Shown in pieces: positions 1 to 64,000 of a stretch of 64,000 bases of DNA. The DNA is from Squalus acanthias (taxonomy: Eukaryota). How positions within the stretch are numbered: the first letter of the stretch is position 1; each line of letters opens with the position of its first letter. The stretch is from positions 28,026,001 through 28,090,000 of the forward strand of contig CM059432.1 in assembly GCA_030390025.1 (NCBI GenBank), written 5' to 3'. The notes below the pieces were generated by a model that saw only the letters and a list, made by a program, of their open reading frames with translations, was not told where the DNA came from and ran no database searches. The position numbers and the translations under genes were made by a program.

Positions 1-328
1 AAGCATGATAGCCAAAGGTCCCACAAACCACAATGAGATAATGACTAGATAATCTGTTTTAGTGATGTTGTTTGAAGGATAAATATTGGCTAAAACACCA
101 GGGAGAACACCCATGGTCTTCCTCAAATAATGCCATGGGGTCTTTAGCATCTGCCGGTGCCTCGGTTTTATGTCTGATCCAAAAGGCAGCACCTCCTACA
201 GTGCAGCAGTTCCTCAGTGCTGCACTGAAGTGTCAACCTGGATTATGTGCTCAATTCTCTGGAGTGGGGCTTGAATCCACAACCTTCTGACTCAAGAGGG
301 GAGTGTGCTACCCACTGACCCAAGGCAC
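1..328 (-). mobile_element. tRNA-derived Deu-domain SINE (SacSINE1-like), 3' part cut by the window edge
   Basis: Reverse complement resembles the SINE at 62798-63244: tRNA-like head (gtcagaaggttgtggattcaagccccactccagaga) followed by Deu-like core (aaaccgaggc...aaagaccccatggcattatttgaggaaga...cctggtgttttagccaatatttatcc). Confidence 0.7.
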
Positions 329-410
329 ATTGTCAAACTTTTGTTAATTTTTTCTTCATGGAAAGATTTTTGGGATTGCGTTATGTTTCCAGGTTGTGTT
401 TTAAAACAAT

Positions 411-566
411 CGGGTGAATTTCCTTGGGGCTTCTCCTGGTCTGCCACCGTAACTTCAGCAAAAGTTGGTCAGAAACCCTGCTTGCCTACCTACATTAATC
501 AGGTTTCTGCCGAACTTCTGCCAAAGTTATGGTGGCAGAACTGGATAAGCCATGAGGAAATGCCTA
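411..566. mobile_element. Short degraded fold-back MITE, same family as 6583-6728
   Basis: Starts gggtgaatttccttggggcttctcc..tctgccaccgtaacttcagc, similar to ggggttgaatttctatggggattctcc..tctgccgtaacttcagc at 6583; internal imperfect inverted symmetry. Confidence 0.45.
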
Positions 567-820
567 ACAAGTGTGAATTTACACAGGTTTGAAAAAAAAG
601 ATGGCCACAGGTTGCAGGAATTGGAGATGATCCAGTTTGGACAATGCCACAACTCACAGTCTATTTCAAATGGATACAATGAGGATCTATTGTCTCATCC
701 CCGGTCCTTTATCCAAAATGACCATGGGCCTTAAGTGATTAATCGCCTCATTGTAGATAGCCAAATAATATTCACATTAGTTGTTGTGAGGACGATTCTC
801 TTCCTGTGGGCACACATGAG

Positions 821-1666
821 GGGCTGGATTTTCAATGACCCGTGGAGTCGGGTTTGGAGGCGGGGGGGGGGGGTTAAAGTTGCAGATTCGGGGGTCCCGA
901 CCCCATCCCGCCTCCAACCCGCCTCCATGCCAGTTTCTCTGGCGGCGGGTACCCGATCTGTGCTGAGACCCGACTCCCCGAGGTGGGAAGGGATTAGTGA
1001 CAATTAACTGCCTGTTAACAGGTAGTTAACAGGCAGTTTTTTGCATAATCCCTATTTTAAAAAGAAAAGTGTGGGCTTCCCGACAGGTGGCAACCACGCC
1101 AAGTTATCGGGGCGGGCCGTGGGTCTGCAGGGGTTGGAGGGGTCGATATGTCCGGTGGGCAGGTGAGTGATGGGTGCATGTGTGCAGAGGTAAGTGTGTA
1201 AGGTAAGTGCTAAGTGTTGGAAAAAGTTTTACTTACCTTAACTTCCTCCTGCAGGTGTCAGCCCTTCAGCTCTCGGGAGTTAGAAATCTCACCGGCACAG
1301 AAAGCAGGAAAGCCGTGGTTCTGTCAAAACCTGCAGCCTTCTGTTTTCTGTGGTGGAATGATTTCTAACTCAGCCTGAGAGGAAGGACTGAAGTTAGAAA
1401 TCATATTGTGAGTGTTTGACAGCTTCACAGAGCTGTCAAACACTGATATTTCAACTGTCAAAAGCTCTTGACAGATGAAATGTCAGTCTGTGATGTCACC
1501 TGTTGCCGGGTGGCCCTTAATTGGCCTGCTGAGCCCACTGGGCGGGCTCAACAAGGTCAATCAAGGGAAAATACAGTGGGTTGGCCACATCTCGATGGAG
1601 GCGGGTTCACAAGGCAGAATGTGTGATTCCCGACCCCAACCCGACCCCAGTTTCAAAATCCAGCCC
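821..1666. mobile_element. Non-autonomous PIF/Harbinger-type element (MITE)
   Basis: Perfect 12-bp TIRs gggctggatttt / aaaatccagccc; 3-bp TSD GAG (818-820, 1667-1669); GC-rich subterminal regions; interior related to 15104-15981. Confidence 0.8.
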
Positions 1667-2304
1667 GAGGTGTCTGTGAAGAATATACTCTTGTGAGAGG
1701 AGGTAATGAGACTGGTTGATAGGCCTGCTGGTGAATTGTTGGAAGGTGCAGAGACATTGCCCTCCTGCTCTCTGGAGTCATGTTCAAGAGGTAGTCAGGT
1801 TTTTAACAAATAACTGCAAGGCTTAGCTCTTGGCCTGGAGCTGGGAGCTAAAAATACAAAAGGTCAAGTCCTGTAATTAGAAGCTGTCTAGACAGAAATA
1901 CATGCCAAAATTGAAGTCAGTGCAAAAAAGAGACAGACCACTTGGTTTATGTTTTTTTTTAAAGAGAAGTGAGATTGAATGATTTAAGTGAAATTTGCAT
2001 TGACTATTCACTCGCTATCTGTGAAATAATGGGGGGCGATTTTCTCACTGGAGGCGGGTTTTGGTTTGGGTGGGTTTGAAACCCGCCTCCACTGATAGTT
2101 TTCAAAAATTTGCGATTTTCCCATGATTGGCCACTTGATTTCAGAGGTGTGGGATGCCCTTGGTCAATTAGTGTTTTAGGATTGAAACTCGCCTCTGCTG
2201 ACATCACTTTTCCAGTCTGATTTCATGGCTTCTTGCTGCCTTGGCTCATTCCACAGGATTTCTGCCTATGCTGCACCACCTGCAACATATTCTGAGAAAC
2301 CACT

Positions 2305-2490
2305 ATGTCCAATTCCAAGGCAAGGGCCTCCCTGAGGCTCTCGGATGAGGCGCTGCAAATGTTGTTTGTGGGGGTGACAGCTAGCAGGGAGGTGCTCTTC
2401 CGCTCATCTGGGAGGAAGAGGCCTGCCAAAGAAACCAAGGCTGTGTGGTTACAGCTGGCAAGGGATATAAACTCCAGATCTGTGTGCAGA
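2305..2490 (+). pseudogene. Truncated Harbinger Myb/SANT-like (trihelix) DNA-binding protein, N-terminal part only
   Basis: MSNSKARASLRLSDEALQMLFVGVTASREVLF...KAVWLQLARDINSRS matches the R..F/LS..L..L.......LF...W..IA..VN pattern of Harbinger Myb-like proteins; homologous to the relic at 7984. Confidence 0.7.
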
Positions 2491-2732
2491 TTGGGAGAAT
2501 GTTTCTGTGTATTGATGAAATGCCATCCCTGTTGGAAAGCATTAAAATGATTTGATGCCAAAATGATGGTGTTATGGCATCTGTTCTTTCGCCTTAGGCA
2601 GCTCCACATTGCAGGCTCTGCCACACTTCCGTTGTCAGGTTGGTGGCCCTGAGTGAAAAGAGGCCAGAGTGTCATGTCCATTGTCAATGATGTCTTAGGA
2701 TGGAGCCAAGGACATGTGCCAACTTGGGCAAC

Positions 2733-4069
2733 CTATGCAAATCTGGCCATGATAAGTTCATCACTTGTATCCCGGGCAGCCATGTGCTCGCGTGCTGCCG
2801 CTGCTGCTGGTCGATACACCGGCGCGCTGACCTCCTCCAGATCCTCCTCCTCCTCATCTGAGGAGGGCTGGAACTGAGCCACTTGCTCATCAGGAAGCTG
2901 CAAGCCACGACGCTGTTCGATGTTGTGCAGTGTACAGAAGACCATGACCATTCTGGAGACCCTGTATGGTGTATACTGCCTGATCGGTCAAGGCAACGGA
3001 AGCGCATCTTAAACAACCCAATGGTTTGCTCGATGATGGACCTGGTCGAAGTGTGGCTGGCGTTGTAGCGCTCTTCAGCCTCGTTAGCTGGCCTCCTGAT
3101 CGGCGTCATTAGCTACTTCTTCAGGGGGTAGCCTTTGTCACCAAGGAGCCATCCGTTAAGTTGGTTTGGTGGATTGAAAAGCGGAGGAACACTAGAGTGC
3201 CGCAGGATGAAAGAGTCATGGCAACTACCACAGAACTTGCCGCAAACATGCAAGAACTCCTTCTTGTGGTTACACACCAGCTGTACATTGAGGGAGTGGA
3301 AGCCCTTTCGGTTGACAAAGATAGCTGGGTTGTGATGGGGTGCCTTAAGGGCCACATGTGTGCAGTCTATGACGCCCTGCACCATTGGCACGCCTACCAT
3401 ATTTGCAAAGCCAACCGAACGGGCGGTTATACTTGCTTGATCCCTTGAGAAGTGGATGTAATTGTGGGCCTTAGCAAAAAGGGCATCGGTAACCTGCCTG
3501 ATGCAACTGTGGGCAGCCGACTGGGAGATGCCGCTGATGTCTGCTGATGATCCCTGGAAGGAGCCTGAGGCAAAGAAGTTGAGTGCGGTGGTGACTTTGA
3601 CAGCCACTGGTAAGGGGTGTCCACCCGTTCCTCTGGGCACCAGGTCTTGCTGCAGCAGGCCGCAGATCTCTCGGACAACCTCTCGCGAAAGTCTCAGCCT
3701 CCTTTGGCACTGCTGCTCACTCATGTTGAGGTAGCTCATCCTTTGTCTGTAAACCCTCTGTCGGGGGTATCTCCTGTGGCGAGGTGCCTCGATGCACTGG
3801 CGCCTTCTGCCCTGTGCAGCATCAGGTGGCTGAGCAGGAGGTTGGGGCACCTGCTGATGTTGCTGCTGAGCTGCCTGAGCAGGAGGTTGGGGCTCCTGCT
3901 GCTGTTGCTCCTGAGCAGGAGGTTGGGGCTCCTGCTGCTGTTGCTCCTGAGCTGCCTGGGCAGGAGGTTGGGGCTCCTGCTGCTGTTGCTGCTGAGCTGC
4001 CTGGTTCTGCTGCTGACTTGGATGCTCCTCATCTGAGGTCCATGCAGAAAGAAAACGAATGGTTCCCAT
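2733..4069 (-). pseudogene. Harbinger DDE transposase (HARBI1-like family), disrupted
   Basis: Motifs [68 protein letters not shown]. In-frame TAG at 3113-3115 where W is expected, and a frameshifting deletion near 2975-2985. Confidence 0.9.
3828..4002. repeat. Coding tandem repeat (36-45 bp units) encoding [12 protein letters not shown](AAQ) in the transposase N-terminus
   Basis: Four copies of gagcaggaggttggggc(t/a)cctgctg(c/a)tgttgct visible; the translation shows the repeated peptide. Confidence 0.9.
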
Positions 4070-4402
4070 GCTGCTTGCAGATGCCTCCTTTGGGGAAGTG
4101 CTCATTGCAAGCGGGGAGAGGGTCTTCCAAGGAGGTCCCACAGTTGATAGATTCAAGTTGCAGCACCTCCGACTTTGGAAGGCCATCTAAAAGTGCTCAA
4201 AGACCTTTTAAAGCAAAGGTCTGGCACCTGCAAGTAATCCTTGATGAAATAAACAATGTCTTGTTGGACCTGCAGCTGTGAGGAGACCACCCACGAGTCA
4301 ACCCGCCAGGTTTACCTGGCGTGGTTTAGGAGGTGCGTGGATCACCCCGAAATGCTTGAAAAATCAAGAGGGCCTCTCAAAATAGGCTTAGCGAGGCCCT
4401 TA

Positions 4403-5603
4403 ACATAGAAAACATAGAAACATAGAAGATAGGAGCAGGAGCAGGCCATTCGGCCCCTCGAGCCTGCTCCGCCATTTAATGAGATCATGGCTGATCATCC
4501 AAATTCAGTACCCTGTCCCTGCTTTCTCCCCATATCCCTTGATCCCTTTAGCCTTAAGAAATATATCTAATTCCTTCTTGAATATATTTAATGAATTGGC
4601 CTCAACTGCCTTCTGTGGTCGAGAATTCCACAGGTTCACCACTCTCTGGGTGAAGAAATTCCTCCTCATCTCAGTCCTAAATGGCTTACCCCTTATCCTT
4701 AGACTGTGACCCCTGGTTCTGGACTCCCCCCGCCATCGGGAACATCCTTCCTGCATCTAGTCTGTCTAGTCCTGTTGGAATTTTATAAGTTTCAATGAGA
4801 TCCCCTCTCATTCTACTAAACTCTAGCGAATACAAGCCCAATCGTCCCAATCTCTCTTCATACGTCATTCCTGCCATCCCAGGTATCAGTCTGGTGAATC
4901 TTCGCTGCACTCCCTCCATGGCAAGAACATCCTTCCTCAGATAAGGCGACCAAAACTGCACACAATACTCAAGGTGTGGTCTCACCAAGGCCCTGTACAA
5001 CTGCAGCAAGACATCCTTGCTCCTGTACTCGAATCCTCTCACTGTGAAGGCCAACATACCATTTGCCTTCTTAACCGCCTGCTGCACCTGCATGCTTACC
5101 TTCAACGACTGGTGCACAAGGACTTCCAGGTCTCGTTGCACTTCCCCTTTTCCCAATCTATTGCCGTTCAGATAATCTGCCTTCCTGTTTTTGCCACCAA
5201 AGTGGATAACCTCGCATTTATCCACATTATACTGCATCTGCCATGCATCTGCCCAATCACCCAACTTGTCCAAATCATACTGGAGTTTCTCTGCATCCTC
5301 CTCACAACACACACGCCCACCCAGCTTTGTGTCGTCTGCAAACTTGGAGATATTACATCTAGTTCCCTCGTCTAGATCATTAGTATATATTGTGAATAAC
5401 TGGGGTCCTAGCACCGATCCCTGCGGTACCCCACTAGTCACTGCCTGCCACTCGGAAAAAGACCCGTTTATTCCAACTCTTTGTTTCCTGTCTGCCAACC
5501 AGTTCTCTATCCAAGTCAGTACCTTACCCCCAATCCCATGTGCTTTAACTTTGCACGCCAATCTTTTATGCAGAACCTTATCGAAAGCCTTCTGAAAGTC
5601 CAT
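4403..5603 (-). mobile_element. 5'-truncated CR1 LINE (RT C-terminal part plus 3' UTR) inserted in the Harbinger element
   Basis: ORF DFQKAFDKV...GVPQGSVLGP...KFADDTK; terminal stem-loop and (aacataga)n-type tail at 4403-4425. Confidence 0.93.
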
Positions 5604-6582
5604 TTAATGATCTTAAGTAGCGCTATGGCCAGCTGGAAGCGGGACCGTTTCCCGACCTCCAAAACCGGCACCAGCAAAATCCCGCGGAGGCGGGTTCCGA
5701 ACCCGACCTCATTGTTTCTGATTTTCCTGCCTTTCCCGCCTCCAAACCCGCCTCCTTCGACGTCAGAAAATCGCCCCCAATGATTTGTATCTGGCCTTGT
5801 TTCACCAAATGTTTCTCAGTTCACCTTCAAAAGGACTGGAAGATTACGTTTGAGGGAGATACAACATCCAGTTCAGATCACAAGAGGGTCCATTCGTTAC
5901 AACCATGGTTTAAGAAGATCATAAAGTTAGATATTGGGCAGTATGGGCAGAGGCCAAATGTGAGACACTCAGAGCACTTACGGGAGTGACAAGCACCACT
6001 CTAACTGAGAGAATATCTAAGGCACTAAACTTGTAACAATGTTAATGTCCTGGAGTGGAACACCTTAGCATGTGTCACCGACATGCTTCTCCGTGAAAGA
6101 AATAAGTGCTCATGCTCTGTAAAAGAGCCCACTAAGCAAATCTTCCCACTATAATATTGTGAGCGAGTTGAGCACCTCCAGGATGAAGTACTTTGCTGGC
6201 ACCTGTGGAGTTTAAGTTCGACTCCACCTATGTGGAACAAAAGCCTTTCCTGCGGAAAATAACAAGCCTGTATGAAACTTAAAATATAAAAATGATATTC
6301 ATTCCACCGAGCTTTTTCCGCAGCTTCGGACAAGTTCTCCCCATTCTGCACTCTAAAGATCCTGTCAATCACGGGCAGTGTGCAATGGTTCAATACTGAC
6401 AAAATGTGGGACTACTTCACACGTGGTTACTGTGTACAGTTGAGGTCACCTAATCAAAAGAAGCGTATTACTACACTTAAGTACAGAGCTAAATAATAAA
6501 AATAGTCCAGGGTATCAGGTACTGGATTTATGCTGAAAGGGTATTAAATTGGAATTTGTTTCTTCAGGAAAGAAGTCGTTTT

Positions 6583-6728
6583 GGGGTTGAATTTCTATGG
6601 GGATTCTCCCGAGTGTCTGCCGTAACTTCAGCGGAAGATCTGCGGAAACCCCGAAGAAACGCTTTTCTTACGCTTTTCTATGGAGTTATGCTGGATAAAT
6701 GGGAAAACCTCAAAGGAGATTCAAGCTC
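6583..6728. mobile_element. Short fold-back MITE, probably Harbinger-type
   Basis: Imperfect TIRs ggggttgaattt / agattcaagctc flanked by ttt on both sides; related to 411-566. Confidence 0.5.
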
Positions 6729-7670
6729 TTTGAGTTAACCTAGTTACAGGTCCAGATAAATTGTTCACTATGGGGATATTAGGAGTAAGAAGGGAAGCTA
6801 GAGAAATCTTTTTAGCGCAAGGATCTGTGGAATCAAGTTGCCAAGGAAAGCCACTCAAGTAGAAAAATAGGGTTAAAGAAGAAATTAGGGTGTAGATTAG
6901 TTCTCCTGGCACAAAGCTACAGATGATGGCAGCATATATCAGGAATTCTGTCATGGAGATAAGTGCACCTCGTATGATTTTAAAATTAATAATGGAAAAT
7001 CGTGTGGGAAGTGCTAAATTCTCACTATGTGCTCTGATCAGTCTCACGTCAAGGTCTATGCTGGGAGCCCAATTTATAAAATATGCCCCTCGAAGTTTTT
7101 GTAGAGAAAGAAGAGATTGAAGAATATGATGAAGAGATAGTTAGGTGGCTTGGGATCAAATGAAAGTGTTGGGTCTTTTCCTGCGCTCTTTCTTATTTTG
7201 CCAAGGACTGTTGTAATTGGATGACAATTTGAATAACCTGTAGCTCATAAAACATAATGAGCTGTTTGCAAACCTTTGTACTGCAGCCCATTAAACCTCT
7301 CATTCAGTGAGTCTCAACAAAAACATATATTATATCAAAGGGATCTGATGCAACTAGGCTAACCTTGCTGTACTTGGCCTGCTGAGTATTAAAAACTGAA
7401 AAATTAGGCAATGTTACATGCCAGGATTCGAACTCTGTATTTACATATCATGATTGGATCCAGAATTCTAGACACTGGAAATAAATGAGTTGTCATTTGG
7501 TTTATCAGAGTCAGAATTATGTTTAGATCAGTGCTGTAACTATTCTATCATTCTATGGCAGGGGAGTGAGGCTAGCCGAGAGTCGGCACGGGCTCGACAG
7601 GCCGAATGGCCTTCCTCCGTGCTGTAACCATTCTATGATTTTCTTCTAGGTGTATGAGGGTCGATCCACT

Positions 7671-9990
7671 GGGGGCTAAATTGGATATCCCCCAAAAAAG
7701 TGCTCGGGAATCTCAATGCACAATTACCCCACACCCATTTGATGTAATGCAGGCAGCATGGCATCTTTGTGCTGCCTGCTCATTATCATGATTTCTGCGC
7801 ACAGCCACCGCTAACGCGCTGTTGATTGGCTGTATGCATCAGCAGGGGGCCCACAATTGTGACTTGCTAACTCTACTGAATGCTAGCCTGCACTGCTAAA
7901 AGCTAGCCTGCACCTCTTAAAGGGGAGGTGCATTGTGGCTGGAGCAGGTGCTGCGAGTCCTTTGTGAGCTGAATCTGACCTGAATGGCTGAATATGGGAG
8001 AGTGCGGGCACCCAGGGTTTCCGATGCTGCACTGGAGGTCTTGGCGGAGGAAGTGGAAAGGAGGAAAGACGTCCTGTATCCGCAGGGGGCCAGGAAGCCC
8101 TCCAGACACACAGTGAAAAGGCAGTGAGAGCAGATAGCCGTGGAGGTCAATGCCAGGAGCGCAGTCCCAAGGACCTGGATGCAGTGCCGCAAGGAGTTTA
8201 ATGACCTCACACGAGAGGTCAAGATCAGTGAATGCATCATCAAATGCCATATCCTACCAACTGCACTACTAGCCTCAGCCACTGCTCAAATCACCACACC
8301 CCATCACTCACCTACCAACAATCTCTATCAATCAGGACTCATACCTAACATTCATATGCTTCACCTCACCCTCACACACTTAGCACTGTTGCAAGCCTCA
8401 CACCCACATCTCACAGCTTGCACACACTGCCAGCTATTCAATCATGACAGCCACATCACTCAAACACATTGCACCGCACTCACTGACACACTTCCCTCTT
8501 TCTTACAGGAGAAGGTGGCGCACAACCTGAGGCAGCAGGGACTAACCGGAGGGGGAGAGGTGCATCTGCATGCTCTAAACTCCATGGAGGAGACGGTGTT
8601 GGCCATTGTCGGAAGGGCCATTGCTGAGGCCGTGGCCACCGGCGGGGCTGAATCCACTGAAGATGACAGTATCCTCAAACCTAATCCTCCTTCTCACATC
8701 CCACTTCCCCCTCATCCCGCAATCTCTTCTGACTTAGAAGCTGCCGATGGTGTAAGCATGCATCTTTTGCTTCCCCCCATCCCTCACCACAACCTTACCC
8801 TTGTGTCTTTTTCCTTTCGGATACCCAAGAAGTGCAACCTGGCCAGGCAGTGGAGCAAGACCAAGAAGTCAGTGATGATGAAGACACACCGTCCCTTGAT
8901 TTCACACTCGCAGCCACCAACACAGCTACTGACACTGCGCGTATCTTAGAGGATCGCATAGAGGCGGGATCTGCAGATGGTGAGACACCAGGCCCAAGTG
9001 CGCTATAACCAGGGCAGGGGGCAAGGATTGCGCAGGTGCCAGCTCGCCGGAGGGCGAGATCGCACATGAGTTCTGCTGCAGAGGACTCAGGTGAGGAATT
9101 CGATGGGCCAGGCTACAGAAGAAGGCTGATGGGCGTACACAACAAAATGCTTGGTGCATTGGGAAGCCTGCCAGAAAGCCTGCGTTCAATGTCAAGGAGC
9201 ATGGAGGAGTCCAGCACCAACTTGGCACAGGGCTTTGCACAGAGCTTTGTGCCCATCCTTTCCAACACAGAACTGGTGGCCAACTCCATCAACACACTTG
9301 TGGATCCAGCGTCTAATTACTGATGTCTCAGCTTCCATTGCCGCAAATGCAGCTTCCGACAAAAGTCTGAGTACTACAGTGGTAGCTCAGACTGAAGCCA
9401 AGCAAGATCAGCTTGCTGCCATGCAAGCTCAAACTGCTGTCCTCCAACAGATTACTAGGATTGCTGAGGGAGTGGCAGTGACTCCATGGAGCATGAGCCT
9501 GCTGTCCTCTCTCAGAATGGCAACATTCGTGCTCCCACCCCTGCCACTCCGCCAGTGCCCTTGCCCAGACTGCTGTCACCCCTGCCGAGAGGGTGCAGTC
9601 TGAAGCCGGGCCTTCTAGGCCCAGAGCTGCCCAAGGTCGTCCTCCAAGGCCACCTGCAGTCTCCTCCACTAAAAGTCAGCAACCTTCCACCAGTCATGCT
9701 GCAGCCACTGCGTAGGAGCAGTAGGACAGGCAAAGTCACATGGAAGACAGGCACTAAGGGAATACACACGTGATTAGTTTGAGTTTGTATGCAATAATGG
9801 CATGATTTCATTTATAAATTTGGTTTGGAATGTTTATTTTGTGTTGGCTTTTATTTTTGCATTGTGGCCAAGCGGACGCTGTGATGGTTAGTGACAGAGG
9901 GAAGGTAAAGAGTGTGGAACTGTTGGTGAATGGGAAATAGGAGTTGAGGTTACTGGTATCGCACTTGAATTAGTTCTTCACGTTCCCCTT
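7671..9990 (+). mobile_element. Harbinger element relic: left TIR, intron-containing Myb-like gene, and the last codons of a convergent transposase
   Basis: Starts gggggctaaattgg (Harbinger-type TIR); minus-strand REELIQVRYQ* at 9950-9985 resembles the transposase C-terminus ELIMARFA* at 2733; right TIR not found. Confidence 0.7.
7984..9773 (+). pseudogene. Harbinger Myb/SANT-like DNA-binding protein pseudogene, multi-exon
   Basis: MAEYGRVRAPRVSDAALEVLAEEVERRKDVLYP...KRQ*EQIAVEVNARSAVPRTWMQCRKEFNDLTREVK; TGA at the conserved Trp; likely mutated donor (aag|atcagt near 8224); acceptor ttcttacag at about 8508 before EKVAHN...; downstream frameshifts. Confidence 0.78.
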
Positions 9991-10465
9991 TAAGCTGTTT
10001 GCCGGTCCTGCGTAGCTCGGGATCGGCTTTTTCAACGTTAAGTTTCATTCGCGAAACTGTGAATGGGCCACACACCCAAAAACAATTAGGGGGCACATTG
10101 GTCATGAGTCTACTATACGCTACCTTATTGAAGGCCTTTCGAAAATCTAAGTATATTACATTTACTAGATTACACTTGTCTACTCTTTCTGTTACTTCTG
10201 CAAAGAATTCAATAATTTGGGAAAGCATGACCTTCCCCTTTGAAATCCATGTTGACTTTATTATATTTTCAGTTTCTAGATGTTTTTCTATTACATCTTT
10301 GAGTAAAGGTTCCATTATCTTTCCTACCACCGACGTTAAGCCAACTGGTCTATAATTCCTTAGACTTGTTCTATCTCCCATTTTAAATATAGGAATCACA
10401 TTAGGTGTCCGCCAGTCATCTTGCATTATTCCCTTTCTAATGATTTTTTATAAATATGTAATAGT

Positions 10466-11197
10466 GGCCTGGTGTTTCCGCTAGGGTGCATTGTTTTTTT
10501 CAACACGATTGGCCCGAAATCAATCAAACCAGCGCAAAAGATCGCGGAATTACATCCAGTGCAAATCGAGTTTCCGTGATCTTTTGCATTAGTTTAAAAA
10601 AAATCGTGCGAGAATCTGGCCCCGCCAAAACACAACTGGCCACGCCCCCAGATCACATTAATCACCATGGCGAACTTCCGCTAATTCTGCCCATTTGCCG
10701 GACTTTGAGGAGGCTCTTAAAATTAGGCTGGTTCTTTTGGGTGCCAATAGGCATGTTTTAAAAGCTTTTGAATATAACTTTTTTTAATTTACTAAGAAAC
10801 TGACTACTGTACACCAATATAATAGCAAATGGTTCTGTATAGTTTTTAAAGTCATTTTCAGTTATTTGAAATCAAATTACTCACAGGTGGTGGGCTAGAT
10901 GCTGATTAAAAATTCTTATTTTTTGTGATAAACCCATTTTCAGCTGTATTAATCAAACTGCTCCAGGTTACCACTCTCAAATATATCAAGGAATATTTTT
11001 CGAAGGAAATATAAAAAAAAATTATGTTCTAAAATGCTGCCCAATTGGGCTGATTCATGGCAAATTTTACATTCACCGATAGGCAAATGAGTTTGAGTGG
11101 AAAGTCGAGGGAAAAAAACACTTCTCAAAACCAGCGCAATTTTGGCTGCAATTTGCACTCGGGTCGCCGCTTGCACCCAAAGTGGAAATTCTACCCC
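10466..11197. mobile_element. Harbinger-type MITE inserted in CR1
   Basis: TSD AGT (10463-10465, 11198-11200); imperfect TIRs ggcctggtgtttccgct / agtggaaattctacccc; CR1 sequence is contiguous when it is removed. Confidence 0.65.
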
Positions 11198-11261
11198 AGT
11201 GTCTCTGCTATCTCCTCTCTAGCTACTTTTAATATGCGTGGATGTAATCCATGCGAACCAG

Positions 11262-12154
11262 GGGGGAAAAATTCAGTTGGTTGCGCCTCCCGTTAGCGCC
11301 TGAAGAGGGCGCTAATGGGGCGCAAAGCATCTAGCGCCCAGGCGCGGCGAAGTTTGCGCCGCTCATGAAATTAACTAGACATTTTGCGGCGGCGCTAAAC
11401 ACTACCGCCAAGATCTCCTGCGCCGATAGACCATGACGTCAGTCAAGTGCGCAACGCCCCGGTATCGCCCCGGAGCGGATATTGAGTGGTGCCCCCTGCC
11501 TTACTGCCTGCCGCTAGCAACGACAGGTTGAGGGGAGCATTTTGCAGTCATGAAGGGACTGGGGGAGCGCTATTTAAAGGTGACCACTTCCTGCCTTTTA
11601 TTGTTGGTGCCATTTTTGAACCGCGCATTCTGAGAGAGAGAGAGAGAGACTTCAGGAGAGATTCAACGTTGCGTAAAGGAGTTTTGGGTACTGAGCAGCA
11701 CTTTGCAGGTTCATTTTGATTTGCCATTCCTTGTATCGATTTAGAAGAGACTGTGGGGGCTGCACTCTGAGCTGTTTGCCTGGTACTCTCCATTGTTCTT
11801 TCCAGCAGATTTGATGTGCAAGTCTCTCCAGGCCGAGATTCAAGGCTGCAATGAGCAGGATGTGGATCGAAAGCAAGATTAACCATCCCCTTTAAGAACT
11901 GGCCTGCGCCATTGTGTGTGTGTTCCATTGCTGACTGACATCACATGAGCTTCGCCAGCGCTCTGAGGTAGCGCCTCGCTCCTCGGCCTTTGTGCCTTAA
12001 GACAGGTGTGAAGCGCCTGATTTAGTGCTCCAATCACTACCAGGGGCGATAAAAGTCAAGTTTGCAGTCGGTGGCGATAATTAGCGCCGGGCGCTAATCT
12101 TTGCACCCGGCCGATAATTGCGCCCCAAATGGGGCGATACTGAATTTCTCCCCC
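11262..12154. mobile_element. Harbinger-type MITE inserted in CR1
   Basis: TIRs gggggaaaaattcagt / actgaatttctccccc; TSD CAG/TAG; many gcgcc/ggcgc subterminal motifs; second copy in inverted orientation at 41221-42050. Confidence 0.85.
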
Positions 12155-13811
12155 TAGGGGTTTTATCCTCTCTAAGTTTGATCAGTTTATTAATTATCTC
12201 CCCCTTTCTATCTTAAATGTTATGATATCTTTTTTGATCGCTTCTTCTAATGTCATGACCACCCTGTTAGTCTCCCTGGTAAATACTGCGACAAAGTAAA
12301 TATTCAATATTTCTGCTATTTCGCTGTGAGATTATTGTGTGCACCACTTAGTGTCCCTATCCCTATTCTGATTTTCCTTTTGTTTTTTTATGTGCCTGTT
12401 TCTTTTAATATTCCTGTATAATTTAATTTTGTAGATCTTCTTTGCTTTCTTAATTGTTTTTTTGACATCTTTCCTAACCTCTTCGTATTCTCTTTTGTCA
12501 TCATCTCCCTTATTGTTCATGTACTTAGTGTCTGCCTTTTTCTTTAGTTTTAATTTTGTCCTTATCTCTTTATTCATCCACAGTGTTTCATTATTGGCTA
12601 GTTAGTTTTCATATTCTGCAAACTTTCTCACTGTGGTACATCAGGAAAATTTCAAGAATACCTCTTTAATCTTATATCCTGCGTTACACATCCTTGACCA
12701 GATGCCTTCGTTATGATAAAATTTCCAAGCAACTGCCAACTCAGGAACCATTGTGTTCCACAGACCTTCTCATATCTATATTGATCCTTATAATCCTTGC
12801 TCCTGTATCTAACTAGATCTTCACTCAGTTCATTTTAAATGTGTTACAATAATTGGCTCAGCATTAACTCCATTAGCTGTCGCACATGTTGGCTGCTTTG
12901 TATTTGCTTAATTTAATACTCATGTTGTCTGGTTCTGAGCATACAGCGAAACCTTACATAACTTGCTTGCATTTACTTTTATCCATTTTTCTTCGAAAAA
13001 ACTCTGACCAACATTCCACTCTCAACCATCACTGTCAAAAACACAGTTTAACAGGTTGGTTGTTGTTTGTGGGATCTTGCTCTATACAAAAAAAACAGTG
13101 ACTGTATTTCAAAAAGTAACTAATTGGATGTGCATTTTTTACTTCATTCTCGGGAGATGAGCGTCGCTAGCAAAGGCAGCATTTATTGCCCATCCCTAGT
13201 TGCCCTTGAGAAGGTGGTGCTGAACGTTTTGGAATGCCCTGAGGAAATGATAAGGTGTGATGTAAATGAAAGTTCTTTCTACCTATCCATTCCTTTCAGC
13301 ATTTTAAAAATTTGGTGAGTCTTTCTTCATAACTTAGAGCCCCGAATCCTGGAGCCATCGTTGTTGCTCTTCTCTTGAGTATCATCAACACATCAGCCTG
13401 TCATCGTTACAATTATGTCGTGAAGAAAATGTCATATACGAAAAGCAGATATTGATTAAAGGAAATACATGTACTCTAGTGCAATCCCCTCCTATTTTTT
13501 AACATCTTGCATATTCCACTCCTATTAGAGTGCCTGCCACAAATTAAGAAGGTTGGCGCGCAACCTGCTTCCAAAGCTTTGCCAGTGCCACTCCTGTGCC
13601 AGTTGAAAGAAGGCGAGCAAGAAAAATCCCATGCTGACTTGGCCTTTGAATTTTGTTTCCCTCCCTGTAGGGCACAGGTCCTTACTTAGCACATTTCACT
13701 GAAAGCATGGGCAAATCTGACCTTGATGCGGAGATGCCGGTGTTGGACTGGGGTGGACAAAATTGAGAGGTCGCACAACACCAGGTTATAGTCCAACAGT
13801 TTTATTTGAAA

Positions 13812-13853
13812 TCACAAGCTTTCGGAGCTATCGATCGCCCCTTCCTCAGGTGA
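13812..13853 (-). ncRNA. Minimal type I hammerhead ribozyme motif (mirror copy, on the TG sense strand)
   Basis: Exact reverse complement of 13887-13928. Confidence 0.65.
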
Positions 13854-13886
13854 AGTAAAGAAATACAGACTCGGTATTTCTTTACT

Positions 13887-13928
13887 TCACCTGAGGAAGG
13901 GGCGATCGATAGCTCCGAAAGCTTGTGA
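13887..13928 (+). ncRNA. Minimal type I hammerhead ribozyme motif (PLE-type)
   Basis: tcac-CTGAGGA-a-ggggc(gatcgata)gctcc-GAAA-gc-tt-gtga: stem I tcac/gtga, CUGANGA core, stem II, GAAA, palindromic aagctt stem III. Confidence 0.65.
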
Positions 13929-15103
13929 TTTCAAATAAAACTGTTGGACTAAAATCTGACCTATCATAGTGTGGCACAATGCTTTAGAATGGCAAAGGCA
14001 CAATGTCAACACTGTGGCCTTTCCGTGGTTCACTTCTTTATTAATTGAATGATAATGGAGATTATTTAGATCCTTCCTGTGACCCAAAAGGCTACCATTT
14101 CCTGGCAGCAGTATGGAACACATCATATTGCATATGCTTGGTTCTGGCAGAAAGGATTTTATCAGCATCTCGCTGAGCAAGCATCTGTAAACCCCTGCTT
14201 ATAAAGCATCAAAGCCTTCCTTTAATGAGCTAGTCTAGTGCCTCTGCGTTGTTAATAATCAATACATATGTTTCGCCACAGGATCTGAAAGCTAGCAGCT
14301 ACGATGAGCCAAATTGAGAAATGGCAAATTGAAGAGACTATTCCAATGGGACATAGTACAATTGAAGATGTTGTTACGCAACAGGCACAGCACATGCTGT
14401 CCCTCTGGTGGGAATGAGGGAAGGTACCTGAGGGAGAGAAAAAATGCAAAGTCCATCCATTTTCCAAAGCTTAAGGCATGTGCCACCAAAAATGAAAAAT
14501 TGCAAATAGCTGCCCAAAAAATCTTGCACGTGATGCTATTCTATATAGCGGATAGGGGAATTTTAGATGAGCGCGTTAAGTCTTCATTTACTAATATCCC
14601 ATGTCGTAATTTTAGGGCCGCAGTTTCTTTTATTATCCATTCTCCAAATTAAGCAGTAGGAGCCCAGTTAGCCAATTCTGTTGACTGTAGATCAAAAGGA
14701 CTCAAAGGAGACTGTGCGGAGGAGCTACTTGGAGAATTCAGAACACATTACAATAAGGAGAATGGCAAAGTGTCTGGAGAAAGGGAGAGACTACAGATGA
14801 GTTGTAACTTTAATAAGAAACTATAGGGTAAATTCAGTCCTCACAGTGGGGAGCCATGGTCAAACAGAGATAGGGCAACAATACTGTAGTCCAGATTCTC
14901 CCACCTGCACTCCCTTTGAGCGCAGCTCCCCTTTGGGAGTATGGGAGCACTGACACATTGTGAGTCCTGAAGTTAGGCAATAACTGGACAACAAAAGAGG
15001 GCACCAAAGTTAAAGAATGAAGCAAAGGAGAATAAATTAGTGGAGTCAAAGGAATGAAGTAAAGAGAGAAGGTTGGAAAAGATGGAGTGTAGCAGAAGTC
15101 AGC

Positions 15104-15981
15104 AGGCCGTAATTTTGCCGGCGCTGGGGGCGGGTTTGGAGGTGGGACATCCAGCAAAATCGCAAAGATTGACAGCGGGTCAGAAACCCGCTGTCAACCC
15201 GCCTCCAAACAATCTTCCCAGGTGCTGGGTCCCCGATTTGCGCATGGACCCGACACCTAGCGGCGGGAAGAAGATTATAGGCACTTAACTGCTTGTTAAC
15301 AGGTTGTTAACATGCAGTTAAGAGGCTTTTTGCAATTTTAACAGGTCTACTGTGGGCTTCCCGATGTCCGGACATCACGCCAGGTAAGTGTGGCGTGCTG
15401 TGGGTCTACTGTAATGTTTGTGCACTGATGACAGCTTCAGAAGTGGTGTGAAGGATCCAATGGTATACTGGTGAGTTTCAGAGGTAAGGAAATGTTGGGC
15501 AAATCATTTTTTAAATGTATTTAGACTTTTCTGTAGGTGACAAGTTTTGAATTGTTTGTGTAGTCCCACCTCACTGGGAGAACCTCTCTCACCAGTAACA
15601 GATCACTTCTGTAACCTCACCTGCAGCTGCCTTCTGTTCTAGCCTAAGGAGTGAGTCACTAGAGAGCCTGGGTGCAAGGGCTCACCTTTGTACAGTGATT
15701 GTCAGTGTTTGCAGCACCTCAATGCTGTCAAACACTGAAAAATCAGCTGTCAAAAAAAAGTGTGCGTGGCCCCTTTAAGAAAACCGGCAGATGACGTGTC
15801 ATCAACTGATGTCATCTGACACTGGCTTCCTCTTAATTGGCCGGCAAGCTCGCAGGGCGGGCTTAACGAGGCCAATTGACGCAAAATCGCATCGGTGCGT
15901 CGGACGTCGTTGGGGGCGGGACTAGAACCCGGCAGGCAGCTGTGCTGCCCCCAAGCCGCATCGACCGGAAAAATCGTGGCG
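15104..15981. mobile_element. Harbinger-type non-autonomous element related to 821-1666 and 39944-40928
   Basis: Imperfect TIRs aggccgtaattttgccgg / ccggaaaaatcgtggcgt; shares the aactgc.tgttaac palindrome, tgtgggcttcccga and gctgtcaaacactga with 821-1666. Confidence 0.65.
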
Positions 15982-16439
15982 TGGGTGTTCCCAACTGTTT
16001 TGAGATTCACGTGTGATTTTATCAAGTCTTGAGCTTAATAAAAGATATTCCTTTACAGCTGTAAGCAATTCCGAATTCCTTCGAGATTCAGAGATGTAGG
16101 AATCAGGCAACTGTGATGCAGATAATTGCTCTCACTGTTCATTGTGAGGTTGGATAGATATTCTACCATGTCACTAAAATTACCTTTGGTGTAGTGAGTA
16201 ATTTACAGAACATTTAATGAATGGGATAGGGTGCATGACAGGTTAGATTGTACATGGTCCATGGAAGGACTGATATTGATTGGCCAAATGGCCGTTTCAT
16301 GTTTTCCGAAAGATGCTGACTCACACTGGGTACAGTGTACCTCACCTGGTTATTCTCAATATGTGACAGCTGTTAGCAGGTTATTTGATTCTGAGGCAGC
16401 TCAAAGTTGAGCCTCTATCATGTTGTCACTCGCCATCCA

Positions 16440-16526
16440 CACAAGTGTACACACCCATAAGTGTACACACAAGTATACACACAAGTACAAACACACGCAA
16501 GCACACACATACACACACACACACAC
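16440..16526. repeat. Imperfect (CA)n microsatellite
   Basis: acacaagtgtacacacc...acacacacacacacac. Confidence 0.8.
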
Positions 16527-16825
16527 TTTCCAGCAGGAGTCACTGGACAGCAATCAGGAGTCGGAACTTAGCTGATTTTCCCCTCCTTAGCCCAGGAGGG
16601 CCGAGGTCAGTTGTAGGACCTTTATTTCCTGCTGAGTAACTAACTGAATGTTAATTTGGGGCCTTCCTGGTCTGTAGGACTCAGTCACACACTGAGCGGT
16701 GAAATTACTAACTGAGTCACCATACCTTATTATGTGATCAATATTGTGTCAATCCACAAGAGGCCAATCATTTGGCAGCAAAGAACAATTTCAATCATTC
16801 TTAAAAAATATTTCGATCTCCTCAC

Positions 16826-16993
16826 CTTGATTGCTTTTGCTCTTCTAACAAGCCCATCCTCCTCTGCACTCCCGATCAGTAAGTCCACCTTGTGGAACCG
16901 GTCGCTGCTTAGGGCTGTGAGGGGGGTTTCCTGCAGGTAGATCCCATCAACTATGGGGGCCCATGACCGGAATGGCCCACTGACTGATAATAG
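16826..16993 (-). CDS. TG: Thyroglobulin coding exon (cholinesterase-like domain; equivalent to human exon 43), 168 bp, phase 0-0
   Basis: LLSVSGPFRSWAPIVDGIYLQETPLTALSSDRFHKVDLLIGSAEEDGLVRRAKAIK closely matches human TG as I recall it (LLAVSGPFHYWGPVIDG...VDLLIGSSQDDGLINRAKAVK); acceptor tccacag, donor aag|gtgagg. Confidence 0.95.
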
Positions 16994-17086
16994 CTGTGGA
17001 GTCACAAAAGAAACCAACATCCAGGTAAGAGCTCGGCCTGAATACGATCCCTTGGCATTCAAGTTATGTTATGTAATTGAATTTAC

Positions 17087-17420
17087 ATAGGAATATAGGA
17101 ATTGCTAGATGAAAAAAAGACCAAAGTCCATCTAATTGTCCTTCTACCATCTTGATAGTCACATGATACATTGATAATGAAGTTGTTGACTAATCATGGC
17201 AATCAATCTCTATCAATTAGTCTACAACAGACCCAGACATGATGTGAGGAAAACACCAGTGGTGGAGAGGTTTGGGAACCATCGGTCCAAAGGCACCTGT
17301 TCCTCCGAAACATGCAACATTTACCACGTGTCATGTCTCAAATTACTCATATACTGTATCCCAAAATATTAGTTTCTTAAAGAAATGTATCTAATTTGGA
17401 TTTAAATGAATCAATACTCT
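17087..17420 (-). mobile_element. CR1-family 3' end fragment
   Basis: Highly similar to 42730-43060, which continues into recognisable CR1 ORF2 C-terminal sequence. Confidence 0.65.
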
Positions 17421-18959
17421 AACATAGTGCCATCCATGTTTAGAACAACTGATAAGTGAAAAACATCCCCGAATACACTCCTGTGAAGGTAGATTTACAA
17501 TTCCGTGCTTGAAGCTTCATGCCAGGATTCATAAGTTCTACCCTATAATTACACTGAAAGTGCAGTGGGACATAGGTTTATCACATCTTCAGCTGCATGT
17601 CCGTCCAACATTGCATCACTTGTTCAGTAGAAAATTGTGAGAAAAATTACAGGGATGCTCCCTCATTTCTTGTGGAGTTGTTGTTGTCATGTATTGATAC
17701 TATCTGAGCTCAATCTGATCAATTGCTTTAAAATCATTTATGTGGTTGTGACAGTGACACTGAGCCACTCTTCCCCCCCCCGCACCGCGTGTTCCCCCCC
17801 GCCCAGTTTAAATTGCCATTCTTCACCCCCTCCTCCAGTTAATGCTGTTCCTCTCCGACAGTCCCCCCCAACACCCGATCATGCTGCACTCTGACCCCCC
17901 CTCCGCAGTTCATGCTGCACACTTATCCCCATTCCCCCAGATTATGGTAACACCCTCTTGGCTCTCCGCACTCAGTTCATGTTCCACCCATTTCTCCCTG
18001 CCACGTCACCGCTGTTCTCTGCTCAAAGCCACGTGACCTCAAAACCTGATTATGTGTATCTCAGTCATTGGCATGTATGCAGAGGGGTGTTCCAAGGCTC
18101 ATAAATCATTTTATTTTTTCTTTCACTATGTTGGTAAGAGATTCAGTGCTGGGGTATGGAATACTTTAGAAACAAGAACACCACTCAGCACTTTCTGGTC
18201 ATGTCAGGTACAGTTTAGATTCACAGAAATGCTCCTCCTGTGCAAACAATGGACTCGATGGGTTTTCTCGTTCATCCCCTTCTAATGTTCTTGTATACCC
18301 TTCCCAAAAATGTACCTTAACGCCAATGCCTCAAAAGAGCGCTCTACTGTGGCAGGGTATCATTTCCATTGCTCATGCCACACAACCATGCACTTTTTTT
18401 TAACTGCGTCTGAGAATTTAGGGATAAAGTTTATGATTTGGCACAGAGCTTTGCATGACAGGAGCGTTAAATTGTAAAATTTACAAATTCTACAAGTGCC
18501 AATTTGTACACAAATATGGGTTGTTTTATTTTCTGGAAACTGATTGAGGCTGTCCAGACTCATATTACTTACAATGCTTCCATTTGGCAGAGAGAGGAGA
18601 CGTTCATCCTCTCTGTCTGGGCTGGATTTGAACCTAGCAACCAGATGTACAGGGTTATTGTCCTATTTCTAATCTGCAGTGTTACCCAGTCACCATTAAA
18701 TTAAAATAAAACCTAGATTTCCTCTCTGGCTCCCATGTTTTTTTGCCCTGGCTTTCCTCCTCACCATCAGGCAACCATTCCCCTTCAGAACTTAGGATGG
18801 TACAAGCTGTAGACTTCTCCCTGAGGTGACAACAGAAAACGCTGGAAAAACTCAGCAGGCCAGGCAACATCCGTGGAGAGAGAAACAGAGTTAACGTTCC
18901 TGTTCTTGCCCCACGGAACTTATCTCTTCCTATCTTGACTCTATTTTTTCTCCCCTTGT

Positions 18960-20439
18960 CCAGTCTCTTCCCACCTACATCCGCGACTCCTCTGACGCCC
19001 TCCGCCACTTTAACAGTTTCCAGTTTCCTGGCCCCAACCGCCTCCTTTTCACCATGGACGTACAATCCCTCTACACCTCCATCCCCCACCAGGATGGCCT
19101 GAGGGCGCTCCGCTTCTTCCTTGAACAGAGGCCCAACCAGTCCCCATCCACCAGCACCCTCCTCCGCCTGGCTGAACTTGTTCTCACATTAAACAACTTC
19201 TCCTTTGACTCCACTCATTTCCTCCAAATCAAAGGTGTTGCTATGGGAACCCGCATGGGTCCTAGCTATGCCTGCCTTTTCGTGGGATATGTGGAACACT
19301 CTTTGTTCCAGTCCTACTCAGGTCACCTCCCTCACCTCATTTTCCGGTAATTGATGACTGTATCGGTGCCATTTCCTGCTCTCGCCCTGAACTAGACAAT
19401 TTCATTCACTTTGCCTCCAATTTCCATCCTTCCCTCACCTTCACATGGTCCATCTCCGACTCTTCCCTTCCCTTCCTCGACTTCTCCGTCTCCATCTCTG
19501 GGGATAGGTTATTGACCAACATTCAATACAAGCCCACTGACTCCCACAGCTACCTGGACTACACTTCCTCCCACCCCGCCTCCTGTAAGGACTCTATTCC
19601 CTTCTCCCAGTTTCTCCGTCTCTGCCGCATCTGCTCTGACGATACCACCTTCCATACCAGTGCTTCCGACATGTCTTCCTTTTTCCTCAACCGAGGATTC
19701 CCCTCTACCGTGGTCGACACGGCCCTTGACCGTGGTCGACACGGCCCTTGACCGTGTCCGTTCTATCTCCCGCACTTCTGCCCTCATCCCGGCCCCTCCC
19801 TCCCGGAACCATGATAGAGTTCCCCTTGTCCTCACCTTTCACCCCACCAGCCTCCACATTCAACGGATCATCCTCCGCCATTTCCGCCTCCTCCAACGTG
19901 ATCCCACCACCAAACATATCTTCCCCTCACCTCCCCTTTCAGCATTGCGTAGGGACCGCTCCCTCCGAGACACCCTAGTCCACTCCTCTATCACCCCCAG
20001 CACCACTTCCCCCTCGCCCGGCACCTTCCCATGCAAGCGCAGGAGATGCAACACCTGCCCTTATGCATCCCCCCTTCCCACTCTCCAGGGCCCCAAACAC
20101 CCCTTCCAGGTGAAACAGCGATTTACTTGTACTTCTTGCAATTTAGTATACTGTATTCGCTGCTCACGATGCGGTCTCCTCTACATTGGGGAGACCAAAC
20201 GCAGACTGGGTGACCGCTTTGCGGAACACCTCCATTCAGTCAGTAAGGGTGACCCTGAGCTTCCGGTCGCTTGTCATTTTAATTCACCGCTCCACGCCCA
20301 CTCAGACCTCACCGTCCTCGGCCTCTTGCATTGTTCCACGGAAGCTCAGCGTAAACTCGAGGAACAGCACCTCATCTTCCGATTAGGCACTTTACAACCT
20401 TCCGGACTCAATATCGAGTTCAACAATTTCAGATCATAA
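18960..20439 (+). pseudogene. PLE reverse transcriptase plus GIY-YIG endonuclease, disrupted
   Basis: NLVYCIRCSRCGLLYIGETKRRLGDRFAEH...EEQHLIFRLGTLQPSGLN; the YIDD motif is broken by a 1-bp loss near 19349; a 22-bp tandem duplication at 19707-19750 shifts the frame. Confidence 0.9.
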
Positions 20440-20735
20440 CCTCGGCCCCTACCACATATATATATATATATATATTTTATCCACCCTTTTGGTTTGTGCC
20501 TTTTCCCTTTTTTTTCTCTCTCTCCCCCACAGCAGCTGTCTTTCATTCTGCCAGCATTTCACACTTCACACTTCTGAGGCATCTTTTGTTTCTTAACCTG
20601 TCCTATTACCATCTCGTCTTCCCTTGAGCATCTCTTAATATCTCTACTTATCATAGACCACCCCTTTTGTTCTTTTATTCCTCCCCCCAGCCTCCCACTT
20701 GCTTTTTTATCTGTTTCATTTCCTGCTTTTTTCTC

Positions 20736-20772
20736 AGTTCTGACGAAAGGTCTTCGACCTGAAACGTTAACT
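20736..20772 (+). ncRNA. Minimal hammerhead ribozyme motif in the PLE 3' pseudo-LTR
   Basis: agtt-CTGACGA-a-aggtc(ttc)gacct-GAAA-cg-tt-aact with palindromic aacgtt stem III. Confidence 0.7.
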
Positions 20773-21533
20773 CTGTTTCTCTCTCCACGGATGTTGCCTG
20801 GCCTGCTGAGTTTTTCCAGCATTTTCTGTTGTTGTTTCAATTTTCCAGCATCCGCAGTATTTTGCTATCGTTCTCCCTGAGGTTGTTGTGTGCCAGGTTT
20901 CCCCTCTCCTGAATGCAGCAGCTTAGCACTGTACAACTTCACATTCTAGCTGCCCAGCTGAGAACGGCCAAAGCTCACCCCTGTAAGCTTTGAGCAACAG
21001 CCATCCGTGGGAGTCAAGCATGTGACCATCTCAATAGGATTTCTTCCACAGAACCACATAGTGACCACAGCCTCCAAGTACCTCATACCAAAGAAGCATA
21101 GAATGATACATCACAGGAGGAGGTCCTTCAGCCCATCGTGCCTGTGCTGGCTCTTTGAAAGAGTCCCACTCCCCTGCCCTTTTCCCATAGCCCTGCAAAT
21201 TTTTCCCCTTCAAATATCATCCATTTCCCTTTTAAAAGTTATTATTGAATCTGCTATCACCATCTTTTCAGGCAGTGCATTCCGGATCATAACAACTTGC
21301 TGAGTAAAAAACATTCTCCTCATCTTATCTCTGGTTCTTTTTCTAGTTGACATATCATAGTTGAATGGAAAACGTTCACATACCAATTCATAATGGTAGA
21401 TGTCAACACAAAAGCATAACCCAAAAATCATGATAACAGTAAGTAAGGTTTCTGGACAGGAAGTGCACGCTTATGCAAGATTATTCGTATAATATAGATA
21501 CATTAAAATAACATTTACTGCACTGTTACTGAC

Positions 21534-21698
21534 CTTGGTCTGTGCGGTGTTCAGGGTTAGTGCAGGTAGAGTACGGAGGCAGGATAAAAGCATTGTTTTG
21601 TTAAAGGTTGGACAGCCAACCTCTTTAGCCAGGTTGATTGCTTGCTCCTGTGCTCTCTTCTTACTCATCACTGCACTCGGAGACAAGGCTGATCCTCC
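21534..21698 (-). CDS. TG: Thyroglobulin coding exon (cholinesterase-like domain; equivalent to human exon 42), 165 bp, phase 0-0
   Basis: GGSALSPSAVMSKKRAQEQAINLAKEVGCPTFNKTMLLSCLRTLPALTLNTAQTK versus human as recalled GGSALSPAAVISHERAQQQAIALAKEVSCP...VSCLR...LNDAQTK; acceptor ttttcaag, donor aag|gtcagt; joins in frame to the exon at 16993. Confidence 0.95.
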
Positions 21699-21962
21699 CT
21701 TGAAAACAGGAAAGAAATTCAAAGATTAAATTAGTACTGATGCAGAATTATATCAATTTGTTAATTTTAACCAGCTTACTTCCTAGTAACCCACAGATAG
21801 GAAAAATAGCAATCAGAGTACTGTAACACTTGTCATGTCGTGTCATAGAAGATCTCCAGCTGCTACGTTATAAGCTTTAGTAATTCCCCCCAATTTCTAC
21901 GCCTATTCTCCCTGAAGCTGCTGGGGCGATGCTAAACTTTAGAAACCTGTGAGCTACTAGGA

Positions 21963-24900
21963 GGAATCGAATAACTAGGGCTGTGGAGAGGGCTTTAAAC
22001 TAATTAGTGGGGGGGAGGTTTCAAGAGAGCAAAAAATAAAAATGACAACAGAGAGGGTCATAGACATAGGTAGCAGTAGGGGAATCACAAATCAGAGCGT
22101 GGCAGGAAGGGACAGAGTGTGTGGAGTAAAAGGTAAAGTGGTAAAAAGTGAAAAAGCAGGAACTAAGTGCCACAAAGCATATTTGAAAGTTCTCTATCTG
22201 AATGCACGTAGCATTCGTAACAAAATAGACGAGTTAATGGCACAAATAACTACATATGGTTATGATATTGTGGCCATTACAGAAACATGGCTGCAGGGTG
22301 ACAATGCCTGGGAATTAAACATACCAGGTTATTTAACGATCAGGAAGGACAGGCAGGAAGGAAGGGGAGGTGGGGTGGCTATGTTAATAAAGGAAGGAAT
22401 CACTGTAATACAGAGTAATGATATTGGGTCAAAAAATCATGATAATGAAACAGTTTGGGTGGAGATAAGGAATAATAAGGGGAAAAAAACACTAGTGGGC
22501 GTAGTCTATAGGCCTCCGAACAGTTGCAACTCTGTTGGGCGGAGTATCAATCAGGAAATAGTTGAGGCATGTAATAAGGGAACATCTATAATTATGGGGG
22601 ATTTTAACTATCATATTAATTGGACAAATCAAATGGGGCAGGGCTGCCTTGAGGATGAGTTCATTGAGTGTATTAGGGATGGGTTTCTTGAGCAGTATGT
22701 AACTGAACCGACCAGGGGGCAAGCAACCTTAGATCTGGTCCTGTGTAACGAGACAGGATTAATTAAAAATGTCCTAGTAAAGGATCCCCTTGGAATGAGT
22801 GACCATAACATGGTTGAATTCCATATTCAATTAGAGGGTGAGAAGGTTGGATCTCAAACAAGCGTGCTAAGCTTGAATAAAGGAGACTATGAAGGTATGC
22901 GAGCGGAATTGAGTAGAGTGGATTGGGAAAATAGATTAAAGGGTAAGACGACACATGATCAGTGGTGTACATTCAAGGAGTTATTTTACAACTTCCAAAA
23001 AAAATACATTCCACTGAAAAGAAAAGGGTGTAAAAGAAAGGACAGTCATCCGTGGCTAAGTAAAGAAATTAAGGATAGTATTCGACTAAAAACAAGGGCA
23101 TATAAGGTAGCGAAATCTAGTGGGAGGACAGAGGATTGGGAAAACTTTAAAAGGCAGCAAAAAATAACAAAAAGATTGATTAAGAAAGGGAAGATAGATT
23201 ATGAAAGTAAATTAGCAAAAAATATAAAAACAGATAGTAAGAGTTTTTATAGTTATATAAAAAGTAAAAGGGTGGCTAAAGTAAATGTTGGTCCCTTAGA
23301 GGATGAGACCGGGAAATTAATGGTGGGAAATATGGAGATGGCAAAAACACTGAATGAATATTTTGTATCAGTCTTTACAGTAGAGGACACTAAGAATATC
23401 CCAACACTGGACAAACAGGGGGCTATAGGGGGAGAGGAGCTAAACACGATCAAAATCACTAAGGAAGTGGTACTCGGTAAAATAATGGGACTCAAGGCGG
23501 ATAAATCACCTGGACCTGATGGCTTACATCCTAGAGTCTTGAAGGAAGTGGCGGTAGGGATTGTAGATGCATTGGTAATAATTTTTCAAAACTCCCTGGA
23601 TTCCGCTAAGGTCCTGGCAGACTGGAAAACTGCTAATGTAACACCCTTATTTAAAAAGGGCAGTAGACAGAAGGCTGGTAACTATAGACCGGTTAGCCTA
23701 ACATCTGTGGTAGGTAAAATTTTGGAGTCCATTATTAAGGAAACAGTAACAGGACATTTGGATAATCATAATTTAATAGGACAAAGTCAGCATGGTTTTA
23801 CGAAGGGGAAGTCATGTTTGACAAATTTGCTGGAGTTCTTTGAGGAAGTAACATATAGAGTGGATAAAGGGGAACCAGTGGACGTAGTGTATTTAGACTT
23901 CCAAAAGGCATTTGACAAGGTGCCACACAAAAGATTATTGCTTAAGGTAAAAAATCACGGGATTGGGGGTAATATTCTGGCATGGATAGAGGATTGGCTA
24001 TCTAACAGAAAGCAAAGAGTTGGGATAAATGGTTCATTCTCAGACTGGTAATCAGTAACTAGTGGTGTTCCACAGGGGTCAGTGCTGGGTCCCCAACTCT
24101 TTACAATCTATATTAACGATTTGGAGGAAGGGACCAAGTGTAACATATCAAAATTTGCAGATGATACAAAGATGGGAGGGAAAGTAGTGAGTGAGGAGGA
24201 CATAAAAAACCTGCAAGGGGACATAGACAGGCTAAGTAAGTGGGCAGAGATTTGGCAGATGGAATACAACACTGGAAAGTGTGAGGTGATGCACTTTGGC
24301 AGGAAAAATCCTAGAGCAATTTATTATCTTAATGGCAAGAAACTGGAGAGTACTGAAGTGCAAAGGGATCTGGGGGTCCTGGTGCACGAAACTCAAAAGG
24401 TTAGTATGCAGGTGCAGCAAGTGATTAAGAAGGCAAATGGAATGTTGGCTTTCATTGCTAGGGGGATAGAATATAAAAATAGGGAGGTATTGCTTCAGTT
24501 GTACAAGGTATTGGTGAGACCGCACCTGGAATACTGCATACAGTTTTGGTGTCCTTACTTAAGGAAAGACATCCTTGCTCTCGAGGCAGTGCAAAAAAGG
24601 TTCACTCGGTTAATCCCGGGGATGAGGGGGTGGTCATATGAGGAGAGGTTGGGTAGATTGGGACTCTACTCATTGGAGTTCAGAAGAATGAGAGGCGATC
24701 TTATTGAAACATATAAGATTGTGAAGGGGTTAGATCGGGTGGATGCGGGGAGGATGTTCCCGATGACGGGTGAGACTAGAACTAGGGGACATAGTCTTAG
24801 AATAAGGGGCTGCTCTTTCAAAACTGAGATGAGGAGGAACTACTTCACTCAGAGGGTGGTAGGTCCATGGAATATGCTGCCACAAAAAGCTGTAGAAGCT

Positions 24901-25224
24901 ACATCATTAAATAAATTTAAAACAGAAATAGACAGTTTCCTAGAAGTAAAGGGCATTAAGGGTTACGGGGAGCGGGCAGGAATTTGGACATGAGTCTAGG
25001 TTCGGATCGGTCATGGCCCTGTGGGTAGTGGAGCGGGCCCAGGGACTGTGTAGCCTGATTCTGCTCCTATTTCGTGTGTGCAATTCTGTTAGATGCAGGA
25101 GATGGTTCTGTGATAGATAGTAGATTGGCGGTTAGGATCAGATCAGCCATGATCTTATTGAATGGCGGAGCAGGCTCGAGGGGCCGATTGGCCTACTCCT
25201 GCTCCTATTTCTTATGTTCTTATG
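21963..25224 (+). mobile_element. Young CR1 LINE: ORF1 tip, full-length ORF2 (22042-24993) with one premature stop, 3' UTR and tail
   Basis: APE endonuclease (YLNARSI, ITETW, VYRPP, MGDFN, SDH) and RT (DFQKAFD, FADD); in-frame TAA at 24049-24051; (ttcttatg)n tail. Confidence 0.96.
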
Positions 25225-25524
25225 TAGGAAGGGAAAACTGAGGGAGGTAAAGAATTTGGAGTTCCTGGGAAGGAATGAGGTAGAGTAGGAGACTCTTCCT
25301 GCATTGAGACATATCACAATTTCGTTTCACTTCAGACCCTTAGTAGCTATCAGAAAGCGAGAAGCCTCAGTTCGTCTGAGATCTGCAAATGTAACACATG
25401 TGCACCACACATCTCCTGACTAGAAATATATTAACCACACAGGTTTCCTTTATATCAGAGCTGTGGTGAGTTGAACATGAAGATACCTTTCACAGGTTAT
25501 TGGTGTGAAATTTTGCATACTGTT

Positions 25525-25800
25525 TTAAATTCATTCTCAGGATGTGGGTGATGCTGGCAAGGCTGGCATTCATTGCCCATCCCGAGTTGCCCTTGAGAAA
25601 GAGGTAGTGGGCCTTCTTCTTCAACATGCAGTCCATGTGATGAAGGTGCTCCCACAATGCTGTTAGGTAGGGAGTTCCAGGATTTTGATCCAGTGACGAT
25701 GAATGAACAGCGATCTATGTCAGGATGGTGTGTGCCTTGGAGGGGAACTTGGAGGTATGGTGTTCCCATGTACCTGCTGCCCTTGTCCTTCTAGGTGGTG
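25525..25800 (-). mobile_element. 3' end of the CR1/L2-clade LINE family also seen at 31105
   Basis: ggatgtgggtgatgctggcaaggctggcatt...ttgagaa...gagttccaggattttga matches 31115-31390 and 54360-54800. Confidence 0.75.
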
Positions 25801-26154
25801 GAGGTCTTGCTGAGGTACAGTTCTATGGGTCCTGGATGCCCTCCAGTTCCTCAGTGGTGGACAGACAGCCTAGACAGTGAGTGTCAGCAGATTATTTGAC
25901 CACGGAGGACTATTCTGGCCTTACCTCATGATCACACTTCCCGCAGGTCAGCGGAAAAGCTTTCTGACATTTGTTCCTCTTCTTAGCCTAAGGGAAGTAG
26001 TCTATGCTCTATCTAAGATGAGCTCATACAGCACAGATGAAGGATTGAAACTTGGTTCCTCTGGTTTGAATATAAGCTTTATCCCTGTTTACTTAAACCA
26101 CATCATTCAGGGTGTCCCTCTCAAGACAACAAGAAAGGACCAAGTAATCTATTC

Positions 26155-29010
26155 ATAGAATCATAGAATCATAGAATGGTTACAGCACAGAAGGAGGCCA
26201 TTCGGCCTGTCGAGCCCATGCCAGATCTCTGCAAGAGCACTTCAGCTAGTCCCATTCCGGGCCCTTTCCCTGTAGCCCTGCAATTTTTTTTCCTTCAGGT
26301 ACTTATCCAATTCCCTTTTGAAAGCCACAATTGAATCTGCCTCCACCACCCTTTCAGGCAGTGAATACCAGATCCTAACCACTTGCTGTGTAAAAAAAGT
26401 TTTTTTTCATGTCACCGTTGGTTTTTCTGCTAATCACCTTAAATCTGTGTCCTCTGGTTCTCGACCCTTCCGCCAATGGGAACAGTTTCTCTCTATCTAC
26501 TCTGTCTAGACCCCTCATGATTTTGAACAACGCTAGCAAATCCACTCCCAACCTTCGCAGCTTCTCTAGTCTATCCGCATAACTGAAGTCCCTCATCCCT
26601 GGAATAATTCTCGTAAATCTTTTCTGCTCCCTCTCTAAGGCCTTCACATCCTTCCTAAAGTGCGGTGCCCAGAATTGGACATAATATTCCAGTGTTTTAT
26701 ACAGGTTCGTCATAACTTCTTTTCCTCTATTTTTGAAGCCCAGGATCCCATATGCTTTTTCAACCTGCCCTGCCACCTTCAACAATTTGTGCACATACAA
26801 CCCCAGGTCTCTGTTCATGCACCCACTTTAGGATTGTACCCTTTAGTTTATATTGCCTCTCCTCGTTCTTCCTACCAAAATGTATTACTTTGTACTTTTC
26901 TGCGTTAAATTTCATCTGCCACGTGTCTGCCCATCCCACAAGCCTGTCTATGTCTTCTTGAAGTCTATCACTATCCTCCTCACTGTTCACTATACAGGAA
27001 ACTTTCGTTTATCCGGCATCGACGGGACCGGCGTGGTGCCGGTTTATCGAAAGTACCGGATAACAGAGAGTTATATCTACCGAGGCTATTTTTAACAAAG
27101 AGACTCCAAGCAGCACGGGAGAATCTACTCATGCTACTGCAATGTTTCGGACTTGCGACAGCGCCAGGAGGCCGAGTAGTGGCACTTTTGAAAAGTACCC
27201 CTACTGACTAAATCGGCGTTCTCGGACTCGGGATCGGCAACATTGCCGGTTATTTGAGAGGATTTTTCGGAGCACTCGGCGTTCGCGGAGACTCGACTGC
27301 GACTCGGCAACATTGCCGGTTATTTGAGAGGAGTTTTCGGAGGATGATTTTTGCCGGTTAAGCGAGAATTCCGGATATTTGGGTGCCGGATAAACGAAAG
27401 TTTCCTGTACTTCCAAGTTTTGTGTCATTTGCAAATTTTGAAATTGTGTCCTGTACACTCAAGTCCAAATCATTGACATATATCAAGAAAAACAGTGATC
27501 CTAGTACCGACCCCTGGGAAATACCACTGTATACCTTCCTCCAGTCTGAAAAACAACCGTTCATCACTACTCTCTGTTTCCTGTCACTTAGCCAATTTTG
27601 TATCCATGCTGCCACTGTCCCTTTTATTCCAATGGGCTTCAATTTTGCTGGCACTTTATCTCTGTTACCTCATCAAAAAACTCGATCAAGTTAGTTAAAC
27701 ACGATTTGCCGTTAACAAATCCGTGCTGGCTTTCCTGAATTAATCCACACTTGTCCAAGTGATTGTTAATTTTGTCATAGATTATCATTTCTAAAAGCTT
27801 CCCCACTACCGAGGTTAAACTGACTGGCCTGTAGTTGCTGGGTTTATCCTTACACCCTTTTTTTGAACAAGGGTGTTACAGTTGCAATTCTCCAGTCCTC
27901 TGGTACCACCCCATATCTAAGGAGGATTGGAAGATTATGGCCAGTACTTCCGCAATTTCCACCTTTACTTCCCTTAGCATCCTAGGATGCATCCCATCTG
28001 GTTCTCGTGACTTATCTACTTTAAGTACAGCCAGCCTTCCTAGTACTTCCTCTTTATCAATTTTTATCCCATCCAGTATCTCAACTACCTCCTCTTTCAC
28101 TATGACTTTGGCAGCATCTTATTACTTCGTAAAGACAGATGCAAAGTATTCATTTAGTACCTCAGCCATACCCTCTACCTCCATGCGCAGGTCTTCTTTT
28201 TGGTCCCTAATTGGCCCCACCCCTCCTCTTACTACCCGTTTACTATTTATATGCCTATAGAAGGCTTTTGGATTCTCTTTTATGTTAGCTGCCAATCTAT
28301 TCCCATACTCTGTCTTTGCCCCTCTTATTTCCTTTTTCACTTCCCCTCTGAACTTTCTATGTTCAGCTTGGCTCTCACTTGTATTCTCAACCTGACATCT
28401 GTCATACGTCCCCTTTTTCTGCTTCATCTTACTCTCTATCTCTTTTGTCATCCAGGGTGCTCTGACTTTGGTTGTCCTACCTTTCCCCCTCGTGGAAATG
28501 TACCTAGACTGTACCCAAACCATCTCCTCTTTAAAGGCAGCCCATTGTTTAATTACAGTTTTGCCTGCCAAACTTTGATTCCAATTTACCTGGGCCAGAT
28601 CCATTCTCAACCCACTGAAATTGGCCTTCCTCCAATTAAGTATTTTTACTCTCGTTTGCTCCCTGTCCTTTTCCATAGCTAATCTAAACCATATGATACT
28701 GTGATCACTGTTCCCTAAATGTACCCCTACTGACACTTGCTCCACTTGACCCACCTCATTCTCCATAACCAGATCCAGCAATGCCTCCTCCTCGTTGGGC
28801 CGGAAACATACTGATCAAGAAAGTTCTCCTGAACACACTTCAGAAATTCTTCCCCCTCTCTGCCCTTTACTCTACTACTATGAGAGTCTATATTAGGATA
28901 GTTGAAGTCCCCCATTATCACAACTCTATAGTTCTTGCACCTCTCTGTCATTTCCCTGCAAATTTGCTCCTCTATATCCTTCCCACTACTTGGTGGCCTA
29001 TAGAATACAC
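26155..29010 (-). mobile_element. Degraded CR1 LINE with internal deletions
   Basis: (catagaat)n tail at 26155; fragmented EN (MGDFNYP) and RT (GISQGSVLG, KFANDTK) ORFs. Confidence 0.9.
26995..27407. mobile_element. Tc1/mariner-superfamily (Tigger/pogo-like) MITE inserted in CR1
   Basis: 24-bp TIRs caggaaactttcgtttatccggca / tgccggataaacgaaagtttcctg, TA TSD. Confidence 0.85.
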
Positions 29011-30084
29011 CTAGTGCACCTCTAACCTATAGGGGTGCAATATTTAATGACCAATGGGTGGCAGTGAGTCTCGGGATCTAATTCATTCACTCTCAAACTT
29101 CCACTGGTGGGACATCATAAATTGCGGCAGTGTCACTTTCAGAGGGCGTGACAGATTGGTGGCAGAAACATAAGTTATGAATGCAAATGACAAAAGTTGA
29201 AAGATAAAAACCATTAAGAAAGCATAAAATCTGGAAGAGAGTACACATGCCCAAGAAGTCATGTATAGCACGCTCTTGGGATCTGGCGATGACATTTACG
29301 GATTGCTCATGCTTCACTCACACGGTTTACAGTGTAATCGTCCTCGCCCCCCCCCCATCCCCCCGCCCCCCACCCCCCGGCCTCCCTTAAGGGTTTTACA
29401 GCCTTGGAACAGACGTCCAGACATCTGCTATTCTCTATTTTGACTGAATAGGAGCCTAATGCCTGATAATTATCAATATCCTGTTACAGTTAATGCTTTG
29501 TAATGTATTGTGAAGCTAAATACAAAGGGGCAAGACACCTGCGATCCAAATCGTACGAGTGATGTTTGTCAGCACCTCTTTTTATTGCAAGGATGCCAAT
29601 GTCTCTCTTTTCATTTTTTTAAGCTATATGTTTTTCAGATTTTAACATATATATAAATGGACAGCTTTATTACAATTTTAGATTTTTACCTCAGATACCT
29701 TCCTCGCGCCAAAGACAACTCCTGTTATGTGAGCTCTCGCTTGCTATGAATCAGAGTGTGCCTTCCTATGCCTGATATCTGATAACCGTTGCGAGCCCAA
29801 GTCTCAAACAAAAACCCATGTCACAGTATTTGGTTTACCAAGCAAGACTTCGGAAGGTGGTAGAATAAACACCCCATTAGACCATAGCTTCGGCGACCAA
29901 AGGAGATGTATTAATAATAAATAGATAAGGAAACAGCGGCAAAAACAGAAACAGTTATAGTAAATCACATAAAACATGATGATTCCTCGTTGAAATATAG
30001 AAAATAACAAGCAATTTAATTTCTTCACTAAACCTCACAGTAAAACCAGAACCAGAAAAAAAAAAGGGATAAAATGTCCCTCCA

Positions 30085-30682
30085 TGGAGGTTTCAGAAGG
30101 CTGGCGAGTGCACTGGCCAGCTACTCGAGGGTTTTTTGAGGGCCAGTCCTCACTAACATAGGGCTGGCAGGGTAAGGACAGAAAACGAGGAGCCCTGGGC
30201 AGTCCACTGTCTCCAAGTAGCTGCAGTACCAGGCTGCTCGGCCAGTTTCCAGGCCTGGAAAATGGTAGGTCTGGGGGTGGGCTGTCCATTTTTGGGAGGT
30301 GGGAGACCTAGTGCGGCAGCGGCCCATGATGTTTTTGCACCTCTGCTCCTCCCATCCCCACAAAAATAAATTAAAACTTAAATTCCGTGGTCTTTGGCTG
30401 GGCAGCCAGTTGAAACTGTGCCGAGCATGCACGATGTACTCTCCACCTAGTTGAGTCCTAAAATGTTAAATTGGGCCCGACATACATCATAGGACCCCGA
30501 TTTGCATATTAACAGGGCCGACTGCCTGACTCAAGTGGCCGCTCTGGCCACCCAAAAGTAGTCTTTTGGGAATATAGCATCGGCCACACTGTCACCAGGA
30601 ATGGGACGGTAAGTCATACCCCACCATTTTCGCGGTGCTACCGCCCTGTTTCCGCCGGATGAGACACCTCAAAATCACCCCC
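30085..30682. mobile_element. Probable Harbinger-type MITE fragment (one end only)
   Basis: GC-rich block ending aaaatcaccccc, like the other G5-TIR ends in the window; partner TIR not seen. Confidence 0.4.
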
Positions 30683-33020
30683 AAAGTCCTTGACCATAAT
30701 ATTACATTGATGGTCGCTGCTTCTCTTCCAAGAAGCCTCCTGGTTCTCTTAGCAGGTCATGATACACTTCACAATTCCTTTAAATTCCACTCGGACCAAA
30801 GGAAATCAAATATGTATCTCTTCTGATTGCATCAGGCTATCAGGCAGCGATAGGATGGCACACAGAAAGGATATTTGCTGGTCAACGTAACCTCTTGCAC
30901 CGTTTGAAGTTTATATCTGTGATGCCGAGTACTAGCTCTTATACAGATAATATCAATGACACTCCTGTCCAGAATAACACAAATGACTTTAGACTTAATA
31001 CTAATATTAAAACCACTTATTGTTTCAGTGTAGCAATCCACAGTCACATCAGATCTGTTCCCGTACTGTATTGTATCAGCTAGACTGGGTCATTGCTTTA
31101 CTTTTTTTTATTTGTTCCTGGGATGTGGGAATCGCTGGCAAGGCCAGCATTTATTGCCATCCCTAATTGCCCTTGAGAAGGTGGTGGTGAGCCGCCTTCT
31201 TGAATCGCTGCAGTCCGTGTGGTGAAGGTACTCCCACAGTGCTGTTAGGGAGGGAGTTCCAGGATTTTGACCCAGCGACGATGAAGGAACGGCGATATAT
31301 TTCCAAGTCAGGATGGTGTGTGACTTGGAGGGGAACTTGGAGGTGATGGTGCTCCCATGCGCCTGCTGCCCTTGTCCTTCTAGGTGGTAGAAGTCGCGGG
31401 TTTGGGAGGTGCTATCGAAGAAGATATGGCAAGTTGTTGCAGTGCATCTTGTAGATAGTACACACTGCAGCCACGGTGCGCCGGTGGTGGAGGGAGTGAA
31501 TGTTTAAGGTGGTGGATGGGGTGCCAATCAAGTGGGCTGCTTTGTCCTAGATGGTGTCGAGCTTCTTTAGTGTTGTAGGAGCAGCATTCATCCAGGAAAG
31601 TGGAGAGTATTCCATCACACTCCTGACTTATGCCTTGTAGATGGTGGAAAGGCTTTTGGGAGTCAGGAGGTGAGATACTCGCCACAGAATATCCAGCCTC
31701 TGACCTGCTCTTGCTGTCACAGGTATCTATGTGGCTGGTCCAGTTAAGTTTCTGGTCAATGGTGACCCCCAGGATGTTGATGGTGGGGGATTCGGTGATG
31801 GTAATGCCGCTTAATGTCAAGGGGTGGTGGTTAGACTCTTTCTTGTTGGAGATAGTCATTGCCTGGCACTTGTGTGGCGCGAATATTACTTGCCACTTAT
31901 CAGCCCAAGAATGCTGTCCAGGTCTTGCTGCATGCGGGCATGGACTGATTCATTATCTGGCGAGTTGCGAATGGAACTGAACACTGCAATCATCAGCAAA
32001 TATCCCACTTCTGACCTTATGTTGGAGGGAAGGTCATTGATGAAGCAGCTGAAGATGGTTGTTTCTAGGACACTGCCCTGAGGAACTCCTGCAGCGATGT
32101 CCTGGGGCTGTGATGATTGACCTCCAACAACCACAACCATCTTCCTTTGTGCTAGATATGACTCCAACCAGTGGAGAGTTTTCCCCCTGATTCCCATTGA
32201 CTTCAATTTTACTAGGGCTCCTTGATGCCACACTCAGTCAAATGCTGCCTTGATGTCAAGGGCAGTCACTCTCACCTCACCTCTGGAATTCAGCTCTTTT
32301 GTCCATGTTTGGACCAAGGCTGCAATGAGGTCAGGAGCCAAGTGGTCTTGGCAGAACTGGGCATCAGTGAGCAGGTTATTGGTGAGTAAGTGCCGCTTGA
32401 TTGCACTGTTGGTGACACCTTCCATCACTTTGCTGATGATTGAGAGTAGACTGATGGGGCGGTAATTGGCCAGGTTGGATTTGTCCTGCTTTTTGTGGAC
32501 AGGACATACCTGATCAGTTTTCCACAATGTCGGATAGATGCCAGTACTGTAGCTGTCCTGGAACAGCTTGGCTAGTTCTGGAGCACGTCCTCAGCACGAC
32601 AGCCGGGATGTTGTTTTGGCCCACAGCCTTTGCTGTATCCAGTGTGCTCAGCCATTTCTTGATATCACGTGGAGTGAATCGAATTGGCTGAAGACTGGCT
32701 TCTGTAATGGTGGGCACGTCAGGAGGAGGCCGATATGGATCATCCACTTGGTACTTCTGGCTGAGGATAGTTGCAAACGCTTCAGCCTTGTCTTTTGCAC
32801 TCGCGGGCTGGGATGAGGATGGGGATATTCATTGTGCCTCCTCCTCCCGTCAGTTGTTTAATGGTCCACCACCATTCATGACTGGATGTGGCACGACTGC
32901 AGAGCTTTGATCTGATCCATTGATTGTGGGATCGCTTAGCTCTGTCTATAGCATGCTGCTTCCACTGTTTAGCATGCATGTGGTCCTGTGTTGCAGCTTC
33001 CCACCTCATTTTTAGTTATG

Positions 33021-33188
33021 ATAGCAAAATACTGCGGATGCTGGAAAATTGAAACAACAGCAGAAAACGCTGGAAAAACTCAGCAGGCCAGGCAACATCC
33101 GTGGAGAGAGAAACAGAGTTAACGTTTCAGGTCGAAACCCTTCATCAGAACTGAGAAAAAAGCAGGAAATGAAACAGATAAAAAAGCA
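33021..33188 (-). mobile_element. PLE 3' terminal (pseudo-LTR) segment, same family as 18828-20870
   Basis: Reverse complement is nearly identical to 20700-20868. Confidence 0.9.
33117..33152 (-). ncRNA. Minimal hammerhead ribozyme motif
   Basis: agtt-CTGATGA-a-gggt(ttcg)acct-GAAA-cg-tt-aact on the minus strand; canonical CUGAUGA core and UUCG loop. Confidence 0.72.
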
Positions 33189-33190
33189 TT

Positions 33191-36100
33191 TAGAAACATA
33201 GAAACATAGAAAATAGGTACAGGAGTAGACCATTCGGTCCTTCGAGCCTGCATCGCCATTCAATGCGTTCATGGCTGAACATGCTACCTCAGTACCCCAT
33301 TCCTGCTTTCTCGCCATACCCCTTGATCTCCCTAGTTGTGAGTGTAATATCTAACTCCCTTTTGAATATATTTAGCGAACTGGCCTCAACAACCTTCTGT
33401 GGAAGAGAATTCCATAGATTCCCCACTCTCTGGGTGAAGAAGTTCCTCCTCAGCTCAGTCTTAAATGGCTTCCCCTTAATCCTTAGACTGTGACCCCTGG
33501 TTCTAGTTTTCCCTAACATTGGGAACATTCTGCCCGCATCTAATTTGTCTAAACCAGTCAGGATTTTAAATGTCTCTATAAGATCCCCCCTCATTCTTCT
33601 GAACTCCAGAGGATACAAGTTCAGTTGACCCAATCTTTCTTGATATGTCAGTCCGGCCATCCCAGGAATCAATCTAGTGAACCTTCGCTGCACTCCCTCA
33701 ATAGCAAGAATGTCCTTCCTTAAGTTAGGAGACCAAAACTGCGCACAATACTCCAGGTGTGGCCTCACCAAGGCCCTGTACAACTGCAGCATCACCTCCC
33801 TACTCCTGTACTCAAATCCCCTTACTATGAAGGCCATCATTCCGTTTGCTTTCTTGACTGCCTGCTGCACTTGCATTCCCACCTTCAGTGACTGATGTAC
33901 CATGACGCCCAGGTCTCGTTGCACCTCCCCTTTCCCTAATCTGCCACCATTCAGGTAATAGTCCGCCTCTCTATTTTTACCACCAAAGTGGATAACCTCA
34001 CATTTATCCACATTGTACTTCATCTGCCATACATTTGCCCATTCACCCAACCTGTCCAAGTCACTCTGTAGCCTCCTAGCATCCTCCTCATTGTTCACAC
34101 TGCCTCCCAATTTAGTGTCATCCGCAAATTTGGAGATATTACATTTAATCCCTTCATCCAAATCATTAATATATAATGTAAACAGCTGGGGTCCCAGCAC
34201 CGAACCCTGCGGTACCCTGCTGGTCACTGCCTGCCATTCTGAAAAGTACCCATTTACTCCTACTCTTTGTTTCCTGTGTGCCAACCAATTCTCAATCCAC
34301 GTCAACACATTACCCCCAATCCCATGTGCTTTAACTTTGCTCACCAATCTCTTGTGTGGGACCTTGTCGAAGGCCTTCTGAAAGTCCAAATACACCACAT
34401 CTACTGGTTCCCCCCTGTCCACCCTATTGGAAACATCCTCAAAAAATTCCAGAAGATTTGTCAAGCATGATTTCCCTTTCACAAATCCATGCTGACTTGG
34501 ACCTATCATGTCGCCACTTTCCAAATGGTCTGTTATGACATCTTTAATAATTACTTCCATCATTTTACCCACGACCGATGTCAGGCTGACCGGTCTATAA
34601 TTCCCTGCTTTCTCCCTCCCTCCTTTTTTAAAAAGAGGGGTTACATTGGCCACCCTCCACTCCATCGGAACTGATCCAGAGTCTAAGGAATGTTGGAAAA
34701 TGATCGTCAATGCATCCACTATTTCCAAGGCCACCTCCTTAAGTACTCTGGGATGCAGACCATCAGGCCCCGGGGATTTTTCAGCCTTCAGTCCCATCAA
34801 TTTCCCCAATACCTTTTCCCGACTAATAAGGATTTCCCTCAGCTCCTCCCTCTTACCAGATCCTCTGACCCCTTTTATTTCCAGCAGGTTGTGTGTGTCC
34901 TCCACAGTAAATACCTAACCAAAGTACTTGTTCAATTGATCTGCCATTTCCTTGTTCCCCATTACGACTTCCCCTGTTTCCGACTGCAGGGAACCTACGT
35001 TTGTTTTTACTAACCTCTTTCTTTTTACATATTTATAGAAGCTTTTGCAGTCCATTTTAATGTTCTCTGCAAGCTTCCTTTCATATTTTATTTTCCCTGC
35101 CCTAATCAAACCCTTCGTCCTCCTCTGCTGAGTTTTGAAGTTCTCCCAGTCCCCGGGTTTGCTGCTACTTCTGGCCAATTTGTATGCAACTTCCTTGGTT
35201 TTAATACTATCCCTGATTTCCCTTGTTAGCCATGGTTGAGCCACCTTCCCTTTTTTATTTTTACGCCAGACCGGGATGTACAATTGTTGTAGTTCATCCA
35301 TGCGATGTCTAAATGTCTGCCATTGCCCTTCCACTGATAGCCCCTTAAATATCGCTTGCCAATTTAACCTCGCCAATTCACGCCTCATACCCTCAAAGTT
35401 GCCCTTATTTAAGTTCTGGACCATGGTCTCTGACTTAACTGTTTCCTTCTCCATCCTAATGTAGAACTCCACCATACTATGGTCACTCTTCCCCAGGGGG
35501 CCTCGTACCACAAGATTGCTGATTAGTCCTTCCTCATTACACAACACCCAGTCCAGGATGGCCTCCCCTCGAGTTGGTTCCTCAACATATTGGTTTAGGA
35601 AACCGTCCCTTAAACACTCCAGGAAATCCTCCTCCACCGTATTGCTTCCAGTTTGAGTAGCCCAATCTATATGCATATTAAAGTCACCCATGATAACTGC
35701 CGTGCCTTTTTTGCATGCACCTCTGATTTCCTGTTTCATACCCTCCCCCACCTCACTACTGCTGTTTGGAGGTCTGTACACAACTCCCACTAACGTTTTC
35801 TGCCCTTTGGTGTTCTGCAGCTCAACCCATATTGATTCCACATCCTCCAAGCTGATGTCCTTCCTAGCTATTGCATTAATCTCCTCTTTAACCAGCAATG
35901 CTACCCCACCCCCTTTTCCTTTTATTCTATCCTTTCTGAATGTTGAATACCCCTGGATGTTCAGTTCCCAGCCTTGATTGTTCTGGAGCCACGTCTCTGT
36001 AATCCCAATCACATCGTATCCGTTAACATCTATTTGCACAGTCAATTCATCCACCTTATTACGGATACTCCTTGCATTAAGACACAGAGCCTTTAGGCTT

Positions 36101-36489
36101 GTTTTATTAACATCCTTTGTCCTTTTAGACTTATGATTTAGTATGGCCCTTTGTGTTTCTTGCCTTTGTTTATTCGGCCTTCCCCTATTGTTTCTCACCC
36201 TTCTAACATTTGTTTCTGACTGCATATTACTTCCCCCTGTTTCGCTACATAGGTTCCCATTCCCCTGCCATATTAGTTTAAATCCTCCCGAACTGCTTTA
36301 GCAAATATTACCCCGAGGACATCGGTTCCAGTCCTGCCCAAGTGCAGACCGTCCCTTTTGTACAGGTCCCACTTCCCCCAGAACTGGTTCCAATGCCTCA
36401 GGAATTTGAATCCCTCCCTCCTGCACCACTGCTCAAGCCACGTATTCAATCTCACTATCCTGTTCTCTCTATTCTGATTAGCACGTGGC
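33191..36489 (-). mobile_element. Young CR1 LINE: ORF1 C-terminus and ORF2 (36225-33289) with a single in-frame TAG at 34915-34917
   Basis: Complete EN and RT motifs; ORF1 end ...KRDGLHLGRTG...; (aaacatag)n tail at 33191-33212. Confidence 0.96.
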
Positions 36490-36605
36490 CCTGCTTTTTT
36501 CTCAGTTCTGATGAAGGGTTTCGACCTGAAACGTTAACTCTGTTTCTCTCTCCACGGATGTTGCCTGGCCTGCTGAGTTTTTAGAGCATTTTCTGTTGTT
36601 GTTGT
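36490..36605 (+). mobile_element. Inverted PLE terminal segment closing the composite
   Basis: Inverted copy of about 33055-33167; followed by TSD ctcatttttagttatg. Confidence 0.9.
36504..36539 (+). ncRNA. Minimal hammerhead ribozyme motif
   Basis: Identical to the motif at 33117-33152 but on the plus strand. Confidence 0.72.
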
Positions 36606-39326
36606 CTCATTTTTAGTTATGCCTGGTGCTGCTCCTGGCATGCTCTTCTATACTCCTTATTGAACCAGGGTTGATCCCCTATCCTGATGGTAATGAGGGA
36701 TATGCCGGGCCATGAGGTTACAGATTGTGGTGGAGTACAATTTTGATGCTGCTGATGGCCCACAGCGCCTCATGGATGCGCAGTTTTGGGCTGCTAGATC
36801 TGTTCTGAATCTATCCCATTTAGCACGGTGGTCGTGCCACACAACACAATGGAGGGTGTTCGTAGTGTGAAGACAAGTCTTCGTCTCCACAAGGACTGTG
36901 TGGTGGTCACTGCTGCCAATGCTGTCATGAGCAGATGCATCTGCGACAGGTAGATTGGTGAGCATGAGGTCAAGTAGGTTTTTCCCTTGTGTTGGTTTTC
37001 TCACCACCTGCCGCAGGCCCAGTCTGGCAGCTATGTCCTTCAGGACTCGGCCAGTAGTGGTGCTACCGAGCCACTCTTGGTGATGGACATTAAAGTCCCC
37101 CACCCAGAATACATTCTGTGCCCTTGCTACTCTCAGTGCTTCTATCCAAGTGGTGTTCAACATGGAGGAGTACTGATTCATCAGCTGAGGGAGGACGGTA
37201 GGTGGTAATCAGCAAGAGGTTTCCTTGCCCATGCTTGACCTGAAACCATGAGACTTCGTGGGAACCCGAGTCAATGTTGAGTACTCCCAGGGCCACTCCC
37301 GTATACCACTGTGCCCCCTCCTCTGGTGGGCCTGCCCTGCCGGTGGGACAGGACATACCCAGGGATGGTGATGGAGAAATCTGGGACATTGGCTGAAAGG
37401 TATGATTCTGTGAGTATGACTATGTCAGGCTGTTGCTTGACTAGTCTGTGGGACAGCTCTCCTAATTTTGACACAAGTCCCCAGATGTGAGGGTCGACTG
37501 GGCTGGGTGTGCCTTTGCCTTGTCTGAAGCTGGTGCTAAGATCGATGCCGGAAGGTCCGTCGGTTTTATTCTTATTATTGTTTTCTGTAGCGGTTTGTTA
37601 CAACTGAGTGGCAGAGCGCAATTAAGAGTCAACCAAATTGCACACATATAGACCAGACCAGGTAAGGACAGCAGATTTCCTTCCCTAAAGGGCATCAGTG
37701 AACCAGATGGATTTTTACTGACAATCCAATAGTTTTATGGTCACCATTACTGATACTAGCTTTTTATTCCAGATTTATTTAATTAACTGAATTTAAATTC
37801 CCCAGCTGCTGTGGTGGGATTTGAACTCATGTCCCTGGATCATTAGTCCAGGCCGCTGGATTACTAGTCCAGTAACATAACCATTATGCTACCATTCCCA
37901 GTGACAAGAAATAAGTAAGTAACATAATACAATTTTTTTTGTCACACCATCATAAAACATGACCAAACAAACCTCCAGAAAAATAAGAGACAACATTCTG
38001 CTCCCGGAGCAATAACAGATCTAAAGAGGTTTAGGTTGTTCCTATGTAAGGCACTGATCAGACCTTAGCTGCAGTACTGCGCTGTTTTGGTCGCTTCATG
38101 ATGGAAAAGATATGCTTCAAAGAAATCCCATTATCTTGATTCACAGTAGTGTGTCTAACACACTCTCTTACAGATGACCATTATGTGGAAGTGACCTTTA
38201 TGTTAGTACTGAGACCTTAAGGGTTTTTCTTCCAATAATTTTCTGCTATTTAATATAAGATGCCAGTGCTGGGGATTTTCTTTTCTCTCATTGTTGCCAC
38301 AGTGTCAGTATTGAGTACCAATATGCCTGGTATTGCATGCACCAGAGTCTGAGTAAAACTGCTGTACTCAGGTGGTTCATATGAACATTAAAGATCCCTA
38401 CAGTAGAATCATAGAAGATAGGAGCAGGAGTAGGCCATTCGGCCCCTCTAGCCTGCTCCGCCATTCAATGCGATCATGGCCGATCGTACTATTTGAAAAG
38501 CAGTAAGTTCACCTGGTGTACTGGCCAGCGTTCCTTGCTCAATTATCGCCCCCAAAACAAGAGTCATTATTCTCATTAGGAACATAGGAATAGGAGTAGA
38601 TCATTCAGCCCCTCGATCCTGTTCCACCATTCAATTAGATCATGGGTGACCTGTACCACAATTCCACTTACCCACCTTAGCTCCATATCCTTACCCAACA
38701 AAAATCTATTGATCTCAGTCTTGAAAGTTTCAACTGACTCAACATCCACAGCGTTTTGGAGGAAGAGAGTTCCAGATTTCTATTACCCTTTGTGTGAAGA
38801 AGTGCTTCTTGATTTCACTCTGGCTCTAATTTTAAGATTGTGCTATCTCATTCATTGCTTTGTGGGAACGTGTGGGCAAAATGGCTGACACATTTGCCTA
38901 CATAGCATTCAGTGGCATTTCAAAGTAACTCATTGTATGTGCAACACTTAGGAACAATTTCTGAGAGAAGTGTTAAGATGCTATGTTTCTAGTGATAGCA
39001 AGGATATTATTGCCCTGCAAAGGTTCCAAGGGGGCAATGAAGATAATCAGGAATCTAAGTTATGAGGAAATATGGAACTTGAGATAAAACATAGGCTTAA
39101 ATGGGCCAAGCAAAGGCATGCAGCTATTCAATAAGGGGGTGTAAAATGGATTTGCCGACTGGCATAGTGGGTTAATGCAACACCAGGTGTGGTCCTAAGT
39201 CATAAAGAATGGAACTTCCCCTAGTTTGATTCCTAGTCTGTGCTGGTTTCAGCCAGAGGTGGTAACAGTTCTGCTGCAATTGGCCAAATTGCCCTAAGGC
39301 TAGATGAGAGAAAAAAAAATCACCTA

Positions 39327-39943
39327 ACAACAACAACTTGCATTTCTATAGCACCTTAAAATGTCCCAAGGCGCTTCACAGGAGCATTATCAAACAAACT
39401 TTGACACCTAGCCACATATTAGGACAAATGGAGATAAGGAGCATCTTAAAGGAGGAAAGAGAGGTAGAGAGGTGGAGAGGTTGAGGGAGGGAATTCCAGA
39501 GCTTAGGGCTTCGGCAGCTGAAGGCAGGGCTGCCAATGGTGGAGCGATTAAAGTCGGAGCTGTGCAACAGGCCAGAATTGGAGGAGCACAGATATCTCAG
39601 AGGGTGGTAGGGCTGAAGGAGGTTACAGAGATAGGGAGGGGCGAAGCTATGGAGGGATTTTAAAACAAGATGAGAATTTTAAAATGGAGGCATTCCTCAA
39701 CTGGGAGTCAATGTAGGTCAGCAAGCAAAGTGGTTTTCGATAAGCTCAAGTTTATGGAGGGTGAAAGATGGGAGGCTGGCCATGAGTCTTAGTAATGGCG
39801 CAGATATGTGTTCGGAAGCTCAACTCGGGGTCAAATACGACACCAAGGTTGCAATCAGACTGGTTCAGCCTCAGATAGTTGCCAGGGACTTGGATGGAGT
39901 CAGTGGCTAGGGAACGGAGCTTGTAGCGGGGACCGAAGACAAT
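39327..39943 (-). mobile_element. L2-type LINE 3' fragment
   Basis: Tail aacaacaacttgcatt; translation includes AFSCRSPKLWNSLP and LGVVFDPELSF, typical of an L2 ORF2 end. Confidence 0.7.
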
Positions 39944-40928
39944 GGCCAGGATTTTGCTCACCTCGGCGGGTCCGGGGCGGACAATGTCGGTGGTGGGTCG
40001 CGGCCCCGCTGTTGGCTCCATCCCGCTGTCCTAAATAAATTTACATTGATAGGGCTTGTTAAACCCACCCAGCGCGTTTCCCGACCCAATTAGAGGAAGT
40101 GGGTCTGGTGACGTCATTCATGACACGTCATCAGCCGGTTTCCTTAAAGGGACCATGGCCACCTTACTTTCAACATTTGTGCTGTCAGTGTTCTACAGCA
40201 TTGAAGTGTTGCAAACACTGACAATCACTGCACAAATGTGCAGGGCTGCACCCAGGCTCTCCCATGACTCCCTCCATATGCTTATTAAAAGTATAATGCT
40301 CCACAGACATCCTATTCTTTAATAATATATATACTAACAATAAATGTATTAATAAACAGAACTTTTGCACATAAGCACAAAAACATCATACAGCATGGCA
40401 CTCACCGGTGTCACGCTACACACTTGCCCTGCGCCATTTTATCTGATGCGTTTCAGAAGGGTCCCACTCTTGATTGGGCTGGAGGACAGGCCCGCCTCCC
40501 ACCTAAACCCAGCGACAGCAATATCAGGCCGACCGGTGAGAGTCGGGTGTGCGCAACAGGAGGTCGCAGCCGGGGACCTGTGGGAACAGTCCCTCGAAAG
40601 GTAGGTGAAGGAGGGGGGGAATCCTAGGCAATCGCGGGAAGCCTGGAGCAGGGGAGGCTCAAGGAGTCCTTGTGGGGTGTGGAGGAGTACGTTTGCTCCT
40701 CTTGGCCCCAAGGAAACATTGAAAAAAAAAAATTATACTTTCTCTGCCCTCTTCTGGCCCTCAGCAGCGCGTTCCCCCGGTGAGGCCGGCACCAGGTGCT
40801 GATCTCGCTGCTGCTGGTTACATAGTACTCGGGGTCTGAATGACGTCATCAGACCCCAGTGCTTAAATGTCAATGCGGTCCTCGCCTGCCTGGATTGAGA
40901 GCCTCACACACTGCCTGAAATGTGGGCC
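39944..40928. mobile_element. Harbinger-type non-autonomous element
   Basis: Imperfect TIRs ggccaggatttt / gaaatgtgggcc, flanks aat/aag; shares tgacacgtcatc.gccggttt.cttaaaggg with the reverse complement of 15770-15810. Confidence 0.55.
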
Positions 40929-41220
40929 AAGTGTGTGTCATGCTGTGTGATGTATCTGTGCTTATATGCAAAAGATCTGTTTGTTTATTGTTAATATATG
41001 TTATTAAATAATAGGATAAGTATATGGAGCATTATACTTTTAATAAGGTATGCTTGTTGTAAGGTAATGTTAGAAATAATCACAAAATAAAACTTCTCAG
41101 AGCTCATATGTAGTAGAGCTGGACATAACCCACTGTCTCTCAGACCCCATGTATTGTATAACTGTATATAACCCACTGCACCTTCGCCATCACATGTGGC
41201 ATAACTGCTTACAACCCAAT

Positions 41221-42050
41221 GGGGGAGAAATGTGGTATCGCCCCGTTTGGGGCGCAATTATTGGCCGGGCGCAAAGTTTAGCGCCTGGTGCTAATTATCG
41301 CCTCCGACTGCAAACTTGGCTTCTATCGCCCCTGGAGGTGATTGGAGCACTAAATCAGACGCTTCACACCTCTCTTAAGGCGTTAATGCTGAGGAGCAAG
41401 GCGCTACCTCAGAGCGTTGGCGAAGCTCATGTGATGTCAGTCAGCAATGGAACACAGACACACTGGCGCCGGCCAGTTCTTAAAGGGGAGGGTCGATCTT
41501 GCTCTCCATCCACACCCTGCTCATTGCAGCTTTGAATCTTGGCCTGGAGAGACCTGTACATCAATTCTGCTGGAAAGAACAATGGAGAGACCCAGGGAAA
41601 GAGCTCAGAGTGCAGCCCCCATAGTCTCTTATAAATCGATGCAAGGAAAGTCAAATCAAAATGAACCTGCAAAGTTCCTTCACACAACGTTGAATATCTC
41701 CAGAAGTCTCTCTCTCTCTCAGAACGCGTGGTGCAAAAATGTTGCCGACAAAAAAATGCAGGAAGCGGTCACTTTTAAATAGCGTTCTCCCAGTCCCTTC
41801 CTGACTGCAAAACGTTCCCCTCAACCTTCGTTGCTAACGGCAGGCGGTAAGGCAGGAGGTGCCACTCAATATCCGGTCCGGGGCGCTACCGGGGCGTTGC
41901 ACGCTCGACTGACGTCACGATCTGCGGGCGCAGGAGATCGTGGCGGAAGTGTTTAGCGCCGCCGCAAAATGTCCAGTCAATTTTGCGAGCGGCGCAAACA
42001 TCGCCGCCCCCGGGCGCTAGTTGCTTTGTGCCCCTATTAGCGCCCTCTGC
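41221..42050. mobile_element. Second copy of the 11262-12154 Harbinger-type MITE, inverted, lacking about 38 bp of one end
   Basis: Colinear reverse-complement similarity over its whole length; flanked by AAT on both sides. Confidence 0.85.
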
Positions 42051-42729
42051 AATGCCTCTCAGACCCCATGTATTGTATAACTGAATATAACCCATTTCCT
42101 ATGAGTGGTATAACTGGGGAAAACCTACTGGCTCTCAGACCCTGCATACGATATAGCTGCACATAACTTCTCTGTGTGAGAAATAACTAATTTCTCTATG
42201 TTATTTTAAAATATCAAATAGCAAGTAATATCTTGTAGTGAATCCTCCTAGGGCAGTACTGATATCTGAAATCTTAACCAGGAGCAGAGACCAATTTGAT
42301 TCATGGCAATAATGTGCCCTACAGTGCTCTCAGCCATTTTATTAGGGACTCTTTGCTATTCCTTTCCCTTAAGCATGCTGCCAGTGACTGATCTCAGATG
42401 AGCCTTCATTAACATTTGCTCGTCGATAACATCAGTAGAAGTGGCAAGTGAATTAGACCTCAGCCAAAAGGACTGTGGATTCCAATTATAAAGGCTGCTC
42501 TCTTCCCTAAGCAGTCACTCAACTATTCAATTGTCAGCTCAGATTTCATGCATAGTGTACTTTTCTTAGAGCTGCCGTGCCCCCCAATCCAACAACTTTA
42601 GTTTTAAGAGATTCATTAGAGAAGTCGGGAAGGAGGGAAACTAGGACATATATTAGATACTGTCCTCTCCCATACACAGCCAACGATTCTTTCTCCTTTC
42701 CACATTCTCATTTTGTTGAAATCATGTCT

Positions 42730-43210
42730 CATAGGATCTTAGGAATTTCTAGATGAAAAAAGACCAAGGTCGATCTAGTTCTCCTTCTACCATCCTGGTA
42801 ATTACATGATACAATGATAATGGACTTGTTGACTAAGCATAGCAGTCAATCTCCATCAATTAGTCTACAACAGACCCAGACAGAACATGTGGAAAATCCC
42901 TGTGATGGATAGCTTTGGGAACAATAGGTCCAAAGTCACCTTTTTTCTCCCAAGCATGCTACACTTACCACATATCATGTCTCAAATTACTCAAAAATTG
43001 TATCCCAAATATTTTCTTCAAAGGAAACTATCTAATTTGCATTTGAATGAATTAATATTAACTGCTTCCATCATTTCCCTAGGGAGTCTATTCCATAGAT
43101 TGGCCACTCGCTCACTGATATATTGTTTCCACAGTTTAGTTTTGAATTTACCCTCCTTCAAGCACAGGCCGTGTCCTCTGGTTCTACTGTGCTGGACAAG
43201 GTGAAATAGC
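42730..43210 (-). mobile_element. CR1-family 3' end fragment
   Basis: Reverse complement encodes a CR1 ORF2 C-terminus (RTRGH...VANLWNRLP); long 3' UTR shared with 17087-17420. Confidence 0.7.
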
Positions 43211-43799
43211 TTGTCATGGTCTCATTGCACCATCTCCTACTCATTCATTCCATCCCAAGACCTCAAAACTGTGGGACATCTTGCATATCCTCCGCTCTGC
43301 TTTCTCCTATAATCTACAGGATTCTAAATGCTAAAACAAGTCACAAATTACCAATTTGCCTTCTCTATCTACTTTATTTGACCTTGATGGTATCCTGCAC
43401 CATGGGCCATAGTCCTTCACCGAGGTTTGTCAATAAAAAACAACCTCTGATGTTTGGTTTCAAATGCAACCAAGAGCGATGGAATTAAAATCTTCTCTTT
43501 CTCTGCAGGCCTTATGTGAGCTAGGTTTGAGGCAAGTCAACCTAAATTATAGTGAATATGGACCACAGCGCAAACATTTGGCACTAAACTGGCCATTTCC
43601 TTCAAAGCTAGCTGGCATAGGAAATGGAAATACTACACTGATTCAGTACAGGTGCTATTCCTAAGTTGTTAGCAATTAGTTTTCACATGTACATTGAGGC
43701 CATTAAATTCTACCTCTTGTCAGACATCACTTCCTCAATGATTTTAGCCCCACAACAAACTCTGCTCCTTTGTTAATGACTGACTGACTGACAGCTCTC

Positions 43800-44420
43800 T
43801 CAGCTTGAACCAAAATGCTCACAACATTGGTGTTCTGTTCCAACCTGAGCTGAACTTGAGACCCCATACATCTCCATCACAAAGACCACCTACCTCCACA
43901 GCATTGTCCACCTCTTCCACTGAAACCCTTATCTATGTTTTTGTCATCTCCAGACTTGATCCCTTCTTGTCAGCCTTACATCCTCCTTCCTCCATTAACT
44001 TGAAGCTTGCCCAAAACTCTGCTGACCGTAACCTATCCTGCACCAGGACCCGCTCACCCATTATCTTGTCTTTGCTGGCCTGCATTAGCTCTCCAACCCC
44101 AATGCCTCAAGTTTAAAATCCTTGTTGTTGTCGTTATTCCCTATCATGACCTCACTCCATCCTCTTTCTGCAACCTTTTCCACCCCTACATCCTTCCCAA
44201 ACTCCCTATTCCACTGATTCCGGCATCGTGCAACCACCACCCACCCCCCCCCGCACCCCCCCCCCACCCCACCGCCAAACCCCCTCTTTGTCCCATAACT
44301 GGTAGCAGTGCCTTCAGCTGTCCAAATCCTACTCTCTGTAATTCCTTCTCTAAATGCCTTTACCACTCATCCTTTCACTCTCCTCCTTTAAAATCTTCCT
44401 ACAAATGTGTCTCTAATCTA
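43800..44420 (+). mobile_element. Degraded L2-type LINE 3' fragment
   Basis: Fragments NIGVLFQPEL, ETLIYVFVISRLD, AFSCPNPTLCNS. Confidence 0.6.
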
Positions 44421-44456
44421 ATCTCTCCCGTATTGGTTCAGCTTTCCATTTTCCAT

Positions 44457-46970
44457 ATAAGAACATAAGGACATAAGAAATAGGAGCAGGAATAGGCCAC
44501 TTGGCCCCTCGAGCCTGCTCTGCCATTCAATAAGATCATGGCTGATCTTGGGCTCAAAGCCACTTCCCCACCTGCTCTCCATAACCCTTCACTCCCTTAT
44601 CTTGCAAAAATTTGTCTATCTCCACCTTAAACGTATTTAATGACCCAGCCTCCACAGCTCTCTGGGCAGAGAATTCCACATATTTACGACCCTCTGAGAG
44701 AAGAAATTCCTCCTCATCTCAGTTCTAAAAGGGCGACCATTTATTCTAAAACTGTGCCCCCGCGTTGTAGATTTCCCCAAGAGGGGAAACATCCTCTCTG
44801 CACCTACCTTGTCGTGACTCCTCAGTATCTTATATGTTTCAATAAAATCACCTCTTATTCTTCTAAATTCCAATGAGTATAGGCCCAGCCTGCTCAACCT
44901 TTCCTCATAAGTCAACCCCCTCATCTCTGGACTTAACCTAGTGAATCGTCTCTGAACTGCCTCCAATGCAAGTATATCCTTCCTTAAATAAGGAGACCAA
45001 AACTGTACGCAGTACTCAAGGTGTGGTCTCACCAATACCCTGTACAGTTGTAGCAGGTTTTCCCTGCTTTTATACTTCAACCCCTTTGAAATAAAGGCCA
45101 ACATTCCATTTGCCTTTTTGATTACTTGCTGTACCTGCATGCTAACTTTTTGTGTTTCATGCACAAGGACCCCCAGGTCCCCCTGAACTGTAGCATTTTG
45201 TAATCTCTCTCCATTTAAATAATAATTTGCTTTTTTATTTTTCCTGCCAAAGTGTATAACCTCGCACTTTCCCACATTATACTCCATCTGCCAAATGTTT
45301 GCCCACTCACTCAGCCTGTCTATATCCCTTTGCAGGTTCTTTGAGTCCTCTGCACAACTTGCTTTCCTACCCATCTTTGTATCATCCGCAAACTTGGCTA
45401 CATTACACTCGGTCCCTTCATCCAAGTCATTAATGTAAATTGTAAATAGTTGAGGCCCCAGCACCGATCCCTGTGGCACCCCACTAGTTACCGTTTGCCA
45501 ACCGGAAAATGACCCATTTATCCCGACTCTCTGCTTTCTGTTAGTTAGCCAATTCTCTATCCATGCTAATATATTACCCCCAATTCCGTGAGCTCTTATC
45601 TTATGCAGTAACCTTTTATGTGGCACCTTAGCAAATGCCTTCTGGAAATCCAAATACACCACATCCACTGGTTCACCTTTGTCCACCCTGCTCGTTACCT
45701 CCTCAAAGAACTCCAGCAAGTTTGTTAAACATGATTTCCCTTTTATAAAACCATGCTGACTCTGCTTGACTGCATTATGATTTTCCAAATGCCCTGCTAC
45801 TGCTTCCTTAATGAAGGACTCCAGCATTTTCCCAATGACAGATGTTAGGCTAACTGATCTATAGTTTCCTGCTTTCTGTCTCCCTCCTTTCTTAAATAGG
45901 GGTGTTACATTTGTGGTTTTCCAATCCGCTGGGACCTCTCCAGAGTCCAGGGAATTTTGGTATATTGCAACCACTATCTCTGCAGCCACTTCTTTTAAGA
46001 CCCTGGGATGCAGGCCATCTGGTCCAGGGGACTTGTCATCTTTTAGTCCCATTATTTTACCAAGTACTTTTTCCTTAGTGACAGTGATTGTCTTTAGTTC
46101 CCCCCTCCCTGTGGCCCCTTGATTATCCATTATTGGGATGTTGTTAGTGTCTTCTACCGTGAAGACAGATACAAAATATTTGTTCAGAGTCTCTGCCATT
46201 TCCCCGTTCCCCATTATTAATTCCCCAGTCTCATCCTCTAAGGGACCAACGTTTACTTTAGCTACTCTCTTCCTTTTTATATACCTGTAGAAGCTCTTAC
46301 TATCTGTTTTAATGTTTCTTGCCAGTTTACTCTCATAATTCATCTTCTCTCTCTTTATTATTTTTTTAGTCTTCCTTTGCTGGTTTTTAAAAATTTCCCA
46401 ATCTTCTGGTCTCCCACCAATCTTGGCAACATTGTATGCCTTCGTTTTCAATTTGATACCATCCTTTACTTCCTTAGTTAGCCACGGATGGTGCTCCCTT
46501 CTCTTAAAATCTTTCTTTCTCACTGGAATATATTTTTGTTGAGAGTTATGAAATATCTCCTTAAATGTCCGCCACTGCATTTCAACTGTCTTACCCTTTA
46601 ATTTATTTTTCCAGTCCACTTTAGCCAGTTCTGCCCTCATGCCACTGTAATTGCCTTTGTTTAAGATCAGGACACTGGTTTGAGATACAACTTTCTCACC
46701 CTTCAACTGAATTTGAAATTCAACCATGCTATGATCACTCTTTCCTAGAGGATCCTCTACTATGAGATCATTTATTAATTCTGTCTCATTACCAGATCCA
46801 AGATAGACTGCTCCCTGGTTGGTTCCATTACATACTGTTCTAGGAAACCATCCCGGATGCACTCTATGAACTCCTCCTCAAGGCTACCATGGCCAGTTTG
46901 ATTTGTCCAATCAATATGGAGATTAAAATCACTCATGATTATTACTGTACCTTTTTTACAGGCCTCCATT
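44457..46970 (-). mobile_element. 5'-truncated CR1 LINE, ORF2 with frameshifts near both ends
   Basis: 741-aa ORF with SDH, NYRSVSLTS, DFQKAF, GVPQGSVLGP, FADD; (aacataag)n tail at 44457. Confidence 0.95.
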
Positions 46971-47817
46971 ATTGCTACTGTAGACTACGCCCACCATTTG
47001 CCTATCCGTGAAATGCCTTGGGACATTTTTAATGTTAAAGGCACTATACAAATGCTAATTTTTGTTGCGGCACATTGTTGGGCCAGAATAGAGAGACTTT
47101 TATGCCGAATGTGATCATACGAGAACTGGCAATGCTTGTGGCTAAAACTGAAGTATGTAAGAGCATTAAAAAAATCCATTTATTACCTGGACACCCCTTA
47201 CCTTAACAAGTTACTCTCTGAAAAAAGGAAACATTTTTGTCTCCTTTTTCAAAATGTACTTCAGGTAAGAGTAGGAGAATTTTAGGAACAAGATAGATCA
47301 ATCCTCACCGACCCGTCTTTTCACCATAGGCTAATTGAGTGAGACTGTGCTCCTAGAGAGGAGATTCACCAGACAGGAATGTGAGTGGAAGGTAGGGCTA
47401 TAACACTTTAGCTCCAATTGTCTGACCCACACTCCCATCTAGCAAGCCTTTGTGAGCAGTCCCGCTGAATTTGCTCTGATATCCCTCAATCTCTTCCGTC
47501 TCCGGAAAAAAATGTATTTGCTTCATTTACACCATCCACTTCTTTAGTCTTCCCTGATAATCATAAGTTTATATTGCCTTTTGGGAAACGAAGTTCTACC
47601 TAACTTCACCACTGACTCATAACTTCCTAATTTTGGGCTGCATCCCCCTGACTCTTCACCATATTAAAATCAGGAGGCTCTCTAAGCCAGGTAGATCATG
47701 TCTGCAGATCTGGGGTCAGTTCACCCAAGTCAGAGATGTGTCTCGTTCACACCTGACAAACCTGAAGCAGGCCAGAAAGCTGCAGACTCTCCTCCTGCAC
47801 TACTTCAAAGGAATCTA

Positions 47818-48170
47818 CAGGAAACTCTTTCATATCCGGCACCGACGGGACCGGGGTGGTGCCGATTGATTAAAAATTCTGGATAACGGAGAGGTATATC
47901 TACCGAGGCTATTTTTAACAAACAAAAATTTAAAAATCAAGAAATGTGCAGTATAATTGGGTACTCCCCTACAGAATGTTGTGTTAAATGGATGGTGGAA
48001 GATGCTTGATTAAGTACAGTAATGCCAGTTGAGGGTAATCCATAACTCTAATTACTTAACAGTAAAACAAAACTTATAAACGACTGCATACTGTAGTTTT
48101 CGGAGTATGAATTCTGCCGGTTATTAGAGAATTCCGGATATTTAGGTGCCGTTTAAACGAGAGTTTCCTG
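47818..48170. mobile_element. Tigger/pogo-like MITE, same terminal family as 26995-27407
   Basis: Ends caggaaactc... / ...gagtttcctg with TA TSD. Confidence 0.8.
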
Positions 48171-48505
48171 TAATAAGATGACAGCAGATACCTCCAATAC
48201 TCAATTGTTACCTGATGTTACACTGAGCCATACAGACCAGAACATCCTAGGATTGATCTCTAGTCTGTGCTGAATTAACTGATCTGTGCTTGGGTGGCAG
48301 TAACAGCTGCTCTAATTGGCCTCAGCATCCCTGCGCTAAGAAAGGGGGGAAATATTAGCCAAGCTTTCTGGCTCTTATCTCTATCCTATAGAACTGTACT
48401 CTAGTAGGAGTCAGAGCCTTTAGGCGAGGAGGGGGATAAGAGTGGAAAGCTGGCAGACAGAAGGAGAAGAAGAGGCTCCGCTATTAAATACTGATACTAC
48501 ACATA

Positions 48506-49154
48506 GGGGGACAAATTCGGTTGATTTGCGCCCAGGCGCGGCGCCGCTAACACCTCCCGCGAAATTCAGCAGGAGGTTAGCAGCAGGTGGTAACTGTTAG
48601 CGCCCTGCGGCGCTGCGCCTCCGGCGATGAGGTCATCGCCGTGCGCAGCACCCCGCTCGCACCCCGGCCGCGATCTTCGGTAGCGCCCCCTGACTTACCG
48701 CCGGACGCTATGTCCGACAGGGTCAGGGGGGCCTATCTGCGGCTGGGGCGGCGCAAATGAAAGAGGGGGTGCCGGGCAGCCATTTTTGTTGCTGGCCGTC
48801 TGCCAGCACCTGCCTCCATTGCTGTCCCTGGCCTGCGGCGCTCCGTGAGCCCGGCACTCCTCTTTTGCCGGCACTCCGATCCCTGCTGGCTCAGCTGGGC
48901 CACGGGTTGCACTGCGCTAGGCCCCTCCCCTTTAATAAGGGGAGGAAGGCCTGCAGTACCGCGGCACGTAGCGCCGTGATATTCATTCGCAGCGCTCCAA
49001 GAGGGAGGCGGAGCGCTTCCAGTAGTGCTCCACCTCCCTCTTGGGGCACTACCAGTGATTTTCGGGCGCGGGGGCGCTAACTTTTTCGGGGCACTAAAAG
49101 TAGCACTCTGGCGAAGTTAGCGCCCCAAAGGGGGGGCGACCCAATTTTGCCCCC
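48506..49154. mobile_element. Harbinger-type MITE, CpG-rich
   Basis: TIRs gggggacaaatt / aattttgccccc, TSD ATA (48503-48505, 49155-49157); gcgcc-rich subterminal motifs. Confidence 0.8.
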
Positions 49155-50432
49155 ATAGTTTCATACTGAAGGCACGTCCCACTCAATGTTCCCTTTAATA
49201 ACGGGCTTCGGGGCCCATTCAAATTTTTGAGCTTGTGCAGTTTTTCCTTTAAAAAAACCAATGAGCCAGCCTACGTGGGTCCTCCAGACTGCTGCGCAGC
49301 CGCTTAACGGGAACATTGGTCCCACTCCTTACCCTGTCTCTCTATGGAGAAGTTTCAACCAACCCTCAATTCAGGGCTCACGGACCTTTGTGGAAACCTC
49401 TGACTATAATTAAGCTAACAAAATAAAAAGACCAGGCAACCAGGGCAAGAGCTACAACTTGATGGTAGCACGCTCGCTTTGAGTCTGAGTCTGGACAAGT
49501 AATCCAGTGGCATGGACTGATAATCTAGAGAATGTGAGTTTCAGAATTTGAATTCAGTTCAAAAAAATGATCTGGGAAATAAAAAGCTGGTAGCAGTAAA
49601 AAAGTGACCATGAAGCTATAAACCTGCTGACCTATATATGACACCAACATGATTGACTCTTAACAGTCCACTTATGTGGCTTAGCAAGCTACTCAATTGT
49701 ATCAAATTCCGGGTAACTAGAGATGGGCAATAAATACTGGCCTTGCCAGAGACACCCACATCCTGAGAATGAATATAAAAAAGAATAATATATGCAAAAT
49801 TTCACTCCAATAATGTGTGAAAAATATCTTCATGTTCAGCTCACTACATGGTCTTCTGACACAGAGGAAATCTGTGTGGTTAATATATTTCGAGTCAGGA
49901 GATTGTGGGTGTACATTTTGTCACATTTGCAGTTTTAATTCGGTCTCCGACCAACTGAAGCTTCTCGCTCTCTAATATATGCTAAGGGTCTTAAGTTAAA
50001 TGAAATTGTAATACGTCTCAAAGCGGTGTTCAAAATTATTAAAATTATTTTTGTTATTATTTTTGAAATAGATTAGCGTATTGTTACCTTACCTCTGGGA
50101 CCTGGATTTAAATCCAGGTCAGACTGCTGGGTAACGACTAGATAGGTGCCAGACACAAACTAGAAGGATGCAACATTCAGTGAGCTGAAGGCAGTCTCAG
50201 CCTAATCCCCTTTTATGGGATGACAGTCTCTTCTCTCTGCACAGAACCTGCTCCTAATCCAGCACTAAATTGGCAATCTCATTCTGACCGGCCACAAGAA
50301 TGGCTGGTTTTGAACCCCCAGTATCCTAATATTATTCTTAATGTAATAATAACTTTTGAATCTAAATGGCTTGGAGTAAGAGCTATAATGGTTAACAACT
50401 CCAGAAGAAAAGCTGAATAATAAAGTTGGGAT

Positions 50433-53400
50433 AATGCAGGGGTCCCCTGTGGACATCCCCCTCTCAAACAGATATACCACTTTGGATACTGTTGGGGGGG
50501 ATGACTTATCAGGGGAAGGCAGCAGCAGCCAACTTCCTGGCACCATGGGTGGCTCTGCTGCACAGGCTGGGAGGAAAAAAGAGTGAAAGAGCTATAGTGA
50601 TAGGGGACTCAATTGTAAGGGGAATAGATAGGCGTTTCTGCGGCCGCAACCGAGACTCCAGGATGGTGTGTTGCCTCTCTGGTGCAAGGGTCAAGGACGT
50701 CTCGGAGCGGCTACAGAACATTTTGGAGGGGGAGGGCGAACAGCCAGCTGTCGTGGTGCACATAGGCACCAACGATATAGGTAAAAAAGGGGATGAGGGC
50801 CTAAAAGCAGAATATAGGGAGTTAGGAGGTAAATTAAAAATAGGACCTCAAAGGTAGTAATCTCAGGATTGCTACCAATGCCACGTGCTAGTCAGAGCAG
50901 AAATAGGAGGATATTTCAAATGAATACGTGGCTAGAGGAATGGTGCAAGGGGGAGGGATTCAAATTCCTGGGACATTGGAACCAGTTCTGGGGGAGGTGG
51001 GACCAGTACAAACCGGACGGTCTGCACCTGGGCAGGGCCGGGACCGCTGTCCTAGGGGGAGTATTTGCTAGTGCTGTTGGGGAGGGTTTAAACTAAAGTG
51101 GCAGGGGGTTGGGCACCTGAGCAGGGAGACAGAGGAAAGCGTGTTAGGAAGGGACAGAAGGTATGGAGTAAAAGGTAAAGTGTTAAAAAAGGAAAAAGCA
51201 GGAACTAAGTGTCACAAAACATATTTGAAAGTTCTTTATCTGAATGCACGTAGCATTCGTAACAAAATGGACGAGTTAACGGCACAAATAACTACATATG
51301 GGTATGATCTTGTGGCCATTACAGAAACATGGCTGCAGGGTGACAACGACAGGGAATTAAATATGCCAGGGTATTTAACAATCAGGAAGGACAGGCAGGA
51401 AGGAAGGGGAGGTGGGGTGGCTATGTTAATAAAGGAAGGAATCACTGTAATACAGAGAAATGATATTGGGTCAAAGGATCAGGATAATGAAACAGTTTGG
51501 GTGGAGATAAGGAATAATAAGGGGGAAAAAAAACACTAGTGGGAGTAGTATATAGGCCTCCTAATAGTTGCAACTCTGCTGGAAGAAGTATTAATCAGGA
51601 AATAGTTGGGGCATGTAATAAGGGAACAGCTATAATTATGGGGGATTTTAACTATCATATTAACTGGACAAATCAAATTAGGCAGGGCAGCCCTGAGGAA
51701 GAGTTTATTGAGTGTATTTGGGATAGTTTTCTTGAGCAGTATGTAACTGATCCTACAAGGGGGCAAGCAACTTTGGACCTGGTCCTGTGTAATGAGTCAG
51801 GATTCATTAATAATGTCCTAGTTAAGGATCCCCTTGGAATGAGTGACCATAACATGGTTGAATTCCATATCCAATTAGAGGGTGAGAAGGTTGGTTCTCA
51901 AACAAGCGTACTGAGCTTGAAGAAAGGAGACTATGATGGTATGAGAGCGGAATTGATTAAAGTAGACTGGGAAAATAGATTAAAGGGTAAGACGGTACAT
52001 GAGCAGTGGTGTTCATTTAAGGAGTTATTTTACAACTTTCAAAAGAAATATATTCCACTGAGGAAAAAAGGTTGTAAAAGAAATGACAGCCATCCGTGGC
52101 TAAGTAAAGAAATTAAGGATAGTATCCGAATAAAAACAAGGACATATAAGGTAGCCAAACTTAGTGGGAGGATAGAAGATTGGGAAGTCTTCAAAAGACA
52201 GCAAAAAGTAACTAAAGGATTGATTAAGAAAGGGAAGATAGATTATAAAAATAAATTAGCAAAAAATATAAAAACAGATAGCAAGAGTTTCTATAGTTAT
52301 ATAAAAAGAAAAAGGGTGGCTAAGGCAAACGTAAGTCCCTTAGAGGATGAAACCGGGAAATTAATGGTGGGAAACATGGAGATGGCAAAAATGCTGAACA
52401 AATATTTTGTTTCAGTCTTTACGGTAGAGGACACTAAGAATATCCCAACACTGGACAAACAGGGGGCTCTAGGGGGGGAGGAGCTAAATACAATTAAAAT
52501 CACTAAGGAATTGGTACTCAGTAAAATAATGGGACTCAAGGCGGATAAATCCCCTGGACCTGATGGCTTACATCCTAGGGTCTTGAGGGAAGTGGCAGTA
52601 GGGATTGTGGATGCTTTGGTAATAATTTACCAAAATTCCCTGGAATCAGCAAAGGTCCCGGCAGATTGGAAAACTGCTAATGTAACACCCGTATTTAAAA
52701 AGGGTAGTAGGCAGAAGGCTGGAAATTATAGACCAGTTAGCCTAACATCTGTGGTGGGTAAAATTTTGGAGTCTATTATTAAGGAGACAGTAACGGAACA
52801 TTTAGATAAACATAATTTAATAGGACAAAGTCAGCATGGCTTTATGAAGGGGAAGTCATGTCTGATAAATTTGCTTGAGTTCTTTGAGGACATAACGTAC
52901 AGGGTGGATAAAGGGGAACCAGTGGACGTAGTGTATTTAGACTTCCAGAAGGCATTCGACAAGGTGCCACATAAAAGATTATTGCTCAAGATAAAAAATC
53001 ACTGGATTGGGGGTAATATTCTGGCATGGGTGGAGGATTGGTTATCTAACAGGAAGCAGAGAGTTAGGATAAATGGTTCATTCTCGGACTGGCAACCAGT
53101 AGCCAGTGGTGTTCCGCAGGGGTCGGTGCTGTGTCCCCAACTCTTTACAATCTATATTAACGATTTGGAGGAGGGGACCGAGTGTAACATATCAAAGTTT
53201 GCAGATGATACAAAGATGGGAGGGAAAGTAGAGAGTGAGGAGGACATAAAAAACCTACAAGGGGATATAGACAAGCTGGGTAAGTGGGAGGAGATTTGGC
53301 AGATGCAATACAATATTGGAAAATGTGAGGTTATGCACTTTGGCAGGAAAAATCAGAGAGCAAGTTATTATCTTAATGGCGCGAAACTGGAAAGTACTGC

Positions 53401-54234
53401 AGTACAAAGGGATCTGGGGGACCTAGTGCAAGAAAATCAAAAAGTTAGTATGCAGGTGCAGCAGGTGATCAAGAAGGCCAACGGAATGTTGGCTTTTATT
53501 GCTAGGGGGATAGATTATAAAAACAGGGAGGTATTGCTGCAGTTATATAAGGTATTGGTGAGACCGCACCTGGAATACTGCGTACAGTTTTGGTGTCCAT
53601 ACTTAAGAAAAGACATACTTGCTCTCGAGGCAGTACAAAGAAGGTTCACTCGGTTAATCCCGGGAATGAGGGGGTGGACATATGAGGAGAGGTTGAGTAG
53701 ATTGGGACTCTACTCATTGGAATTCAGAAGAATGAGAGGCGATCTTATTGAAACATATAAGATTGTGAAGGGGCTTGATCGGGTGGATGCGGTAAGGATG
53801 TTCCCAAGGATGGGTGAAACTAGAACTAGGGGGCATAATCTTAGAATAAGGGGCTGCTCTTTCAAAACTGAGATGAGGAGAAACTTCTTCACTCAGAGGG
53901 TAGTAGGTCTGTGGAATTTGCTGCCCCAGGAAGCTGTGGAAGCTACATCATTAAATAAATTTAAAACAGAAATAGACAGTTTCCTAGAAGTAAAGGGAAT
54001 TAGGGGTTACGGGGAGCGGGCAGGAAATTGGACATGAGGCTGAGTTCGGATCGGTCCAGGCCCTGTGGGTGGCAGAGCGGGCCCAGGGGCTGAGTGGCCG
54101 GATCCTGCTCCTACTTCTTGTGTTCTTTAGATTTGAGGTTAGGATCAGATCAGCCATGATCTTATTGAATGGCGGAGCAGGCTCGAGGGGCCGATTGGCC
54201 TACTCCTGCTCCTATTTCTTATGTTCTTATGTTC
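50433..54234 (+). mobile_element. Young CR1 LINE: esterase (SGNH) part of ORF1, ORF2 with one frameshift, 3' UTR
   Basis: ORF1 motifs IGDSIVR, HIGTND, DGLH (50492-51096); ORF2 51141-54037 shifted in a G/A run at about 51521-51533; closely similar to 21963-25224. Confidence 0.96.
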
Positions 54235-54344
54235 TTCTTATATGTGAGGAAATGGAGAGGGAGTTTATGCCAGTTTATGGAAATGACCTTTTTGAGGTAA
54301 ACAGCTAATACCACTAGCAAAAAAAAGACCAATCACGTAAAAAT

Positions 54345-54810
54345 TAAAAAAAAAAAATCCTTGGGATGTGGGCATCGCTGGTTATGCCGGGATTTATTAC
54401 CCGCCCCTAGTTGCCCTCGAGAAGGTGATGGTGAGCCTTCTTCTTGAAACACTGCAGTCCAGTATGGTGAAGGTGCTCCCACAGTGCTGTTCAGTAGGGA
54501 GTTCCAGGATTTTGACCCAGCAAGGATGAAAGAATGGCGATATATGTCAGGATGGTGTGTGACTTGGAGGAATGTTTATACCATTCACCTGTTGCCTGGG
54601 TGGTGGAGGCCGCGTGTTTGGGAGGTTCTGCCAAAGAAGGCTTGGCAAGTTGCTGCAGTGTGTCCTGTAGACAGCATGAACTGCAGCCGTGGTATCCCAG
54701 CGGTGGAGGGAGTGGATGTTTAAGATCGTGGATGAGGTGCCGATCAAGCGGACTGTTTTGTTCTGGAGGGTGTTGAGCTTCTTGAGTGTTGTTGCAGCTC
54801 GCCTGGATGG
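54345..54810 (-). mobile_element. 3' fragment of the CR1/L2-clade LINE family seen at 31105
   Basis: Colinear similarity with 31115-31590. Confidence 0.75.
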
Positions 54811-55360
54811 GTTGTCCGCTTGATCGGCATTTCATCCACTCGCTTAAACATCCACCCCCTCCGCCACTGCTTCAGAGAAAGAGAAAGATGCAGAAGGCAA
54901 CAACCAAAATTCACCCATCATAAATTCTGCAGATTAGGGAAAATAATAGAGCGCTTTGTTTCCCTCTTAAATACCCAGGTCATTCATCAATCTGATCGCA
55001 TTAGCATGGCATCTGTGCCTCCGGGGTGGACGAACTCTGAGACACACTGAGTAATGGAGCGAGAAGGCATGTTAATTGTGCCCATTAGATTGGGCTCCAC
55101 CTCAAGGCAGGCTTTTGTGTTTCTCAATCATATTCCAAGTAATAATGTTTCTTTGAAATTATTGCATTTTCTATGAGATGTTCTATCATGAAGTAAAACA
55201 TGGCATCTTTTACCCAACAAGAGCACGTCATTCTCTAGAAAGAGCCTCCAGGCCTCAATTTATTTATTATTGTAAATCAGCACCAAACATAACTATATAT
55301 TGTAAAACACCAAACTTTAGGGAGACAATATCGCCATACAGAATGTCCTTAAAACTATAC

Positions 55361-55516
55361 AAGGTGGAGGGGGCGCTGTGGGGTTTACTCTACACTTAAC
55401 TGACCTATAGCTGAACTGGGAGTTATTGACATTATTTTGCACACAGTATCAGTGTCAAGCACGCCCAGGTCAGATATAGGTCAGTTAAGTGCAGAGTAAA
55501 CTGCCTTCTACCTTGC
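55361..55516. repeat. Imperfect palindrome (fold-back MITE-like)
   Basis: gtttactctacacttaactgacctata.ctga.ctggg (55383-55420) pairs with cccaggtcagatataggtcagttaagtgcagagtaaac (55464-55501). Confidence 0.7.
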
Positions 55517-55689
55517 CCCAACACTCGGCCCCAACCTAAGAGGACCCCCTCCCTTACTACATAATGTGCCACTTCTAGTTCCCATATTCACAATCTCTGA
55601 ATGAGACTGCCGTTCTCTAGTGGCAACCTGTGTTGCATTATGGGTAGTCTGTCACATCCCTTTGCTCATGCATTGACATTGCTCCAAAC

Positions 55690-56061
55690 TAGGGTTGCCA
55701 ACTCTGGCTGGATGTATCCCTGGAGGTTACATCACATGACCTCCCTTCCTCTCATCCCTGCCCTCCCGTTCCCGCCGTTGGTCGTGCAACACGTTCATCC
55801 TCACGATGCACCGCCTTCCCACGCCAATTGGAAAGTGAACAGACTCTTCATTTCCCGATTGGATGATTCTTGACTGTCAGTCAAACAGCCTTTTCTTTCC
55901 CATCACCAACACTCTTGTAACTAATAAAAAAAAGGGTTGAAAGAAAATCATTTTTTTAATGCCCCTATGATTTATCTCCAGGGTTGCTCCCAGCAGGGCC
56001 CTGGAGATTAATCTTCAATTCCTGAAGACTCCAGGGCAATCCTGGAGGGTTGGCAACCCTG
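55690..56061. mobile_element. hAT-type MITE
   Basis: TIRs tagggttgccaac / gttggcaaccctg, 8-bp TSD ctccaaac / ccccaaac (7 of 8 match). Confidence 0.75.
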
Positions 56062-58095
56062 CCCCAAACTCACATCAAGTAGGGCCCATGCAGCTGGCCG
56101 TGAGAGGAGACTTTCAGCCGATCAGTCTGGACTGAGTTCGTGCAAAGATCTAAGAAGTGAAAGGAAAGTGTGCACCACCCCTGGGCCCTCAAGATTTCAT
56201 TTTAAAAAACAAGTTCACTAAATGGTCAGATGCTGAAACGATGAAGCAAGAGAATCAAAACACATGTGCAAAGAAAACTACTGAACAGGCCTGAAATAAT
56301 TGAGAACAGATGAAATATCAACAGCTGGAGCTCTATTTTGGGAGGTATTTCTCATAGTCTGGTAAGGAAATGTTCTCAATTTCTATTTATTTCATTTTTC
56401 ATGACACTATTTTAAGGCTTTATTTAGATTTTTGTTTCAGTTTTCTGCAGAAGGTGGTGATTCATTCCAGAGGAAAAGTTCCATGGGTGTCACCAGGCCC
56501 CCACAGGTGGCCATTCTTCAGGTGGAAGCTATTCCACCTCTGGGGCATCACAGACCCAATCCTGTCCTCACACACACTTTCAGCAAGGATTCCTGGACAG
56601 GAAGCTTGGTTAAGTTTTGTTTTCCCCCTCTCTAGTCCAGCTGCACTTAAGTCGCATGTAGTTCTCCCACTTTTGCTAACTTGTTAACATTAACTCAGAC
56701 CGGGGATCAAACCTAGGACCTCCCTGCTCTACATGGCTCACTATTACACCGCCTGAAGCTCTTTTCCTTTGAGCCTGTTTATGCACATTGGGGTAAGTTT
56801 CCACCTACATCACATGTAATCTGGCAGAGTGGATCGCCTGGCCTATTTCCAATCAAAAATGGGTGGGTTCTATAAAGGACGGGATTATCACCCCTGCGGT
56901 GAAGACAAAAACGTACCCCATTATTTATCATTTCAGAATATAAAATTGGTAAAGAGGCCATCAGCAAAAATGATGTACAGATATGCTTCCCCCCTCCCCC
57001 CCCCACCCCGCTAAAATGATTCCTGAGCACTTTTCCCGCCAGTTCCTCTTCCCCGTCTGAAGGGTTTGATTTCTTCCTGAGGTGTAGTCGCACTGTGCTA
57101 CCACGCTCGAGCGGCCATTATCCACGTGTGAGCTTTAAAACTGAGTTAATGCAACTGCTCGGAACATCCCAACTAATTATAGCATCGCAGCCCCAGCTGA
57201 GATCTGCTAACCTGGGAATTCCCCAGTCTGTATAGTTAAGCTAGTCACGGGATCAACTCGTTGAGCCATCAGAGGAATGTTCAACATTCTGCATGAAGAC
57301 AATTCCTCTTTAAAGTCGACCAACCAAATCTCTTTTGCTAGCTCTCCTCGCCTTGTCCCTTCTTGCGCTCCCCGTTCTGGTAGAGATTCTGCATACTTTA
57401 AAAGCAGCTCGAATTTTCACAACAACACTACATATTGTTTAAAGGCAATTACCGTAGCGAGGAGATAAAACATAATCTTCCATTTATCCCAGTTAATGTA
57501 GCCGTTTTCATGCTCCACTGATCCCCAGACCCATAAATAAGTTACTCTACAACCTCAAAGGCTTATATTTATTTAAGATAAAAGCCCTTATCACCCTCTG
57601 TATCTATTTGGCAAGGCTCATTCTGCTTATGTTAAGCTGAGGCCTCAAAGGACACCTCATTCTAGTGAAAAGAATCATTAGTAACTAAAGTACTTGACTA
57701 TAACAGTCTCTGATACAGTATGATCACTGCGATAAGGTGTATGAAGGCTCCCTCTCTAACGGAGAACCCAACATAAAACTCTCCTTCCGTAATGCACCTG
57801 TCTCAATAGTGCATTATTTGGGTTACTAAGCACAAACGTTCCTGGCAACCAGAGTGATTCTCCCCCCCTCTCAACCCCCACATTATTTCTGATTTAATCA
57901 GGGAAATTAAACAGGAAGTCTGTAAGTGCTCATTGGGATAAAATTTACAATTTTGTACTCCTGGCACATATTGGAAATTCAGACACAGAAGTCAATGCGC
58001 CCCATTCATGACCTACGCAATCTTCCATCTATTAAATTTAAATGCTCTGTGCCATGAGCACCAAATTGTAAAATTTTGCACTTTATGTCAAAACT

Positions 58096-58243
58096 AAAAA
58101 CAGAAAATGCTGGAAATTCACATTAGGTCAGCCAGCATCTGAAAGTGAGTTTTGATGCAGGGTTGCAAACAGAACATGAACCTATACTTTCTCTTTCAGA
58201 TGTTGACTTGATCTGGTATACATTTCCAGCATTTTCTGTTTTT
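58096..58243. mobile_element. Old palindromic PLE-terminus remnant
   Basis: aaaaacagaaaatgctggaaat ... atttccagcattttctgttttt inverted ends resemble the PLE termini at 18828 and 20810. Confidence 0.55.
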
Positions 58244-58724
58244 TTAATTTCATTCTCGGGATGTAGGTGTTGCTGGCAAGGCTGGCATTTATTGGCCATC
58301 CCTAGTTGCCCTGAGAAGGTGGTAGTGTTTTGATACAACTGCTTGATAAAGTGGCTTGCTAGGCTACTTTAGAGGGCAGTTAAGAGTCAACTATGTCAGT
58401 ACGGGACTGGATTCACAAATAGACCAGACCGGGTAAGGATGGTAGGTCTCCTTGGCTAAAGGACGTTAGTGAACCAGTTGCGTTTTCATGACAATCTGAC
58501 AGCTTCATGGTCACTTTTACTGATACAGGGTTTTTATTTCCAGATTTTTTTTTAACTGAATTCAAATTCTCAAACTAACATAGTGGGATTCTGAACTGAC
58601 ATTCTCTGGGTTACTAGCCCAGTAACATAACCACTACACTCTCACAACCTATTTCAAGCACTACTTCCTTTCTAATAGAGAATTCATATTCAAACTAAAA
58701 ATAAAATCAATTGCATGCCTATAT

Positions 58725-59230
58725 CTATAACATGTTCTGATATAACAAACATTGCTTACAGCTCCCTCTTTAATAGAGGCCTCATATAAACCACTTGTTT
58801 TATAACGTGCATTCTCCGTAGCATGTTGTGATAATGGCTTCTGATATAATTAACATGGCTTACAGCTCCCACGCTAATAGAGACCCCACATAAGCCAATC
58901 ATTCTTTCAGGCTCGCTCTCAATAACATGTTCCATGATATAATTATCGCTGACTTAATGAACATTGCTTACAGTTCTCTCTCTATTAGAAAGCCCACATA
59001 AACTACTCGCTCTTTTCACCTCTATAACATGCTGAGATACAAAATTATGTCAAATACAATTAAAATTGCTATAGCTCCCTCTCTGATAGAAGCCCCACAC
59101 AAGCCACTCATTCTATAATGCACTTTGTCTACAATATGCTGCCACTCTACAAGTTCTGATGTGAAATAATCCCTGACAGTAATAAACATCGTTCCCAGCT
59201 CCCTCTCCACTCAAGAACATGCTTTATATC
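58725..59230. repeat. Degenerate minisatellite, about five units of roughly 100 bp
   Basis: Recurring taacatg.t....aacat.gcttacagctccc.ct..aatagaa.ccc.aca.aa.c.actc.ttc. Confidence 0.7.
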
Positions 59231-60929
59231 ACCCGTGATCTAGTAGTCCTCATTACACTCTAGCATATCAGTCTGTAGGACTGTGATAGATTATGGTATT
59301 GCATGGTAATTCTGAATATTTTTAGTAGCACTAGTCATTCTGGTCGGCTCCCAGTATTGATCGGCCCAATCTGTGATCACAGATCAAACTAAAAAGGAAA
59401 GCATAAAATGCTGGAGGAAGAATTTGTTATACAATGTCTTTCAATCCGACTGATTTTTCATCCTTTTTCTGTGACATTTTCACTATGGCCTCCACTCAGT
59501 GCCTATCCATGCTGGCAAAGCTCAGATTAGGAACTCACTGCATTTGAGGAGAAGGGATTCACAGCAAAGAGCAGCATTTAACGACTGCCCATCTCACCCC
59601 CGGTATTAACATAAATCTGCAGTGTCATGAGCGGGAATGTCAGTTTAATACTCTTTTGTGTCAATTTTCCTTGAGATACTTTCAGTTATATCAATTTGTT
59701 TTGCCTTCTTTCCAACTCCTCCGGTACCTCAACCCCTTCAGTAGTTCCCCCTTCAGTACCTGACCCAAGTGCTTTTTCTTGACATCTGAGCCAAGACTTT
59801 GGCTGGGATTTTCACCTTCTAAGCTTGCAAAGTTGTTCTTCTGCACTCATAATTGGTGGAAAATCATAGGCTGGAGAACAATGTAGAAAATCCTCGCCAT
59901 TGAGTGTTGGCAGGCTATTTGACCATAGGGAGCCGAGCAGCTTGGCCCCATTCTGTCCTCAGCTGACATTCACTTTCCATCAGGGTTCACTAGATAACAA
60001 TCAGGAATGGGAGCTCTGGCAAATTCCCTGAATCAATGGTACTGAGGTAAATTGTAGCACCCCTCCCCCACCCTTCCCCCCCACCCCCAACCACTTCTGC
60101 TGCTGATGTGGTCAGCATAGGACTAAACCCAAGAATCTCCTTGCTCAGTACCATACCAGACAGTGTTTACAGCCACTGACATATCAACAAGAACTTGTAT
60201 TTATATAGTTAGTGCCTTTAACGTAGTAAAACGTCCCAAGGTGCTTCACAGAAGCGTTATAAAATTTGACACTGAGCCACATAAGGAGCGTCTTAAAGGA
60301 GGAAAGAGGATATTAAAGGAACTGACTATTTGTTTTTCTTTTTATACTCATCAAAGTAAAGAATATCAATGCTGTGGAAATTGAACATTTTTCTACTTCT
60401 TGCACCCAGTGTCAGCAACAAACACTCCGAGGCCAGCTGCAGAATGGGTTAGAAACAGAGTAAAGCTCCCTTATATACTGTTCCAACAATGTGCAGCAAG
60501 CTGAATTTTCCATTCCTCACACCACCTATTCTTATGGCTTCTCCTATGGCCAAGTTCTGAGTTTACCAGTTTGAGGCCGGTGGTACCTGTTTTAGAACAA
60601 TATTTCTGGTTCTGCATCACTCCCTAGTCAGGCATCTCTGCTCCCATGCTCCAGCACAGGGCTTTGCTCACAGGTACCCAGATATGGGTATATCTTTGAT
60701 AGTGTAGAAGTGATGGAGCAGTTGGCTCTTTGTTAATACTAAAATGCTTAAATGGAAGTGCTGCCTGAGCTGTACGACAGCAAGTGAGAAATCATGGCGT
60801 TATGAGACCATCTCCTGCTTACCAGTCAGTTCAGCGAATTTCACTCACTAATTGCAGTACAGGTTTTGTGTCAAAGTAACGTGAAAATTCATTGCATCAA
60901 CATAAAATCTGCATGGAGAAAGGGGAACA

Positions 60930-61212
60930 ATCCCAGCTTCTCCAGTCTCTCCACATAACTGAAGTTCCTCATTCCTGGTACCATTCTAGTAAATCTCCTC
61001 TGCATCCTCTCCAAGGCCTTGACATCCTTCCTAAAATGTAGTGCCCAGAATTAGACACAATACTCCAGCTGAGGCCTAACTAGTGATTTATAAAGCTTCA
61101 GCATAACGTCCCTGCTTTTGTACTCTATGCCTCTATTTATAAAGCCAAGGATCCCGTATGCTTTCTAACAACCTTAGCAACTTGTCCTACCGCCTTCAAA
61201 GATTTGTGTATG
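60930..61212 (-). mobile_element. CR1 RT C-terminal fragment
   Basis: Similar to 26560-26790 (LEYCV.FWA...KDVKALE). Confidence 0.75.
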
Positions 61213-62109
61213 TGAAATTTGTTTTTAATTGCTCAGTTAACAAAATGTATTTTCTGTGGCACTTCAACAAAGCAACAATTTGTCTTGATATCAAAGTCTA
61301 TAACGTAGACAAATGCCCAAAGTTGCTTCGTGTAAATAAAGGGAAAACAATATGAACTTAGCCTAGACTGAGGCCTGAGACTCTCCCCTTTCTGTTGGCT
61401 GTTATGACTGCTATGTGATATGAGTCTGGCCTTACTTTGCTATAACAATTTGAGCAGCTTCGTGTTGTGGGCCTATACTGACTAGGAACTGGTTTAAGAA
61501 TGCCCTAGAACTATTACACATGGTCCAGAGAGAGTTGGAGAAAGGAGATTTTTATCCCATCAGTCTGCATTGGATTAAAACCCAGGTCCCAACATTCTCC
61601 TACTATTCTTTCCTTTTAAAATCGTATAACCTGGCAATGGGTGAAAGAAATCTAATTAACTTTCAGACTGTCAGCAGGTCCAGGGAAACTCATGTCTCCC
61701 TGCGCTGACTTCACACTATGATACCAAGACAAATGGTAAATATTGCAGTAATGAGGCTACTTGCATATTAGGAGATTAATGTTGTAATATTAATCCTAAA
61801 CTACTTTAATTTAAAACACTATTGGCTCAGCCTGTCATCACCTTTCACTCCATTCATTCACATTCTCCAGCTGCTTGGATATTATTTTCTTAATTTTACG
61901 GCTGAAATGTTATTTTAATTATTTATTCATTCACGGGATGAGGGTGTCGCTGGCAAGGCCACTTCAATTTTGGTTTGGGGTCTGCGCAGACACTAACGTG
62001 GCAGTATAACTCAAGAGTCAGGCCCCAATCTGACTCCCAAGAATACCAAAGCTGAGTGGTGTGAGGCCCACTCCACACCAGGTGTTGTATAACTCAAATC
62101 TAGTGTGAA

Positions 62110-62287
62110 GCAGCACACACCAACCCAAACACCCCACCCACCCGCCCCTTCAACCACCGTCTGCCCCACCTGTGACAGAGACTGTAGGTCCCGCATTGGG
62201 CTCATCAGTCACCTGAGAACTCATTTTTAGTGTGGAAGCAAGTCATCCTCGGTTCCGAGGGACTGCTTAAGAAGAAGAAGAAGAAGA
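62110..62287 (+). mobile_element. RTE-clade LINE 3' end
   Basis: C2H2-like terminus CPTCDRDCRSRIGLISHLRTHF*, a short 3' UTR and an (AAG)n tail. Confidence 0.7.
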
Positions 62288-62797
62288 TAAAGTGCTTAGG
62301 TAGCTCATTGAAGCTTTATAAATTAATGTTGAGTCTTCTAATGTTAGGATAAAATGGACACTGCTGCCTGTTCTTAAAATATAAAAAAATTAGTCTGTAA
62401 AACACACCTACAGAGGTTTCCTGATAGGAAGGAGTGCAAGACACAACCTACAGTATAACTATAGTCTTGCTCATTTTGCTTTGCTCTCAACAGCCACTGA
62501 TCTCAGTGGATTGTAACTGAAGCCTAAATTAACTATTTTATGTATCTAATCTATCTTTTTCAGCATTTACCTAACCTTAAAAATAACCCTAAAATCGTTT
62601 ACTTTCTTCTGCCTCCAAGCTCTTGCTGTTCACCTAAGACAGAAAAAAATCATTAAAAAAAAATCTGGATTTGCATTGGCTGAGAAACTGTTTAAAAGTG
62701 TTTATTTAACCAATCAAAAGCATAGAATGTATAGATTGTCCTGGTTGTATCATGCATGACCAAAGGACAACCTATAGAATGTAATGTGCTCACTGCA

Positions 62798-63244
62798 GGC
62801 AACAGTGTGCGCTCAGGGGTATCACTCTCGCCTCTGAGTTAGAAGATCGTGGGTTCAAATCCCACTCCAGAGACTGCAGCACATAATCTAGGCTAACACT
62901 TTAGTGCAGTACTGAGGGCGTACTGCACTGTTGGAGGAGACGTTACACCTAGGCCCCATTTGCCCTCTCAGATGGATGCAAAAGATCCCACGGCATTATT
63001 TGCAGAAGAGCAGAGGAGTTCGCCCCAGTATCCTGGCCAATATTTATCCCTCAACTAACATCATTAAAGCAGATTATCTTGTCATTATCTCATTGCTGTT
63101 TGTGGAAGCTTGCTGTGCGAATTAGCTGCCACATTTCCTACATTGCAACAGTGACTACACTTCAAAAGTACTTCATTGGCTGCAAAACACTTTGGACATC
63201 CTGAGGTTGTGAAAAGTGCTATATTAACGCAAGTTCTTTCTTTT
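62798..63244 (+). mobile_element. tRNA-derived Deu-domain SINE (SacSINE1-like) with L2-type tail
   Basis: A-box-like gctcaggggta, B-box gggttcaaatccc (62851-62863), Deu-like core aggcccc.tttgccctctcagatggatg.aaaagatccca.ggca.tattt..gaagagcag, tail gcaagttctttctttt. Confidence 0.78.
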
Positions 63245-63919
63245 AACAGGAGGTGGCTCAAATACCCAGAAATAAATAACAGCAGTTGCAATTCATGAGG
63301 TTTTGACCTCTTATAAATAGAGGTTTATTGTTGACCACAGAGGCTTCTACGATATGATTGGAGCAAAGACTACAATAACCTGGACATCATTTAGAAGATT
63401 GATAAGGAGCAGCTTAGAAAACAAGTATGAAGGGCTCTCAGTGTCTTACAGGTCTGGTTGATGATAACATAAGACTGCAGGAATGAGAAATAGATATTTT
63501 ACCCATAAAGCTGCTCTGTCATCCAGGATTTGCTTGATGTCCTGCGCAATACGTGATCTATCAGGCTATTTAAGGTGACAGGATAAGACAAGAACTCTGC
63601 GGATGTGGCTCTAAATGTGGCCTTGAGATTCCCTCTCTCACCAGTGCAGGAGTCTGATAAGAGGTCAACAGAAACTTGGGTCAGACCACCTGCACAAGTG
63701 GCAAGCCTCCTTCAGACAAAAGGGGGGGAAGGGATTGGAACTTCCTGTTGAGTCAACCACAAGACAAAAAGCGAGCACGTTACTGAAGCACAAAAGCCGC
63801 AGAGAGTATGCACGCCCAAGTTATGTCTACACAGATCAGATGTATGAAAATCCCAGCTGAGTAGAAAGAATTCATTCTAAAAATACCTTGTATCCAACTG
63901 GTCTTTGGTCCTGAGAAAA

Positions 63920-64000
63920 AAAAGAAAGACTTGCATTTATACAGCGCCTTTTGTGAGCGCAGGACGTCCCAAAATGCTTTACAGTCAATGAAGTACTTTT
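63920..64000 (-). mobile_element. 3' tail of another SINE of the same family, cut by the window edge
   Basis: aagaaagacttgcattt...caatgaagtactttt is similar to the reverse complement of 63163-63244. Confidence 0.65.

Follow-up and report, generated by a model that had tools for sequence, protein, structure and literature searches.

A CR1 element between two Penelope arms

The window, a 64,000-nt stretch of Squalus acanthias DNA, contains a composite element in which a single 16-bp target-site duplication (TSD) encloses, in this order, the 3' end of a Penelope-like element (PLE), a CR1 LINE and an inverted PLE arm. The 3.3-kb LINE occupies the usual place of the Penelope body and exactly fills the gap between the two arms; PLE coding sequence is absent inside the composite. 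The features are as follows.

18829 to 20869, plus: comparison copy, an ordinary PLE of the same family with a 70-nt inverted arm, a truncated RT + GIY-YIG body, a 3' end and a 13-bp TSD (sequence comparison, Pfam)
32234 to 33004, minus: host, RT side of an older, frameshifted APE-type LINE (RVT_1 in 32237-32590; ORFs)
33005 to 33020, no strand: tail-side TSD, 16 bp, exact match to 36606-36621, single copy in the host family
33021 to 33188, minus: PLE 3' end (long arm), 168 nt, including a 32-nt one-sided tail at 33021-33052 (comparison with 20700-20869)
33121 to 33148, minus: hammerhead-like minimal type-I core of the long arm (core regex and stem II fold; motif only)
33189 to 33190, no strand: two extra bases at the arm/tail junction (alignment with 20660-20890)
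33191 to 33288, minus: CR1 3' UTR and intact octamer-repeat tail (repeat family, tail scan)
33289 to 36297, minus: CR1 ORF2 frame, APE endonuclease and RT, one stop at 34915-34917 (ORFs, Pfam)
36273 to 36489, minus: 3' end of CR1 ORF1, with the CR1 5'-truncated at 36489 (82% to the CR1 at 50880-51139)
36490 to 36605, plus: inverted PLE arm (short arm), 116 nt, tail-less (sequence comparison)
36508 to 36535, plus: hammerhead-like minimal core of the short arm (core regex, fold; motif only)
36606 to 36621, no strand: arm-side TSD (16-mer match)
36622 to 37419, minus: host, endonuclease side of the older LINE (Exo_endo_phos in 36657-37205)

The two 16-mers are identical and their match extends on neither side; allowing 10 nt of slack per side, such a match would arise by chance with a probability of ~4e-7. 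In contigs of the host family (67 records of run X1 and 138 of run X7) the sequence passes directly into the 36606 copy of the 16-mer, so the 16-mer is single in that family and the duplication is genuine. The 16-bp repeat is a real TSD, as the preliminary description had it, and lies in an older LINE. Comparison of host-family contigs with the window also revealed a 9-nt deletion just outside the tail-side TSD. Joints from 33002 to 36610 and from 33003 to 36622 were considered as an empty allele and rejected, since their letters differ and they look like host paralogues. Of 24 sequencing runs listed, 20 contain part of the stretch and none is recorded as RNA. The contigs compared come from four of the 24 (X1, X3, X7 and X10), are all short and never span the stretch; the comparisons drew on 15 of the 1348 joints (biased to long sides), 40 of the 281 differences, 24 of the 7607 loose ends and 32 of the 386,299 pieces.

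The arms, their PLE family and the hammerhead motifs

The flanking of the CR1 by a minus-strand PLE 3' terminus and an inverted PLE terminus was borne out: the long arm matches the PLE 3' end at 20700-20869 with 97% identity, and the short arm (36490-36603, plus strand) is 96.5% identical to the long one. Between the two arms, the inner 92 nt are identical and the outer 22 nt contain 4 differences. One of the differing sites also varies between the two ends of the 18829-20869 copy and is apparently polymorphic in the family, a pattern that would fit two PLE templates.

In its inverted 5' arm (36490-36605), its tail on one side only and its TSD around the whole unit, the composite matches EN+ PLEs, and the family's coding copy (18895-20439) supplies the RT with a C-terminal GIY-YIG domain (RVT_1 E 5e-4 and GIY-YIG E 6e-4, each below the Pfam cut-offs). 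At E up to 1e-30 this copy had 212 relatives, among them several of 750-950 aa with the match C-terminal. A CxxxxCxxC linker motif in 19516-20439, before the GIY-YIG domain, tentatively points to Neptune/Nematis rather than Poseidon by the criterion of PMC8557442, as a motif-based, treeless placement; the clade name was also sought through homologues, of which one in eight was named, an uninformative result. The 18829-20869 PLE also has a short inverted arm, with a tail of about 36 nt versus 32 nt in the composite and a TSD of 13 bp versus 16 bp. Both TSDs end in TGAG/TGAGGT on the arm side (chance of the common 6-mer ~0.002, calculated post hoc). The outer anatomy of the composite is ordinary for its PLE family, and the cargo alone is unusual.

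Both arms contain the minimal type-I hammerhead features described for PLE termini (PMC4209133), namely the conserved core, an unpaired base before helix II and a palindromic helix III. Helix II has only 4 bp and lacks the typical G-C closing pair, and the fold is no better than that of shuffled sequences (z 0.75-0.78). Rfam reported no family at gathering score in the window, and between 33000 and 33300 the two matches that an E of up to 10 allowed were to families other than hammerheads. What stands of the "hammerhead-bearing" termini is the core and palindrome in both arms, a motif-level call without an Rfam match, and we treat these motifs as putative ribozymes; minimal hammerhead motifs cleave poorly as monomers (PMC4209133). 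The arms do have the same stem-II variant, which differs from the copy at 20740-20768 (given earlier as near 20736), an observation without weight because every model predicts it. We rejected the predicted ribozyme cut (about 33120/33121) as the place of a template switch, since the arm extends 67 nt past it.

The CR1 cargo and its junctions

The ORF2 frame of the cargo comprises 1003 codons with zero frameshifts and a single internal stop at codon 461, in agreement with the one nonsense change reported before, and Pfam identified an APE endonuclease and RVT_1 in it. The CR1 at 50880-51139 continues further upstream than the cargo. The ORF2 with APE and RT, the tandem-repeat 3' tail and the likeness to vertebrate CR1-type RTs are features of the CR1 clade; on these we take the cargo to be a CR1, an assignment that is treeless and whose matches do not bear that name. 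The best named matches, at 72-80%, are in rays and sharks; RT proteins of birds and turtles match at about 50%. Cartilaginous-fish CR1-clade LINEs have the same ORF2 organization and octamer tail; unlike them, the cargo is bounded by PLE arms and lacks a TSD of its own.

This last point had been claimed before and withstood a search for TSDs of at least 3 bp within 4 nt of either junction, in which the best candidate was a 2-bp GC. Two other CR1s of the window gave a 4-bp TSD at the junctions in one case and a weak 4-5-bp candidate in the other. TSDs of the CR1 clade usually measure 3-5 bp (PMC4245944, citing Ichiyanagi and Okada); the same source reports that ZfL2-1 inserts had short TSDs in 21 of 30 cases in HeLa cells and in 93% in DT40, that long target deletions accompanied 2 of 30 in HeLa, and that target truncations over 20 bp are found. 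Given the usual 3-5 bp and the 4 bp of another CR1 in the window, the missing TSD is modest evidence against later nesting; blunt and truncated sites also occur, so it is not decisive. As an argument it is stronger than the preliminary description supposed in stating that CR1 often lacks TSDs.

The CR1 tail adjoins the long arm as described, except for the two extra bases at 33189-33190. Beside them, the arm end and the CR1 tail repeat match over 2-3 nt, and other CR1s of the window have the same tail match. That the CR1 lies in the orientation of the PLE 3' end is true and uninformative, because any CR1 lying between inverted arms has its tail against the arm of its own orientation.

By these comparisons both CR1 and arms are young. 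The CR1 lies 0.3-0.9% from its family, with 19 differences in 2033 nt from near-consensus contigs and 10 of the 32 CR1 rows listed near-private; the arms, identical over 92 nt, are separated by 3 mutation events, slightly above the prediction from the CR1 age (P 0.03-0.34). Low-depth CR1 contigs of run X7 were rejected as an orthologous copy, as their letters are those of the family, not private ones, and their depth follows that of X1 at about 1e-4 (rho 0.74, from 10 hand-picked places); they were used solely as near-consensus.

Runs X1, X3 and X10 contain both families in great abundance. Among the 15 of 1348 joints listed, CR1-tail/PLE joints also appeared at 33123, 33129 and 33133, close to position 33135, where the family has a fold-back hot spot. 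PLE-only fold-backs join 33135 to 36520-36540 (12 contigs in X1, for example), and CR1 tails adjoin PLE and host-LINE sequence at other positions too. No joint from 33188 to 36490 was present among those 15. A second copy of the inner junction was not found within the 64-kb window; its DNA pattern had 0 matches in metagenome contigs and 0 in viral contigs, both searches of little power, and the junction-spanning frame gave 0 of 1 candidate in a protein collection, again with low power.

Origin of the composite and its relatives

We consider the composite to be probably the product of a single PLE-driven insertion, by a template jump or from a read-through RNA. The route we prefer, at a little under an even chance, is a PLE insertion during which cDNA synthesis, begun on the Penelope RNA, jumped to a CR1 RNA at its 3' end. 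The PLE GIY-YIG endonuclease, which we infer from the TSD length and the TSD-end motif shared with the family's other copy, would have cut both strands 16 nt apart in the older LINE. Priming at the outer RT start would have given one end, with 168 nt copied, and priming at an inner start 32 nt further in would have given the other, with 116 nt. An Anolis PLE in vitro has two such start sites, with both strands cut and extended and the tail equal to the distance between the starts (PMC11167929). The long cDNA end may then have paired over 2-3 nt with the tail repeat of the CR1 and acquired two bases before synthesis continued on the CR1 RNA, with either the PLE RT or that of the CR1 at work, two enzymes between which the sequence cannot distinguish; copying would have halted in ORF1 and the end would have been joined to the short arm. 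With a CR1 lacking a promoter and having one ORF2 stop, the result is most likely a dead-end copy and probably inert.

The composite has one TSD around all parts and, down to 3 bp, none around the inner part, as a single chimeric event would leave. The CR1 is flanked by the inner ends of both arms, not by continuous PLE sequence, so that nesting requires an exact hit at the inversion point or a deletion spanning it. The RT of R2 jumps between templates with a complete 3' end and extra bases at the joint (PMC8857657), and the complete CR1 3' end with its extra bases is as expected for such a jump. The youth of both parts and the CR1-tail/PLE joints near the fold-back hot spot also count in its favour. 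Against the jump, the case is a single locus for which neither another allele nor a second copy nor an orthologue turned up, ordinary CR1 priming also produces the 2-3-nt tail match and extra bases, CR1-in-PLE nesting certainly happens with both families so abundant, the joints at 33123-33133 may be plain nesting, and the similar young ages are compatible with two events close in time. The PLE literature examined held no demonstration of template jumping by a PLE RT.

The chief rival, which we regard as unlikely yet serious, is that a two-armed PLE came first and a CR1 entered it later by TPRT of its own, either at the inversion point, which may be cruciform-prone and nicked, or with loss of the centre in the course of its insertion. 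The abundance of both families, the PLE-only fold-backs, the CR1 tails abutting PLE and host LINE elsewhere, a 3' junction like that of normal CR1 priming, the occurrence of target truncations over 20 bp (PMC4245944) and the 3 events between the arms all speak for it. It is opposed by the lack of a 3-5-bp TSD, by the precision needed (assumed to be reached in 1-3% of nested cases) and, weakly, by the absence of the 33188 to 36490 joint among the joints listed. On the side of the jump, a rough count model whose inputs are assumed (summed contig depth, which does not measure copy number, and a genome size taken unchecked) has nesting yield ~0.4-13 such loci genome-wide, a number that capture would already reach at a rate as low as 3e-5 to 1e-4 for each armed PLE insertion. 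The preliminary description had named the right pair, chimeric or nested; the chimeric side is favoured here with neither proven, and a read-through CR1-PLE RNA had been missed. In this variant, a PLE 5' transduction to which we give roughly one chance in five, a source locus elsewhere, with the PLE 3' end directly behind a CR1 tail, yielded one transcript of both, which PLE protein recognised in trans and copied, the copy ending truncated in ORF1 and capped by the inverted arm. It explains the CR1-like 3' junction and the missing CR1 TSD together; pLTR sequences suffice for in-trans mobilisation in Adineta (PMC3846280), hammerhead cleavage is dispensable for insertion in vitro (PMC11167929), and CR1-tail/PLE tandems exist in S. 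acanthias contigs. On the other side, the 4 outer differences between the arms are not predicted by a single RNA with one terminus, and the protein search, at low power, found no second junction copy (0 of 1 candidate). Loss of an ordinary PLE body at a break and its replacement by a CR1 copied from DNA is very improbable: inverted arms are break-prone and the 9-nt deletion adjoins the tail-side TSD, but the cargo begins exactly at the CR1 RNA 3' end without flank from a donor locus, and neither junction has long homology.

The composite has the insertion anatomy of canonical EN+ PLEs, with an inverted truncated 5' copy, a 30-40-bp tail at one end, a hammerhead motif and a TSD (Craig et al. 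2021, PMC8557442), as also seen in Anolis Poseidon PAc (Frangieh et al. 2024, PMC11167929), but with the body replaced by CR1. Its closest parallel is the cargo capture of Adineta vaga, explained there by PLE proteins that work in trans (Arkhipova et al. 2013, PMC3846280), where foreign sequence likewise lies between pLTRs with an inverted 5'-side pLTR, one outer TSD and no PLE coding sequence. There the main cargo is an intron-containing NRPS gene with two direct pLTRs plus an inverted one and an empty allele was shown, the other captured pieces being non-coding (PMC3846280); here the cargo is a LINE of another clade taken from its RNA 3' end, the direct 5' pLTR is absent and an empty allele was not encountered. 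The U6/L1 and Alu/L1 chimeras of LINE-1 also have a sense second RNA 5' of a truncated retroelement 3' end within one TSD, and are ascribed to template switching or RNA joining in usually one-off events (PMC13174262). They differ in that here the driver is a PLE, the passenger a 3.3-kb LINE of autonomous type and an inverted arm is added; their co-arrival was established by multispecies alignments (PMC13174262), that of the composite is inferred from one locus. A search of the open-access literature found no PLE/LINE chimera.

This unproven vertebrate example, with the nesting alternative live, is a lead rather than a result. How PLE integration is completed and the inverted arm formed is still open (PMC11167929, PMC8557442); if the preferred jump is correct, the capture of a foreign RNA, starting exactly at its 3' end, between the two primed ends would preserve as a fossil a PLE integration intermediate whose ends are primed separately and, after template jumping, joined. 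PLE cargo capture, known from a rotifer, would then be known from a vertebrate too, with a LINE as cargo. It is rather improbable that in this genome PLE machinery regularly picks up the RNA 3' ends of other retrotransposons during two-ended insertion, with PLE-capped LINE units remobilisable as non-autonomous composites. Were this so, it would amount to cross-class piggybacking, in which near-intact LINE ORF2 genes follow the target choice of a PLE endonuclease and keep the PLE cis-signal.

Structure of the composite and its PLE ends

The composite at 33005-36621, a CR1 LINE between two inverted ends of a Penelope-like element (PLE), is a real and clean structure, seen at one locus, for which later nesting of the CR1 is an alternative origin. 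Within one target site duplication (TSD), the order PLE 3' terminus, CR1 and inverted PLE terminus was found as in the preliminary description.

Components enclosed by the TSD
33021-33188, minus strand: PLE 3' end, 168 nt (long arm, bearing the tail)
between 33188 and 33191: two extra bases separating the PLE 3' end from the start of the CR1 tail
33191-36489: CR1, from its octamer tail at 33191 to its truncation in ORF1 at 36489
36490-36605: inverted PLE arm, 116 nt (short arm, tailless)

The 16-mers at 33005-33020 and 36606-36621 match exactly and extend no further on either side. The host is a frameshifted older APE-type LINE, with its RT part left of the composite and its endonuclease part to the right, and contigs of its family run straight into the 16-mer (67 records in sequencing run X1, 138 in X7), so the 16-bp duplication originally proposed is real. 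Just outside the tail-side TSD, ca. 9 nt of the host are missing at 32996-33004 compared with host-family contigs, a loss that could have arisen with the insertion or before it.

An ordinary PLE of the same family at 18829-20869 is bounded by a 13-bp TSD and consists of a 70-nt inverted arm, a truncated RT/GIY-YIG body, and a 3' end. In both units the inverted arm begins 32 to 36 nt inside the 3' end, so that the tail is confined to one side, in agreement with the PLE layout described in PMC8557442. An Anolis PLE protein was reported to cut and extend both strands in vitro, from two start sites one tail-length apart (PMC11167929). The TSD and both arms are taken to be the product of PLE activity, and the outer anatomy is ordinary. 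TGAG or TGAGGT forms the arm-side end of both PLE-family TSDs (33005-33020 and 20870-20883), hinting, with n=2, at a sequence preference of the PLE-family endonuclease. The two arms are identical across 92 nt, with four differences in the outer 22 nt; one of these positions also varies between the ends of the ordinary copy, suggesting that two PLE templates may have been used. In the ordinary copy, a short tandem duplication of ca. 19 nt shifts the frame of the PLE body at 19721-19757. An old diverged PLE-like 3' end at 58091-58200, which matches the young family at 79% across 49 nt, has an apparent inverted partner.

Hammerhead motifs and inversion points

Both arms had been described as bearing a hammerhead. 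Core, stem II, and palindromic helix III (criteria from PMC4209133) are all present, but a Rfam search gave no match for the arm hammerhead, so it stands as a motif call. Contigs of four sequencing runs were aligned on 32400-37200; all were short and none bridged the composite. PLE-only fold-backs joining 33135 to 36520-36540 (five rows among the 15 of 1,348 joints listed) centre on stem II in all four runs, and the inverted arm of the ordinary copy (18829-18898) ends in the helix III palindrome; PLE inversion points thus cluster in the hammerhead. The arm continues ca. 67 nt beyond the predicted ribozyme cut site, which excludes a template switch there. A second family contributes a near-perfect fold-back at 13782-13958 (88-nt arms, 97% identical, 1 nt apart), each arm containing a hammerhead-like core. 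Animal retrozymes are treated as non-autonomous PLE sequences in a 2026 bioRxiv preprint.

The enclosed CR1 and its junctions

The CR1 ORF2 frame comprises 1,003 codons with no frameshift and one internal stop, the single nonsense change noted earlier, and the best named protein matches come from rays and sharks (72 to 80%), pointing to a genome of cartilaginous-fish type. Near-private to this copy are 10 of the 32 CR1 rows among those listed (at least 0.3%), and 19 differences over 2,033 nt from near-consensus contigs give 0.9% as an upper bound. The CR1 and the PLE arms are both young, which also bears on how the CR1 came to lie between them. Where ORF1 and ORF2 overlap (36273-36285, minus strand), ORF2 is in the -1 frame and a TTTAAAC heptamer immediately precedes the stop of ORF1. 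Over 33150-36450, X7 shows both this CR1 subfamily and the part of the PLE that lies upstream of the hammerhead at ca. 1e-4 of X1 depth, tracking X1; the signal reflects either contamination at trace level or a family of very low copy number in the X7 organism.

The CR1 tail adjoins the arm in the same unit order as first described, but with the two extra bases in between; the CR1 3' end is complete and matches the arm end over 2 to 3 nt. No TSD of 3 bp or more was found around the CR1, in line with the earlier claim that it has none of its own. In two other CR1s tested in the window, with junctions placed by eye, a 4-bp TSD sits at the junctions of one, and the other shows a weak candidate. 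A 5'-truncated CR1 at 4404-5603, 81% identical to the enclosed one, has a 4-bp TTAA TSD and adjoins a transposase-like ORF (2684-4186) that is presumably Harbinger-like.

Origin of the composite

Between a chimeric event and later nesting, the two options initially offered, we favor arrival of the CR1 in one PLE-driven event, which is probable. Neither shared orientation nor common source of the arms discriminates: a CR1 tail between inverted arms always meets the same-orientation arm, and one PLE event gives both arms in every model. The long-arm cDNA would have been extended onto the 3' end of a CR1 RNA, by the PLE RT or after handover to the CR1's own RT, a route with nearly an even chance; copying of a read-through CR1-PLE transcript in one such event is quite doubtful. 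A complete 3' end with a short match and extra bases fits template jumping, as described for R2 RT (PMC8857657), and fits ordinary CR1 priming equally well, as expected if a CR1 had inserted into a pre-existing PLE copy. Such nesting is nevertheless less likely: CR1-clade TSDs peak at 3 to 5 bp (PMC4245944, citing another paper), whereas this CR1 lacks one of 3 bp or more, and its flanks are the inner ends of two arms rather than one continuous target, so a nested CR1 would have had to land precisely at the inversion point or delete the sequence spanning it. DNA-templated repair as the source of the CR1 filler is very improbable.

Among the 15 of 1,348 joints listed, none connects 33188 to 36490. 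Those listed include CR1 tails joined to PLE sequence at 33123, 33129, and 33133, and to host-LINE sequence at 32802. Lying near the fold-back hot spot, the former fit capture where PLE cDNA often ends; the listing is biased, and they may instead come from simple nesting or from PLEs that inserted behind CR1 tails. A count model, using summed contig depth for copy number and assuming a single-copy depth of 15 to 50, a 3.7-Gb genome, and a 1 to 3% chance that nesting gives such a structure, predicts to an order of magnitude 0.4 to 13 nested loci genome-wide; to yield the same number, capture would need a rate, equally rough, of 3e-5 to 1e-4 per armed PLE insertion.

The composite copy is probably inert, although it retains the PLE 3' signal. 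In Adineta vaga, PLE termini likewise enclose unrelated cargo, an NRPS gene and other sequence, with a TSD around the whole, and an empty allele was demonstrated for that insertion (PMC3846280). For L1, chimeras with RNAs such as U6 and Alu are described as one-off events (PMC13174262). No PLE/LINE chimera was found in the open-access literature; subscription papers, Repbase reports, or supplements may hold one. If the single-event reading is true, the composite would be a new form of the known PLE cargo capture.
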